Shown piece after piece: positions 1 through 35,911 of a DNA stretch of 35,911 bases. Source of the stretch: Actinomycetota bacterium. GTDB taxonomy: Bacteria > Actinomycetota > UBA4738 > HRBIN12. A program made the position numbers and the translations under genes. Under the pieces are notes generated by a model. The model did not search any database, had not been told where the DNA came from, and saw only the letters and a list, made by a program, of their open reading frames with translations. Numbering within the stretch: the first letter of the stretch is position 1; each line of letters starts with the position of its first letter. Location of the stretch: positions 1 through 35,911 of the forward strand of contig DATEDE010000072.1 of assembly GCA_035286545.1 (NCBI GenBank), written 5' to 3'.

Positions 1-2
1 TC

Positions 3-602
3 CCGATCCTCGTCGATGCGGTCCCGCTGATCGGGCATCGCGCGATCCGCAACCGCGGCACCGTCGGCGGCAGCATCGCGCACGCCGACCCCGCCGCCGA
101 GTGGCCGGGCCTCGCGCTCGCCCTCGACGCGACCGTCGAAGCGGTCGGGTCGCGCGGCACGAGGTCGATCGCCGCCGAGGGATTCTTCCTCGCGCCGTTC
201 ACGAACGCGCTCGAGCCCGACGAGCTCGTTCGCGAGATCCGCTTCCGCGTCCCGGGGCCGGGTTCGGGGACGGCCTTCGTCGAGCACTCACGCCGGCACG
301 GCGACTTCGCGCTCGTCGGCGCGGCGGCGGTGGTCCATGTGGGGACCGACGGGAAGGTGTCGAGCGCGAGGATCTCGCTGATCGGGATCGGCGGGACGGC
401 CGTCCGCGCGCCCGACGGCGAGCGTGTGCTCGAGGGTGGGTCGCTCACCGACGCGGACGTCGAGGCGGCCGCGGCGGCGTGCCTGGCCACGGTCGATCCG
501 CCGAGCAGCGTGCACGGGTCGTCGGCGTACCGCCGGCACCTCGTCGGGGTGATGGTCGGGCGGGCGCTCCGGCTCGCGCGCGACCGGGCGAGGGCGGCGT
601 GA
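3..602 (+). CDS. Molybdenum hydroxylase FAD-binding medium subunit (CoxM/XdhB-like), 5' end cut by window edge
   Basis: Frame 3 is open from nt 3. My translation begins PILVDAVPLIGHRAIRNRGTVGGSIAHADPAAEWP and continues ...FVEHSRRHGDFALVGAAAVVHVGTDGKV...SSAYRRHLVGVMVGRAL. This is the pattern of FAD-binding medium subunits of the xanthine dehydrogenase family. TGA 600-602 overlaps the next GTG start. Confidence 0.85.
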   Translation, partial: PILVDAVPLIGHRAIRNRGTVGGSIAHADPAAEWPGLALALDATVEAVGSRGTRSIAAEGFFLAPFTNALEPDELVREIRFRVPGPGSGTAFVEHSRRHGDFALVGAAAVVHVGTDGKVSSARISLIGIGGTAVRAPDGERVLEGGSLTDADVEAAAAACLATVDPPSSVHGSSAYRRHLVGVMVGRALRLARDRARAA

Positions 603-1078
603 GCGCGATCGAGATCACGCTCGAGGTGAACGGCGACCCGGTCGTCGGCAGCGCGGAGCCGCGGACGACCCTTGCAGACTTCCTCCGCGAGGTGGCTGGG
701 CTCACGGGAACGCACCTCGGGTGTGAGCACGGCGTGTGCGGCGCCTGCACGATCCTCCTCGACGGCCGGAGCGTCCGATCGTGCCTCGTGCTCGCGGTGC
801 AGGCCGCGGGCCGCTCGGTGCGCACCGTCGAGGGCCTCGTCGGGCCCGGTGGCGAGCTGCACCCCCTGCAGGAGGCGTTCTCCGAGCTCCACGGTCTGCA
901 GTGCGGCTTCTGCACGCCGGGGTTCCTGATGACCGCGGTCGAGCTCCTCGAGGAGCGACCCAGCCCCGACGAGCGTGAGGTCCGCGAGGCGCTGGCCGGG
1001 AACCTATGCCGGTGCACCGGGTACGTGAACATCGTGAACGCGGTCCTTCTCGCCGCCGACCGGATGCGGGAGCCGTGA
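599..1078 (+). CDS. Molybdenum hydroxylase [2Fe-2S] small subunit (CoxS-like)
   Basis: GTG at 599 overlaps the upstream stop (GTGA). 159 aa. Both iron-sulfur motifs are visible: CEHGVCGACT and CGFCTPG...CRCTGY. The longer track ORF from 101 is an out-of-frame run-in over the previous gene. Confidence 0.9.
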   Translation: MSAIEITLEVNGDPVVGSAEPRTTLADFLREVAGLTGTHLGCEHGVCGACTILLDGRSVRSCLVLAVQAAGRSVRTVEGLVGPGGELHPLQEAFSELHGLQCGFCTPGFLMTAVELLEERPSPDEREVREALAGNLCRCTGYVNIVNAVLLAADRMREP

Positions 1079-3489
1079 GCCCCATGCCCGAGGAGGTGCT
1101 GCGGCTCGCCGAAGCCCGTCACGTGGGAACCCGGCTCCGCCGGCGTGAGGACGCCCGGCTGGTGTCGGGGCGGGCGCAGCACGTCGGCGACCTGCGGCTC
1201 ACGGGCACCGTCCACGCTTCGATCGTCCGAAGCCCCCTCGCCCACGCCCGGATCGGGTCGATCGACGCGACGGCGGCGCGCGGCGCTCCGGGCGTGATCG
1301 GCGTCTACACGGCGGCGGACCTCGAGGGCCGGGTGGATCCGATGGTGGAGTCCGCACGCGAGGACCTGTCCCCGAGGCTCGCCGAGCTCGTGGACCTCGA
1401 GGTGCGCAGCCTCCCGATGCCGGTCCTGGCCACCGACCGCGTCCGCTGGCTCGGCCAGCCGGTCGCGGCCGTCGTCGCGACGGACCCGTACCTCGCCGAG
1501 GACGCGGCGGCGCTCGTAGAGGTCGACTACGATCCGCTGTCGGCCGTGGCGAGCGCCGAGGCGGCGCTCGAGCCGGGGGCGCTCGTCCTGCACCCCGAGC
1601 TGCCGGACAACGTCCATGCCCGGCTCCGCGTGACCGCGGGCGACGTGGATCGCGCGCTCACCGAGGCCGATCACCGGTTGCGCGAGCGGTTCGAGTTGGG
1701 GCGGCAGGTCTCGAACGCGATCGAGCCGCGCGGCGTCCTCGCGAGCGTCGAGGGCGGCGTCCTCACGATCCGCGCGACGAACAACAAGCCCCACCTCGTG
1801 CGGACGTTCGTCTCGCGGATGCTCCGGATCCCCGCCGACCGCGTGCGGTTCGTGAGCCCGGACATGGGCGGCAGCTTTGGCGGCGGCGTGTTCCCGGAGG
1901 ACGTCCTGATCCCGTTCCTCGCGTACGACCTCGGGCGACCGGTCCGCTGGCTCGAGGATCGCCGCGAGAACCTCCTTGCGACCTCACACGGTCGCGATCA
2001 GGTCCACGAGGTGGAGATCGGCTTCCGCGACGACGGCACGGTCGTCGCGTTGCGCGACACGTTCACGATGGACGTGGGGGCGTACAACACGTACGCGGTC
2101 ACGGTGCCGTACAACACGGTCACCCACCTCCGGAGCCAGTACCGGATCGATCACTTCTCGGTCGACGGCTTGGTCGTCCTGACGACCAAGGCGCCGGCGG
2201 TCCCGGTCCGCGGGGCCGGTCGTCCCGAGGCCACGTTCGTGATAGAGCGCTCGATGGACCTCGTCGCGCGCGCGCTAGGCTTGGACCGTGCCGAGGTCCG
2301 CCGCCGCAACCTGATCCGGCCCGAGGAGATGCCCTACGACATGGGGATCCCGTACCGCGACACCGTTCCGATGCGGTACGAGGCGGCCGACTTCCCGGCG
2401 CAGCTCGAGGCCGCGCTCGAGGCGTTCGACTACGAAGGATGGCTCGAGCATCAGCGCGTCGCGCGGTCGCAGGGACGCAGGATCGGTATCGGCATCGCCG
2501 CGTTCATCGAGGGGTCGGGCCACGGGCCGTTCGAGGGGGCGGTCGTCCGGATCGACGAGAGTGGGCACGTCACGCTGCTCAGCGGGGCTCGCCCCCACGG
2601 GCAGGGCCACGAAACCGTGCTCTCGCAGATCGTCGCCGACCAGCTCGGTGTGCGTCCCGACGACGTCGACATCCGGGCGGGCGACACCGCGCTCCTCGCG
2701 TACGGGCGCGGCTCGTTCGCGAGCCGGACCGCCGTGATGGCGGGCAACGCGGCCGCGATCGCCGCGGCGCGGCTGCGCGAGAAGGTGCTCCGGGTCGCTG
2801 CCCGGGTCGTCGGCGCGGACCCCCTGGAGCTGCGGATCGAGGACGGGTGCGTGCGCTGGCCCGGCCACCCCGACGTCGAGATGGACCTGCGACGGGTCGC
2901 CGCGGAAGCGGCCCCCGGACCGAGGAGCCGCGTCGACGCGGGGGAGCAGCCCGGTCTCGAGGAGACCGCCTACTTCGTCCCGCCGACCGCCACGTTCGCC
3001 TCCGGGACGCACCTGGTCGCCGTCGAGGTAGACGCCGACACCGGCGGCGTTCGCGTCCTCGACTACGTCACGGTGGACGAGTGCGGCACCGTGTTGAACC
3101 CGACGATCGTGGAGGGGCAGGTGCATGGCGGTGTCGCGCACGGCCTCGGCAACGCGCTGCTCGAAGAGGCGGTGTACGACGAGGACGGGCAGCTCCTCAC
3201 CACCACGTACCTGGACTACCTCCTGCCGACGTCGATGGACGTCCCCTCGGTCCGCGTGGGCCACCAGGCGTTCCCGTCGGATCGCAATCCGCTCGGCGTG
3301 AAGGGCGTGGGGGAGGGAGGCGCCGTCGCGGCACCGGCCGCGATCGTGAACGCGATCGAGGACGCGATCTGGCCCTCGCCGGTCCGGATCACGCGGATCC
3401 CCGTCGCCCCCGAACGCATCGTCGACGCGATCTCGGCGGTGGGCGGCGCCGCGACGGACCGCGCGACGCAGGAGGATGCGGCGGGGTGA
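1075..3489 (+). CDS. Molybdenum hydroxylase large molybdopterin-binding subunit (xanthine dehydrogenase family; CoxL form-II-like, not a true CODH)
   Basis: GTG 1075 overlaps the CoxS-like stop (GTGA). 804 aa. N-terminus VGTRLRRREDARLVSGRAQHVGDL and C-terminal NPLGVKGVGEGGAVAAPAAIVNAI are typical of this family. The active-site loop reads VPVRGAGRPE rather than the AYxCSFR of form I CO dehydrogenase. Confidence 0.85.
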   Translation: MSPMPEEVLRLAEARHVGTRLRRREDARLVSGRAQHVGDLRLTGTVHASIVRSPLAHARIGSIDATAARGAPGVIGVYTAADLEGRVDPMVESAREDLSPRLAELVDLEVRSLPMPVLATDRVRWLGQPVAAVVATDPYLAEDAAALVEVDYDPLSAVASAEAALEPGALVLHPELPDNVHARLRVTAGDVDRALTEADHRLRERFELGRQVSNAIEPRGVLASVEGGVLTIRATNNKPHLVRTFVSRMLRIPADRVRFVSPDMGGSFGGGVFPEDVLIPFLAYDLGRPVRWLEDRRENLLATSHGRDQVHEVEIGFRDDGTVVALRDTFTMDVGAYNTYAVTVPYNTVTHLRSQYRIDHFSVDGLVVLTTKAPAVPVRGAGRPEATFVIERSMDLVARALGLDRAEVRRRNLIRPEEMPYDMGIPYRDTVPMRYEAADFPAQLEAALEAFDYEGWLEHQRVARSQGRRIGIGIAAFIEGSGHGPFEGAVVRIDESGHVTLLSGARPHGQGHETVLSQIVADQLGVRPDDVDIRAGDTALLAYGRGSFASRTAVMAGNAAAIAAARLREKVLRVAARVVGADPLELRIEDGCVRWPGHPDVEMDLRRVAAEAAPGPRSRVDAGEQPGLEETAYFVPPTATFASGTHLVAVEVDADTGGVRVLDYVTVDECGTVLNPTIVEGQVHGGVAHGLGNALLEEAVYDEDGQLLTTTYLDYLLPTSMDVPSVRVGHQAFPSDRNPLGVKGVGEGGAVAAPAAIVNAIEDAIWPSPVRITRIPVAPERIVDAISAVGGAATDRATQEDAAG

Positions 3490-4559
3490 GGGTCGCGGTC
3501 GTGGGGACGGGCGTCGGCGGCCTCGCGGTCGCCGGCCATGCCGGGCTGATCGGATCGGAGGTCGTGGTCCACGACCTCCGTGAGGAAGCCGTCGGTCCCG
3601 TCGGCGAACGCGGCGGCATCGAGGTCCGAGGCAAGGAGGAGGGGTTCGCGCCGGTGAAGCTCGCGACGACCGACATCGCGCGCGCCGTCGACGGCGCCGA
3701 CCTCGTCGTCGTCACCACGCAGGGACCCGACCAGCGCGCCGCCGCGGAGGCGATGGCGCCGCACCTGCGTGGCGGCCAGGTGGTGTTCGTGAAGCCCGGA
3801 TGCACGTTCGGCGCGCTCGAGGTGCGGGCGGTCCTCGAGGCGGCGGGCGTCGACGACGTCCCCGTCGCGGAGGCGGACAGCTTCGCGTACGGGTGCTCGA
3901 TCCCCGAGCCGGCGGTCTCGCAGATCTCGAGCGTGAAGGAGCGTTTCGGCGTCGCGGTGCTGCCGTCCGAGCGGCGCGAGGAGGTCGTCGAGCTCGTCCG
4001 GCGGCTGTTCGATCAGGCGGAGGCGGCGCCGAGCGTGCTCCATACGGGGCTCGGCAGCATGAACGCGATCCTGCACGTAGCGCCGATGGTCCTGAACGCC
4101 GGCCGGATCGAGGGGCCCGATGCCTTCGACTTCTACGGGAACGGCTTCACGCCCTCGGTGACGGCCGTCGTGCGCGCGATGGACGACGAGCGCGTCGCGG
4201 TCGCGACCGACCTCGACGTCGAGGTCCCCACGCTCGAGGGGTGGGCCGAGGCGACGTACGGCGTCCGCGGCGACGACATGTACGCCATCGTCCAGACGCT
4301 GCATCGCGATGTGTACGGTCCGCTGCCGGCGCCCACCACGCTGCGGCAACGCTACCTCACGGAAGACGTGCCCTGCGGAGCCGTCCCGGTCGCCGACCTC
4401 GCGCGGCAGGTCGGCGTCCCTGCCCCGGTGACGTCCGCGTGCATCACGCTCGCCGACGCGCTGCTCGGGACGGCCTGGAGTCGGGAAGGCCGGACGATGG
4501 CGCGCGTCGGGCTCGAGGGTCTCTCGGCGCGGGAGATCCGTCGGCGTCTCGTAGGCTGA
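3486..4559 (+). CDS. Opine (octopine/nopaline) dehydrogenase family NAD(P) oxidoreductase, paralogue 1
   Basis: GTG 3486 overlaps the large-subunit stop (GTGA). 357 aa. Rossmann motif VAVVGTGVGGLAVAG. Central ...SMNAILHVAPMVLNAGRIE... and ...RYLTEDVPCGAVP... resemble the octopine-DH C-terminal domain. The first 349 aa of track ORF 2439..4559 are an out-of-frame overlap. Confidence 0.7.
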   Translation: MRVAVVGTGVGGLAVAGHAGLIGSEVVVHDLREEAVGPVGERGGIEVRGKEEGFAPVKLATTDIARAVDGADLVVVTTQGPDQRAAAEAMAPHLRGGQVVFVKPGCTFGALEVRAVLEAAGVDDVPVAEADSFAYGCSIPEPAVSQISSVKERFGVAVLPSERREEVVELVRRLFDQAEAAPSVLHTGLGSMNAILHVAPMVLNAGRIEGPDAFDFYGNGFTPSVTAVVRAMDDERVAVATDLDVEVPTLEGWAEATYGVRGDDMYAIVQTLHRDVYGPLPAPTTLRQRYLTEDVPCGAVPVADLARQVGVPAPVTSACITLADALLGTAWSREGRTMARVGLEGLSAREIRRRLVG

Positions 4560-4573
4560 GGCCGCGGTCTCAG
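4556..4573. terminator. Short palindrome spanning both convergent stop codons (possible bidirectional terminator hairpin)
   Basis: CTGAGGCCGCGGTCTCAG can form a 7-bp stem (one G-U pair) with a CGCG loop. It contains TGA 4557-4559 (+ gene) and TCA 4570-4572 (- gene stop). No U-tract. Confidence 0.3.
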
Positions 4574-5475
4574 GGACCGGTGCCGGTCCCGGTCTCGATC
4601 GCCTCGATCCAGCGGCGGATCCCGGACCACTGGCTGCGGCCCACCGTGACGGGTGCGCGCCGGCCGAGCCCGCGCGCCCACACCGCGCGGTGACCGAGCT
4701 CGGCCGCCGCCTCGAGGTCCGAGCGGTCGGGCGGCGGGACGACGTCGAGCACGAGGCTGCCGACGGGCAGTCGCTCGAGGACGGCGCGGTCGACGACCCG
4801 CGCGGGGACGGTGGAGAAGATCATCGCGAGCTCGGGGGCGAGCCCGGGCAGGTCCTCGAGCGGGACGGCCCGCGCCCCGTCGGCGCGCGCAGCCGCCCGT
4901 TGGATCGGGTTGCGAGCGACGACATGGACGTCGGCGCCGAGGGCTCGGAGCCGGCGGGCGAGGACCGAGCCGATGTTCCCGAACCCCACGACCGCCACGC
5001 TCGAACCGTGGATCGTGACATCGGTGTGCTCGATCGCCGAGGCGAGCGCGCCCTCGACGATCGCGGCCGCTCGGAGCAGCATGAGCTCGCGGTCCGGGTC
5101 GTACCCGTGGAGCGTGATCGGCAGGCCGCGCGACGCATCGGCGAGCGCCTCGGTCACGCGCCCGCAGAAGACGTGCGCTCCCTCGCGCAGTGGGGCGAAC
5201 AACGCCCGGTCGATCGGGATCGGCTCGGGCGCGTGCGGCGCGTACAGCGCGCCGCCGACCCCGCGCGGGACCGGGAGGAGCGCGTGATCGGCCCCGCGCA
5301 TCGCCGCCTCGACGCCGTCGACCGCGATGACGCCGTCGATCCCGCCGGCGGGCCAGGGGAACCCGAAGGCGCGGACCGTCGCACCGGTGCGCGCCGCGAG
5401 ATCCGCGATCTCCTGCTCGCGCTCGTCGCCGCCGACGATCGCGAGCGTGATCCGCTCCCAGTCGAGCTTGGTCAA
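4570..5475 (-). CDS. DpaA (dipicolinate synthase subunit A, SpoVFA)-like NAD-binding dehydrogenase, paralogue 1
   Basis: 301 aa with a TTG start. LAIVGGDEREQEI..., ...AAAIVEGALASAIEHTDVTIHGSSVAVVGFGNIG... and C-terminal ARGLGRRAPVTVGRSQW line up with Bacillus SpoVFA as I recall it (IAVIGGDARQLEI / PTVEGTIMLAIQHTDYTIHGSQVAVLGLGRTG / GLPGIVAPKTAGQI). The start overlaps the upstream stop as TTGA. Confidence 0.75.
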   Translation of the reverse strand: MTKLDWERITLAIVGGDEREQEIADLAARTGATVRAFGFPWPAGGIDGVIAVDGVEAAMRGADHALLPVPRGVGGALYAPHAPEPIPIDRALFAPLREGAHVFCGRVTEALADASRGLPITLHGYDPDRELMLLRAAAIVEGALASAIEHTDVTIHGSSVAVVGFGNIGSVLARRLRALGADVHVVARNPIQRAAARADGARAVPLEDLPGLAPELAMIFSTVPARVVDRAVLERLPVGSLVLDVVPPPDRSDLEAAAELGHRAVWARGLGRRAPVTVGRSQWSGIRRWIEAIETGTGTGP

Positions 5476-5672
5476 TGGATCACGTCGGAGCGGTCGATCC
5501 CGAGGAGGCCTCCCCGGCCCCAGTCCTGCTTGGACACCTCGAGGAACCGGACCTGGACCATCTCGCGCCTCGCGCCCGCCTCCTCGATCAGCGCGTCCGT
5601 TATCCGCGCGACGAGCCGCCGTTTCTGATCCAGGGTCCGCCCCTCGAGGAGGTGCACCGTCACCAAGGGCAT
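5472..5672 (-). CDS. 4-oxalocrotonate tautomerase family protein (66 aa), paralogue 1
   Basis: ATG at 5672 (CAT 5670-5672). The product MPLVTVHLLEGRTLDQKRRLVARITDALIEEAGARREMVQVRFLEVSKQDWGRGG... has Pro right after the initiator Met and the 4-OT beta-alpha-beta pattern. The longer track ORF to 5915 adds an Arg-rich, non-homologous extension. Confidence 0.85.
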   Translation of the reverse strand: MPLVTVHLLEGRTLDQKRRLVARITDALIEEAGARREMVQVRFLEVSKQDWGRGGLLGIDRSDVIH

Positions 5673-5692
5673 CGCGACCGCCTCTCCGCGGG

Positions 5693-6682
5693 TCAGAGAC
5701 CGAGCTTGGTCATCGCCTGAGCGTGGTAGCGGTCGCCCGCGGCCGCGCCCGGCGGCGCGATCGCGTCGATCCGATCGAGCTCCTCGGCGGTGAGCTGAAC
5801 GCGCGCCGCTTCGGCGTTCTCCTCGAGGTACCTGCGGCGCTTCGTACCGACGATCGGGACGATGTCGTCCCCGCGCGAGAGCAGCCACGCGAGCGCGAGC
5901 TGTGAAAGGGTGCATCCCGTGACCTGCGCGACCGCCGCGAGGCGATCGATGAGGTCGAGGTTGTGGCGCAGGTTCTCGCCCTGGAACCTGGGGAACTTCC
6001 GCCGGTGGTCACCCTCCACGAGGTCGGTGTCCACGTCGCGGATCTTCCCGGTCAGCAGCGCGCGTCCGAGCGGGCTGTACGCGACGAAGCCGATCCCGAG
6101 CTCGCGGACGGTCGGCAGGATGCCCTCCTCGACGTCGCGGGTTATGAGCGAGTACTCCGTCTGGAGGGCGGCGATCGGATGGGTGGCGTGCGCTCGCCGG
6201 ATCGTCTCGACGCCCGCCTCCGACAACCCGACGTAGCGGACCTTGCCGGCGGCCACGAGCTCCGAGACCGCGCCGATCGTCTCCTCGATCGGCGTGTCTG
6301 GGTCCACGCGGTGCTGGTAGTAGAGGTCGATCACGTCGACGCCGAGGCGTCGCAGGCTCGCGTCGCAGGCCTGCCTGACGTAGTCGGGCCGACCGTTCAC
6401 GCCCGCGAACGCGCCGTTCTCGTCCAGGAGGTTCCCGAACTTCGTCGCGAGGACGACCTGGTCTCGGCGGTCGCGGATCGCCCGTCCGACGAGCTCCTCG
6501 CTGTGCCCGGAGGCGTAGACGTCCGAGGTGTCGATGAAGTCGATCCCGAGATCGAGGGCGCGCCGGATCGTCGCGGTGGCCTCGTCGTCGTCCGGCGTGC
6601 CGTACCACGCCACGCCCATCGTCCCGAGCCCGATCGCCGAGACGACCGGCCCCTCCCGGCCGAGCCTGCGTCGATCCATCAC
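5693..6682 (-). CDS. Aldo/keto reductase family oxidoreductase
   Basis: 329 aa. [17 protein letters not shown]..., [20 protein letters not shown] and ...LYYQHRVDP... are AKR hallmarks. It lies 20 nt upstream of the tautomerase on the same strand, so a three-gene operon is likely. Confidence 0.9.
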
Positions 6683-6827
6683 CGCTCACCTATCGCGTCG
6701 GTCACGCTGCCTCGTCGTGGGTCGCGGATCGTCGTACCGTTCGAGGCGCCGATCGCCATCGGGCCAAGCCCGACTTGACTTCGCGACGTAGGACCGGGTA
6801 CAACCTGACCGACCTCGTTGGTCTAAA

Positions 6828-6835
6828 ATCGTACC
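6828..6835 (-). promoter_or_regulatory. GGTACGAT (minus strand), candidate extended -10 element for the AKR-tautomerase-DpaA-like operon
   Basis: The AT-rich core GGTCTAAAATCGTACCAAAGTAGGG sits in the divergent intergenic region 6683..6883. The reverse complement of ATCGTACC is GGTACGAT, the same octamer found upstream of aceE. The top strand also carries TAAAAT at 6824-6829 facing the ABC operon. Confidence 0.3.
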
Positions 6836-6883
6836 AAAGTAGGGCGAGCAGCGGTTCACCTGGCGCCGAGCGGAAGGCGAGCC

Positions 6884-7660
6884 TTGCCTCAAGTCGAGAT
6901 CCGCGGTGTGGGCAAGTCGTTCCCCAGGCAAGGCGACGGCGGCATGCTGCGGGTCCTGAACGACGTGAACATCACGCTCGAGGAGCGGACGTTCACGTGC
7001 CTCGTCGGCCCGAGCGGGTGCGGGAAGTCGACGCTCCTGCGGATCATCGACGGCCTGATGGCTCCCGACACGGGGGAGGTCCGGATCGGGGGCGAGGTTG
7101 TGACGTCGCCGTCCCTCGACCGCGGCTTCGTCTTCCAGCACTTCAACCTGCTGCCATGGCGCACCGTCCTGGGCAACATCGAGTTCGGGCTCGAGAACCT
7201 CGGCGTGAAGAAGGGGGAGCGCCGCCCCAAGGCGACCGAGATCCTCAAGCTCGTCGACCTCGAGGGGTTCGAGAGCTACTACCCCGGGCAGCTCTCGGGC
7301 GGGATGCAGCAGCGGGTCGGGCTCGCGCGCGCGCTCGCCGTCGATCCATCGCTCCTGCTGATGGACGAGCCGTTCGGCTCGGTCGACGACCAGACACGGA
7401 TGCTGCTGCAGGAGGAGCTCCTGAACATCTGGGAGCGCGACCAGAAGACCGTTGTCTTCGTCACCCACGACATCGAAGAGGCGCTCTACCTCGGCGACCG
7501 CGTCGTCGTGATGCGGGCGCGCCCGTCGAAGGTCTCACGGGTGATCGAGGTCCCGTTCGGCCGACCGCGCGTGGATGAGGTCCGCGGCTCGCCGGAGCTG
7601 GCCAGGCTCAAGCAGGAGATCTGGGACGAGCTGAAGTCCGGCGCGACGGTCGAAGGGTAG
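6884..7660 (+). CDS. ABC transporter ATP-binding protein, NitT/TauT (nitrate/sulfonate/taurine) family
   Basis: TTG start preceded by GGAAGG. Walker A GPSGCGKST, signature LSGGMQQRVGLARAL, Walker B LLLMDEPF. Confidence 0.9.
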   Translation: MPQVEIRGVGKSFPRQGDGGMLRVLNDVNITLEERTFTCLVGPSGCGKSTLLRIIDGLMAPDTGEVRIGGEVVTSPSLDRGFVFQHFNLLPWRTVLGNIEFGLENLGVKKGERRPKATEILKLVDLEGFESYYPGQLSGGMQQRVGLARALAVDPSLLLMDEPFGSVDDQTRMLLQEELLNIWERDQKTVVFVTHDIEEALYLGDRVVVMRARPSKVSRVIEVPFGRPRVDEVRGSPELARLKQEIWDELKSGATVEG

Positions 7661-7667
7661 CGGAGGC

Positions 7668-8558
7668 ATGGCGGATACGACACACCGGGAGGGCCTTGCG
7701 ACCGACGCCGCCGGGGCCCCCGCTGTCGTGGACGCCGCCGTCGCCGATGCCCCCCCGAGCGCGGCGAGCCGCCCACCCCCGTCGCGGCTGAAAGCGCTCC
7801 TCGAGAAGAAGTGGTTCCTCCGCCTCGTCGTGTACGGCGGGATACTCCTCGTCTTCCAGATCATCGCGATGCGGCAGGGTCCGTTCTTCCTGCCGACGAT
7901 CCCGGACATCCTGGCCGCGATCGTGGAGCTGTTCGCCGAGGGGTACATCACGGTGATGGGCCCGACGCTCCAGCAGCTGGTCGTCGGGTTCTTCCTCGCG
8001 ATGGCCATCGCGATCCCGCTCGGCGTGTTGATGGGGCGCTACGGTTTCTGGGAGGACGTCCTCGCGCCGTGGGTGAACACGATCTACGTGACCAGCAAGG
8101 AGTCCCTCCTCCCGATCCTGATCTTGATCTTCGGCCTCGGGTTCGGCTACCGAGTGATGGTCGTGGTCCTGTTCGCGGTGTTCTTCCCGATCATCAACAC
8201 GGCCGCGGGCATCCGGTACGTGGAGCGCGAGCTGCGGGAGACCGCCGAGGCCTTCGCGACGCCTCCATGGCGGATGGTCACCCGCGTGTACCTGCCGGCG
8301 GCGGCGCCGTTCATCGTCGCCGGGGTCAGGATGGGCCTCGCGATGGCGATCAAGGGCATGGTCATCGCCGAGATCTGGGTGTACATCGGAACCGGCGAGC
8401 TGCTCACGGCGTTCACACTGTCGCCTCGGCGGCTCGACCTCTACTACGCGCTCGCCACGGTGATCATCGTCGTGGCGGTGACGGCGAACGCGCTCCTGAA
8501 GCTCGCCGAGCAGCGACTCCGTCCGTACTCGAAGCTGCAGCGACAGGAAGCCGTCTGA
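7668..8558 (+). CDS. ABC transporter permease (NitT/TauT family), with Ala/Pro-rich N-terminal extension
   Basis: 296 aa with multiple hydrophobic spans. EAA-like loop ...AAGIRYVERELRETAEAFATPPWRMVTRVYLPAAAP.... The start is uncertain because the first ~50 aa are low complexity. Confidence 0.8.
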   Translation: MADTTHREGLATDAAGAPAVVDAAVADAPPSAASRPPPSRLKALLEKKWFLRLVVYGGILLVFQIIAMRQGPFFLPTIPDILAAIVELFAEGYITVMGPTLQQLVVGFFLAMAIAIPLGVLMGRYGFWEDVLAPWVNTIYVTSKESLLPILILIFGLGFGYRVMVVVLFAVFFPIINTAAGIRYVERELRETAEAFATPPWRMVTRVYLPAAAPFIVAGVRMGLAMAIKGMVIAEIWVYIGTGELLTAFTLSPRRLDLYYALATVIIVVAVTANALLKLAEQRLRPYSKLQRQEAV

Positions 8559-9313
8559 TGAACCGGCCCCTGCACGTGAAGATGCTCCGGTGGGCCCTGT
8601 CGATCGGGGTCTTCTTCCTGTTGTGGGAGATCGTCGGTCGCAGCGGGAAGTTCATCTCGATCGTGCCCCCGACGGTCGTCATCCCCGAGCTCATCGAGAT
8701 CTTGAAGGAGGGCGACATCCTCGTCGCCGCTCGCTCGACGCTGGCGCTCGCGGCGACCGGGTTCGTGATCGGAGCGGTCATCGGGATCTCGACGGGCGCA
8801 TGGATGGCCGCATCGCCGCGTGTGGCCGCCGTCCTCGACCCGATCGTGAGCGCCTCGTTCTCGGTCCCGTTCGCGATCTTCATCCCGGTCATCTCGATCT
8901 ACCTGGGCCTGGAGTTCACGGCGAAGGTCGTGCTCGTCGTCCTGTTCAACGTCTTCATCATCAACATCAACACGGCGACGGGGATCCGCGAGGTGCCGGC
9001 CGGCCCGAAGGAGATGGCGCGGTCCGTCGAGACGAGCAGGGTCGACATGTACCGCAAGGTGATCCTGCCGTGGGCGAGCCCGCACATCATCACCGGCCTG
9101 CGGCTCGGGGTGGGCCGGTCGGTCCAGGGCGCCATCCTCGCGGACCTGTTCCTGCGGGCCCAGGCGCTCGGGCTGTTCATCGTGGATGCGCAAGGTCGGT
9201 TCGACATCCCGCGGCTGCTCGCCGCGGTCTTCTTCGTGACCATCCTCGCGGCGGGCGTGATGGGGATCGCCCGTCTCGTCGAGTGGAAGATACTCGCGTG
9301 GAAGCGGGCATAG
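8558..9313 (+). CDS. ABC transporter permease (NitT/TauT family), second subunit
   Basis: ATG 8558 shares one nt with the upstream TGA (TGATG). 251 aa. ...ATGIREVPAGPKEMARSVETSRVDMYRKVILPWASP... is an EAA-type loop. The track ORF from 7811 is an out-of-frame run-in. Confidence 0.85.
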   Translation: MNRPLHVKMLRWALSIGVFFLLWEIVGRSGKFISIVPPTVVIPELIEILKEGDILVAARSTLALAATGFVIGAVIGISTGAWMAASPRVAAVLDPIVSASFSVPFAIFIPVISIYLGLEFTAKVVLVVLFNVFIININTATGIREVPAGPKEMARSVETSRVDMYRKVILPWASPHIITGLRLGVGRSVQGAILADLFLRAQALGLFIVDAQGRFDIPRLLAAVFFVTILAAGVMGIARLVEWKILAWKRA

Positions 9314-9466
9314 GCGTGCGGAGGCGGCGCAAGGGAGAGGAGGGCCGGGGAGGTGGTCGATGCCTGCAGTCGCTCCCGCCGTAGGGCGACGGGGGCTGGC
9401 CGGGGTCTAACGGGTCCCGGCGGTACGCGCATCATCGAGCGCACGTTGGACCGAAGGGAGGGCACG

Positions 9467-10573
9467 TTGAAACGACGGCACGTAAGGATGTTGGCGCTGG
9501 TCGCGGTCCTGGCGCTGGTTGGGGCTGCGTGCAGCGGCGATGAGGACGGAGGCGGGGGCGGCGACGGCGAGGCGGACGTCGTCCGGCACGCGGCGGGGTC
9601 GACCGCCGACGCGTACATCCCGCAGTACCGCGCGCCAGAGATCTTCGGAGACCTGTTCGGCATCAGCACGGACGAACACCTCCAGATGTTCGAGGAGGGC
9701 TCGCTCGCCGCGCAGGTCGTGGCGACGGGTGACGCCGACGTCGGCTCCGGTGGTTTCACGAACATGGTGCAGCTCCTCGAGACCGGCCAGGACGTGAAGG
9801 TCTTCTGTCCCACCCAGAAGGACAGCACGGAGCACCTCATTGGGCGGACCGACGTGATCACGTCGCTCGAGCAGATCACCGACCCGGACGTCCGCGTCGC
9901 GGTCGAGAGCGCCGGTGGGTTCCTCAACCTGTTGATGAACCTGGTCTTCCTGAACCGGGACATCGGCATCACGACCGATGACCTCACGAACACCGTGATC
10001 CTCGAGGACGGGAGCCTACGACTGGCGGCGATGGCCGCGGGCGACGTGGACGTCGCGTCGCTCGACCTGTTCGAGCAGGCCGACCTGAAGGCGGAGCTCG
10101 GCGAGGACGCCGTGACGGTCCTCTCCGTCGTCGCGGAGGACGCGGAGTTCCTGTCGAACGTCCTGTGGGCGAAGACCGACTGGCTGGCGGAGAACGCGGA
10201 CGTCGCGGCGCGCTACTGCGCGACGGTGCTGTACTCGAACCGCCAGATGGCGTCCGACTACGAGCAGTACAAGGCCGCGCTGGAGGAGTTCTCGGCGACG
10301 GGGATCGAGGACGAGGCCGTCGTCCAGGCCAACTGGGACTTCGCGAAGCAGTACGAGGTCTGGCCGTACAACACGACGGTCCTCACGCCGGAGGTCATCG
10401 CGGATCAGCTCCAGGTGTCGGTGGACACCGGCATCATCGAGCCCGAGACCGGTGAGCTCGGCTTCGAGGACCTCGTCGACACCGAGGTCTTGGCGATGGC
10501 GCAGGAGTACCTCGGTGGTGAGGTGACTGCCGCGGACGTCGATTCGGGCAACATCCCCGAGCCGAACGCCTGA
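9467..10573 (+). CDS. ABC transporter substrate-binding lipoprotein (NMT1/SsuA-like)
   Basis: TTG 9467 lies 5 nt after GGGAGG and gives MKRRHVRMLALVAVLALVGAAC, i.e. a basic n-region, a hydrophobic core and a lipobox-like Cys. This is followed by an acidic Gly/Asp linker (SGDEDGGGGGDGEAD). ATG 9488 is an alternative start. Confidence 0.7.
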   Translation: MKRRHVRMLALVAVLALVGAACSGDEDGGGGGDGEADVVRHAAGSTADAYIPQYRAPEIFGDLFGISTDEHLQMFEEGSLAAQVVATGDADVGSGGFTNMVQLLETGQDVKVFCPTQKDSTEHLIGRTDVITSLEQITDPDVRVAVESAGGFLNLLMNLVFLNRDIGITTDDLTNTVILEDGSLRLAAMAAGDVDVASLDLFEQADLKAELGEDAVTVLSVVAEDAEFLSNVLWAKTDWLAENADVAARYCATVLYSNRQMASDYEQYKAALEEFSATGIEDEAVVQANWDFAKQYEVWPYNTTVLTPEVIADQLQVSVDTGIIEPETGELGFEDLVDTEVLAMAQEYLGGEVTAADVDSGNIPEPNA

Positions 10574-10590
10574 GCCGGGGTCGAGCGAGT

Positions 10591-10629
10591 CGCTTCCGAG
10601 GCCCGGGAAACCTCCGGGCCTCGGAAGCG
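10591..10629 (+). terminator. Perfect 16-bp stem hairpin directly after the SBP stop (candidate intrinsic terminator)
   Basis: CGCTTCCGAGGCCCGG-gaaacct-CCGGGCCTCGGAAGCG begins 18 nt after TGA 10571-10573. No clear U-tract follows. Confidence 0.5.
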
Positions 10630-10631
10630 CT

Positions 10632-10645
10632 CCCGCACGTGCGGG
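10632..10645. promoter_or_regulatory. 14-bp perfect palindrome CCCGCACGTGCGGG, 6 nt upstream of the next start codon
   Basis: The sequence is self-complementary and centred on CACGTG. It sits where a ribosome-binding site for ATG 10652 would be expected. Confidence 0.3.
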
Positions 10646-10651
10646 CGACAC

Positions 10652-11386
10652 ATGAGCAGGTACGTCCTGGTCCACGGGTCCTGGCACGGAAGCTGGGTGT
10701 GGGATCGCGTGGCGCCGATGCTCGCCGACGCGGGCCACGACGTCGCCACACCTGACCTGCCCGGCCGCGGCGGCGACCCGCGCGACCCGGCGTCCGTGAC
10801 GCTCGCCGATCACGTCGACGCGGTCGTCGAGGTGCTCGAAACGTCGGGCCGTCCCGCGATCCTCGTGGGCCACAGCTTCGGAGGGTTCGTGATCAGTCAC
10901 GTGGCCGAGCGCGTGCCCGAGCGCGTCGAGCTGCTCGTGTACGTGGCGGCGTTCCTGCTCCGGCACGGCGAGACGGTGCTGGGGGTCGCGACCTCCGTGC
11001 CGCCGTCCGTCCCGCATCTCGACGTAGGGGAGGAGGAAGGCCTGATCGTGGTCCGGCCCGAGGCGGCGCCGCTCGTGTTCTATGACGACTGCTCCCCGGA
11101 GGACGCGCGCTGGGCGACCGCGCTCCTGGTGCCCGAGGCGCTCGGCCCCCGTCGGACCCCTGCGGCGCTGACCGAGGAACGGTTCGGAAGCGTCCCGCGC
11201 GTGTACGTGGAGACGACGAACGATCGCGCGCTCACCGTCTCGCTCCAACGCCGGATGCACTCGGCTCTCCCGTGCCGCGAGGTCGTCGCGATCGCCTCGG
11301 GCCATTCGCCGTTCCTGTCCATGCCGGAGACCCTCGCCGAGCGGCTCCTGGCATGGGCGACGACGCGACCGGAGACGGCCGACTGA
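10652..11386 (+). CDS. Alpha/beta hydrolase (esterase/methylesterase-like)
   Basis: 244 aa. N-terminal VLVHGSWHGSWVWDRV, nucleophile elbow GHSFGG, C-terminal SGHSPFLSMPE (catalytic His region). Confidence 0.8.
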   Translation: MSRYVLVHGSWHGSWVWDRVAPMLADAGHDVATPDLPGRGGDPRDPASVTLADHVDAVVEVLETSGRPAILVGHSFGGFVISHVAERVPERVELLVYVAAFLLRHGETVLGVATSVPPSVPHLDVGEEEGLIVVRPEAAPLVFYDDCSPEDARWATALLVPEALGPRRTPAALTEERFGSVPRVYVETTNDRALTVSLQRRMHSALPCREVVAIASGHSPFLSMPETLAERLLAWATTRPETAD

Positions 11387-11403
11387 AGGAGGACGAACGC
11401 ACC

Positions 11404-12075
11404 ATGAGCGGACCATCGACGGGACCTGCCGACGACGACGTGCTTGACCCGGTGCGTTGCCTGCTCGCCGTCATCGACGTCCAGAACGACTTCTGTCACG
11501 AAGATGGCGCGTACGCGCGGATGGGACATCCGGTGGGCATGGCGGCCGCGGCTGTTGAGGGGATCCGCGCCACCCTGGACCTCGCCAGCCGCGTCGACGT
11601 GCCACGGGTCGTCGTGCGGGTCGCGCACTCGCCTTGGACCGACGATCCCGCGTGGGCCGCGCGGGGCGCCGCGGGCTCCGTCCTCGACGTCGTGCGGGTC
11701 CCGGTCGCACGCGAGGGGACGTGGGGCGCCGAGTTCTTCGGGATCGAGCCCGACCCCGACGCGATGGTGCTCACGAAGCACCGGTACTCGGCGTTCGTCC
11801 ACACCCCGCTCGAGCTGTACCTGCGCGCGCGCGGCGCGACCACGATCGTCCTCGCGGGCGTGGCGACGAACGTATGCGTCCACGCGACCGCCCGGGACGC
11901 GCTGCACGCGGGCTTCCTGCCGGTCGTGCTCGAGGACGCGACCGCGGCGCATAGCGCGGAGGCGCATGAACGCGCGCTCGAGGACGTCCGGAGCTTCATC
12001 GGTCGCGTCGCGACCGTCGCCGACCTCGAGCGCGCGTGGGGCGGGTCGCGTATGCCCGCCGCCGCAGGCGCCTAG
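11404..12075 (+). CDS. Isochorismatase-family cysteine hydrolase (RutB / N-carbamoyl or ureido-amide amidohydrolase-like), copy 1
   Basis: ATG 11404 follows GAAGGAGGA. Asp/Lys/Cys triad context: AVIDVQNDFC, TKHRYSAF, ATNVCVHATARDA. Also EGTWGAEFF. Confidence 0.85.
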   Translation: MSGPSTGPADDDVLDPVRCLLAVIDVQNDFCHEDGAYARMGHPVGMAAAAVEGIRATLDLASRVDVPRVVVRVAHSPWTDDPAWAARGAAGSVLDVVRVPVAREGTWGAEFFGIEPDPDAMVLTKHRYSAFVHTPLELYLRARGATTIVLAGVATNVCVHATARDALHAGFLPVVLEDATAAHSAEAHERALEDVRSFIGRVATVADLERAWGGSRMPAAAGA

Positions 12076-12107
12076 CGTGGTCCGGCCCGCGGCACGCGGG
12101 AGCGTCC

Positions 12108-13007
12108 GTGTCGGCTGAGGGGTGGGCGCTGTTCTCCGCATGCTGCTTCGCCGGCTCGCACGTCGTCTCGAAACGCGGGCTCCAGGACACGAGCGTCACG
12201 GCCGCCTCGCTCATCGTCCTCAGCGTCTCGTGGGCGGTGATCGCGGTCGCCGTCCTGCTCGATCCGCCCGCCGAGGTGGCGCCCCGGGCGATCGTCGTCT
12301 ACGGCGCGCTCGGGCTGATGGTGCCGGCGATCTCCAGGTGGGCGGTCCTGAAGTCGGTCGACGTTCTCGGGCCGTCGATCGCGATCCCGATCCAGCAGGG
12401 CCTGCGACCGCTGCTCGCGGTGACCGGCGCGGCCCTCCTGCTCGACGAGGACGTCGGGCTCGTCCGCGGGATCGGCGTGCTGCTGATCATCGCCGGCGGT
12501 TGGCAGCTGTCGAAGCGTCCGCCGGAGGACCGGGTCGGGTTGGACGTCGCTGCAGGGTCGCGCGAGCGTCGGTGGGCGCTCCGCCCGGGGATCGTGTTCC
12601 CCGTGATCGCTGCCGTGGCGTACGCCGCGTCGGACCTTCTGGTCCGCTCTACGCTCGGGGACGATCTGGCCGAGCCGAGCTTCGCCGCGATGGTGAGCAC
12701 CGGGTCGGGGCTGCTCGCGTGGCTGCTCGTCGTGGTCGCGATCCGGCCGATGCGCGCCTCGATCCGGTTCGGTCGCGCCGCGTGGTGGCTCGTCGGGTCG
12801 GGCGCGCTGATCGGGTTCGCGATCCTCGGCGTCTACCAGGCGCTCAGCCGCGGCGAGGTCTCGCTCGTCACGCCGATCAACGCGACGCAGCCGCTGATAG
12901 TGCTGCTGTTCTCGACGCTGCTGCTCCGGGACCTGGAGCGGATCCGACCGATCACGGTCGTCTCGGCCACGGAGATCGTCGCCGGGGCCGTCCTGGTGTC
13001 GCTGTGA
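12108..13007 (+). CDS. EamA/DMT-family membrane transporter
   Basis: About 299 aa of repeated hydrophobic helices (WALFSACCFAGSHVVSKRGL..., ...YQALSRGEVSLVTPINATQPLIVLLFS...). GTG 12108 is chosen because it lies after the upstream stop. The track start 12036 would overlap the preceding gene by 40 nt. Confidence 0.6.
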   Translation: MSAEGWALFSACCFAGSHVVSKRGLQDTSVTAASLIVLSVSWAVIAVAVLLDPPAEVAPRAIVVYGALGLMVPAISRWAVLKSVDVLGPSIAIPIQQGLRPLLAVTGAALLLDEDVGLVRGIGVLLIIAGGWQLSKRPPEDRVGLDVAAGSRERRWALRPGIVFPVIAAVAYAASDLLVRSTLGDDLAEPSFAAMVSTGSGLLAWLLVVVAIRPMRASIRFGRAAWWLVGSGALIGFAILGVYQALSRGEVSLVTPINATQPLIVLLFSTLLLRDLERIRPITVVSATEIVAGAVLVSL

Positions 13008-13017
13008 GGAGGTCGTG

Positions 13018-13734
13018 ATGTCGAGCGGTTGGCGCGACGTGATCCCACCCGAGGACCGGGCGATCTACGACGCGGCCGGGTACGGCCGGCGGGGGCGGCG
13101 AGGTACTTCGCCGGCGCTCCTCGTGATCGACGTAACGTACGGGTTCATCGGACGCGAACGGCTCCCGATCCTCGAGTCGATCGCCCGGTACCCGAACTCG
13201 TGCGGCGAGCGCGGGTGGGACGCGATGCAGCGCATCGAGCGACTCGTGGACCTCGCGCGTGAGGCGTCGGTGCCGATCTACTACACGGCCGGCGTCACGG
13301 ACCACGCGGTCGCGCACGCCGGGCGCTGGCGGGAGAAGCACCCGCGGACGCTCGAGCAGCCGAAGGACGCGCATGTGATCCCCGAACCGATCGCGCCGCG
13401 GGACGGGGACATCGTGATCCGCAAGACGAAACCGAGCGTCTTCTACGGCACGCCGCTCCTGTCGTCGCTCGTCGACCACGGGGTCGACACGGTGATCGCG
13501 ACGGGATGCACCACCTCCGGGTGCGTGCGCGCGACCGTCGTCGACGCCTTCTCGAACGGATTCGCCACGATCGTCGTCGAGGACGCCGTGTTCGACCGGG
13601 GCGAGCTCAGCCACGCCGTGAACCTGTTCGATATGGACCAGAAATATGCGGACGTGATCGACACCGACCAGGCGCTCGCCTACCTGGAGTCGCTGGGCGA
13701 TCGTCTCGACCGGCCGGGAGCGCCGACCCGATGA
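13018..13734 (+). CDS. Isochorismatase-family cysteine hydrolase (N-carbamoylsarcosine amidase / maleamate amidohydrolase NicF-like), copy 2
   Basis: ATG 13018 lies 5 nt after GAGGAGG (GTG 13015 is too close to it). Triad context: LLVIDVTYGF, IRKTKPSVFYGT, ATGCTTSGCVRATVVDA. C-terminal NLFDMDQKYADV. Confidence 0.8.
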   Translation: MSSGWRDVIPPEDRAIYDAAGYGRRGRRGTSPALLVIDVTYGFIGRERLPILESIARYPNSCGERGWDAMQRIERLVDLAREASVPIYYTAGVTDHAVAHAGRWREKHPRTLEQPKDAHVIPEPIAPRDGDIVIRKTKPSVFYGTPLLSSLVDHGVDTVIATGCTTSGCVRATVVDAFSNGFATIVVEDAVFDRGELSHAVNLFDMDQKYADVIDTDQALAYLESLGDRLDRPGAPTR

Positions 13735-14690
13735 TCCTCCTGAAGGCGGACGAGGTTCGCGGTCTCCTCGACCCCGGCGCCGTGCTCGCGACCGTCGAGG
13801 AGGCGCTGCGCATGGAGCACGCCGGCACGGTGCGATGGTCCTCACCGGCGAGCCTGCGGGTGGCCGGCGGCGACGGGCAGGGACGGGTCCGCGTGAAGGC
13901 GTGCTCGCTCGACGGACCGAGCGTGACCGGCATACGCGTCCTGCACTTCCCGGCGGCGGGCGCGGAGACCAGGTGGGTCCTCCTGTTCGACGGCGTCTCG
14001 GGCGAGCCGCTCGCGATCGTCGATGAGGCCGCGACGTATGGTGATCGATCGTTCGCCTCGGTCGCGCTGCTCGCGCATCGGGTCCGCGTGGATCCGGTCG
14101 ACACCGTCGCGATCCTCGGCGCCGGGCGCATCGCACGCGCCGCGCTCCCGTACGTGGCCCACCGGTTCCCGGGCGCCGCGGTCGAGATCGCCGCGCGTCG
14201 CCCTCCGGCCGCCGCCACGCTTGCCGACCTCGCGCGCGCCCGCCACGGCCTGCGCGCGACGCCGACGTCGTTCGAGACGGCCGTCCGGACGGCGCAGGTC
14301 GTCTTCGGGTGCACGAGCGCGATCGAGCCGATCGTCCGCGAGCAATGGGTCGCCCCCGGGACGGTGGTCGCGTCCCTCGAGCCCCGCGAGCTCGAGCCTG
14401 CGCTGTTCGCCGGCGCGGACCTGCGGGTCGTGGACCGTCGCGAGCAGCTGGGCGAGGAGCTCGACGATGCGTTCGGCCCCGGAGCCTCCGAACGGGTGGA
14501 CGCGACGATGGCCGAGATCGTCGGCGGCGCCCATCCGGGGCGGACGGCGGCGGGCCAGCGGATCGTGATCGTCAGCCAGGGCCTCGTCAGCCAGGACGTC
14601 CTGCTCGCCGAGCGCGTGTTCCGCGAGGCCGTGGCGCGCGGGATCGGCAAGGCGATCGCGCTGCCACCCGTCCCGGGTCCCGCGCGGTGA
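13731..14690 (+). CDS. Ornithine cyclodeaminase / mu-crystallin family protein (possible ketimine/imino-acid reductase)
   Basis: ATG 13731 overlaps the upstream stop (ATGA). 319 aa. Rossmann VAILGAGRIARAAL. The N-terminal LKADEVRGLLDPGAVLATVEEAL pattern is typical of the family. Confidence 0.7.
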   Translation: MILLKADEVRGLLDPGAVLATVEEALRMEHAGTVRWSSPASLRVAGGDGQGRVRVKACSLDGPSVTGIRVLHFPAAGAETRWVLLFDGVSGEPLAIVDEAATYGDRSFASVALLAHRVRVDPVDTVAILGAGRIARAALPYVAHRFPGAAVEIAARRPPAAATLADLARARHGLRATPTSFETAVRTAQVVFGCTSAIEPIVREQWVAPGTVVASLEPRELEPALFAGADLRVVDRREQLGEELDDAFGPGASERVDATMAEIVGGAHPGRTAAGQRIVIVSQGLVSQDVLLAERVFREAVARGIGKAIALPPVPGPAR

Positions 14691-14716
14691 TCCCTACCCG
14701 GTGTTCGGTTGTATCG

Positions 14717-14726
14717 AAGGTCCGAT
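14717..14726 (+). promoter_or_regulatory. AAGGTCCGAT, a weaker relative of the AAGGTAGGAT element, upstream of the aminotransferase gene
   Basis: It matches 8 of 10 positions of the element at 20257-20266 and 24291-24300. It sits in the AT-richer 88-nt gap 14691..14778. Confidence 0.2.
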
Positions 14727-14778
14727 GTATGTCATAAGACGAGCGAGCCCGTCGGGTGTTCCGACGGCGGAGGAGCCG

Positions 14779-15957
14779 ATGGCGATGCGCCTGTCGACGC
14801 GGATGGAGCGGCTCGGGACCGAGTCGGCCTTCGAGGTGCTCGCCCGCGCTCGGGCGCTCGAGGCGCAGGGGCGCACCATCACGCATCTCGAGATCGGCGA
14901 GCCGGACTTCGCGACGCCGGCGCACGTAGTCGAGGCGGCGGTCCGGGCGCTCGAGGCGGGCCACACCCATTACGTCCCCGCACCCGGGATCCCGGAGCTC
15001 CGCGAAGCGGTCGCGGAGTTCCTCGAGCGCACCGGCCGCATGGCCACTTCGCCCGACCGGGTCGTAGTGACGCCCGGCGCCAAGCCGGTGCTTTGGTACG
15101 TGCTCCACGCGGTGTGCGAGGAGGGCGACGAGGTCCTCGTTCCCGACCCGTCGTTCCCGATCTACGCGTCGCTCGCTTCGTTCGTCGGCGCGACGCCGGT
15201 CCCGGTCCCGCTCCGCGAGGAGCATCGGTTCCGCCTCGACCCCGCGGAGCTCGCCTCGCTCGTCTCCGATCGGACGAAGCTCCTGATCGTGTCCTCGCCC
15301 GAGAACCCGTGTGGCAGCGCGCTCACGCGGGAGGATGTCGAGGCCATCGCGAGCATCGCGATGGAGCACGACCTCCTCGTGCTCTCCGACGAGATCTACT
15401 GGGCGATCCGCTACGACGGACGCGAGCACGCCAGCGTCCTCGACGTCGACGGGATGCTCGACCGGACCGTGCTCCTCGACGGCTGGTCGAAGACGTTCGC
15501 GATGACGGGGTGGCGGCTCGGGTTCGGCGTGTTCCCGGCGTGGTTGGTCGAGCCGGTCACGCGGCTCGTGATCAACTCGGTCTCCTGCACGCCGGCCTTC
15601 GGTCAGCACGCCGCGATCGCGGCGCTCCGCGGACCGTGGGACCCGGTCGAGGCGATGGTGGCCGAGTTCGCCCGTCGCCGCGACGTCATCGTCGACGGGC
15701 TGAACGCGATCGACGGGATCTCCTGCGTCCGACCCGGCGGCGCGTTCTACGTCTTCCCGAACATCCGCGCCCTCGGCGCGTCGTCGCACGAGGTAGAGCG
15801 GCACCTCCTCGACGACGCGGGCGTCGCCGTGCTCTCGGGGACCGGGTTCGGGGCCTACGGGGAGGGCTACCTGCGCCTGTCCTACGCAGCGTCGGTCGAA
15901 CGGATCCGCGGCGCCATCGAGGCGATCGGTGCATCCGTCGGGGCGCTCGTGCGATGA
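14779..15957 (+). CDS. Class I/II PLP-dependent aminotransferase (aspartate aminotransferase-like)
   Basis: ATG 14779 lies 4 nt after GGAGGAG. 392 aa. ...ITHLEIGEPDFATP..., SSPENPCG, and SKTFAMTGWRLGF (PLP lysine context). Confidence 0.85.
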   Translation: MAMRLSTRMERLGTESAFEVLARARALEAQGRTITHLEIGEPDFATPAHVVEAAVRALEAGHTHYVPAPGIPELREAVAEFLERTGRMATSPDRVVVTPGAKPVLWYVLHAVCEEGDEVLVPDPSFPIYASLASFVGATPVPVPLREEHRFRLDPAELASLVSDRTKLLIVSSPENPCGSALTREDVEAIASIAMEHDLLVLSDEIYWAIRYDGREHASVLDVDGMLDRTVLLDGWSKTFAMTGWRLGFGVFPAWLVEPVTRLVINSVSCTPAFGQHAAIAALRGPWDPVEAMVAEFARRRDVIVDGLNAIDGISCVRPGGAFYVFPNIRALGASSHEVERHLLDDAGVAVLSGTGFGAYGEGYLRLSYAASVERIRGAIEAIGASVGALVR

Positions 15958-15996
15958 CGGGACGCCCGTGCACCCACGATCGGAGGAGGAGCTCAC

Positions 15997-16311
15997 GTGG
16001 CTGAGACCCGGCAACACCTGGCGCTGACCTACGAGGGGGCGGCGACGGTGCTCGCCGCCGCCGTGCGGAGGACCGAGGAGATCGGCGCGCGGCAGTGCAT
16101 CGCCGTCACCGACGACGGTGGCTACCTGCTCGCGTTCGGGCGGACCGACGGCGGGAAGGCGACGAACCTGCGGGGCGGGCTGCCGATCGTCGTGGACGGC
16201 CATCTGATCGGCGCGATCGGCGTGGGTTCGGGCACGGGGGAGCAGGACGTCGAGGTTGCGGCGGCCGGCGTCGCGGCGCTCGCGGGTGCGAAGGACTGGA
16301 CGAACGAGTAG
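15997..16311 (+). CDS. GlcG/HbpS-like (DUF336) protein, shortened
   Basis: GTG 15997 follows GGAGGAGGAG. 104 aa. IAVTDDGGYLLAFGRTDG and GGLPIVVDGHLIGAIGVGSGTGEQD match the two ends of GlcG-type proteins, but the central ~35 aa appear absent. Confidence 0.6.
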   Translation: MAETRQHLALTYEGAATVLAAAVRRTEEIGARQCIAVTDDGGYLLAFGRTDGGKATNLRGGLPIVVDGHLIGAIGVGSGTGEQDVEVAAAGVAALAGAKDWTNE

Positions 16312-16319
16312 GGGGAGCG

Positions 16320-17477
16320 ATGAAGATCACCGAGGTCGAGACCTTCAACGTGGCGCTGCCGTGGCGCCGGCTGCACAAGATGGCGTTCCCGTCCGGCAAG
16401 CTCGGGAACTACTCGATCGTCCGCATCCGCACGGACGAGGGCTTCGAGGGGCTGGGCGAGGCCACCGTCATCAAGGAGTGGGGCGGCGACTACGGCCGGT
16501 ACTTCGGTGAGTCCCCCGAGCTCACGGTCGCCGTCATCAACTCGGTGCTCGGACCCGCGCTGATCGGCCACGACCCGTTCGCGATCGAGCGCGCGCATCG
16601 CGAGATGGATCTCGCGGTGAAGGGTTACCCCTACGCGAAGACCGCGATCGACGAGGCGCTCCACGACATCAAGGGGAAGGCGCTCGGCGTCCCCGTGTAC
16701 GAGCTCCTCGGCGGCCTGTGGCGCGAGGAGATCCCGATCGCGCACTCGCTCGGGTGGATGGAGTACGAGGAGGCGACGTCGGAAGCGGCCGCCGCCGTCG
16801 CCGAGGGCATCCGCACGATCAAGATCAAGGTCGGCCGCTCGGAGGAGTACGACGTCCGGATCGTGCGCGAGGTCCGCGAGACGGTCGGCGATGACGTCGA
16901 CATCGTCGTCGACGCGAACCAGGGATGGCCGACCCCCAAGCACGCGATCCGCGTGCTGCGCCAGATGCAGGAGTACCGGCTCCGCTACGCGGAGCAGCCG
17001 GTCGAGGGGATCGCACGGATGGCCCGGGTCGCGCGGGCGGTCGACGTGCCCATCATGGCCGACGAGAGCGCCTGGACCCCGCAGGACGTCCTCGAGATCG
17101 TCGAGCGCGGCGCCGCGGACATGATCTCGCTCTACACGACGAAGCCGGGCGGTCTGTTCAAGGCCAAGAAGGTGGCGGCGGTGGCCGAAGCGGCCGGCCT
17201 CCCGCTCAACGTGAACGGCTCGCACGAGACCGGGGTCGGGAACGCGGCGAACCTGCACCTCGTAGCCTCGACGGCGGCGGTCACCGAGGCGGGCGTGTTC
17301 CCCGTGACGACGATCGAGGGCAAGGAGCCGACCACGATGGCCGGCAAGATGTACCTCGACGACATCATCACGCAGCCGTTCGAGTACCGCGACGGCAACC
17401 TGATCGTCCCGTCGGGCCCGGGCCTCGGGATCGAGCTCGACGAGGAGAAGGTCGCGCGCTACCGGACCGGGGGGTAG
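16320..17477 (+). CDS. Enolase-superfamily enzyme, muconate-lactonizing (MLE) subgroup (racemase/epimerase/cycloisomerase/dehydratase)
   Basis: 385 aa. KxK motif IKIKVG, metal ligands in VVDANQGW, AEQPV, MADES, and a second catalytic Lys in LYTTKPGG. Confidence 0.85.
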   Translation: MKITEVETFNVALPWRRLHKMAFPSGKLGNYSIVRIRTDEGFEGLGEATVIKEWGGDYGRYFGESPELTVAVINSVLGPALIGHDPFAIERAHREMDLAVKGYPYAKTAIDEALHDIKGKALGVPVYELLGGLWREEIPIAHSLGWMEYEEATSEAAAAVAEGIRTIKIKVGRSEEYDVRIVREVRETVGDDVDIVVDANQGWPTPKHAIRVLRQMQEYRLRYAEQPVEGIARMARVARAVDVPIMADESAWTPQDVLEIVERGAADMISLYTTKPGGLFKAKKVAAVAEAAGLPLNVNGSHETGVGNAANLHLVASTAAVTEAGVFPVTTIEGKEPTTMAGKMYLDDIITQPFEYRDGNLIVPSGPGLGIELDEEKVARYRTGG

Positions 17478-17482
17478 CGGCG

Positions 17483-18610
17483 ATGGCGATCCGAGACGTC
17501 GCGATCCTCGGAGCCGGCAACGGCGGCTGCGCCGCGGCCGCGGACCTCGGCAGCCGCGGGTACCGCGTCCGGCTCTACAACCGGTCGTCCGAGCGGTTGG
17601 TCGGCATCGTCGAGCGAGGCGGGCTCGAGAAGCTCGGTGCCGCCGGCGAGGGGTTCGTCGAGATCCCGGTGGTGACGACCGACCTGTCGGAGGCCGTCGG
17701 CGGCGCGGATCTCGTCATGCTCTCCGTCCCGATCTCGACGCACCCGTTCTTCGCGCAGGGTCTGGCCCCCCTGCTGCAGCCGGACCAGGTCCTGTTCCTG
17801 AACCCGGGGCACATGGGCGGGGGCCTCTTCATGGCGCACGAGCTGCATCGCCTGACCGGTCGCACGGACGTCCGGATCTGCGAGACGAGCACGCTCACCT
17901 ACGGCTGCCGGATGCGGGGCCCGGGGACGGTGAACATCATGGCGACGATGACGAACCTGCCGTTCGCGGCGTTCCCGGGCCGCAACCAGCAGGAGCTCTA
18001 CGACCTGATCGCGCCGCTCTACCCCGACATCGTGCAGGCGTCGCACGTGCTCGAGACGGGCTTCATGGACATCAACGCGGTCGAGCACCCGCCGCAGATC
18101 ATCTGCAACGCGGGGTGGCTCGAGCACACCAAGGGCGACTACCTCTTCTACTACGAGGGCACCACGCCGGGGGTCGCCCGCGTGATCGAGGCGCTCGATG
18201 CCGAGCGGATGGCGATCGCGGCCGCGGCGGGCATCCCGACCCGCCCGTTCGTCGAGGTGTTCCACGCGATGGGGTACACGAGCGCGCACGCGGCCGAGGT
18301 CGGCTCGGCGTACGTGGCCCTGCAGGAGAGCGAGCCGAACCGATGGGTGAAGGGCCCACCTACGCTCGACCATCGCTACATCAACGAGGACGTCGGCTGG
18401 GGCCTAGTGCCGTGGTCGGAGATGGGTCGCTCGTTCGGCGTCCAGACGCCCACGATGGATGCCCTCATCGTGCTCGGGGGCGTCCTGAACGGGCGCGACT
18501 ACCGCGCCGAGGGCCTGACGCTCGAGCGGCTCGGCCTCGCCGGCGTGCGCCCCGAAGACCTGGACGCGTACCTTCGGGAGGGCATCGCTACCGTGGAGGG
18601 TGGTGGATGA
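17483..18610 (+). CDS. Opine dehydrogenase family NAD(P) oxidoreductase, paralogue 2
   Basis: ATG 17483. 375 aa. Rossmann VAILGAGNGGCAAAADL. ...DINAVEHPPQIICNAGWLE... and ...RYINEDVGWGLVP... parallel the motifs in paralogue 1. Confidence 0.7.
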   Translation: MAIRDVAILGAGNGGCAAAADLGSRGYRVRLYNRSSERLVGIVERGGLEKLGAAGEGFVEIPVVTTDLSEAVGGADLVMLSVPISTHPFFAQGLAPLLQPDQVLFLNPGHMGGGLFMAHELHRLTGRTDVRICETSTLTYGCRMRGPGTVNIMATMTNLPFAAFPGRNQQELYDLIAPLYPDIVQASHVLETGFMDINAVEHPPQIICNAGWLEHTKGDYLFYYEGTTPGVARVIEALDAERMAIAAAAGIPTRPFVEVFHAMGYTSAHAAEVGSAYVALQESEPNRWVKGPPTLDHRYINEDVGWGLVPWSEMGRSFGVQTPTMDALIVLGGVLNGRDYRAEGLTLERLGLAGVRPEDLDAYLREGIATVEGGG

Positions 18611-20190
18611 CGAAGCAGCGGATCGCGGTCTTCTCCGGTCCGAACGCGACGATCGCGAACTCACCGACGCTCGTCACGAGCAACAAGGGCCGACGTCCCG
18701 GTGAGCGCCGGCTGGACGGCCGGTTCGATTCCCTCGTGGCGCAGGAGCTCTACGAGCCCGTGACCGTGCGCATCAAGCGGTTCAGCGCCCACCCGCTCGA
18801 GGCGGACGCCGCCGGCGTCTACCACGAGCCGGACCGGGCCTACGACGAGGTCGAGCTGCGTCCGGAAGATGGCCCGTACCCGTTGCCGTACGTCTCGAGG
18901 CGGGCCGACGGGTCGCCAGACGGCGTCCCGTTCGAGGACGAGGACCTCGAGGATCGGTCGATCGGCTACGGCGGACGGCAGTTCTACTACCCGGACGCCG
19001 CGCGGCTGTTCGCGGAGATCGATCGGACGATCACCGGTCGTGACGAGGACGGCAGCGGCAGTACGCTCGATCGCCGCGCCGACTTCGACTTCATCCGTGT
19101 GCTTCCGTCGGGCGGCTACGCGTCTCGTGGGGAGGTTAGCGGCCGCGACTACTTCCCCTACAAGCCACGTGCGATCGCGCACCGTCCCCGGTATCGCGAC
19201 CTCGCGACCGCTACGAACGTCGTCCGCGAGGCGATGCGCTCTGGCCGGTACGCGGGCGGCATCTGGCTCGAGGCTAGTCCCACCCTCGAGGAGACGCTCT
19301 ATTGGTGCAACCTCGTGCTCGACATCGATATCTCGCTCGTGGGCTGCGCGTCGCAACGCCCGCACGGGCAGTTGGCCAACGACGGCGACCGCAACATCGT
19401 GGACGCCATCGACTTCATCCTCTCGGGGGAGAGGCTCGGCGTCGTCGCGCTCCAGGACGAGAGGATCTTCGCAGCGCGCGAGTTCAAGAAGGCGGATGAC
19501 CGTCCGGGGAACTACAAGGTCACGGGAGGCCACGGCGGGATCCTCGGTAGCGTCGGGCCGCCGGTCACGGTCTGGTACCGACCGGCGTACAAGCACACTC
19601 ACACGTCGGAAGTGAACCTTCGACGGTTACCCGAGCAGGTCGCCTTCCTCGACCGCGCCGACGATCGGTCTCCAACGACCATCCGGATCAAGGACGGTGA
19701 GCGGCTGCGGCCCGAGGTGATCCCGCGGGTCCACATGGTCAAGTACGGCGCATACATGGACGAGGACGTCCTCGATGATCCCGATGGGGAGGTCGACATC
19801 ATGGCGAGGATCGCCAGGGGTCTCGAGCAGCAGTCGCGGGCCATCGAAGGCGCCCCGCCGTTCCACGGTTTCGTGTTCGAGGGGCTGTCTCCGTACGCGT
19901 ACGGGAGCGGGTCGCAACGCGAGGCGCTGAAGATCGCCGCCTTCAGCGGGATGCCCGTGGTTCGCGTGGGGCGCGCGGATCCCGGCGGCATGGTCCCGAA
20001 GCGGGGCTGGCCGCATGCAGTCACCGGCAGCAACCTCGATGCGAACAAGGCCCGGATGCTGCTCATGGCGAGCATGCTGAAGCTCGGCCGTTGGCCGAAG
20101 GCGAAGGACCCTAGGCATCCGACGCCGGAAGAGTGCGACGCGCTGTACGCTGCGGTCGCCGCGTATCAGGCCCTCTTCGATACGCACTGA
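18607..20190 (+). CDS. Divergent asparaginase/glutaminase-fold protein (527 aa) with non-canonical active-site motifs
   Basis: ATG 18607 overlaps the upstream stop (ATGA). [14 protein letters not shown] resembles the I..ATGGTIAG motif. [19 protein letters not shown] resembles [44 protein letters not shown] resembles [37 protein letters not shown] resembles the C-terminal KARILLMLAL. Confidence 0.55.
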   Translation: [527 protein letters not shown]

Positions 20191-20254
20191 GAGCCCGGAG
20201 AGGTCACCTGCGGTGCTCGCAACCCGTTGCGACGCGGAGGGTTCTCACTTTGAC

Positions 20255-20266
20255 TAAAGGTAGGAT
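20255..20266 (+). promoter_or_regulatory. TAAAGGTAGGAT element (candidate extended -10 / operator) upstream of the tautomerase operon
   Basis: This 12-mer is repeated exactly at 24289..24300. It contains TAGGAT (a TANNNT-type -10) preceded by GG. It sits in the 184-nt gap 20191..20374. Confidence 0.4.
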
Positions 20267-20306
20267 ATTATGCCGAAGTTGCGTGCGTGGGGGGCGCGGT
20301 CGTCGA

Positions 20307-20332
20307 GGGGCACCGGGGCGCACCCGTGCCCC
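20307..20332 (+). other. GC-rich hairpin in the 5' leader of the tautomerase operon
   Basis: GGGGCAC-CGGGGCGCACCCG-GTGCCCC forms a 7-bp perfect outer stem plus inner pairs. It lies between the -10-like element and the SD/GTG at 20375. Confidence 0.35.
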
Positions 20333-20374
20333 GCTCGCGGGTGCCGACCACCGGACGTGGAGAGGGGAGGAGAG

Positions 20375-20575
20375 GTGCCGAACGTCACGATCGAATGGCT
20401 CCAGGGCCGCTCGCTCGACCAGAAGCGGAAGGTGATCGCCGGGATAACCGATCTGCTGGTCGACATCGCCGACGCCCGCCGCGAGGCCGTCCAGGTCACG
20501 TTCATCGACATGAGCAAGGAGGACTGGGGTCGCGGCGGGCTCCTCGGCATCGACCGCACGGACGTCCATCCGTGA
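20375..20575 (+). CDS. 4-oxalocrotonate tautomerase family protein (66 aa), paralogue 2
   Basis: GTG 20375 follows GGAGAGGGGAGGAGAG. The product MPNVTIEWLQGRSLDQKRKVIAGITDLLVDIADARREAVQVTFIDMSKEDWGRGG... is identical to paralogue 1 at 42 of 66 positions in an ungapped alignment. Confidence 0.85.
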   Translation: MPNVTIEWLQGRSLDQKRKVIAGITDLLVDIADARREAVQVTFIDMSKEDWGRGGLLGIDRTDVHP

Positions 20576-20934
20576 GCATCCCCAAGCGCGTCCACCACCT
20601 GCTCCTGCAGACCCGCGACCTCGAGGCGGCCGAGGCGTTCTACGTCGGGTTCCTCGGCTTCTCGGTTAGGAAGCGCGAGCAGTTCCATGACGGCCGCCCC
20701 CTCACGACGACGGAGGAGGGGCTGGGCCTGACGAACGGCGTCCGGGGCGAGGCCGGCAGCGTCGTCGAGCACATCGCGTTCCGGACGAGCGACATCCGCG
20801 GGCTCGCCCAGCGCGCCGAGGCCCAAGGCATCGAGGTGCTCAAGCCGCCCGGCCCCGGCCCGTACGGCCTCACGGTCTACCTCGCCGACCCCGACGGGAA
20901 CAGGATCGAGCTGTTCTCCGAGGAGGAGGCTTGA
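20572..20934 (+). CDS. VOC-family protein (glyoxalase / bleomycin resistance / dioxygenase fold), single module
   Basis: GTG 20572 overlaps the upstream stop (GTGA). 120 aa. VHHLLLQTRDLEAAEAFYVGFLGF ... EHIAFRTSD ... VYLADPDGNRIELF is the classic VOC pattern. Confidence 0.8.
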   Translation: MSIPKRVHHLLLQTRDLEAAEAFYVGFLGFSVRKREQFHDGRPLTTTEEGLGLTNGVRGEAGSVVEHIAFRTSDIRGLAQRAEAQGIEVLKPPGPGPYGLTVYLADPDGNRIELFSEEEA

Positions 20935-21860
20935 GCCGGGAGGATTCCCCGGTCGAGTGGGCGAAGCTCCGGATCGCCGTGGTCGCGGGCGATGAGCGCG
21001 ATCCGGAGATCGCGCGTCTGGCGGCGGAGACCGGCGCGACCGTGACGGCGTTCGGCATCCCCTGGCCGCCGCAGGGCGTCGCGGGCGTCCAGCTCGCGGA
21101 GTCCGCCGCCGCCGCGGTCGACGGCGCGAACTACATCCTCTTCCCGATCCCGCTCGGGGTCGGCGCGGTCCTGTATGCCCCGCACGCGACCGAGCCGATC
21201 GTCGCCGACGAGGCGTTGTTCTCGAAGGCCGCGCCGGACGCGTGGATGTTCTGTGGCCGGCTCCGCGACGAGATCCGGGCGTCGGCCGACGCGGCGGGCG
21301 TGTACGTCCACGAGTACGACCCCGACAGGGAGCTGATGCTCCTGCGCGCCCCGGCGATCGTCGAGGGGGCGCTCCAGCAAGCGATCGAGGCGACGGACGT
21401 GACGATCAACGACGCCGAGGTCGTCGTGATCGGGTTCGGCAACATCGGCCAGCTCCTCGCGCGAACGCTCCGTGGGCTCGGTGCCCGCGTCCACGTCGCC
21501 GCGAGGAACCCGATCCAGCGGGCGGGGGCCTATGCCGACGGCCTACTGCCGCTCTCGCTCGATGAGCTCCACGACCTCGCCCCCTCCCTCGACATGGTCT
21601 TCTCGACGGTGCCGGCGCCTGTCGTCGACCGCCCGTTCCTCGAGCGGCTGCCCACCGGCACGTTGGTCCTCGACATCGCACCTCCGCCCGACCACGCGGA
21701 CCTCGACGCGGCGGCGGAGCTCGGGCACCGGGCGGTGTGGGCGCGCGGCCTCGGGAAGCGCGCGCCGATCACGGTCGGCAGGAGCCAGTGGGCGGGGCTC
21801 CGCCGCTTCATCACCGAGATCGAGCTGGCGAGGCGGGAGGGGCGGACGTGGCAGGGATGA
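20931..21860 (+). CDS. DpaA (dipicolinate synthase subunit A)-like NAD-binding dehydrogenase, paralogue 2
   Basis: TTG 20931 overlaps the upstream stop (TTGA), the same arrangement as paralogue 1. 309 aa. IAVVAGDERDPEI, APAIVEGALQQAIEATDVTINDAEVVVIGFGNIG, ARGLGKRAPITVGRSQW. Roughly 60% identical to paralogue 1 by eye. Confidence 0.75.
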   Translation: MSREDSPVEWAKLRIAVVAGDERDPEIARLAAETGATVTAFGIPWPPQGVAGVQLAESAAAAVDGANYILFPIPLGVGAVLYAPHATEPIVADEALFSKAAPDAWMFCGRLRDEIRASADAAGVYVHEYDPDRELMLLRAPAIVEGALQQAIEATDVTINDAEVVVIGFGNIGQLLARTLRGLGARVHVAARNPIQRAGAYADGLLPLSLDELHDLAPSLDMVFSTVPAPVVDRPFLERLPTGTLVLDIAPPPDHADLDAAAELGHRAVWARGLGKRAPITVGRSQWAGLRRFITEIELARREGRTWQG

Positions 21861-23155
21861 CCCGCGGATCGCGGTCGCCCGACGTCGCGATCGTGGGGGC
21901 CGGGTCGCTCGGGCTGATGACGGCGCTCGAGCTCGCCCGGCGAGGTGTCCGCCCCGTGATCCTCGAGCGCGGACCCGACGTCCTCTCCGGGTGCTCGTCG
22001 GGGAGCGCCGGCCTGCTGTCGCCGGCGCACTCGACCCCGCTGGCGACGCCCGGCGCCGTCCGCGAGGGGCTTCTCCACATGCTCCGACGCGACAGCCCGT
22101 TCAGCATGCGGCCCCGGCCGAGCCTGATCCCGTGGCTGCTCCGGTTCATGCTCGCCGCGCGCGGCGATCGCGTCCGCCGCGGGACCGAGCTGATCCGGGA
22201 CTTCAGCTTCGCGAGCCTGGAGCTTCACAAGGAGCTCGTCCGGCAGGGGCTCGACACGGGGCTCGAGGTCCTCGGCGCGATCAACGTCTACGAGACCGAG
22301 AAGGCCTACGTCGGTGGCCTCGCCGAGGCCGAGGACCTTTCGTCGCATGGGATCAAGGCCCATGTGATGACGGCCGACGAGGCGCGCACGTTCGAGCCCG
22401 CGCTCTCGGACGCGATCGTCGGGGGGGTCTTCTACCCAGAGGAAGCGCAGTGCGACCCCGAGCGCTTCATGCTCGCGGTCGCCGATGCGGCCGTCGAGGC
22501 GGGAGCGGAGCTCTGCACGCGGGCCGAGGTCCTTGACGCGACGGTCTCGGGCGGACGGGTCGTGCGCCTGGTCACGACGATCGGCGAGATCCGTCCCGGA
22601 CAGGTCGTCGTCGCGAACGGCGCGTGGACGGCCGAGCTCAGCCGTCGGCTCGGCCTGCCGATCCCCGTCCAGGGCGGCAAGGGGTACCACGTCGACCTTA
22701 CTCCCTCCGAGGGCGATCCCGCCGTGCCGGTCTACCTCCAGGAGGCACGCGTGATCGCGACGCCGTACGCGAACCGGCTCCGACTCGCCGGCACGCTGCA
22801 GCTCACCGGGCTGTCCATGCGGATGGACCAGGTCCGCGTCCGGGCGACGGTCCGGTCGGGGATGCGGACCCTGCGCGGCATCGAGGCGAGCCGTGTGACC
22901 GAGGTGTGGCGGGGGATCCGCCCGTGCACGCCCGACGGCCTGCCTATCCTCGGACGGTCCGAGCGGCTGGCAAACGTCGTCTTCGCGACCGGTCATGCGA
23001 TGAAGGGGCTCCACCTCGCTCCGGAGACCGGGCGCCTGATCGCGCAGGTGGTGCTGGACGAGCCGCCGACCCGAGACCTCACCCCCTTCAGCCCGGACCG
23101 GTTCCGGTGGGGGGCGCGGGGCAAGCAGCCGACCGAGGACCGGAGGGACGGATGA
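21857..23155 (+). CDS. FAD-dependent oxidoreductase, DAO family (D-amino-acid dehydrogenase DadA-like)
   Basis: ATG 21857 overlaps the upstream stop (ATGA). 432 aa. Dinucleotide fold VAIVGAGSLGLMTALELARRG. ...VVANGAWT... and ...GIRPCTPDGLPILG...VVFATGHAMKGL... are typical DAO-family blocks. Confidence 0.8.
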   Translation: MTRGSRSPDVAIVGAGSLGLMTALELARRGVRPVILERGPDVLSGCSSGSAGLLSPAHSTPLATPGAVREGLLHMLRRDSPFSMRPRPSLIPWLLRFMLAARGDRVRRGTELIRDFSFASLELHKELVRQGLDTGLEVLGAINVYETEKAYVGGLAEAEDLSSHGIKAHVMTADEARTFEPALSDAIVGGVFYPEEAQCDPERFMLAVADAAVEAGAELCTRAEVLDATVSGGRVVRLVTTIGEIRPGQVVVANGAWTAELSRRLGLPIPVQGGKGYHVDLTPSEGDPAVPVYLQEARVIATPYANRLRLAGTLQLTGLSMRMDQVRVRATVRSGMRTLRGIEASRVTEVWRGIRPCTPDGLPILGRSERLANVVFATGHAMKGLHLAPETGRLIAQVVLDEPPTRDLTPFSPDRFRWGARGKQPTEDRRDG

Positions 23156-24264
23156 AGCAGGACATCATCGACAAGTGCATCGCCGCGTGCGACGAGCACG
23201 ACCTCGACGCGATCGTCGCCATGTCCCCGGAGAACTTCGCCTACGTGGTGGGGTTCATCGTGCCGTCGCAGCCCGTCCTGCGGTGGCGGCACGCCGCCGC
23301 CGTCATCACCCGCGACGGGAAGCGGGCGCTGCTCACGGTGGACATGGAGGCGACGACCGTGAAGGACCTCCAACCCGACGAGGACGTCCGCGTGTGGGCC
23401 GAGTTCGACGAGAACGCGATGCCGGTCTTCGCCGACCTCCTGAAGGACCTCGGGCTCGGTTCGGCGCGCGTCGGCATCGAGACCGATTACCTGCCGGTGC
23501 GCGACATGGAGCGGCTCACGTCGCTGCTCCCCGACGTGCGCTGGGAACCATCGTCCCCGATCTTCGATCGCCTGCGGATGGTGAAGACCCCCCGTGAGCT
23601 CGAGCTGATGCGCAAGCTCGCGCGGATCACCGACCGGTCGATCAAGGAGGCACTAGAGGGCATCCACCCCGGGGACACCGAGATGGACCTCGCGGGCTCG
23701 GTGACGACGAACCTGTTCCGCTATGGCGCGCAGAACTTCAAGTGGTTGATCCTCGCGACGGGGGAGCGGAGCCAGTACCCGAACGTCGGACCGACGCTCC
23801 GCAAGCTCGAACGCGGGGACATCGTCCGGCTCGAGGTCTTCGGCGCCCTCGACGGCTACCACACCGGGATCTGCCGGACCGCGGTGGTCCAGGAGGCGTC
23901 GCCGGAGATCGAGGAGATCTGGTCGAACATCGTCGCGTGCCGCGACCTGATCTTCGGAACCGTCCGCGCCGGAGCGGTCGGCACCGAGATCCACCGCAGG
24001 GTGATGGTGAAGTTCGACGAGCTCGGGTGGCCGCGGATGGGGTTCGTGGGTCACGGCATCGGTCTGTTCGTGCACGAGGACCCCTACCTCGGACCGGATG
24101 CCGACGCGATCCTCGAGACGGACATGGTCCTCGGCGTCGAGCCCGTGCTGCTCGTGCCCGGGAAGTACGGGTTCCAGGTCAAGGATATCCTCGCCGTTGG
24201 CCCCGACGGGTGCGACGTCCTGTCGGACGTGACCAACACCGATCGCCTGCTCGTGATCGAGTGA
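23152..24264 (+). CDS. M24-fold (creatinase/prolidase/ectoine-hydrolase-like) hydrolase with incomplete metal-ligand set
   Basis: ATG 23152 overlaps the upstream stop (ATGA). 370 aa. Creatinase_N-like N-terminus (DAIVAMSPENFAYVVGF) and pita-bread C-domain (MVKTPRELELMRKLARI, GDIVRLEVFGALDGYHTGICRT, GHGIGLFVHEDP, LGVEPVL, FQVKDILAV). Confidence 0.75.
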   Translation: MKQDIIDKCIAACDEHDLDAIVAMSPENFAYVVGFIVPSQPVLRWRHAAAVITRDGKRALLTVDMEATTVKDLQPDEDVRVWAEFDENAMPVFADLLKDLGLGSARVGIETDYLPVRDMERLTSLLPDVRWEPSSPIFDRLRMVKTPRELELMRKLARITDRSIKEALEGIHPGDTEMDLAGSVTTNLFRYGAQNFKWLILATGERSQYPNVGPTLRKLERGDIVRLEVFGALDGYHTGICRTAVVQEASPEIEEIWSNIVACRDLIFGTVRAGAVGTEIHRRVMVKFDELGWPRMGFVGHGIGLFVHEDPYLGPDADAILETDMVLGVEPVLLVPGKYGFQVKDILAVGPDGCDVLSDVTNTDRLLVIE

Positions 24265-24288
24265 GGTCGCTTGCGGGGTTCAAGGGTA

Positions 24289-24300
24289 TAAAGGTAGGAT
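24289..24300 (+). promoter_or_regulatory. TAAAGGTAGGAT element (second exact copy) upstream of the SDR gene
   Basis: Identical 12-mer to 20255..20266. It lies 40 nt upstream of GTG 24340, with SD GGGAGGAGTGAGGAGG in between. Confidence 0.4.
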
Positions 24301-24339
24301 TCCCGTCCATATCGGGCCGGGAGGAGTGAGGAGGCGCAC

Positions 24340-25149
24340 GTGGATCTGAAGCTCGCGGGCAAGAAGGCGATCGTGACCGGTGGGAGCAAGGGCATCGGGC
24401 GCGAGACCGCGCGCATCCTCGCCGAGGAGGGGTGCGACGTCGCGATGACGGCGCGCGAGGAGGGGCGCCTGAAGGACGTCGCCGACGCCATCGCCTCGGC
24501 CACCGGCCGGACGATCCTCCCGCTCGCCGGCGACATGAGCGTGCAATCGGACGTCGAGCGGTGCATGAACGCCGCGATCGAGGCGTTCCAGGGCATCGAC
24601 GTCCTCGTGACGTGCGCGGGCAGCTCGCCGGGCGGTCTGCTCGAGGAGCTCACCGAGGACATGTGGATGAGCAGTCTCGGCCTGAAGTTCATGGGATACG
24701 TGCATTCGTGCAGCGTGATCCTGCCGCACATGCGGGAGCGCGGCACGGGCAGCGTGGTGCTCGTCGTCGGCAACGACGGGCTGAAGTCCTCGTACTGGGA
24801 GCTCACGGCCGGCGTCGCGAACGCCGCGGACATCAACTTCGCGGCCGCGATGGCAGAGCAGTACGGTCGCCACGGCATCCGCGTGAACACGGTGAACCCC
24901 GGCCCCGTGAACACCGACCGCTGGGACGGGCTCGAGAAGCGGTTCGCGCTCGATCGCGGCATCGACCAGTCCGATGCGCGAAGGATCGTGCTCGGGACGC
25001 TGCCGCTCGGTCGGATCTGCGAGCCCGAGGAGGTCGCGAGCGTCGTCGTGTTCCTCGCCTCGCCGCAGGCGAGCTACGTGAACGGCACGCACGTGCTGAT
25101 CGACGGTGCCCAGCTGAAGGGGCTGCTCGATGCCGGCCTGCACTCGTGA
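24340..25149 (+). CDS. Short-chain dehydrogenase/reductase (SDR) superfamily protein, atypical active site
   Basis: GTG start. 269 aa. Cofactor motif TGGSKGIG and the ...IRVNTVNPGPVNTD... block are present. No clear YxxxK: the region reads SSYWELTAGVANAAD. Confidence 0.75.
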   Translation: MDLKLAGKKAIVTGGSKGIGRETARILAEEGCDVAMTAREEGRLKDVADAIASATGRTILPLAGDMSVQSDVERCMNAAIEAFQGIDVLVTCAGSSPGGLLEELTEDMWMSSLGLKFMGYVHSCSVILPHMRERGTGSVVLVVGNDGLKSSYWELTAGVANAADINFAAAMAEQYGRHGIRVNTVNPGPVNTDRWDGLEKRFALDRGIDQSDARRIVLGTLPLGRICEPEEVASVVVFLASPQASYVNGTHVLIDGAQLKGLLDAGLHS

Positions 25150-25182
25150 CCCGCTGACGCCCGCCGGGTCGGAGGCGGCACG

Positions 25183-26181
25183 ATGACCGACCTGATCGAC
25201 GTCCACTCGCACGACTACCCGGACTCGTACCTGGACGCGTGTAAGCGCGAGGACAGCGGGTTCACGCACTACTACCGTGACGACGGGCGCCTGATCGTGC
25301 TCCAGGACGGCGGCGTCGCGCTCGCCGCGCCGCAGCCGCTGCCGCCGCCCGAGCACCGCATCGGCATGATGGATGAGGCCGGTGTCGCGGTGCAGGTGCT
25401 GTCGATCTCGGCGCCGAACGTCTACCGGTTCCCGGCGTCGATCCGGATCCCGCTCACGCGGGAGGTGAACGACGAGTTCGCCGATCGCGTGGAGGGTTCG
25501 GGCGGGCGGCTCCGGATGCTAGCGAGCCTGCCGCTGCCCGACGTCGACGAGGCCCTCGCGGAGCTCGACCGCGCGCTCGGCCTGCCGGGCGTCGTCGGTA
25601 TCGTCCTGTGCTCGAACCTCGACGGCATGACGCTCGACGACGAGCGACTCGGGCCCCTGTACGAGGAACTGTCACGTCGGGAGACGACCGTGTTCGTCCA
25701 CGGCAACGTTCCATGCAGCACGGAGGGGCTCCGCGAGTACGCGATGGCGCTCGCGATGGGGTTCATGGCCGACCCGCTCTTCGCGATCGGCCGCCTCGTC
25801 TACTCCGGCACGATCGACCGGTACCCCGGGATCGACTGGATCTTCACGCACCTGGGGGGGACGGTACCGTTCGTGCTGCCCCGGTACGACAACTACTACA
25901 AGCAGTTCCCGGAGTGCCGGGAGAAGATCACGCGGCCGCCGTCGGAGATCATCCGGGAGCTCTACTTCGACACGTGCACGATGCACCCGCCAGCGCTCCG
26001 GTGCGCGGTCGACACGCTCGGCGCGGACCGCCTCGTCTTCGGGTCCGACTACCCGCACGTGCCGGGCGGGATCGACCGGTTCGTCACGATCTTGAACTCG
26101 ATCGGGCTCTCCGAGGACGAGGTCTCGATGATCGGGCGGGCGACGGCCGCCCGCCTGCTCGGGATCCTGGAGGCGGCGTGA
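25183..26181 (+). CDS. Amidohydrolase_2 (ACMSD-like metal-dependent decarboxylase/hydrolase) family protein
   Basis: ATG 25183 lies 7 nt after GGAGG. 332 aa. N-terminal IDVHSHDYP (HxH) and C-terminal LVFGSDYPH (Asp) are family hallmarks. Confidence 0.8.
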   Translation: MTDLIDVHSHDYPDSYLDACKREDSGFTHYYRDDGRLIVLQDGGVALAAPQPLPPPEHRIGMMDEAGVAVQVLSISAPNVYRFPASIRIPLTREVNDEFADRVEGSGGRLRMLASLPLPDVDEALAELDRALGLPGVVGIVLCSNLDGMTLDDERLGPLYEELSRRETTVFVHGNVPCSTEGLREYAMALAMGFMADPLFAIGRLVYSGTIDRYPGIDWIFTHLGGTVPFVLPRYDNYYKQFPECREKITRPPSEIIRELYFDTCTMHPPALRCAVDTLGADRLVFGSDYPHVPGGIDRFVTILNSIGLSEDEVSMIGRATAARLLGILEAA

Positions 26182-27560
26182 GCGTCGTCGTCCGCGGCGG
26201 GCGCATCGTCACCGCGTCCGCGGACTTCGTGGGCGACGTCCTCATCGACGGGGAGACGATCGCCGCGATCGGGTCGTTCCCCGACATCGACGCACAGGTC
26301 ATCAACGCGAGCGGCAAGCTCGTGCTGCCCGGCGGCGTCGACCCGCACACGCACCTCGACGCGCCGCTGAAGGGGACGATGACGGCGGACGACTTCGAGT
26401 CGGGGACGATCGCCGCTGCGATCGGCGGGACGACCAGCATCATCGACTTCCCGGTGCAGGACAAGGGGCAGGACCCCCGCGTCTCCCACGAGGAGTGGGC
26501 CGGCCGCGCCGAGGGCAAGGCCGTCGTGGACTGGGGCCTCCACCAGGTGATCGTCGATCTGCCCGATGAGTACTTCCCGGCCCTGGACGACCTGATCGCG
26601 AACGGCTCGCCGAGCTTCAAGATGTTCATGGCCTATCCGGGCGCCCGGATGGTCGACGACGCGACGATCTTCAAGGCGATGCGGCGAACGGCCGACAACG
26701 GCGGCTTCGTCCTGATGCACTGCGAGAACGGCCCCGTGATCGACCTCCTCGAGAAGGAGGCGCTCGCCGCGGGGCACACCGGTCCCGAGTACAACGGCGT
26801 GACGCGCCCCCCGATCACCGAATCGGAGGCGACCGCCCGTGCCATCGCGCTCGCCGAGCTCGCCGGCGTCCCCGTCTACGTCGTTCACCTCGCCGCGGCG
26901 CAGGCGCTCGCCGCCGTCGCGGACGCTCGCGAACGCGGGCTGCCCGTCTACGCGGAGACGTGCCCGCACTACCTCCTGCTCACCGAGGAGGTGCTGAAAG
27001 AGCCCGACTTCGGGGGCGCGAAGTACGTGATGTGCCCGCCGCTGCGGACCCCGTGGCACCAGGAGCGCCTGTGGCAGGGGCTGCGGACGAACGACCTCCA
27101 GGTCGTCTCGACCGATCACACGCCGTTCCGGTTCGCGGACCAGAAACAGCTCGGGCGCGACAACTTCCCGAAGATCCCGAACGGCGTCCCCGGCATCGAG
27201 TGGCGGACGACGCTCCTGTACCACTTCGGCGTGCGCGAGGGGAGGATCGGGCTCAACCGGTTCGTCGAGCTGATCTCGACGACGCCGGCGAAGCTGTTCG
27301 GCTGCTACCCGCGCAAGGGCGAGATCGCGCCGGGCTCCGACGCCGACCTCGTGATCTTCGATCCCGAGCGCGAGACGACGTTGACCGCGGCATCCCAAGC
27401 CACGAAGAGCGACTACAACCCGTACGAGGGGTGGACCGTCCGCGGTGTCGTCGATACCGTGCTCCTGCGCGGGCAGGTCATCGTGGACGGCGGCCGGTTC
27501 GTCGGCAGGAAGGGGCAGGGGCGGTTCTTGCGCCGAGGGGCGTCCAGCGCGCTGGCCTGA
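26178..27560 (+). CDS. D-hydantoinase / dihydropyrimidinase
   Basis: GTG 26178 overlaps the upstream stop (GTGA). 460 aa. GGVDPHTHLD, SFKMFMAY (carbamylated-Lys context), VLMHCEN, VYVVHL and VSTDHTPF match the cyclic amidohydrolase metal-site pattern. Confidence 0.85.
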   Translation: MSVVVRGGRIVTASADFVGDVLIDGETIAAIGSFPDIDAQVINASGKLVLPGGVDPHTHLDAPLKGTMTADDFESGTIAAAIGGTTSIIDFPVQDKGQDPRVSHEEWAGRAEGKAVVDWGLHQVIVDLPDEYFPALDDLIANGSPSFKMFMAYPGARMVDDATIFKAMRRTADNGGFVLMHCENGPVIDLLEKEALAAGHTGPEYNGVTRPPITESEATARAIALAELAGVPVYVVHLAAAQALAAVADARERGLPVYAETCPHYLLLTEEVLKEPDFGGAKYVMCPPLRTPWHQERLWQGLRTNDLQVVSTDHTPFRFADQKQLGRDNFPKIPNGVPGIEWRTTLLYHFGVREGRIGLNRFVELISTTPAKLFGCYPRKGEIAPGSDADLVIFDPERETTLTAASQATKSDYNPYEGWTVRGVVDTVLLRGQVIVDGGRFVGRKGQGRFLRRGASSALA

Positions 27561-27593
27561 CGGCTCGCGACGCGTCGGGACGAGGAGGACGAG

Positions 27594-28274
27594 ATGGCAG
27601 ACGCCGGCAGCGGGCTCTCGCTCCCGCCGGAGCGTGTGGACCCGGAGAAGACCAGGTTCCTCGTGATCGACGTGCAGAACGACTTCTGTGCGCAAGGCGG
27701 GTGGTTCGACGAGTACGCGAACGACCTCACGCTGATCCACGAGGCTGTGGACCGGCTCGTGGCGTTCATCGACGTCGCGCGGCGGGCCGGGGTCCCGCCG
27801 ATCTTCGTCCGGGCGATCTACGATCGGATCTACCTGTCGCCGCCGATGCTCGAGCGGCACGCGCGGACCGGGCTCGGGATCGACCACTGCCGCGAGGGAA
27901 CGTGGGGCGCCGAGTTCTTCCGCGTGCAGCCGCTCGAGGGTGAGCTCGTCTTCACGAAGCACCGCTACAGCGCGTTCAAGGACACGGAGCTGAACGCCTA
28001 CCTGCGGGCGCAGCGGGTCGAGAACCTGATCCTCGCGGGCATCACGTCGAACGTCTGCGTGGAGTCGACGGCCCGCGACGCGTACATGTTCGACTACCAC
28101 GTCGTGTTCCTGAGCGACGCCTCCGCGACCTACCAGGCTGAGGCCCACGAGGCGACGCTCGCGAACATCCGTCGCGCGTTCGGCATCGTCGCGAGCACCG
28201 GCGAGGTCGCCGACGCGTGGCGATCCACGGGCGCACTGCCGGCGGCGCCCGGTCCCGCCCGAGCGGTCGGATGA
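27594..28274 (+). CDS. Isochorismatase-family cysteine hydrolase (RutB / N-carbamoyl-amide amidohydrolase-like), copy 3
   Basis: ATG 27594 follows GAGGAGGA. LVIDVQNDFC, EGTWGAEFF, TKHRYSAF, TSNVCVESTARDA. It is closest in pattern to copy 1. Confidence 0.85.
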   Translation: MADAGSGLSLPPERVDPEKTRFLVIDVQNDFCAQGGWFDEYANDLTLIHEAVDRLVAFIDVARRAGVPPIFVRAIYDRIYLSPPMLERHARTGLGIDHCREGTWGAEFFRVQPLEGELVFTKHRYSAFKDTELNAYLRAQRVENLILAGITSNVCVESTARDAYMFDYHVVFLSDASATYQAEAHEATLANIRRAFGIVASTGEVADAWRSTGALPAAPGPARAVG

Positions 28275-28308
28275 TCGGACAGCGACGGACTGGGTTCGCG
28301 GCCGTGCG

Positions 28309-30060
28309 TCAGGCGAGCGGCGGGAGCCACACGTCGACGACCGCCGGGCATCCCTCGCGCTCGACGGCTGTCCGCGCCTCGCGCAGGGTGGGGACGAGGT
28401 CGGCGCGCTCGTCCACGCGCGCGCCGAAGCCGCCCGCGGCCCGCGCCTGCGCGGCGAAGTCCGGCGGCGGGTCGAACGTCCCGCCCGAGTAGTCGTTCGC
28501 GCGGACGGCCGAGCCGTTCGGGTAGTCCTCCCGAAGACGGGTCGTGCCCGTGCGGTAGCCGCGGTTGTTCGCGACGACGGTCAGGATGGGGACGTCGTAC
28601 CGTCCCTGCGCCCACAGCAGGATGCTCGGCGATCCGAACTGGTATGCCCCGTCGCCGACGAGGGAGGCAACGAACCGGCCGCGGTCGGCGAACCGCACTC
28701 CCATCCCGGCGGCGACCGACCATCCAAGGCTCGAGCCGCCGGACTCGAAAAGCGTGTCGGGCAGGGTCCGGGGGATGCGCCAGGTGTCGGTCATCTCCCA
28801 CGTGAGGACGTCGTCGGGCTCGAGCGCCTGCGCCATCGCGCTGCCGAGCGCGTCCTCGTCGATCGGCCCGGTGCTGGGCGCGGCCGTGTCCCGCTCGGCG
28901 ATCCGTCGTCCGGCGAGCGCCTCGAACGACGCCCAGCGCTCCCGGATCCGCTCAGCGTGCGACCCCGTCCGCAGCGAGCGCATCCGCTCGACCAGCACCG
29001 TGAGGAAGTCCGTGGGGTCCGCCGTGATCCGGACGTCGCTCGGGAACTCGTAGAGCGGGACCGTGATCGCCGCCGGGTCGTTCCCCACGGTGGCGATCCA
29101 CGCGTCGGGCGAGGGACGTTCGCGCGCGGGGATCCATGGCACGAGGTGCTCGAGGACGACGATCGCATCGACGCGCGAGAGCGGCACGATCCCGTCGTCG
29201 CGCGGCGTCTGCGCCGACGTGAACGTGCCGCCGGCCCACGAGCTCGGATGGTCGTCGGAAAGGTTCATCCGATGCCGCGTCGCGCGGACCGCGATCGCGA
29301 AGTCTCGCGCGAGCTCGTCGAGCGCGTCGATCGCTCGGGGATCGCGACCGACGCGGTCGGTGATGACGAGCGGGTGGTCGGCGTCGAGCAAGCGGCGCGC
29401 GATCTCGTCCACCGCGTCGTCGGGCCCGGCCCCGACCCGCGGGACGCCGAGTCGGTCGACCGTGGTCATGCCAGCGTCGCCGCCGAGGGGGACGTGACCG
29501 ACCTCCTTCGGCAGGATCAGGTACGCCGGGCCCTGCGGCGGCGTCGTCGCCACCTGGAGGGCCCTCGCGGTCACCAGTGCGGGATCGTCGTACGTCGACA
29601 GCTTGTAGTCCCACTTCATGAACTGCCGCGCGATCTCGCCCTGGTCCCACCGCTGCTGCTTCCAGAACACGGGGATCGTCCGGCGCTCGACGGTCGTACC
29701 CGGGTAGCCGGTGATCACGAGGACGGGGTACTGCCCGACCATCGCGTTGTGCAGGGCGCCCCCCATGTGGAGGAGCCCGACGTCCACGTGCGCCGCGACC
29801 GCGGCCGGAGCGCGCCGGATCATCGCCTCGCCCATCGCGATCGAGATCGCGACGTGCTCGTGGACCATCTGCATGATCCGCGGCGAGGGTAGTCCATGCT
29901 CCTTTGCCCGGGCGGCCGCCTCCTGGAACGACACGAGGTCGTTGCCGCTCACGAACCAGAGGTGCTCGATCCCGGCGAGCTTCGCGACCGCGAGGATGGC
30001 CTGGGCCGGCTCGGCGCCGGCGAGGTCGACGCTCCCTGTCGAGCCCTCCGACGCGCTCAC
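28309..30060 (-). CDS. Thiamine-diphosphate-dependent enzyme (acetolactate synthase / benzoylformate decarboxylase superfamily)
   Basis: GTG start (CAC 30058-30060). 583 aa. The N-terminal PYR domain (...HVDVGLLHMGGALHNAMVGQYPVLVITG...) and the ThDP motif LVGDGAYQF...VVANNRGY are present. Confidence 0.8.
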   Translation of the reverse strand: MSASEGSTGSVDLAGAEPAQAILAVAKLAGIEHLWFVSGNDLVSFQEAAARAKEHGLPSPRIMQMVHEHVAISIAMGEAMIRRAPAAVAAHVDVGLLHMGGALHNAMVGQYPVLVITGYPGTTVERRTIPVFWKQQRWDQGEIARQFMKWDYKLSTYDDPALVTARALQVATTPPQGPAYLILPKEVGHVPLGGDAGMTTVDRLGVPRVGAGPDDAVDEIARRLLDADHPLVITDRVGRDPRAIDALDELARDFAIAVRATRHRMNLSDDHPSSWAGGTFTSAQTPRDDGIVPLSRVDAIVVLEHLVPWIPARERPSPDAWIATVGNDPAAITVPLYEFPSDVRITADPTDFLTVLVERMRSLRTGSHAERIRERWASFEALAGRRIAERDTAAPSTGPIDEDALGSAMAQALEPDDVLTWEMTDTWRIPRTLPDTLFESGGSSLGWSVAAGMGVRFADRGRFVASLVGDGAYQFGSPSILLWAQGRYDVPILTVVANNRGYRTGTTRLREDYPNGSAVRANDYSGGTFDPPPDFAAQARAAGGFGARVDERADLVPTLREARTAVEREGCPAVVDVWLPPLA

Positions 30061-30102
30061 CTTGGTCTCGACGTCCGTCGGGGCCTCTCGCGCTCGGTCA
30101 TA

Positions 30103-30110
30103 GGTACGAC
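30103..30110 (+). promoter_or_regulatory. GGTACGAC, a -10-like relative of GGTA(G/C)GAT in the divergent intergenic region
   Basis: It lies within GGTCATAGGTACGACCATATATGC, the only AT-richer patch between the TPP-enzyme start (30060) and the amidohydrolase coding frame. Confidence 0.25.
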
Positions 30111-30164
30111 CATATATGCTCGGCTCGGCGCCCGCGCGGTGCGGGACGGGACGAGAGGCACGCC

Positions 30165-31598
30165 CTGGCGACCTACCTCCAGCATCTGGGGTTCGCGATC
30201 ACGGCCGACCCCGACGACGCGGTCCACCGCGACGCCGCGGTCGTGATCGACGAGGATCGGATCGTCGACGTGGGGCCGACCCCGGAGGTCCTCGAACGTC
30301 GCCCGCCGACGCCCGCCGACGAGATCGTCGAGGGCTCGGATCTCGGCATCTGCCCCGGGTTCGTCGATACCCACGTGCACCTGTCGGAGACGCTCTCGAG
30401 GGCGAGCTTCCCCGACTTCCTCGACACGCGCGCCTGGGTCTTCCAGTGGGTCATGCCGTACTACGGCGAGCTCACGGCCGAGGACGAGCGCGTGGCCGTC
30501 CTCGTCGCGGCGACCGAGATGCTGCGCTCTGGGACGACGTGCTTCCTCGATATGGGGGCCTTGAACGACCCGCGCGACACCGTGCCGGTCCTCGCGGAGG
30601 TCGGGATCCGCGGCGTCACCGGGCGCCACGCGGCAGACGTGAGGCCGGACCCTTGGCCCGAGGGCTGGTCGCCGCGGATGGTCGATCACCACTTCTTCCC
30701 GAGCGCGGCCGCGGCGCTCGCGGAGCTCGAGGCGTGCGTCCGGGAGCTCGACGGCGCCGCCGACGGGCGGATCCGATGCTGGGTCAACATCCAGGGGAAG
30801 GAACCGTGCAGCGCCGAGCTCCACGTCGGCGCGCGGGAGCTCTCCGAGCGGCTCGGCGTCGGGACGACCTATCACATCGCGTCGACGACGAAGGAGGCCG
30901 ACCTGATCGAGCGCAAGTACGGCGCGCGACCGGTGGCGCGGATGGAGAGCCTCGGCGCGCTCGGGCCGAACCTCGTGCTCGCGCATGCGGTCGCCCTGAA
31001 CGACGAGGAGGTCTCGATCCTCGCCCGGCGTGGGGTGAGTGTGGCGTTCTGTCCGGGCACGTCGCTGAAGCTCGGGAAGGGGGCGACGGCGATCGGTCGC
31101 TACCCGGAGCTGCTCGACGCAGGCGTCACGGTCGGCCTGGGGACCGACGGCGTCTCGGCCTCGGGCAACCTGAACATGATGCGCCAGCTGCACCTCGCCG
31201 CGGGTCTGTTCAAGGACGCGCGCATGGACGCCACGCTCGTAGGCGCGCGCCGCGCGCTGCGCATGGCAACGATCGACGGCGCGCGAGCGCTCGGGATGGA
31301 CCATGAGATCGGCTCGCTCGAGCCGGGCAAGAAGGCCGACCTCATCGTATTCGACCTGTCGCACCACGAGTGGGTCCCGTACCAGGACCCCGTCCAGGCG
31401 CTCGTGTGGTCGGCCACGCCGGCGAGCATCCGCGAGACGTGGGTGGACGGACGGCGCGTCTACGCGGAGGGGACGGTGACCACGGTCGGGGACGAGGCGG
31501 CGCTGCGGGCTGAGGCGACTCAGCGTGCGAGGGCACTCCTGCGCCGTGCCGGGTTGCGCGACGCGGACGTCCCGATCACCACGACGGCCTACGAGTGA
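30165..31598 (+). CDS. Amidohydrolase-superfamily deaminase/chlorohydrolase-like enzyme (AtzA/TrzA/SsnA/cytosine-guanine deaminase-like); start codon uncertain
   Basis: The frame carries PGFVDTHVHLSE (HxH), TYHIAST, VLAHAVAL, LGTDGVSAS and GSLEPGKKADLIVFD. No in-frame ATG/GTG/TTG lies between the TTG at 29904 (inside the divergent gene) and the conserved N-terminus. CTG 30165 sits 6 nt after GAGAGG and is the best candidate. Confidence 0.7.
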   Translation: MATYLQHLGFAITADPDDAVHRDAAVVIDEDRIVDVGPTPEVLERRPPTPADEIVEGSDLGICPGFVDTHVHLSETLSRASFPDFLDTRAWVFQWVMPYYGELTAEDERVAVLVAATEMLRSGTTCFLDMGALNDPRDTVPVLAEVGIRGVTGRHAADVRPDPWPEGWSPRMVDHHFFPSAAAALAELEACVRELDGAADGRIRCWVNIQGKEPCSAELHVGARELSERLGVGTTYHIASTTKEADLIERKYGARPVARMESLGALGPNLVLAHAVALNDEEVSILARRGVSVAFCPGTSLKLGKGATAIGRYPELLDAGVTVGLGTDGVSASGNLNMMRQLHLAAGLFKDARMDATLVGARRALRMATIDGARALGMDHEIGSLEPGKKADLIVFDLSHHEWVPYQDPVQALVWSATPASIRETWVDGRRVYAEGTVTTVGDEAALRAEATQRARALLRRAGLRDADVPITTTAYE

Positions 31599-31618
31599 GC
31601 GGGCGGCCCTCAGCCCGC
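31599..31618. terminator. Hairpin between convergent genes (possible bidirectional terminator)
   Basis: GCGGGC-ggccctca-GCCCGC forms a 6-bp stem. It starts 1 nt after TGA 31596-31598 and covers the regulator's stop codon (TCA 31610-31612). Confidence 0.3.
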
Positions 31619-32440
31619 CGGTGCGCGTTGCATCCCGAGGTCGACCTTCAGGACGTCCGACAGGAGCGCGTTGGTCGCCTCGATGTGATCGCGCATCGCA
31701 CGGTACGAGGTCTCCGGGTCGCGGTCGGCGATCGCGTCGACGATCCGGTGGTGCTGCACCTCGGAGTGATCCTGCTCGCCGCGTAGGCCCCGCGCCGAGG
31801 ATAGGTACGCGAGGAGCTCGTGCAGCCGCATCTGCTCCTCGAGCACGAGGTCGAGCAGCCGAGCGGAGCGGGCCGTGTGGGCGATAGCGATGTGCAGCGT
31901 AGAGTCGGCCTGGCGCAGCTCGGCCGCCGGGACGCGTTCGGCGCGTTCGGCGAGCCACCGGAGGTTCTCGATCGCTTCGTCGGTGGCGCGGAGAGCCGCG
32001 AGCTCGGCGGCCTTCGGCTCGACCGCCGCGCGCATGTCGAACAGCTCGGGGATCAGCGGCCCCATCTCCCGGGCGATCCGCTGGATGTCCGTCCTCGTCG
32101 GCTGGCGGATCCGGCGCTGCACGATGAACGTCCCGCCGGACCGGCCCCGGCTGGTCTTCAGGTACCCCTGCTGCTGGAGCGCGCGGATCCCCTCGCGGAG
32201 CGTCGTCCGGCTCACGCCGAGCCGTTCGACGAGCTCGCGCTCCGGCGGCAGGCGGGCGCCTGACTTCAGGGCGCCGAGCTTGATCGCCTGCGCGAGCCGC
32301 TGGACGGCCACCTCATAGGCGCTGTGCCAATGCGCTTGCCGGAAGAAGACGTCTTCCAGAAGGGCTTCGACGTGCGGCGGGAGGAGCTCGCTATCTCGAT
32401 CGTTCATCGCCGGATCCCAGCGCGATTGATGGGCCAGCAT
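31610..32440 (-). CDS. GntR-family transcriptional regulator, FadR subfamily (FCD domain; PdhR/LldR-like)
   Basis: The winged-helix block LPPERELVERLGVSRTTLREGIRALQQQGYLKTSRGRSGGTFI is followed by an all-helical FCD-like C-terminus with His residues (...LHIAIAH..., ...HHRIVDAI...). ATG 32407 is an alternative start. Confidence 0.85.
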   Translation of the reverse strand: MLAHQSRWDPAMNDRDSELLPPHVEALLEDVFFRQAHWHSAYEVAVQRLAQAIKLGALKSGARLPPERELVERLGVSRTTLREGIRALQQQGYLKTSRGRSGGTFIVQRRIRQPTRTDIQRIAREMGPLIPELFDMRAAVEPKAAELAALRATDEAIENLRWLAERAERVPAAELRQADSTLHIAIAHTARSARLLDLVLEEQMRLHELLAYLSSARGLRGEQDHSEVQHHRIVDAIADRDPETSYRAMRDHIEATNALLSDVLKVDLGMQRAPAG

Positions 32441-32479
32441 ACCCCGGGCATCATCGCGCTCCGTGCAGGCCTGGGCGAT

Positions 32480-35158
32480 TCACAGGCCCGCCTGCGGCGA
32501 GATCCCGTACGCCGCGATCGCTCGATCGACGGCCGCCCGGGGCAGCGTTCCGGCGCGCTCCAGGGCAGCGAGCGCGGCGACCGCGATGTGCTCCGCGTCC
32601 ACCTCGAACCGCCGCCGCAGGGCCTCCCGCGTGTCCGAGCGGCCGAACCCGTCCGTCCCGAGCGACGTGAAGCTCGCCGGCACCCATCGTGCGATCAGGT
32701 CGGGGACCGCCTTCATCGAGTCGCTCGCGGCGATCACCGGGCCCTCCGCCTCGGCGAGCCGTCGGGTCACGTACGGCTCCGGCCCGGCCCCGGTCAGGCG
32801 GACGGCGCGTTCGCACGCGAGCGCGTCCCTCCGCAGCTCGTGGTACGAGGGAGCGCTCCAGACGTCGGCCGCGACGCCGTGGTCCGCGAGCAGGACCTGC
32901 GCGCGGAGCACCTCGCGCATGATCGGGCCGGAGCCGAGGAGCTTCACGCGGTGGCCGTCGCTGGACGCGCCGCGGAAGCGGTAGAGGCCGCGGACGATCT
33001 CGTCCTCGACGCCCTCCGGCATCGCTGGCATCGGCGACGGCTCGTTCGACAGCGTGAGGTAGAAGAAGACGTCCTCGCCGCCCTCGACCATCCGCTGGAG
33101 CCCCTCGCGAACGATGACGGCGATCTCGAACGCGAACGCGGGATCGAACCAGACGCACGCCGGATTCGTCTCCGCGAGCAGCAACGAGTGGCCGTCCTGG
33201 TGCTGCAGGCCCTCGCCGTTCAGCGTCGTGCGTCCGTGCGTCGCGCCGAGCAGGAAGCCGCGAACGCACCCGTCGCCGCACTGCCAGATCAGGTCGCCGA
33301 TCCGCTGGAACCCGAAGATCGAGTAGAAGAAGTAGAAGGGGATCATGTGCTCGCCGTGTGTCGCGTAGGTCGTCCCAGCAGCTGCGAACGAGCTGATCGA
33401 TCCCGTCTCGGTGATCCCCTCCTCGAGGATCCGTCCGCGGGGATCCTCGCGGTACCAGAGCACGTGATCCGCGTCGACCGGTCGGTAGCGCTGCCCGAGG
33501 CTCGAGTAGATCCCGTACCGGCTGAACAGCGATTCCATGCCGAACGTGCGTGCCTCGTCCGGGACGATCGGCACGACGCGCTCGCCGAACCCGTCGGCAT
33601 CCATGAGCCGTCGGAGGAGCCGAACCATCGCCGTCGTCGTCGCGACGGGCTGGTCGGTCCCCACGAGGAACTCCTCGAACGCGGATCGGGCCGGGACCGC
33701 GAGCGGCTTCGCGGCCGCCCGCCGATCCGGGACGAACCCGCCGAGCGCCCGGCGTCGCTCGAGTGCGTACGCGACCTCGGGGCTGTCCGGCGCGGGGCGG
33801 TAGAAGGGAGGGATGCCGTCCTCGAGCTGCTCGTCGGTGATGGGGACCCGGAGCCGGTCCCGCAGCTCGAGGAGCCCCTCGGGCGTGAACCGCTTGACCT
33901 GGTGGGTGCTGTTGCGGCCCTCGATCGCGTCACCGAGGCCCCACCCCTTGCTCGTCTGCGCGAGGACCACGGTCGGCCGGTCCTTCTCCGCGATCGCGGC
34001 CGCGTACGCCGCGTACACCTTGCGGGGGTCGTGGCCCCCGCGCCCGAGCGCGTCCAGGCGGCCGGGGTCGGCCGCGGCTAGCGCCTCGAGGCGCGGGATG
34101 CCGGCGAACAGCTCGTCGCGCAGGTAGGCGGCGCCCTCGGTCGTGTGGCGCTGGAGGTCGCCGTCGAGGACCGTGTTCAGGCGATCGACGAGCGCACCGT
34201 CGGCATCGCCGTCGAGCAGATCATCCCAGTGCCGGTCCCAGAGCACCTTGACGACGCGCCATCCGGCGCCCAGGAAGAGTGCCTCGAGCTCCGGAACGAT
34301 CTTGCCGTTGCCGCGGACGGGGCCGTCGAGGCGCTGGAGGTTGCAGTTCACCACGAAGACGAGGTTGTCGAGCCCCTCCCGAGCAGCGAGCGTGAGCCCG
34401 CCGATCGCCTCGGGCTCGTCCATCTCGCCGTCGCCGATGAACGCCCACACGCGGCGATCCGACGGTTCCACGATCCGGCGCGCCTCGAGGTACCGGTTGA
34501 AGCGCGCCCGACCGATCGCGTTCACGGGACCGAGTCCCATCGAGGCCGTGGGGAACTCCCAGAACTCGGGCATCAGCCGCGGGTGGATGTACGAGGGGAT
34601 GCCGGCGCCTCCCGCCTCACGCCGGTAGCCCTCGAGCTGCCGGATGTCGAGGCGGCCCTCGAGGTACGCGCGGGCGTAGATGCCGGGCGCGGCGGCCGAC
34701 TGGAAGTACACGTGGTCGCCGCCGCTCGGGCTCTCGCGGCCGCGGAGGACGTGGTTGAACGCGACCTCGTAAAGGACCGCGGTGGACGCGTAGGTCGACA
34801 GGTGCCCGCCGAGCCCCGCGCCTCCCGCGTTCGCGCGGACGACGAGCGCGGAGGCGTTCCACCGGTTGAGGTCGAGGATGCGTCGCTCGAGCGCCTCGTC
34901 GCCGGGGTAGGCGGGTTCCTCGGACGCGGGGAGCGAGTTCACGTAGCCAGACACGAGCAGCCCGCGGCCGAAGCCGTCATCGCGGACCTCGCTCAGCAGG
35001 GCGCCGACGAGAGCCGCTGCCTGGTCGGGCGACCGGCGCCGGACGTCACGGAGCGCCTCGACCCACTCGGCGATCTCCTCGGGATCGTCGCCGTGCGGGG
35101 GAACGGGAGCGGCCAGCCGCAGCCGAGGGTCGTCGGCCGGTCCCGGCGCGCTATTCAT
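32480..35158 (-). CDS. aceE: Pyruvate dehydrogenase E1 component, homodimeric type
   Basis: 892 aa. ...RWNASALVVRAN...GGHLSTYASTAVLYEVAFNH..., ...FIGDGEMDEPEA..., ...NCNLQRLDGPVRGNGKI... and the transketolase-like C-terminal blocks are characteristic of AceE. Confidence 0.9.
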   Translation of the reverse strand: MNSAPGPADDPRLRLAAPVPPHGDDPEEIAEWVEALRDVRRRSPDQAAALVGALLSEVRDDGFGRGLLVSGYVNSLPASEEPAYPGDEALERRILDLNRWNASALVVRANAGGAGLGGHLSTYASTAVLYEVAFNHVLRGRESPSGGDHVYFQSAAAPGIYARAYLEGRLDIRQLEGYRREAGGAGIPSYIHPRLMPEFWEFPTASMGLGPVNAIGRARFNRYLEARRIVEPSDRRVWAFIGDGEMDEPEAIGGLTLAAREGLDNLVFVVNCNLQRLDGPVRGNGKIVPELEALFLGAGWRVVKVLWDRHWDDLLDGDADGALVDRLNTVLDGDLQRHTTEGAAYLRDELFAGIPRLEALAAADPGRLDALGRGGHDPRKVYAAYAAAIAEKDRPTVVLAQTSKGWGLGDAIEGRNSTHQVKRFTPEGLLELRDRLRVPITDEQLEDGIPPFYRPAPDSPEVAYALERRRALGGFVPDRRAAAKPLAVPARSAFEEFLVGTDQPVATTTAMVRLLRRLMDADGFGERVVPIVPDEARTFGMESLFSRYGIYSSLGQRYRPVDADHVLWYREDPRGRILEEGITETGSISSFAAAGTTYATHGEHMIPFYFFYSIFGFQRIGDLIWQCGDGCVRGFLLGATHGRTTLNGEGLQHQDGHSLLLAETNPACVWFDPAFAFEIAVIVREGLQRMVEGGEDVFFYLTLSNEPSPMPAMPEGVEDEIVRGLYRFRGASSDGHRVKLLGSGPIMREVLRAQVLLADHGVAADVWSAPSYHELRRDALACERAVRLTGAGPEPYVTRRLAEAEGPVIAASDSMKAVPDLIARWVPASFTSLGTDGFGRSDTREALRRRFEVDAEHIAVAALAALERAGTLPRAAVDRAIAAYGISPQAGL

Positions 35159-35183
35159 TCATGGGTCGGACCATAGGCGCTTC

Positions 35184-35191
35184 ATCGTACC
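35184..35191 (-). promoter_or_regulatory. GGTACGAT (minus strand), candidate extended -10 element upstream of aceE
   Basis: ATCGTACC on the top strand lies 26 nt upstream of the aceE ATG (35158). It is the same octamer as at 6828..6835. This would imply a very short leader. Confidence 0.3.
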
Positions 35192-35227
35192 CCGGCCGGC
35201 ACCCGGCCGGGAACGGCCGTTTCCCGC

Positions 35228-35911
35228 TCAGAGGTCTGCGCGCGGGCCGGCTTCGCCCGGCGGCTGGATCGGCGCGAACGGGACGCCCTGCCCGCCCTCG
35301 GGGCCGACCTCCAGTCGATCCTCGACCTCGAGGACCCCTGGGATGTGGCGGATCACGTCGAGCAGGACGTCGCGCTGGGCGCTGAAGTCGAGGCTGCCGC
35401 GGAGGACGACGCGTCCCTCGTGGACCTCGGCGTCGATCGATCGCAGGTCGGTGGTGAGGACCTTCGAGGCGACGGAGCGCACCTGCTCGGCTATCTGCTC
35501 GTCCGTCCGGATGAACGCGCTCAGCAGGTCGACGCGGCTGACGATGCCCACGAGGAGCCCGTCCTCGCCGACGACCGGCAGGCGCTTCACCCCAGCATCG
35601 CGGAGCTTGCGGATCGCTTCCCAGATCGACTGGTCGGGGCGCACCGTGACGACCGGCGTCGTCATGATCGCCTCGGCGTCGTGGCCGCGCTTCAGTGCGT
35701 CCTCGGTCCGGCCAGGATGGAGGAACCAGTCGAGCGCCCGCGTGCGTCGCCGGTCGTGCGAGCCCTCGCGCAGAAGATCGGCCTCGGACACGATCCCGAC
35801 GAGCCGCCCGTCGTCGTCCACCACGGGGATCCCGCTCACGTGGTGCTTCGCCATCTTCCCGACGAGCTCCTGGAACCCGGTCCCCGGCGTCACGGTCACG
35901 ACCGAACTCGT
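35228..35911 (-). CDS. CBS-pair plus BON domain protein, 5' end probably beyond window edge
   Basis: Two CBS-like repeats (...HHVSGIPVVDDDGRLVGIVSEADLL..., ...GVKRLPVVGEDGLLVGIVSRVDLL...) are followed by a BON-like tail (VHEGRVVLRGSLDFSAQRDVLLDVIRHIPGVLEVEDRLEV). The frame stays open upstream of the GTG at 35899 to the window end (TSSVVTVTPG...). Confidence 0.75.
   Translation of the reverse strand, partial: TSSVVTVTPGTGFQELVGKMAKHHVSGIPVVDDDGRLVGIVSEADLLREGSHDRRRTRALDWFLHPGRTEDALKRGHDAEAIMTTPVVTVRPDQSIWEAIRKLRDAGVKRLPVVGEDGLLVGIVSRVDLLSAFIRTDEQIAEQVRSVASKVLTTDLRSIDAEVHEGRVVLRGSLDFSAQRDVLLDVIRHIPGVLEVEDRLEVGPEGGQGVPFAPIQPPGEAGPRADL

Follow-up and report, generated by a model that had tools for sequence, protein, structure and literature searches.

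What are two members of the dipicolinate synthase subunit A (DpaA) family doing among catabolic genes, on a stretch of DNA whose gene map holds no sporulation genes? The question is raised by 35,911 nucleotides of an Actinomycetota genome (the window hereafter). An earlier note on this DNA had described a translationally coupled tautomerase and DpaA-like pair, present twice in a catabolic and non-sporulating setting, and had proposed that the pair is a two-component enzyme acting on cyclic imines or enamines. The gene map bears out the setting. To our knowledge, the chemical contribution of DpaA to spore dipicolinate synthesis is still poorly defined, and a clade of this kind might illuminate DpaA's own share in it. 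Homologues labelled DpsA span non-sporulating bacteria of several phyla. Our reading, to which we give a probability of about 0.6, is that these proteins form part of a DpaA-family clade of NAD(P) oxidoreductases that work without DpaB, are not dipicolinate makers and catalyse a core step of an orphan operon breaking down some N-heterocyclic or N-substituted carboxylate.

The first DpaA-like gene (4570..5475, minus strand) encodes 301 amino acids and the second (20931..21860, plus strand) 309; we refer to their types as T1 and T2. Both proteins match the Pfam profile DpaA_N (PF16924; 59.5 bits for copy 1 and 55.7 for copy 2, cut-off 29.2) and the Rossmann NAD domain 2-Hacid_dh_C (PF02826; 36 and 33 bits). 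They align without gaps at 61% identity (179/293, E = 2e-124), close to the 60% that had been estimated by eye. The glycines of the GxGxxG motif (G168, G170 and G173) are invariant across the clade. Both genes start with TTG, the sole start codon that retains the family-invariant Trp10, and both starts lie in TTGA overlaps, as previously noticed: with the stop of the tautomerase gene in copy 1 and with that of a VOC/glyoxalase gene in copy 2. The AF2 model of copy 2 (pLDDT 87) superposes best on the DpaA structures 2RIR and 3D4O (Foldseek E = 7e-22, TM about 0.68, 26-27% identity; sequence E = 2e-39), and next on the AlaDH, transhydrogenase dI and SAHH folds. Like Bacillus DpaA/SpoVFA, represented by the same two entries, the proteins combine DpaA_N with a Rossmann NAD(P) domain, and both share the GxGxxG motif and an Arg after strand beta-2. 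They might have fallen into a characterised dehydrogenase family other than DpaA. NCBIfam gave DpsA/DpaA matches alone for the clade, all sub-threshold, and no characterised non-DpaA family; in the PDB, searched by sequence and by fold, generic Rossmann enzymes were the sole matches beyond the two structural-genomics DpaA entries. A full-text literature search on dipicolinate synthase or DpaA together with the neighbour families and carrier genera found nothing on the clade.

Within the family, the distance from true DpaA is large. The two copies score 156.6 and 156.4 bits with TIGR02853 (cut-off 319.65), and 176.8 (copy 1) and 182.5 (copy 2) bits with NF006162 (DpsA), against a cut-off of 261 of which a Shinella homologue also falls short (194). 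Two motifs invariant in the clade, YDPDRELM and WARGxGxRAP, are its own, other residues occupying these places in B. subtilis DpaA. Since both equivalog scores are below cut-off and the invariant motifs differ, these proteins are not DpaA orthologues. The clade also differs from Bacillus DpaA in its company. Across the window and 84 loci (1.49 Mb), a DpaB probe validated on TIGR02852 (349 bits) gave no tblastn match better than E 1.5 and no phmmer match; the absence of DpaB reported for the window thus extends to all 77 related loci described below. A 227-aa gene annotated as 'resolvase', which proteobacterial operons have between their amidohydrolase and tautomerase genes and actinobacterial loci lack, was considered as a DpaB substitute and rejected, as it has no Pfam match and no similarity to DpaB. 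The carriers of the clade are Actinomycetota, Opitutales, Betaproteobacteria and Alphaproteobacteria, not endospore-forming Firmicutes, and its neighbours are catabolic.

Could these nonetheless be genuine dipicolinate synthases that work without DpaB, for example in metal chelation or in making a secondary metabolite? The homologues are publicly named 'dipicolinate synthase subunit A' or 'DpsA', and the fold is common to 2RIR. We find the idea very hard to sustain, because both curated cut-offs are missed and DpaB is missing, neither dapA nor dapB turned up in the conserved neighbourhood, and the operon's hydrolases, importer and GntR regulator are typical of catabolism. Moreover, two diverged copies lie within one catabolic island. 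The public label is almost certainly wrong for this clade.

The two tautomerase genes (5472..5672, minus strand, and 20375..20575, plus strand) each encode 66 amino acids, as had been claimed, and the same profile searches that confirm the DpaA-like assignment confirm theirs (Pfam Tautomerase, PF01361; 56 and 52.5 bits, cut-off 22). Copy 1 has a Met-Pro N-terminus and a Shine-Dalgarno-like run, GGAGAGG, ahead of its ATG; copy 2 has GGAGGAG ahead of a GTG that is followed by Pro. The alignment counts 42 identities in 64 gap-free positions and the final two residues differ, which gives the 42/66 first reported. Their PDB relatives are 4-OT-family structures, and the likeness to 4-OT (DmpI/XylH) covers the length of about 62-66 residues, the Pfam family, Pro1, Arg11 and a C-terminal GxGG motif. 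Among 66 tautomerases, Pro1 and Arg11 (mature numbering, with GR at 10-11) are present in at least 90% of type T1 and of a third type, layout C, and in most of T2. In contrast, where 4-OT has its catalytic Arg39, both copies and types T1 and T2 have Gln and layout C has His, while Phe50 is replaced by Trp. The replacement of Arg39 argues against 2-hydroxymuconate as the substrate. No meta-cleavage genes were found in the window or the related loci, and the neighbours of the tautomerase here are an isochorismatase-family hydrolase and a VOC gene. Copy 1 narrowly passes NF002571 (58.4 versus 55 bits) and fails TIGR00013 and NF001966, and copy 2 is under all equivalog cut-offs.

Is the tautomerase a subunit of the DpaA-like enzyme? 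In the window, the coupled pair stands for copy 1, where the two genes adjoin. It does not for copy 2, where a 120-aa VOC/glyoxalase gene (20572..20934, plus strand; Pfam Glyoxalase 66.1 bits) separates them, overlapping the tautomerase stop (GTGA) in addition to the DpaA-like start. The duplicated unit is also larger than the pair, with an opine-dehydrogenase-family gene near each copy too. For a wider view we used 77 related loci, found in Actinomycetota, in Opitutales and in Betaproteobacteria, and in addition megaplasmids of Alphaproteobacteria; the loci were picked by two clade-specific peptide motifs, and the counts hold for the clade rather than for DpaA_N proteins outside Firmicutes in general. 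Neighbouring genes were identified with tblastn, using sequences of the window as queries, which divergent neighbours may escape. In 64 of the 77 loci a tautomerase gene is no more than 5 kb from the DpaA-like gene (64/67 where flank length allows judgement). Direct adjacency, however, is restricted to five loci, all close relatives of the window. In 17 further loci the distance is below 500 nt with the genes non-adjacent, and in 42 it is 0.5-5 kb, mostly 2-4.5 kb, with three to five genes intervening; in most genomes the tautomerase stands 2-4.5 kb upstream. The gene that follows it belongs to the isochorismatase family in 35 cases, is a VOC gene in 25 and the DpaA-like gene in five. Hence, what is conserved is co-occurrence and not adjacency or coupling.

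This bears directly on the proposal of a dedicated two-component enzyme, a stable heteromer that would couple hydride transfer to enamine/imine tautomerisation on a cyclic imine carboxylate. The TTGA overlap of copy 1 recurs in five syntenic MAGs, the tautomerase is rarely far away, and every type of DpaA-like protein is matched by a tautomerase type of its own: neighbour-joining trees of both proteins split into the same groups, T1, T2 and C. The deep order of these groups differs between the trees, the 66-aa tautomerase giving little resolution, and we therefore leave the ancestral module unnamed. On the other hand, the usual separation by several genes and the identity of the next gene fit a heteromer poorly, a T1-like module (L001) has lost its tautomerase, and two loci (L042 and L056) have none despite adequate flank. 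A 51-aa ORF ahead of the L001 DpaA-like gene was examined as a candidate and is not a tautomerase. Gene fusions link isochorismatase to VOC and DpaA-like to VOC (P0126), but tautomerase to DpaA-like was never seen among the 150 best family representatives. Two other long representatives, P0123 (DpaA-like with a DAO fragment) and P0121 (848 aa), were set aside as apparent read-through or mis-called ORFs. We regard the dedicated heteromer as unlikely. The best reading is that the tautomerase is a pathway partner of the DpaA-like enzyme rather than a demonstrated subunit; the TTGA coupling in T1 and the near-universal presence of the tautomerase are compatible with a physical complex.

The related loci place the DpaA-like clade at the core of a conserved operon of 10-15 genes in Actinomycetota, Opitutales, Betaproteobacteria and Alphaproteobacteria. 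The common order is tautomerase, isochorismatase-family hydrolase, VOC, in some cases an M24 hydrolase, enolase-superfamily protein, opine-dehydrogenase-family protein, DpaA-like protein and cyclic amidohydrolase. In most loci about 1.1 kb separates the DpaA-like gene from the enolase-superfamily gene upstream of it, and the cyclic amidohydrolase is immediately downstream of the DpaA-like gene in 37 of 73; in most genomes this amidohydrolase scores under the dihydropyrimidinase and allantoinase cut-offs. On its flanks are genes for an aminohydrolase (TRZ/ATZ-type or cytosine-deaminase-like), for a GntR regulator and for an ABC importer of the NMT1 type. The same operon is found on megaplasmids of Aminobacter, Shinella and Phyllobacterium. 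The Aminobacter and Shinella regions examined also encode RidA, cytosine deaminase and PntAB, and the two Aminobacter regions add D-amino-acid dehydrogenase and malate synthase G. Cultured carriers include Pseudarthrobacter sp. P1, Arthrobacter sp. 35W, Amycolatopsis jejuensis NRRL B-24427, Pandoraea terrae LMG 30175, Variovorax davisae and Aminobacter sp. MSH1. In the lineage of the window, the operon would have been rearranged so as to put the tautomerase and VOC genes directly before the DpaA-like gene (T2), and a second, diverged module of aldo/keto reductase, tautomerase and DpaA-like genes (T1) lies beside a molybdenum hydroxylase. The aldo/keto reductase is the first gene of the T1 operon (5693..6682, minus strand; Pfam Aldo_ket_red 274.8 bits), and the three-gene order is retained in five loci (L016, L018, L020, L021 and L078). 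The molybdenum hydroxylase (3..3489, plus strand) comprises a CoxM-like fragment (3..602), a CoxS-like subunit (599..1078) and a large subunit (about 1084..3489) with NCBIfam matches to the CODH/xanthine-dehydrogenase family; translations and synteny back the assignment.

The usual direct neighbour of the DpaA-like gene is not the tautomerase but the opine-dehydrogenase-family gene, which in 50 of the 77 loci immediately precedes it in the same orientation and in five more is convergent with it. Stops and starts of the two genes overlap in the plasmid versions. In the window there are two such genes, with products 32% identical. The first (3486..4559, plus strand; Pfam Octopine_DH 135.6 bits; synteny in five MAGs) is convergent with DpaA-like copy 1 and overlaps the molybdenum hydroxylase stop. 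The second (17483..18610, plus strand; 134.6 bits) resembles CENDH of Arthrobacter sp. 1C (1BG6, E 8e-57), a likeness that concerns this neighbour and not the DpaA-like protein itself. No NCBIfam equivalog matches this neighbour. Opine dehydrogenases act on secondary-amine dicarboxylates, oxidising or reducing the C-N bond with NAD(P). These observations invite a different pairing, in which the DpaA-like and opine-dehydrogenase-family proteins would be sequential C=N reductases or dehydrogenases, or a complex, and the tautomerase would belong to a separate hydrolase/VOC sub-module. Together with the enolase-type racemase and an FAD D-amino-acid dehydrogenase, they would invert or cleave an N-substituted (opine-like) or D-amino acid. 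Consistent with this, the enolase-superfamily protein of the window (muconate-lactonizing subgroup; 16320..17477, plus strand; TIGR02534 265 bits, cut-off 335) has as its best PDB match 2p88, which we take to be an N-succinyl-Arg/Lys racemase, and plasmid operons encode DadA and RidA. Yet 0.6-3.2 kb separate the two genes in T2 loci, the T1 opine-dehydrogenase gene is on the opposite strand with the molybdenum hydroxylase, no fusion of the two was seen, and the cyclic amidohydrolase and deaminases are left unexplained. Such a pair therefore seems to us rather improbable.

In the reading that we prefer, the two DpaA-like genes would be paralogues within a distinct DpaA-family clade working without DpaB. 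Membership of the family, the lack of DpaB and the conservation of the operon are shown; the chemistry and substrate class we infer from family chemistry and gene context. The substrate would be an imported nitrogen-containing carboxylate, probably either cyclic (an amide, ureide or amidine) or an amino acid substituted on nitrogen. Hydride transfer dependent on NAD(P)(H) would fall to the DpaA-like and opine-dehydrogenase-like enzymes, at C-N/C=N or conjugated C=C bonds of an intermediate of the cyclic imino-acid type. The enamine/imine or enol/keto shifts and epimerisations arising from this hydride chemistry may be the work of the Pro1 tautomerase together with the VOC and enolase-type proteins, and the amidohydrolases may see to the subsequent ring opening and nitrogen removal. 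The cyclic imine/enamine carboxylate chemistry put forward in the earlier note for the DpaA-like protein and tautomerase is plausible. The ketimine (P2C/Pyr2C) reductases DpkA and OCD/mu-crystallin, and also DapB, use NAD(P)H to reduce cyclic imine carboxylates, and DapB transfers a hydride before an enamine-to-imine tautomerisation. The proposed chemistry would be alike, but the proteins are not homologous, the DpaA-like fold being of the AlaDH/SAHH/transhydrogenase-dI type.

Many candidate substrates were considered, and creatinine/glycocyamidine, hydantoins, allantoin/purines, pterins, the thiamine pyrimidine, orotate, dipicolinate, hydroxyprolines, opines and diketopiperazines each explain part of the gene set only, for which reason we adopt none of them. 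More tentatively, the operon might be an undescribed, flavin-independent reductive breakdown of an N-heteroaromatic carboxylate (a pyridine- or pyrimidine-carboxylate, for example dipicolinate or an orotate/aminopyrimidine-type compound), with the chemistry of DpaA reversed; we think this doubtful. In that case the DpaA-like and opine-dehydrogenase-like enzymes would supply hydride from NAD(P)H one after the other, with the 4-OT tautomerase and VOC protein shifting the double bond from enamine to imine between these steps, and ring opening by the hydantoinase-type enzyme would come last. As for known systems, the operon resembles in its logic reductive pyrimidine catabolism (dihydropyrimidine dehydrogenase, dihydropyrimidinase and amidase): it has NAD(P)H-linked reductases, a dihydropyrimidinase-type enzyme for ring opening and RutB-like amidases, and PntAB adjoins the plasmid operons. 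It differs in that no PydA/PreTA-type Fe-S flavoprotein was found and that the enolase-type, opine-dehydrogenase, VOC and tautomerase genes are extra. Once solved, the reaction of the clade would be the first DpaB-independent function for the DpaA fold, and would give a substrate to an orphan operon widespread in soil Actinomycetota and on rhizobial megaplasmids.

Other genes of the window were assigned as follows. Downstream of DpaA-like copy 2, all on the plus strand, lie an FAD-dependent, D-amino-acid-dehydrogenase-like oxidoreductase (21857..23155; Pfam DAO 220 bits; NF001933 200 bits, below cut-off) and an M24 creatinase/Xaa-Pro-peptidase-family hydrolase (23152..24264), whose PepQ/DoeA-type NCBIfam matches are all below cut-off and whose orthologues carry Pfam Creatinase_N and Peptidase_M24. 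They are followed by an SDR oxidoreductase (24340..25149) and an Amidohydro_2 protein (25183..26181), in an order retained in L004-L017, then by a dihydropyrimidinase/D-hydantoinase (26178..27560; TIGR02033 567.9 bits, above the cut-off of 393) and an isochorismatase-family (RutB/BiuH-like) hydrolase (27594..28274) with paralogues at 11404..12075 and 13015..13734. A TRZ/ATZ-family aminohydrolase (30165..31598, plus strand) and a GntR regulator (31610..32440, minus strand) recur in related loci. An ABC transporter (6884..10573, plus strand) consists of an ATPase (6884..7660) and permeases (7668..8558 and 8558..9313; Pfam ABC_tran and BPD_transp_1), with a weakly NMT1-like binding protein (9353..10573) at 20.1 bits, just below the cut-off of 20.5; L027 and L084 encode clear NMT1-type binding proteins. 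Between opine-dehydrogenase-family gene 2 and tautomerase copy 2 lies a gene for a divergent asparaginase-like protein of 527 amino acids (18607..20190, plus strand; Pfam Asparaginase 31.2 bits), and such a gene is also found near the T1 and T2 clusters of related MAGs.

The window (G+C 71%) encodes two modules. In the first, three genes are tightly packed on the minus strand at 6682..4570: an aldo/keto reductase (5693..6682), a tautomerase of 66 aa with an ATG start followed by Pro (5472..5672) and a DpaA-like protein of 301 aa with a TTG start (4570..5475). In the second, on the plus strand, the tautomerase (20375..20575; 66 aa, GTG followed by Pro) precedes a 120-aa VOC/glyoxalase-family gene (20572..20934) and then the DpaA-like gene (20931..21860; 309 aa, TTG). 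An earlier note proposed that tautomerase and DpaA-like genes are coupled through a TTGA overlap in both copies. This holds for the first. In the second, the VOC gene, which had been overlooked, overlaps both neighbours (GTGA with the tautomerase, TTGA with the DpaA-like gene), and because it intervenes, the DpaA-like start overlaps the VOC stop and not that of the tautomerase. Both DpaA-like genes do start at a TTG within a TTGA shared with the preceding stop, as the note had stated, and this TTG is the only candidate start that keeps the family-invariant Trp10. Its identity figures were also recovered: 42/66 positions between the tautomerases and 61%, gap-free, between the DpaA-like proteins (about 60% in the note). 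Each module has an opine-dehydrogenase-family (opine-DH) gene nearby (3486..4559 and 17483..18610; 32% mutual identity). The first of these is translationally coupled to a three-subunit, CoxM/S/L-like Mo-hydroxylase (3..3489, plus strand). This arrangement is kept in five related MAGs (L016, L018, L020, L021, L078), which suggests an aldehyde or a hydroxylated heteroaromatic as the substrate of the first module.

Profile searches agreed with the family assignments made from sequence. Both tautomerases fall clearly within PF01361 and have Pro1 and Arg11. They differ from canonical 4-OT at Arg39, which is Gln in the window and His in most relatives, and at Phe50, which is Trp. Both DpaA-like proteins contain DpaA_N and a Rossmann NAD domain, but they score far under the cut-offs of TIGR02853 (156 versus 320) and NF006162 (177-182 versus 261). 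A PDB search with the clade profile retrieved, as DpaA matches, only the structural-genomics entries 2RIR (E 2e-39) and 3D4O and, after them, generic Rossmann enzymes. The nearest fold to the AlphaFold2 model (pLDDT 87) is likewise DpaA (TM ~0.68, 26-27% identity), and SAHH, transhydrogenase dI and alanine dehydrogenase come next. The GxGxxG glycines are invariant in the clade. So are two clade-specific motifs, YDPDRELM and WARGxGxRAP. They map to the two segments that were modelled with least confidence, and their positions are taken by other residues in B. subtilis DpaA, hinting at a different substrate site. The clade is small: the whole DpaA family at E <= 1e-30 gave 96 representatives (50% identity), about 25 of them with at least 40% identity to the query. 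We found no characterised family claiming it, non-DpaA dehydrogenases included, and full-text literature searches returned no paper on it.

We then asked about DpaB. The probe was the B. subtilis DpaB sequence, which is valid since it exceeds the TIGR02852 cut-off (349 versus 229 bits). In the window and 84 loci (1.49 Mb), no tblastn match fell below E 1.5, and a phmmer search of every six-frame ORF was empty. Hence, DpaB is absent from these neighbourhoods, as the note had anticipated for the window and related clusters. Clustering of all neighbourhood ORFs also revealed no flavoprotein of ~200 aa among the recurrent families. The DpaA-like protein matches DpaA by domain and fold but departs from DpaA proper in three defining respects (equivalog score, DpaB partner and sporulation context), and should not be filed as a dipicolinate synthase. 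That it is a true one is highly improbable, and the label 'dipicolinate synthase subunit A', as given by the public sources examined, is probably wrong for the clade. For example, RefSeq uses 'dipicolinate synthase subunit DpsA' for Aminobacter and Shinella plasmid proteins (L082-L084), and the gene on Phyllobacterium megaplasmids is annotated likewise. Since the Shinella protein reaches 194 bits against the NF006162 cut-off of 261, this is probably an over-annotation repeated across the plasmid records examined.

We collected related loci by a pattern scan from the clade alignment, with one genome per species (77 loci). The scan used two clade-specific motifs, so that its results hold for this clade only; neighbours were called by tblastn with queries derived from the window. 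Carriers are mostly Actinomycetota, including cultured Pseudarthrobacter, Arthrobacter, Actinomadura, Amycolatopsis, Leucobacter, Mycobacterium/Mycolicibacterium, Nocardioides, Dactylosporangium and Cellulomonas. Others are Opitutales MAGs and Betaproteobacteria (Pandoraea terrae, Variovorax davisae, a Burkholderia MAG); Aminobacter, Shinella and Phyllobacterium megaplasmids came from a separate protein search against plasmids. The clade is part of an orphan yet widely distributed operon, a clean and testable lead if not an astonishing one. Three layouts were found. T1, that of the first module, is restricted to the window lineage (Mo-hydroxylase and opine-DH, convergent with aldo/keto reductase, tautomerase, DpaA-like), with full synteny in five MAGs. 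T2, that of the second, occurs in close relatives of the window (enolase-type, opine-DH, tautomerase, VOC, DpaA-like, DAO, M24 hydrolase, SDR, Amidohydro_2, hydantoinase). Layout C occurs in every other phylum or genus (tautomerase, isochorismatase-family hydrolase, VOC, sometimes M24, enolase-type, opine-DH, DpaA-like, cyclic amidohydrolase). The three groups are recovered in neighbour-joining trees built from either the DpaA-like proteins or the tautomerase nearest to each, with different deep branching orders. A T1-like module of a related MAG (L001:1983-3061) reads opine-DH, aldo/keto reductase, 51-aa ORF, DpaA-like, M24; the ORF is not a tautomerase, which was thus lost from this copy.

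The earlier note viewed tautomerase and DpaA-like protein as a stable two-component enzyme. A tautomerase accompanies most of the loci: it lies within 500 nt with VOC between in 17/77, at 0.5-5 kb in 42 and beyond 5 kb in one. Direct adjacency, which the note expected to be conserved, is found in five. No tautomerase was found in two loci with adequate flanks (L042, L056) or in ten with flanks too short for judgement. The gene following the tautomerase is isochorismatase in 35/65, VOC in 25/65 and DpaA-like in 5/65. We consider the two-component enzyme unlikely. The direct upstream neighbour of DpaA-like, on the same strand, is opine-DH in 50/77 loci (downstream and convergent in 5/77), and a cyclic amidohydrolase directly follows in 37/73. 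An alternative is that opine-DH, which resembles Arthrobacter CENDH 1BG6, and DpaA-like work as a pair on N-substituted or D-amino acids. We find this pairing unlikely.

We favour, with moderate confidence (0.6), a DpaB-independent NAD(P)(H) oxidoreductase whose substrate would be a carboxylate intermediate, either cyclic and of the imino-acid type or conjugated and N-heterocyclic; the tautomerase would be its partner in the pathway. The chemical argument comes from established knowledge of the enzyme families. AlaDH-like enzymes, with which the DpaA fold belongs, transfer hydride at a nitrogen-bound carbon. Dipicolinate synthase dehydrogenates a dihydropyridine dicarboxylate, and DapB transfers hydride to such rings, followed by enamine-to-imine tautomerisation. 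The operon would import a nitrogen-containing compound, open a cyclic amide and remove exocyclic or amide nitrogen, using two putative NAD(P)-linked C-N-type oxidoreductases and three predicted enolate/tautomer-handling enzymes. Recurrent neighbour families are enolase-type (nearest the MLE subgroup; best PDB match 2p88), isochorismatase, hydantoinase-like, opine-DH, tautomerase, ABC transporter, TRZ/ATZ aminohydrolase, M24, SDR, GntR, aldehyde dehydrogenase, a hydroxypyruvate-isomerase-like TIM barrel and a cytosine-deaminase-like protein. The layout C amidohydrolase adjoining DpaA-like is under all cut-offs and scores between dihydropyrimidinase, allantoinase and dihydroorotase. In Aminobacter and Shinella, overlapping stops and starts link opine-DH, DpsA-like, amidohydrolase, a 227-aa protein, tautomerase and an isochorismatase::VOC fusion (Shinella, L084:15122-16111); a DpaA-like::VOC fusion occurs in a metagenomic representative (P0126). 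The Aminobacter and Shinella operons are accompanied by a cytosine-deaminase-like gene, GntR, RidA, a CobW-type metallochaperone, an NMT1-type ABC importer and PntAB transhydrogenase, and on the two Aminobacter plasmids by a D-amino-acid dehydrogenase and malate synthase G as well. The presence of RidA, DadA and malate synthase suggests that in some hosts the intermediates are imines/enamines and the end product is of the glyoxylate type. The 227-aa protein (L084:14240-14923; also L082, L083, L054, L063, L066) sits between cyclic amidohydrolase and tautomerase in alpha- and betaproteobacterial operons, is annotated 'resolvase' or 'hypothetical', has no Pfam match and is absent from actinobacterial loci.

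Other genes of the window include three RutB/BiuH-like isochorismatase-family paralogues (RutB/biuret-hydrolase-like) within 17 kb on the plus strand (11404..12075, 13015..13734, 27594..28274). An EamA transporter gene apparently begins (12036) ~40 nt before the first of these ends, which casts doubt on one of the two starts. The ~1 kb at 13735..14700 has no convincing gene: its sole long ORF (on the minus strand, 13842..14534) matches nothing in Pfam and is atypical in codon-position G+C. A HbpS/GlcG-like ORF (15997..16311, plus strand; 104 aa, at most 118 codons stop to stop) shares only 55-57% identity with orthologues of ~140 aa and may be N-terminally truncated or decaying. Translationally coupled to the second opine-DH is a gene for a 527-aa protein (18607..20190, plus strand) with weak asparaginase similarity (Pfam 31 bits, residues 200-297), which related MAGs also encode close to modules of either type. 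The window hydantoinase scores above the dihydropyrimidinase equivalog cut-off (568 versus 393 bits).

Follow-up and report, generated by a model that had tools for sequence, protein, structure and literature searches.

The window, a 35,911-nucleotide stretch of an actinobacterial contig, carries a gene for a 527-residue asparaginase-fold protein, which we call ASPL. Its reading frame had been called in a preliminary description of this DNA, and translation shows the call to be real (Table 1). ASPL closes a compact gene unit in the order HbpS-MLE-ODH-ASPL, and the order is identical in close relatives. The MLE-type gene reported upstream is indeed an MR_MLE member; it is separated by 8 nt from the HbpS-like gene and by 5 nt from the ODH gene. 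With TIGR02534 it scores 265 bits, which is under the cutoff of 335, and the ODH gene has no NCBIfam equivalog. As had also been described, the ATG of ASPL overlaps the TGA of the Octopine_DH gene as ATGA (18607-18610). A GGAGG lies ahead of the start at 18595-18599. The coding GC pattern of ASPL is 0.68/0.48/0.87. Judged from the N-terminal sequence and from strand 1 at residues 5-10, no signal peptide is apparent. The gap of 187 nt after ASPL holds the sole sigma-70-like promoter match found across 13-25 kb in a consensus scan, which weakly suggests that ASPL ends the transcription unit. The unit is part of a catabolic island of ~30 kb that includes genes for a Mo-hydroxylase, an ABC transporter, three isochorismatase-like hydrolases, a D-hydantoinase, an Amidohydro_2 protein, an M24/creatinase-like protein and a DAO-family oxidase. 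For hydrolysis of a carbamoyl group, the isochorismatase-like gene directly 3′ of the hydantoinase gene is a more conventional choice than ASPL.

Table 1. Positions in the window of the four-gene unit, of ASPL and of its sequence elements (residue numbers refer to ASPL).
Feature	Position	Strand	Evidence
HbpS/GlcG-like gene, first of the unit	15997..16311	+	PF03928
MR_MLE enolase-superfamily gene (MLE)	16320..17477	+	PF13378, PF02746
Octopine_DH-family NAD(P) dehydrogenase gene (ODH)	17483..18610	+	PF02317, 133 bits
GGAGG Shine-Dalgarno site and ATGA start/stop overlap with the opine-dehydrogenase gene	18595..18610	+	Sequence read
ASPL gene, 527-aa asparaginase-fold protein, stop codon included	18607..20190	+	Translation, PF00710, AlphaFold, Foldseek
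Motif 1, S10-G-P-N-A-T15-I-A-N18, in place of TGGTIAG	18634..18660	+	Counts, model, topology
S60-A-H62-P-L-E65 loop after strand 3	18784..18801	+	Counts, hhalign placement
Insertion of ~130 residues, 66-195	18802..19191	+	Secondary structure, counts, hhalign
Motif 2, W220-L-E-A-S224-P225-T-L-E-E-T230, replacing the HGTDT block	19264..19296	+	hhalign, phmmer
A248-S-Q-R-P-H253, GAMRP(S) counterpart	19348..19365	+	Alignments
A290-R291-E-F-K-K295-A-D297-D-R299-P-G301	19474..19509	+	hhalign columns, counts
Glycine-rich loop G307-G-H309-G-G311, family-specific	19525..19539	+	Counts
Second insertion, residues 344-371, beta hairpin at the start of the C-terminal domain	19636..19719	+	hhalign gap, model
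G421-F-V-F-E425-G-L-S-P429-Y-A431	19867..19899	+	hhalign, counts
C-terminal F524-D-T-H527 and stop codon	20176..20190	+	Column counts
Sigma-70-like promoter match in the gap after ASPL	20242..20271	+	Consensus scan

The asparaginase-like fold proposed in the preliminary description was recovered by several methods. PF00710 matches ASPL above its gathering cutoff (31.2 versus 22.5 bits), with the match confined to residues 200-297 and profile positions 63-162. The C-terminal domain model PF17763 reaches only 17.1 bits on ASPL itself against a gathering score of 34.6; a precomputed PF17763 match is present in many relatives, and in hhalign the whole C-domain aligns with AnsB. When the family profile was searched against asparaginases of the PDB with hmmsearch, an E-value of 1e-24 was obtained, and hhalign gave a probability of 98%. 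Homology to asparaginases is thus far beyond chance. The AlphaFold model has a pLDDT of 93.2 and a pTM of 0.93, and the top 50 Foldseek matches to it are all type II asparaginases (best E-value 1.3e-16, with a TM-score normalised to the target of 0.79-0.81; range over the top 50, 0.71-0.81). As modelled, ASPL has the complete type II asparaginase fold and ~200 extra residues.

Homologues are numerous, forming 3,472 clusters at 90% identity. They occur in marine SAR202 Dehalococcoidia, Actinomycetota, Rokubacteria, Binatia, Nitrospinota, Tectomicrobia and proteobacteria, including plasmids of Rhizobiaceae, and are common in SAR202 Dehalococcoidia and in uncultured phyla from soil and groundwater. 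The family is under strong constraint, with 60-69% identity between proteins from Actinomycetota and those from Chloroflexota. In JGI and NCBI the proteins are named 'L-asparaginase' or 'asparaginase domain-containing protein', and many carry the JGI label 'L-asparaginase/GatD'; we found neither a curated model nor a solved structure or publication for the family. ASPL represents a distinct, large and widespread branch of the asparaginase superfamily that is likely mislabelled 'L-asparaginase' in databases. All conservation counts given below refer to 357 relatives from several phyla, whose aligned members are 511-604 residues long.

The preliminary description had claimed an altered catalytic set, and the alteration is real but smaller than claimed. 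The first replacement, TGGTIAG to SGPNATIAN, reads as described at residues 10-18 of the translation. In the model this motif forms the loop after strand 5-10, and it is nearly invariant (T15 in all 357 relatives, G11 in 356, N18 in 351). With hhalign, the N-terminal 70 residues alone gave no sequence alignment with AnsB; from the fold topology, which places the loop directly after strand 1, and from its invariance, T15 is the presumed nucleophile and counterpart of AnsB T12. The second replacement, HGTDT to EASPT, falls at residues 222-226 and was aligned in the same way by phmmer, hmmsearch and hhalign. Here Thr89 of AnsB becomes S224 and Asp90 becomes P225 (hhalign, phmmer). Position 224 is Ser in 354 relatives and Thr in three; position 225 is Pro in 345, Ala in eight, Ser in three and Gly in one, and is Asp or Glu in none. 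Asp90 of AnsB contacts the α-amino group of the substrate and is part of the Thr89-Lys162-Asp90 triad. Its loss could also mean a different chemistry and not merely a different substrate.

The catalytic Lys had been described as not evident, after a search on the N-terminal side of GAMRP. The AnsB residue, K162, is part of the RDVTK motif and follows GAMRP. All three alignment programs place CASQRP of ASPL opposite GAMRP, and the hhalign columns further downstream pair K295 with K162 and R291 with R158. The Lys is hence retained: K295 and R291 are found in all relatives, with H253 in 348, D297 in 353 and R299 in 355. A counterpart of Tyr25 is not seen, as the family consensus has no conserved Tyr at residues 17-45. 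Invariant tyrosines are found elsewhere (Y95 and Y185) and might substitute for Tyr25. The loop after strand 3 is also strongly conserved (H62 in 355, P63 in 356, E65 in 357) and probably sits where the S58-Q59-D60 substrate loop of AnsB would, by a low-confidence hhalign placement obtained with the insertion deleted. AnsB uses S58, Q59, N248′ and E283′ to bind the α-amino and α-carboxylate groups of the substrate, and the counterparts of these residues in the hhalign alignment are not conserved as such in ASPL.

The largest addition is the insertion of ~130 residues, which accounts for the unusual spacing of the two N-terminal motifs: T15 and S224 are 209 residues apart (~208 in the preliminary description, which was right in substance), compared with 77 between T12 and T89 of AnsB. 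In the model the insertion is a mixed alpha/beta subdomain with pLDDT mostly >80. It has no Pfam match and no significant sequence match in the PDB, and the hhalign alignment to AnsB lengthens once it is deleted. Its many invariant residues include P94, Y95, R124, Q125, D130, R133, R140, R164, E176, Y185 and P187; R124, R133, R140 and R164 are, together with R299, among the many invariant arginines of the family. The GGHGG loop is absent from AnsB in the hhalign alignment and is highly conserved in ASPL proteins (G307 and G311 in 357/357, H309 in 330/357). The second insertion is a 28-column gap opposite AnsB, with strands at 344-347 and 357-360. The segment G421-A431 aligns in hhalign with the C-domain loop SAGVGNGN, and E425 and P429 are conserved in 356 and 352 relatives, respectively. 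The AnsB loop reaches into the active site of the neighbouring subunit; by analogy, a similar role may be proposed for G421-A431. The last residue is His in 356 of the 357 proteins.

These data bear on whether ASPL is simply an ordinary L-asparaginase or glutaminase on a decorated scaffold, as the JGI and NCBI names imply. Such an assignment would agree with the fold, with the PF00710 score and with the retention of Thr and Lys. We nevertheless regard it as very unlikely, given that ASPL scores far below the curated cutoffs of the equivalent models (41.7 versus 314.3 bits for TIGR00520, 16 versus 506 bits for NF008304), that Asp90 is replaced by Pro family-wide, that the loop after the nucleophile has no conserved Tyr, that the substrate-binding residues of AnsB are not kept as such, and that ~200 residues have been added. 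The gene neighbourhoods also speak against it, since they contain genes for other amide-processing and ring-opening enzymes and not genes of amino-acid metabolism.

Among 16 SAR202 loci with a hydantoinase/dihydropyrimidinase-like gene near ASPL, this gene lies within ~400 nt in 14. Amidohydro_2 adjoins ASPL in a second clade. In Rhizobium tumorigenes and R. rhododendri an FmdA/AmdA gene and ASPL share 4 nt at the ASPL start and are followed by a urease operon, and in other Actinomycetota the gene order is ASPL-EamA-FmdA-luciferase-like. A luciferase-like monooxygenase gene immediately precedes ASPL in one second-clade contig and in Neorhizobium; in Agrobacterium vitis, where the plasmid-borne homologue is situated among flavin monooxygenase genes and not opine genes, it lies two genes upstream. 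This association is partly background because SAR202 genomes are rich in luciferase-like paralogues. Amidase-signature amidases are encoded nearby in Blastococcus and in 12 SAR202 loci, a TctC carboxylate-binding protein directly upstream in one contig, and isochorismatase-like and formamidase genes as well as carboxylate/peptide transporters are also found beside ASPL elsewhere. In many SAR202 genomes ASPL stands by itself, and no informative neighbour is present in about half of the SAR202 loci. Since, in addition, no gene was a constant companion of ASPL across the loci examined, the substrate cannot be deduced from context.

The preliminary description had suggested a three-enzyme module of MLE, ODH and ASPL. 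This holds for the lineage of the window itself, where the linkage recurs in two further contigs with proteins 83% and 91% identical and the ATGA coupling of ODH and ASPL is conserved in all three independent contigs. It does not extend to the family: in a tblastn scan of 67 genome loci and three metagenome loci, neither ODH nor MLE adjoined ASPL. The only ODH homologue among the 67 genome loci (32% identical) is ~10 kb from ASPL, and none was seen in the further metagenome contigs examined or in Rhizobiaceae plasmids. One other actinobacterial contig has an MLE gene at a distance of ~9 kb from ASPL, not as part of such a unit. The coupling of ODH and ASPL is a feature of this lineage and not a hallmark of the family.

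The coupling raises the possibility that ASPL deamidates N-substituted Asn or Gln, that is, an opine-type amide such as a succinamopine-like N-(carboxyalkyl)-Asn. ASPL would remove the side-chain amide and ODH would then cleave or form the secondary amine; Pro225 would give room to the N-substituent and the Arg-rich insertion would bind extra carboxylates. Besides the ATGA overlap in three contigs, the invariant arginines and the SBP_bac_5 genes for peptide/opine-type binding proteins that adjoin ASPL in Blastococcus and Rhizobium are in line with this idea, as are the action of FraE on N-substituted Asn (PMC12359202) and the grouping of ODH, asparaginase and hydantoinase/oxoprolinase genes on a succinamopine Ti plasmid (PMC6733357). 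However, ODH is adjacent in 0/67 genome loci and was not seen in the other metagenome contigs and plasmids examined, the Ti-plasmid asparaginase is described as conventional, and the putative active-site residues are invariant in all these lineages, which argues for one shared substrate class independent of ODH. We therefore consider this explanation unlikely.

The start of ASPL overlaps the upstream gene in three unrelated lineages. This would suit a partner subunit, and the preliminary description had mentioned a non-catalytic binding subunit as one option. Together with the loss of the triad Asp and the large conserved additions (insertion, GGHGG loop, invariant C-terminal His), the overlap could mean that ASPL is not a hydrolase at all, being instead a binding or scaffold subunit or an enzyme of different chemistry (transfer, lyase or isomerase). 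Yet the gene upstream is a different one in each lineage (ODH, FmdA/AmdA or a gene for an unannotated 332-residue protein), and ASPL stands alone in many SAR202 genomes. T15 and K295, which correspond to catalytic residues of asparaginases, are conserved absolutely and S224 near-absolutely. The conservation of T15, S224, K295 and R291 across 357 relatives points to a constrained enzyme and not to a dead binding subunit, so that a role other than hydrolysis appears rather unlikely.

We favour the reading, with a probability of roughly 60%, that ASPL is a cytoplasmic, active Thr-nucleophile amidohydrolase whose substrate is a carboxylated amide or ureide without a free α-amino group. The suggestion of an amidase with new specificity, made from the sequence alone, thus appears to be the better of the two earlier options, with an intact predicted fold, near-absolute Thr, Ser and Lys and a family-wide replacement of Asp. 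The replacement of Asp90 by Pro, the subdomain beside the substrate loop and the many invariant arginines suggest that the substrate is not free L-asparagine and has no free α-amino group. In the proposed mechanism, T15 of the GPxATIxN loop would attack the carbonyl of a terminal amide or ureido group, assisted by the S224-K295 pair as the counterpart of Thr89-Lys162. An acyl-enzyme would form as ammonia, or possibly urea, leaves, and water would hydrolyse the acyl intermediate as in type II asparaginases. Candidate substrates would be products formed by opening the ring of a cyclic amide, ureide or N-heterocycle (of the ureido-acid, succinamate, maleamate or oxoglutaramate type), or asparagine with an N-substituent.

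A broader proposal, which we put forward only tentatively and hold to be doubtful, is that ASPL is a previously unrecognised family on a rebuilt asparaginase scaffold that frees ammonia or urea from a common carboxylated amide or ureide. The rebuilding would comprise a Thr/Ser-Lys set without Asp, a lid subdomain of 130 residues, the GGHGG loop and the C-terminal His, and the substrate could be ring-opened cyclic ureides or N-heterocycles from recalcitrant organic nitrogen, harvested by SAR202 and soil 'dark-matter' phyla. If this is true, the 'L-asparaginase (ansA/ansB)' assignments made in current reconstructions of ocean and soil metagenomes are wrong in part. SAR202 has been described as dominating the dark-ocean bacterial community, and the same study takes its counts of 'L-asparaginase (ansA, ansB)' genes as evidence that organic nitrogen is used (PMC11994032). 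Should these counts include the ASPL family, the substrate deduced from them is probably wrong. Knowledge of the true substrate would bring a further reaction into nitrogen-mineralisation pathways and would show how a medically important scaffold tolerates the loss of the triad Asp and a large insertion at an active-site loop. Genetic tests are feasible, as homologues occur in cultured strains (R. tumorigenes, R. rhododendri, A. vitis, Neorhizobium, Burkholderia, Blastococcus).

Compared with the type II asparaginases (AnsB/EcAII and the enzymes of Helicobacter pylori (2wlt, 2wt4), Wolinella, Erwinia and Pseudomonas 7A), ASPL shares the two-domain fold, a Thr in the loop after strand 1 and the aligned blocks ...xEET, xxxRP, DGxxN, xxRxxxK, RHT and NxxKAR, at a sequence identity of 18-20%. 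The GPxAT loop is one residue longer. AnsB, a type II enzyme, is secreted to the periplasm; ASPL differs from it in having no apparent signal peptide, Ser-Pro for Thr89-Asp90 and no conserved loop Tyr, and in carrying additions of its own, namely the 130-residue insertion after the S58/Q59-type loop, the hairpin of 28 residues and, in the C-domain, an insertion of 15. GatD, the asparaginase-like subunit of the archaeal Glu-tRNA(Gln) amidotransferase, belongs to the same superfamily and likewise has a role other than hydrolysis of free asparagine, as we infer for ASPL. GatD works with GatE, whereas no GatE-like gene was present in the neighbourhood gene tables examined.

RutB is a ureidoacrylate amidohydrolase of the isochorismatase fold that acts after a luciferase-like monooxygenase has opened a cyclic ureide. 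It is unrelated to ASPL and the analogy, drawn from the general Rut pathway, is one of role only; Rut-like gene sets near ASPL homologues include flavin reductase, luciferase-like monooxygenase, alpha/beta hydrolase and cysteine hydrolase genes. FraE of Salmonella is an asparaginase homologue that deamidates fructose-asparagine, an N-substituted Asn, and is encoded in a dedicated catabolic locus (PMC12359202). It is a precedent for a scaffold that accepts Asn with a substituted α-amino group. By its description FraE is periplasmic and of ordinary size, unlike ASPL, and the window has no fra-type genes for a deglycase or kinase. The succinamopine region of the Ti plasmid pTiEU6 contains opine dehydrogenase, asparaginase and hydantoinase/oxoprolinase genes together (PMC6733357), the hydantoinase genes being of the HyuA/B type. 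Although its asparaginase is described as conventional and is thought to act on free asparagine after the opine has been split (PMC6733357), the set parallels the ODH, ASPL and hydantoinase genes of the window.

The ASPL gene (18607-20190, + strand) is translated without interruption into 527 residues and, judged by its codon-position GC pattern (0.68/0.48/0.87 in a genome of roughly 71% GC), is a real gene. Its start codon (ATG, 18607) shares the sequence ATGA (18607-18610) with the TGA stop of the preceding Octopine_DH-family gene (ODH; PF02317, 133 bits), and a GGAGG stands 7 nt before the start codon. The protein begins [12 protein letters not shown]; this N-terminus is cytoplasmic and agrees with the N-termini of homologues; the start is therefore correct. 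ODH is preceded, after a gap of 5 nt, by an MR_MLE enolase-superfamily gene (MLE), which follows an HbpS/GlcG-like gene at a distance of 8 nt. The start/stop overlap and the upstream MLE gene of the preliminary description were thus confirmed by sequence and domain search, and its motif strings SGPNATIAN (10-18), EASPT (222-226) and CASQRP (247-252) by translation. ASPL is followed by a 187-nt gap (20191-20377), which contains a locally AT-rich patch just upstream of a tautomerase gene. A sigma-70-like match there (TTCTCA-18 nt-TATTAT, 20242-20271), the sole promoter-like match of a consensus scan within 13-25 kb, is weak evidence that a transcription unit ends with ASPL.

The asparaginase-like fold proposed from the sequence was borne out. 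Of the two Pfam models named for the search, PF00710 scored 31.2 bits against a gathering score of 22.5, over residues 200-297 only, and PF17763 remained under threshold. Curated models of type II asparaginases were missed widely (TIGR00520, 41.7 vs 314 bits; NF008304, 16 vs 506 bits), and no NCBIfam model covers the family. Searching PDB sequences with phmmer returned type II asparaginases only (best E = 2e-11); the family profile reached E = 1e-24 and aligned the C-terminal domain too. In hhalign, this profile matched E. coli type II L-asparaginase (AnsB) with 98% probability, AnsB residues 79-311 pairing with 214-491 of ASPL. In the AnsB sequence used, T12, Y25, S58, Q59, T89, D90, K162, N248 and E283 occupy their expected positions. 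An AlphaFold model built from 86 diverse family members was confident throughout (pLDDT 93.2, pTM 0.93), while a shallower input of 37 sequences gave a pLDDT of 69.9 and left the insertion unresolved. With the deeper model, the best 50 Foldseek matches in the PDB belonged without exception to the type II asparaginases and glutaminase-asparaginases (lowest E 1.3e-16; TM 0.71-0.81 target-normalised, 0.44-0.52 query-normalised); viral structures gave nothing meaningful. ASPL therefore comprises an entire asparaginase fold, to which some 200 residues are added.

The largest of these additions (Table) lies beside the putative substrate loop. The S60-A-H-P-L-E65 loop preceding it is invariant, and helix 196-210 behind it is the counterpart of the AnsB helix before the HGTDT strand. 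When residues 66-195 were deleted from the family alignment, the hhalign match extended to AnsB residue 39 and the SAHPLE loop fell, with low column confidence, on the S58-Q59-D60 substrate loop. No Pfam match was obtained for residues 1-199 at E up to 10, and the insertion alone had no significant match among PDB sequences (best E 0.02, a GAF domain).

In AnsB, T12 is the nucleophile that forms the acyl-enzyme, T89-K162-D90 constitute the second triad, and D90 contacts the substrate alpha-amino group together with Q59 and E283'. The hhalign mapping places S224, P225, R291 and K295 of ASPL at T89, D90, R158 and K162. Conservation counts come from 357 aligned full-length members of the family, pooled from three database searches (Table). 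The catalytic Lys, described earlier as not evident, had been sought in the wrong place, upstream of GAMRP; it is retained downstream in an RDVTK-type motif as K295. T15 probably corresponds to AnsB T12, given its position directly after strand 1 and its invariance. The equivalence of TGGT and GPNAT is unconfirmed by sequence, because the N-terminal 70 residues align to AnsB with an hhalign probability of only 0.08. Across the homologues, the consensus shows no conserved Tyr in the loop after the nucleophile. Invariant or near-invariant residues specific to the family include N18, Q46, H62, E65, Y95, R124, R133, R140, R164, Y185, W220, E222, H253, D297, R299, the G307-G-H-G-G311 loop, E425, P429 and the C-terminal H527. 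The best structural matches are asparaginases and glutaminase-asparaginases; with the Asp lost family-wide, it is very doubtful that ASPL is an ordinary enzyme of either kind. Thr, Ser and Lys are kept alongside this loss, and a non-hydrolytic or non-catalytic role is unlikely. The fold, the retained Thr/Ser/Lys and the missing Asp support the earlier reading of an amidase with new specificity: we consider ASPL, with a probability of about 60%, an active amidohydrolase for a carboxylated amide or ureide other than asparagine.

Features of the window, of related loci and of the ASPL protein
Feature	Position	Strand	Detail
Mo-hydroxylase FAD and large subunits	3-599 and 979-3486	+	
5' third of window	3-3486; 4570-6682; 6827-10570	+; -; +	Mo-hydroxylase subunits, DpaA_N-like dehydrogenase, aldo-keto reductase, ABC transporter with NMT1-like binding protein
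DpaA_N-like (dipicolinate-synthase-subunit-A-like) dehydrogenases	20931-21857; 4570-5706	+; -	two paralogues
EamA and two flanking isochorismatase-like genes	11401-13731	+	reading frames overlapping
Ornithine-cyclodeaminase-family gene	13737-14690		
D-hydantoinase/dihydropyrimidinase	26202-27557	+	bona fide; TIGR02033 558 bits vs 393 cutoff
Isochorismatase-like hydrolase	27561-28271	+	starts 3 nt after D-hydantoinase
GntR regulator	31610-32476	-	
Further window genes			alpha/beta hydrolase; isochorismatase-like hydrolases (three in total, counting those listed above); class I/II aminotransferase; tautomerase, glyoxalase, DAO-family oxidase, M24/creatinase-like gene, SDR, Amidohydro_2; TPP enzyme and another amidohydrolase
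Other Actinomycetota			ASPL-EamA-FmdA/AmdA-luciferase-like-FrsA-like hydrolase-Mo-hydroxylase; M24 and DpaA_N-like genes close by
SAR202			16 loci with hydantoinase/dihydropyrimidinase-like Amidohydro_1 near ASPL
Second clade			branched-chain-type ABC transporter, ASPL, Amidohydro_2; Mo-hydroxylase close by
Second clade, another contig			luciferase-like gene ends 3 nt before ASPL
Blastococcus			SBP_bac_5, ASPL, amidase
Nocardioidaceae			isochorismatase, unannotated 332-aa gene (end overlaps ASPL start), ASPL, isochorismatase, DUF1989, Amidohydro_1
One contig			TctC tricarboxylate-type binding protein directly upstream of ASPL
R. tumorigenes and R. rhododendri			three amidases, peptide-type ABC transporter, FmdA/AmdA (4-nt overlap with ASPL start), ASPL, ureE-ureF-ureB-ureC-ureG-ureD
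A. vitis			flavin reductase, GntR, ABC transporter, luciferase-like oxidoreductase, NtaA/DmoA monooxygenase, hypothetical gene, ASPL
Largest addition	residues 66-195		mixed alpha/beta subdomain between S60-A-H-P-L-E65 loop and helix 196-210 (AlphaFold)
Second addition	residues 344-371		28-residue hairpin (hhalign)
Third addition			about 15 residues preceding last helix (hhalign)
T15, R291, K295			each 357/357
S224			Ser 354, Thr 3 (n = 357)
P225			Pro 345, Ala 8, Ser 3, Gly 1; Asp/Glu never (n = 357)

The first family search returned 3,472 clusters, and 83 representatives of a 50%-identity cluster library scored below 1e-30. The nearest relatives (75-91% identity) come from metagenome assemblies of Actinomycetota and Acidimicrobiales, and marine Dehalococcoidia, SAR202 among them, supply a very large group (59-69% identity; 67 species-level genome loci). 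A second clade of 565-571 aa (44-48%) is found in Nitrospinota, Tectomicrobia, Rokubacteria, Binatia, Acidoferrales and proteobacterial assemblies, and a third, more diverse set (about 40-50%) includes Blastococcus, Nocardioidaceae, Trebonia and Rhodospirillales. Plasmid tblastn added full-length homologues (40-43%) in cultured Rhizobium tumorigenes, R. rhododendri, Agrobacterium vitis, Neorhizobium and Burkholderia. Two paralogous ASPL loci exist in one Dehalococcoidia genome (MAG NORP26, loci L040 and L063), only one of which has a hydantoinase-like neighbour. A partial ASPL, 58% identical to the query, ends a 12-kb contig labelled Thaumarchaeota archaeon (L069, JAPUIC010000036.1); either misbinning or transfer into archaea could explain it. 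Members are named 'L-asparaginase', 'L-asparaginase/GatD' or 'asparaginase domain-containing protein' in their sources, and a full-text literature search found no paper on the family.

The three-enzyme module proposed earlier is present in the window and in relatives of 91% and 83% identity, and is lineage-specific. Both relatives' contigs repeat HbpS-MLE-ODH-ASPL including the 4-nt ODH/ASPL overlap, followed by tautomerase, glyoxalase, DpaA_N-like, DAO, M24/creatinase-like, SDR, Amidohydro_2, Amidohydro_1 and isochorismatase genes. When all neighbours in the window were compared by tblastn with 70 loci (67 genome, 3 metagenome), no adjacent ODH or MLE homologue appeared, and MLE-ODH-ASPL was rejected as a family feature. 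The sole ODH match, in one actinobacterial locus, was 32% identical and lay about 10 kb away from ASPL; in another actinobacterial contig an MLE gene lies about 9 kb away. All-against-all clustering of neighbour ORFs gave no universal partner gene. An opine-amide version, in which the substrate would be tied to the dehydrogenase whose stop codon overlaps ASPL here, is accordingly improbable. The ASPL start overlaps the upstream stop in three unrelated lineages, where the preceding gene encodes the opine dehydrogenase (window, 18607-18610), a 332-aa protein without Pfam match (L082, Nocardioidaceae, 8006-10569) or the acetamidase/formamidase-family protein FmdA/AmdA (L086, R. tumorigenes, 12001-12004); translational coupling is common, but the partner varies. 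The isochorismatase-like pair with EamA and the ornithine-cyclodeaminase-family gene are absent from the otherwise syntenic 91% and 83% contigs, which suggests a lineage-specific insertion at 11401-14690. In the 91% relative (L084, 17675-18971), the hydantoinase-type gene is shortened to 253 aa vs 452 aa in the window, beside a 171-aa antisense call, and may be a pseudogene or an assembly error.

Taken as a whole, the window forms a single catabolic island (about 30 kb) that appears to serve the breakdown of N-heterocycles or amides and includes a GntR regulator. The DpaA_N-like copy near ASPL scores 182 bits with NF006162, under the 261 cutoff; such genes are also found, no more than 10 kb from ASPL, in contigs of other Actinomycetota (L002, L003, L004, L071), several with an M24/creatinase-like gene too. 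The window yielded neither a nitrilase-type nor an M20-type carbamoylase, and the isochorismatase-like protein or ASPL may act as N-carbamoylase beside the D-hydantoinase. ASPL is only one candidate, because the isochorismatase-like gene directly follows the hydantoinase. In SAR202, the hydantoinase-like gene (TIGR02033 261 bits, under the 393 cutoff) lies 43-112 nt upstream or 172-383 nt downstream of ASPL in 14 of 16 loci and farther away in two, and is preceded by Amidohydro_2 in five. Twelve SAR202 loci have an amidase-signature amidase and a luciferase-like gene 1-6 kb from ASPL; the latter association is partly background, since luciferase-like paralogues are numerous in these genomes. 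Roughly half of the SAR202 loci offer no informative neighbour. On the R. tumorigenes plasmid pRt932 (L086, 11054-18735), and likewise in R. rhododendri (L088), a complete urease operon starts 18 nt after ASPL, and the FmdA-ASPL-urease layout points to a pathway ending in urea. Recurrent neighbours are amide, ureide and ring-opening enzymes, flavin monooxygenases, Mo-hydroxylases and uptake systems, a profile of nitrogen-rich compound catabolism and not of amino-acid metabolism.

For the proposed hydrolysis, T15 would attack a terminal amide or ureido carbonyl with assistance of S224-K295, and D297 or E222 may assume the orienting role of D90. The substrate would lack a free alpha-amino group, because the partners that bind this group are gone. 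Many invariant arginines, and TctC or peptide/opine-type binding proteins at some loci, suggest that it has one or more carboxylates. Candidates could be ureido-acids made by hydantoinase-like enzymes, amide-acids of N-heterocycle ring cleavage (maleamate, succinamate or oxoglutaramate type), acylureas, given the Rhizobium urease linkage, or N-substituted asparagines, for which Salmonella FraE is a precedent (PMC12359202).

The family is well defined, abundant and probably mis-annotated, and cultured hosts exist. 'L-asparaginase (ansA, ansB)' genes have been counted in a SAR202 study (PMC11994032); if such counts include this family, the reading of these genes in SAR202 and soil metagenomes may change. 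Apart from the Lys, the preliminary description was largely accurate. ASPL shares its superfamily with type II L-asparaginases by fold and PF00710, but it falls short of the curated HMM cutoffs and has neither the Thr-Asp pair nor the loop Tyr nor a signal peptide. No GatE partner occurs in the neighbourhoods examined, and ASPL is therefore not GatD. ASPL forms a large and unstudied subfamily of its own, in which the catalytic motif is altered and a new subdomain has been added, and represents neither a new fold nor a new principle.

Follow-up and report, generated by a model that had tools for sequence, protein, structure and literature searches.

Organization of the five-gene cassette

Five co-directional genes form a cassette in the 35,911-nucleotide stretch of DNA from an Actinomycetota bacterium (GCA_035286545.1 DATEDE010000072.1:1-35911), referred to here as the window:

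20375-20575, + strand, tautomerase gene (66 aa, GTG start)
20572-20934, + strand, single-domain VOC/glyoxalase-fold gene (120 aa, GTG start within the GTGA overlap)
20931-21860, + strand, DpaA-like NAD(P)-dependent dehydrogenase gene (309 aa, TTG start within the TTGA overlap)
21857-23155, + strand, DAO-family FAD oxidoreductase gene, DadA/ThiO-like (432 aa)
23152-24264, + strand, M24 hydrolase gene, Creatinase_N + M24 fold (370 aa)

An earlier note on this DNA claimed that the genes are joined by four 4-nt stop/start overlaps, and all four junctions are exact in the sequence: GTGA at 20572-20575, TTGA at 20931-20934, and ATGA at both 21857-21860 and 23152-23155. All five reading frames and the chosen starts are backed by GC3 frame analysis (GC3 0.92-0.97), and a purine-rich Shine-Dalgarno-like stretch precedes each start within the 3′ end of the preceding gene. 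The conservation of gene order, which the note had proposed as a check, could be observed in approximately 14 uncultured Actinomycetota contigs (DpaA-like amino acid identity: 43-82%), together with the overlaps. Among the 14 distinct orthologous cassettes, NTGA overlaps occur at 45/56 junctions, and most of the cassettes also share the uncommon TTGA start in the DpaA-like gene. This conservation of the overlaps indicates that the coupling is real and under selection, and the five genes, as judged from their order and junctions, are one tightly coupled, conserved unit.

Overlaps of 4 nt are, however, the commonest junction type in the window (11/29 same-strand junctions), and as such the run of four is notable rather than extraordinary; a second run, of three 4-nt overlaps, is located at 599-3489. 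Of the obligate co-translation and fixed stoichiometry previously postulated for the cassette, translational coupling is thus retained, while its obligate nature and the fixed stoichiometry do not follow from what is the local norm.

Promoter-like site, conserved motif and downstream unit

A promoter-like site precedes the cassette, and a downstream unit follows it:

20242-20277, + strand, promoter-like site TTCTCA-18-TATTAT, upstream of the cassette and overlapping the conserved motif AAAGGTAGGATATTATGCCGAA
24290-24300, + strand, second copy of AAAGGTAGGAT, 40 nt upstream of the SDR gene
24340-25149, + strand, SDR gene (downstream unit; Pfam)
25183-26181, + strand, Amidohydro_2 decarboxylase gene, ACMSD/IDCase-like (downstream unit; Pfam and PDB matches)
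26178-27560, + strand, dihydropyrimidinase/D-hydantoinase gene (TIGR02033; 567.9 bits, above the cut-off of 393)
27594-28274, + strand, RutB-like isochorismatase gene, Iso3 (downstream unit; Pfam)

The promoter-like site is the only sigma-70-like match in the 19900-24500 region. In loci L001, L005, L007 and L002, the tautomerase gene is preceded by an unchanged copy of the motif AAAGGTAGGATATTATGCCGAA within flanks that have diverged. The 11-mer AAAGGTAGGAT occurs exactly at 20256 and 24290 and also precedes the SDR gene in L001; its second copy implies that the downstream unit is co-regulated. The leader (20268-20380) has no unusual structure (z = 0.57) and no Rfam match, and a search for a riboswitch or other ligand-revealing element found none. 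The downstream unit (24340-28274) is syntenic with the cassette in L001, L004-L016, L024, L027 and L076, and in the window the dihydropyrimidinase gene adjoins those of the IDCase/ACMSD-like decarboxylase and the RutB-like protein.

Protein families encoded in the cassette

The five family assignments were borne out by Pfam, which gives Tautomerase, Glyoxalase/VOC, DpaA_N with a NAD domain, DAO, and Creatinase_N with Peptidase_M24, respectively. All five proteins score below the NCBIfam equivalog cut-offs, and the genes could not be traced to different well-known pathways.

The tautomerase belongs to the 4-oxalocrotonate tautomerase (4-OT) family (PF01361; 52.5 bits, below the NCBIfam 4-OT equivalog cut-offs). 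Its mature N-terminus is Pro-1, and Pro-1, Arg-11 and Trp-50 are invariant among 69 homologues, while the Arg-39 position is occupied by Gln. The VOC protein (PF00903; 66 bits) corresponds in most other lineages to the C-terminal half of a ~330 aa fusion protein, the isochorismatase domain of which is closest to the ureidoacrylate amidohydrolase RutB. The DpaA-like protein, with homologues that are also 309 aa in length, has the dipicolinate synthase A chains 2RIR and 3D4O as its best PDB relatives and falls below both NCBIfam DpaA equivalog cut-offs (182.5 against 261; 156.4 against 319.65). A GxGxxG and an AARN motif are conserved in these proteins; the latter follows β-2 of the Rossmann fold and is missing the acidic residue that NAD enzymes usually carry, suggesting a dehydrogenase of the NADP type. 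The DAO flavoenzyme (PF01266; 220 bits) reaches 200 bits with the DadA subfamily model, below its cut-off of 383.

Alignment of the M24 protein to the Deinococcus prolidase 5GIU shows that two of the five metal ligands are missing, the positions of the canonical D, D, H, E and E being occupied by E228, G239, H301, E330 and K344, in agreement with its previous description as metal-poor. This EGHEK signature is shared without exception by 30 homologues, with amino acid identities as low as 36%, and holds across phyla; an Aminobacter plasmid homologue is 49% identical. The nearest solved relatives are prolidases, to which the protein is closer by sequence than to creatinase. Creatinase and the ectoine hydrolase DoeA are non-peptidase members of the M24 fold. 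The cassette protein resembles these in combining Creatinase_N and M24 domains with loss of the canonical dinuclear metal site, and shows weak matches to the DoeA models and creatinase 1CHM, but lies far below the DoeA cut-offs (77.5 against 575; 49 against 613). Its own invariant signature marks it as a separate orthologous group.

The cassette as part of a wider gene cluster

Relevant genes are also located elsewhere in the window:

3-3489, Mo hydroxylase of the N-heterocycle/xanthine-dehydrogenase family
3486-4559, + strand, ODH1 gene (paralogous module), overlapping the Mo hydroxylase large subunit gene
4570-5475, - strand, DpaA-like gene 1, Dpa1 (paralogous module; Pfam)
5472-5672, - strand, tautomerase gene 1, Taut1 (paralogous module; ATGA-type 4-nt overlap)
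5693-6682, - strand, aldo-keto reductase gene (paralogous module; Pfam)
10652-12075, alpha/beta-hydrolase and isochorismatase gene pair
16320-17477, + strand, MLE-type enolase-superfamily gene (upstream core partner; Pfam)
17483-18610, + strand, opine-dehydrogenase-like gene, ODH2 (upstream core partner; Pfam)
28309-30060, TPP enzyme
30243-31598, + strand, cog0402 (TRZ/ATZ-type) aminohydrolase gene (Pfam, NCBIfam)
31610-32311, - strand, GntR/FCD regulator gene (Pfam, NCBIfam)

The PDB relatives of the MLE-type protein are NSAR, muconate cycloisomerase and dipeptide epimerase, while ODH2 is related to Arthrobacter CENDH (1BG6; e-value: 8e-57). The paralogous module (3486-6682), beside which an ABC importer is also encoded, is kept as a block in L015, L017, L019 and L020, and its products share 60% (Dpa1 with Dpa2) and 66% (Taut1 with Taut2) amino acid identity with their cassette counterparts. 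An OCD/mu-crystallin protein and a class I/II aminotransferase are further encoded in the window.

Rather than a self-contained pathway, the cassette is, by comparative gene content, a lineage-specific, rearranged sub-operon of a wider cluster of approximately 10-15 genes, which spans Actinomycetota, Opitutales, Betaproteobacteria and alphaproteobacterial plasmids. At the core are a 4-OT tautomerase, an isochorismatase resembling RutB that is in most cases fused to VOC, the MLE-type enolase, an opine-dehydrogenase-like (ODH) protein and the DpaA-like dehydrogenase; a cyclic amidohydrolase, a cog0402 deaminase and the M24 hydrolase are frequent members. Cultured carriers include Pseudarthrobacter sp. 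P1, Leucobacter zeae, Aminobacter sp. MSH1 and Shinella sp. HZN7. Across 48 well-flanked loci with a DpaA-like gene, this gene is accompanied by those for the tautomerase (98%), VOC (94%), ODH (92%), MLE (88%), isochorismatase (75%), M24 (73%), cyclic amidohydrolase (71%) and cog0402 (60%) proteins. The ODH-like gene, located directly upstream in 31/48 loci, is its constant partner. The cog0402 aminohydrolase shares 60-68% identity between clusters of distant phyla, and the related loci repeatedly contain genes for a CodA-like deaminase, an NCS1 'cytosine/purine/uracil/thiamine/allantoin' permease, NMT1-type binding proteins, an aldehyde dehydrogenase, malate synthase and a TIM barrel of the Hyi-like type.

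The DAO gene is present in only 12/48 loci (25%). It is missing from the close relative L002/L003, which yet retains the Taut-VOC-DpaA-M24 set, and from the Taut1-Dpa1 pair of the window, while the DAO-family gene of the Aminobacter cluster encodes a product of only 27% identity and adjoins malate synthase, not the DpaA-like gene. It is an accessory, lineage-specific member. The literature searched for this combination of enzymes yielded no described pathway and no paper on the cluster, and the earlier note had likewise not recognized the combination. The first interpretation of the locus is, overall, partly supported.

Proposed function

The GntR/FCD regulators and importers point to catabolism. 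As the likeliest of the interpretations considered, though at slightly less than even odds, we tentatively propose that the cluster may serve the breakdown of a heterocyclic carboxylate rich in nitrogen (a nucleobase, hydantoin or cyclic amidine type of compound), with the cassette as a translationally coupled sub-operon under its own promoter. In favour of this are the conserved order and overlaps, the co-occurring enzyme families, the fusion of VOC to a RutB-like isochorismatase, the dihydropyrimidinase beside the IDCase/ACMSD-like decarboxylase and RutB-like protein, the recurrent deaminase, permease, binding-protein and glyoxylate-linked genes, the second Taut-DpaA-ODH set next to a Mo hydroxylase and an ABC importer, the invariant Pro-1 and Arg-11 of the tautomerase and the AARN motif. 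The substrate would be imported via the NMT1-type ABC system or NCS1 permease, after which the NADP-type DpaA-like dehydrogenase and ODH-like enzyme would add hydride to, or remove it from, an -N-C(COO-)-C- position of the ring, chemistry that is locally that of dihydrodipicolinate/dipicolinate interconversion; a -N-C(COO-)- centre in a ring is the probable target of the DpaA-like protein, as of DpaA. The Pro-1 tautomerase would move the double bond of the enamine/imine (or enol/keto) so formed. Hydrolysis of C-N bonds in the ring and side chain could follow, through the cyclic amidohydrolase (here of the true dihydropyrimidinase type), the cog0402 aminohydrolase, the M24 hydrolase with its degenerate metal site and the RutB-like cysteine amidohydrolase, which would work together with the VOC protein. 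An alpha-carboxylate intermediate may be racemised or isomerised by the MLE-type enzyme, and the DAO, as a lineage-specific extra, would oxidise a released amino or imino acid, with glyoxylate possibly formed from glycine or an N-substituted glycine. The layout of the genes, their families, how they are conserved and co-occur, the fusion and the degenerate metal site are results of the present analysis; the substrate class, direction of reactions and step order we infer.

Several observations weigh against the N-heterocycle proposal. The dihydropyrimidinase alone reaches equivalog level among the members, and distant clusters replace it with a ~33% identical relative below every cut-off. Some clusters, those of the Mycobacterium type, lack both the isochorismatase and the cyclic amidohydrolase, and ring hydrolysis by these enzymes thus cannot be universal. 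A pyrimidine route is not the only one to suit the glyoxylate-linked genes, which would accord as well with a ureide/purine route or with an opine-like, N-carboxymethyl substrate. The genuine DpaA reaction requires the flavoprotein DpaB, and we know of no close characterized precedent in the family for reduction of an aromatic N-heterocycle by nicotinamide alone, save the reverse DpaA reaction.

Comparison with characterized pathways

The closeness of the VOC-partner isochorismatase to RutB, and an alpha/beta-hydrolase and isochorismatase pair recalling RutD/RutB, link the cluster to the Rut pathway for pyrimidine breakdown (RutB, RutC, RutD), and action of the tautomerase on an amidohydrolase-released enamine would parallel RutC/RutD chemistry. 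The RutA/RutF monooxygenase system is, however, missing here, the RutB-like proteins score at most 114 against the TIGR03614 cut-off of 378, and the DpaA-like, ODH, MLE and M24 enzymes are without Rut counterparts. Reductive pyrimidine and hydantoin-utilization (hyu) systems consist of a dihydropyrimidinase or hydantoinase, a carbamoylase, a racemase and an NCS1 permease. Shared with these are the TIGR02033-level dihydropyrimidinase of the window, the NCS1 permeases and DHPase/allantoinase-like enzymes of related loci, and MLE relatives that include N-acyl and N-succinyl amino acid racemases. The Pfam-scanned genes of the window include no PydA-type dihydropyrimidine dehydrogenase, nitrilase- or M20-type carbamoylase, or Asp/Glu-type hydantoin racemase, functions that would need non-homologous suppliers (DpaA-like/ODH, isochorismatase and MLE).

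Lumichrome catabolism, in which a uracil ring is removed by hydrolysis alone, sets a precedent: LumH, LumI and LumM, acting in the order of ring opening, urea hydrolysis and imidamide hydrolysis, are followed by the TPP decarboxylase LumK/L and Mo hydroxylase LumJ (PMC12746152). The likeness is one of reaction logic, in that ring-opening, urea-removing and imidamide/amine hydrolases are available here, as are a TPP enzyme and a Mo hydroxylase. The window nevertheless lacks P450, Rieske and catechol dioxygenase genes, and neither a tautomerase, an isochorismatase, an enolase-superfamily nor an opine-dehydrogenase enzyme is named in the lumichrome paper, from which the word dipicolinate is also absent (PMC12746152).

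Alternative interpretations

A role in the catabolism of cyclic or N-substituted amino acids (pipecolate, proline/hydroxyproline analogues, opine-type N-carboxyalkyl compounds, D-amino acids or peptidoglycan-derived peptides) is considered unlikely. The DAO, DpaA-like, ODH-like and OCD-like enzymes would interconvert amine and cyclic imine, the tautomerase would act on the imine/enamine, MLE would be a racemase or epimerase and M24 a prolidase-like hydrolase. Every core enzyme family works on a -NH-CH(COO-)- motif. Arthrobacter N-(1-D-carboxyethyl)-L-norvaline dehydrogenase as the closest relative of ODH, the N-succinyl-amino-acid racemases and L-Ala-D/L-Glu epimerases among the nearest solved MLE relatives, the prolidase relatives of M24 and the OCD/mu-crystallin and aminotransferase genes would all accord with such a role, and malate synthase and Hyi-like genes would suit glyoxylate derived from N-carboxymethyl compounds. 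This interpretation leaves unexplained, however, the highly conserved cog0402 aminohydrolase, the CodA-like deaminase, the isochorismatase related to RutB, the cyclic amidohydrolase of dihydropyrimidinase/allantoinase type and the NCS1 nucleobase-type permease. The M24 protein furthermore lacks the dinuclear metal site needed by prolidases, and a Mo hydroxylase is located beside the paralogous set.

It is highly improbable that the DpaA-like protein and DadA-like flavoenzyme constitute a two-component, dipicolinate-synthase-like oxidoreductase for dipicolinate, dihydrodipicolinate, picolinate or pipecolate, with DAO in place of DpaB and the five proteins in fixed stoichiometry. Their genes share an ATGA overlap here and an ATGA or GTGA overlap in 12/14 distinct orthologous cassettes, and the DpaA-like protein has the DpaA_N + Rossmann architecture, with genuine DpaA chains, of the DpaA/DpaB synthase (SpoVFA/SpoVFB) of endospore formers, as its closest solved structures. 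The nearby ACMSD-like decarboxylase, 4-OT-family tautomerase and muconate-cycloisomerase-like enzyme also recall the chemistry connecting open-chain aminomuconates to pyridine carboxylates. The 4-nt overlap is, however, the default junction, the DpaA-like protein falls short of equivalog level, and neither the genes of the window nor the Pfam-annotated gene lists for L001-L003 include a DpaB-type flavoprotein (PF02441). Unlike DpaA/DpaB, the DpaA-like gene lies in a catabolic context of importers and hydrolases on high-GC contigs labelled Actinomycetota and in Proteobacteria, and has the 4-OT tautomerase and opine-dehydrogenase-like protein as constant partners. With ODH as the constant neighbour and DAO missing from 75% of clusters, the suggestion that DAO replaces DpaB is unsupported. 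The known dipicolinate catabolic (dip) cluster opens with the oxygenase DipD, and tautomerase, isochorismatase and amidohydrolase are absent from the text of that paper, which leaves the functions of the other dip genes unlisted (PMC11472048).

Incidental packing of five unrelated genes by genome streamlining, for which it could be argued that all five proteins come from large, promiscuous superfamilies and that none attains an equivalog cut-off, is effectively refuted by the comparative data, as order and overlaps are kept at 62-82% protein identity, the same families occur together in other orders across four phyla and on plasmids, most lineages have the VOC partner physically fused to a member of the cluster, and the paralogous Taut-DpaA pair of the window overlaps again.

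A conserved five-gene cassette

The window has a G+C content of ~71%, and its genes were therefore called by third-position GC (GC3). Five plus-strand frames with GC3 values of 0.92-0.97 fill positions 20375-24264, and Pfam matches agree with the families that the earlier note had assigned to all five.

Products of the cassette (20375-24264, + strand), in gene order
Tautomerase (Taut2): 66 aa, start (M)PNVTIE; PF01361, 52.5 bits against a 22-bit cut-off
Glyoxalase/VOC protein: 120 aa; PF00903, 66.1 bits
DpaA-like protein (Dpa2): 309 aa; DpaA_N PF16924, 55.7 bits, with Rossmann-domain matches
DAO flavoenzyme: 432 aa; DAO family, 220 bits
M24 protein: 370 aa; Creatinase_N PF01321, 78.3 bits, and pita-bread catalytic domain Peptidase_M24 PF00557, 120.4 bits

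The stop/start overlaps reported between these genes, GTGA (20572-20575), TTGA (20931-20934), ATGA (21857-21860) and ATGA (23152-23155), were borne out by direct reading, and a purine-rich Shine-Dalgarno-like stretch is found before each cassette start, within the preceding gene. The arrangement argues for translational coupling, but the fixed stoichiometry claimed in the earlier note does not follow, as the 4-nt overlap is the commonest same-strand junction in the window (11/29, three of them in succession within the Mo-hydroxylase operon, 599-3489). A run of four is thus unremarkable alone. An NTGA overlap is, furthermore, present at 45/56 junctions among 14 distinct orthologous cassettes of uncultured Actinomycetota (DpaA-like identity: 62-82% in thirteen, 43% in one). 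Most of these retain TTGA where the DpaA-like gene begins, and this TTG start is supported by the length of the DpaA-like homologues, which is overwhelmingly 309 aa. Judged by its conservation, the cassette is real, beyond chance.

Gene content of the catabolic island

The predicted products surrounding the cassette show nearly the entire 36 kb to be a single catabolic island.

Features of the island, in order
3-3489: Mo-hydroxylase, three subunits
3486-4559: opine-dehydrogenase-like protein 1 (ODH1), convergent with aldo-keto reductase (AKR), tautomerase 1 and DpaA-like 1; 4-nt overlap with the Mo-hydroxylase large subunit gene
4570-5475, - strand: DpaA-like 1 (Dpa1), 60% identical to the cassette DpaA-like protein
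5472-5672, - strand: tautomerase 1 (Taut1), 66% identical to the cassette tautomerase; 4-nt overlap with Dpa1; preceded by the aldo-keto reductase
Next in order: ABC importer
10652-12075: alpha/beta-hydrolase, then isochorismatase 1
Next in order: EamA transporter, start probably farther downstream than called (40-nt overlap with isochorismatase 1, 12036-12075)
13015-13734: isochorismatase 2; 4-nt overlap with an OCD/mu-crystallin-family gene
Between the OCD-like gene and MLE: aminotransferase, then GlcG/HbpS-like gene
Upstream of the cassette: MLE-type enolase-superfamily protein (MLE) and ODH2
18607-20190, between ODH2 and the cassette: asparaginase-like protein, 527 aa; weak, partial asparaginase-domain match
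24340 (start), downstream of the cassette: SDR gene
Between SDR and dihydropyrimidinase: ACMSD/IDCase-like decarboxylase
26178-27560: dihydropyrimidinase, above the TIGR02033 cut-off
27594-28274: RutB-like isochorismatase (Iso3)
Last three items: TPP enzyme, cog0402 aminohydrolase, GntR/FCD regulator

Three isochorismatase-family paralogues are thus encoded (10652-12075, 13015-13734 and 27594-28274), and the pairing of the first with an alpha/beta-hydrolase is reminiscent of RutD/RutB in pyrimidine degradation by the Rut pathway. The 527-aa asparaginase-like protein is kept in the related locus L002 (71% identity) and is missing from most related clusters. The block carrying the paralogous set (3-6682) is conserved in four further loci (L015, L017, L019 and L020), and the recurrence of the tautomerase/DpaA-like/ODH trio suggests a reusable unit that may serve two related substrates or two successive steps.

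Distribution and conserved partners

Conservation of the gene order, which the earlier note had proposed as a check, was found: the exact tautomerase-VOC-DpaA-DAO-M24 order occurs in many uncultured Actinomycetota contigs, with MLE-ODH upstream and SDR-decarboxylase-dihydropyrimidinase-isochorismatase downstream. A close relative (L002/L003) carries tautomerase-VOC-DpaA-(54-aa ORF)-M24, without the DAO gene. Outside the lineage of the window the order differs (tautomerase, isochorismatase, VOC, (M24), MLE, ODH, DpaA-like, cyclic amidohydrolase, (cog0402 aminohydrolase)), and this form is found in Pseudarthrobacter, Arthrobacter, Actinomadura, Amycolatopsis, Mycobacterium, Leucobacter and Nocardioides, in Gaiellales, Solirubrobacterales, Opitutales, Pandoraea, Variovorax and Burkholderia, and on plasmids of Aminobacter, Shinella and Phyllobacterium.

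The partners of the DpaA-like gene were tallied over 48 loci flanked by 7 kb or more on either side. The tautomerase (98%), VOC (94%), ODH (92%) and MLE (88%) genes are near-constant, followed by isochorismatase (75%), M24 (73%), cyclic amidohydrolase (71%), cog0402 aminohydrolase (60%) and DAO (25%); the ODH gene lies directly upstream of the DpaA-like gene in 31/48. The isochorismatase and VOC domains are fused into a protein of ~330 aa in most lineages (~38 loci; e.g. L026 6640-7632, L081 15122-16111); in the window they are split, 7 kb apart (VOC 20572-20934; Iso3 27594-28274). Further recurrent neighbours encode NMT1-type binding proteins, aldehyde dehydrogenase, 2-oxoacid dehydrogenase E1 alpha/beta, an NCS1 nucleobase-type permease and a CodA-like deaminase. 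The binding protein encoded in the window gave no informative match when searched against PDB sequences. Malate synthase adjoins the cluster in nine loci (e.g. L001 17409-18998, L082 8101-10743), accompanied in Aminobacter by a GlcG-like 'heme-binding' protein and a DAO-family gene, while a hydroxypyruvate-isomerase (Hyi)-like TIM-barrel gene is present in 17 loci. The recurrence of malate synthase and Hyi-like genes hints at glyoxylate as a product.

The DpaA-like protein and the flavoenzyme suggested as its partner

The nearest solved structures of the DpaA-like protein are DpaA chains, and it has the DpaA_N-then-Rossmann architecture with a conserved GFGNIG (GxGxxG) motif. It nevertheless falls below the DpaA equivalog cut-offs (NF006162: 182.5 vs 261 bits; TIGR02853: 156.4 vs 319.65 bits), with Dpa1 scoring 176.8 and 156.6 bits on the same models. 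Neither the Pfam scan of 35 window genes nor the Pfam annotations of L001-L003 revealed a dpaB/spoVFB flavoprotein gene (PF02441), and the homologues are set in catabolic neighbourhoods of non-sporulating lineages. Their current annotation as 'dipicolinate synthase subunit A/DpsA' is almost certainly wrong.

The earlier note had also suggested that the adjacent DAO flavoenzyme might supply the function of DpaB. This product is DadA/ThiO-like and below all cut-offs (200.4 vs 383 bits for DadA, NF001933), and the DAO-family protein of the Aminobacter cluster, whose gene adjoins malate synthase, shares only 27% identity. The DAO gene is accessory and lineage-specific, the constant partners being the tautomerase, VOC, ODH and MLE genes, and the proposed substitution therefore fails. 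The known dipicolinate dip cluster, which begins with the monooxygenase DipD, was rejected as a match, its published description giving no sign of the families found here (PMC11472048).

Active-site features of the remaining proteins

Pro-1 is invariant in 69 tautomerase homologues, and the mature protein starts with this catalytic residue. Arg-11 is likewise invariant, while a positional count against canonical 4-OT, of which we take Arg-11/Arg-39 to be the carboxylate-binding pair, places Gln at position 39 in Taut2. Taut2 falls under every 4-OT equivalog cut-off and Taut1 narrowly exceeds one (NF002571; 58.4 vs 55). The VOC protein agrees with a beta-alpha-beta-beta-beta module bearing His/Glu metal ligands: a His close to the N-terminus, the His of an EHIAF stretch and the Glu of an IEL stretch are conserved over 61 homologues. 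It stays below every specific subfamily cut-off. In the fusion protein, the isochorismatase half is closest to the ureidoacrylate amidohydrolase RutB; the ODH proteins are related to the N-(1-D-carboxyethyl)-L-norvaline dehydrogenase of Arthrobacter, and the nearest relatives of the MLE protein are N-succinyl-amino-acid racemases, muconate cycloisomerases and dipeptide epimerases.

The description of the M24 hydrolase as metal-poor was accurate: in alignment with prolidase (5GIU), the positions of the canonical Asp, Asp, His, Glu and Glu ligands are occupied by E228, G239, H301, E330 and K344. All 30 homologues compared, with identities as low as 36% and Proteobacteria included, share this E-G-H-E-K set, and the window protein shares 49% identity with its Aminobacter plasmid homologue. 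A second M24 subfamily with canonical D-D-H-E-E ligands (18 sequences, e.g. L018 6646-7746) serves the cluster in Gaiellales and Solirubrobacterales. Both subfamilies are encoded in L002/L003, where the canonical copy of L002 (3072-4190) lies beside an FmdA_AmdA formamidase/acetamidase gene.

Proposed function and substrate

The importers, GntR/FCD regulators, several C-N hydrolases, aldehyde dehydrogenase and malate synthase give the cluster the marks of a catabolic system. As read from the encoded families, the hydrolase set (dihydropyrimidinase/allantoinase-type, RutB-like cysteine amidohydrolase, cog0402, CodA-like and a creatinase fold without the dinuclear metal site), the NCS1 and NMT1/THI5-like transporters and the Mo-hydroxylase adjoining the paralogous set point to a carboxylate-bearing, N-rich heterocycle of the nucleobase, hydantoin or cyclic-amidine type. 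The core redox and isomerase families all act beside an -N-CH(COO-)- centre. Pyrimidine, ureide/purine, pteridine and creatinine/ectoine-like compounds are candidate types, while chemical reasoning alone suggested glycation-product, thiamine-pyrimidine, orotate, pterin/lumazine and allantoin substrates. The DpaA-like, ODH-like and tautomerase proteins would reduce or oxidise the ring and shift its double bonds, ring opening and deamination by the hydrolases would follow, the MLE and VOC enzymes would correct stereochemistry or isomers, and carbon would leave as a semialdehyde and/or glyoxylate.

A more specific form of this proposal, to which we give a rather low probability, is a new nicotinamide-only reductive dearomatisation of an N-heteroaromatic or uracil-type ring, in which the DpaA-like protein (its chemistry reversed), ODH-like protein and Pro-1 tautomerase would replace the usual ring-reducing flavin/iron-sulfur enzymes, such as dihydropyrimidine dehydrogenase and 6-hydroxynicotinate reductase. 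The product would feed an orphan, purely hydrolytic route of RutB-like-VOC fusion, cog0402 aminohydrolase and metal-free M24 amidine/amide hydrolase; this downstream route would be widespread in soil Actinomycetota and occur also in Proteobacteria and Opitutales.

The main rival substrate to the heterocycle is a cyclic or N-alkyl (opine-like) amino acid. A creatinine/creatine route was considered, as a cog0402 deaminase, hydantoinase and DAO and the N-carbamoylsarcosine-amidase and creatinase families are all represented, but was ranked low, as the isochorismatase domain matches RutB (1e-22) far better than it does N-carbamoylsarcosine amidase (1NBA; 5e-10) and the route offers no role for the core DpaA-like, ODH, MLE, tautomerase and VOC enzymes. 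Ectoine as sole substrate was rejected on the DoeA/EutC model scores, the M24 protein reaching 77.5 vs 575 bits (NF038259) and 49.1 vs 613 bits (TIGR02993) on the ectoine hydrolase DoeA/EutD models. A biosynthetic cluster was rejected in view of the importers, GntR/FCD repressors, deaminases/amidases, aldehyde dehydrogenase and malate synthase.

Returning to heterocycle catabolism, the cluster differs from the known pyrimidine pathways. The Pfam scan of the window revealed no RutA/RutF-like genes, and its RutB-like proteins score 51-114 bits against a 378-bit RutB equivalog cut-off. As for the reductive PydA-PydB-PydC pathway, the dihydropyrimidinase (26178-27560) is at equivalog level (TIGR02033; 567.9 vs 393.25 bits), while PydA/PreTA dihydropyrimidine dehydrogenase and beta-ureidopropionase are absent among the Pfam-scanned genes. 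The clostridial purine pathway literature provided no lead for the cluster. The proposed ring hydrolysis has a precedent in lumichrome catabolism, in which the uracil ring is dismantled purely by hydrolysis, followed by TPP decarboxylation and Mo-hydroxylation, although the marker enzymes are not common to both systems (PMC12746152).

Full-text literature searches on dipicolinate synthase or DpaA combined with other families of the cluster gave nothing relevant, in keeping with the view that the combination represents no described pathway. The superfamily of each protein is known, as are catabolic operons for N-heterocycles as a kind of system; the non-sporulation DpaA-like clade with its tautomerase/ODH partners, the isochorismatase-VOC fusion and the E-G-H-E-K M24 clade together appear to be undescribed in the searchable literature. 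Should the catabolic reading prove correct, 'dipicolinate synthase subunit A' annotations in organisms other than spore formers would mark an undescribed pathway common in uncultured soil Actinomycetota. Its solution would assign a function to each of five or more orphan orthologous groups (DpaA-like, ODH-like, tautomerase, isochorismatase-VOC and E-G-H-E-K M24), mend a systematic mis-annotation, add a route in soil nitrogen/nucleobase turnover and possibly reveal a new mode of N-heterocyclic ring reduction and opening. The pathway is open to direct test, as there are cultivable carriers (Arthrobacter, Actinomadura, Mycobacterium, Leucobacter, Variovorax, Pandoraea, Aminobacter and Shinella).

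Predicted transcription units and regulatory sites

The cassette is preceded by a 184-nt gap holding the only sigma-70-like site of the region, which overlaps the motif AAAGGTAGGATATTATGCCGAA. The conserved motif AAAGGTAGGAT(ATTATGCCGAA), seen at 20256-20277 and 24290-24300, overlaps the predicted -10 region, and an exact second copy of the 11-mer AAAGGTAGGAT lies 40 nt before the SDR gene (24340). The motif is invariant 5' of the tautomerase gene in L001, L002, L005 and L007 despite diverged flanks, and is also found 5' of the SDR gene in L001. It may represent a promoter/operator common to both units and, from the sigma-70-like site in the gap and the repeat before the SDR gene, the cassette appears to form a separate transcription unit that shares its regulation with the SDR/decarboxylase/dihydropyrimidinase/isochorismatase unit downstream.

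The cassette leader RNA is no more structured than shuffled sequence and matched no Rfam family, and no riboswitch was found in the window. Fourteen related loci contain only a c-di-AMP riboswitch (L030 18828-18969, +), marginal in an Actinomadura locus, and a TPP riboswitch (L042 2398-2508, -) in Leucobacter zeae, both of which appear unrelated to the cluster; the latter was rejected as a substrate clue, as it precedes an SBP_bac_1/6-type solute-binding protein ~4 kb from the cluster, with an intervening DUF6350 gene. Imperfect palindromes, GGTCATAGGTACGACC and TGGTCTAAAATCGTACCA, were observed by eye in the divergent intergenic regions 30061-30242 (between the TPP enzyme and cog0402 aminohydrolase genes) and 6683-6907 (between the AKR and ABC importer genes), respectively, and could be GntR/FadR-type operators.
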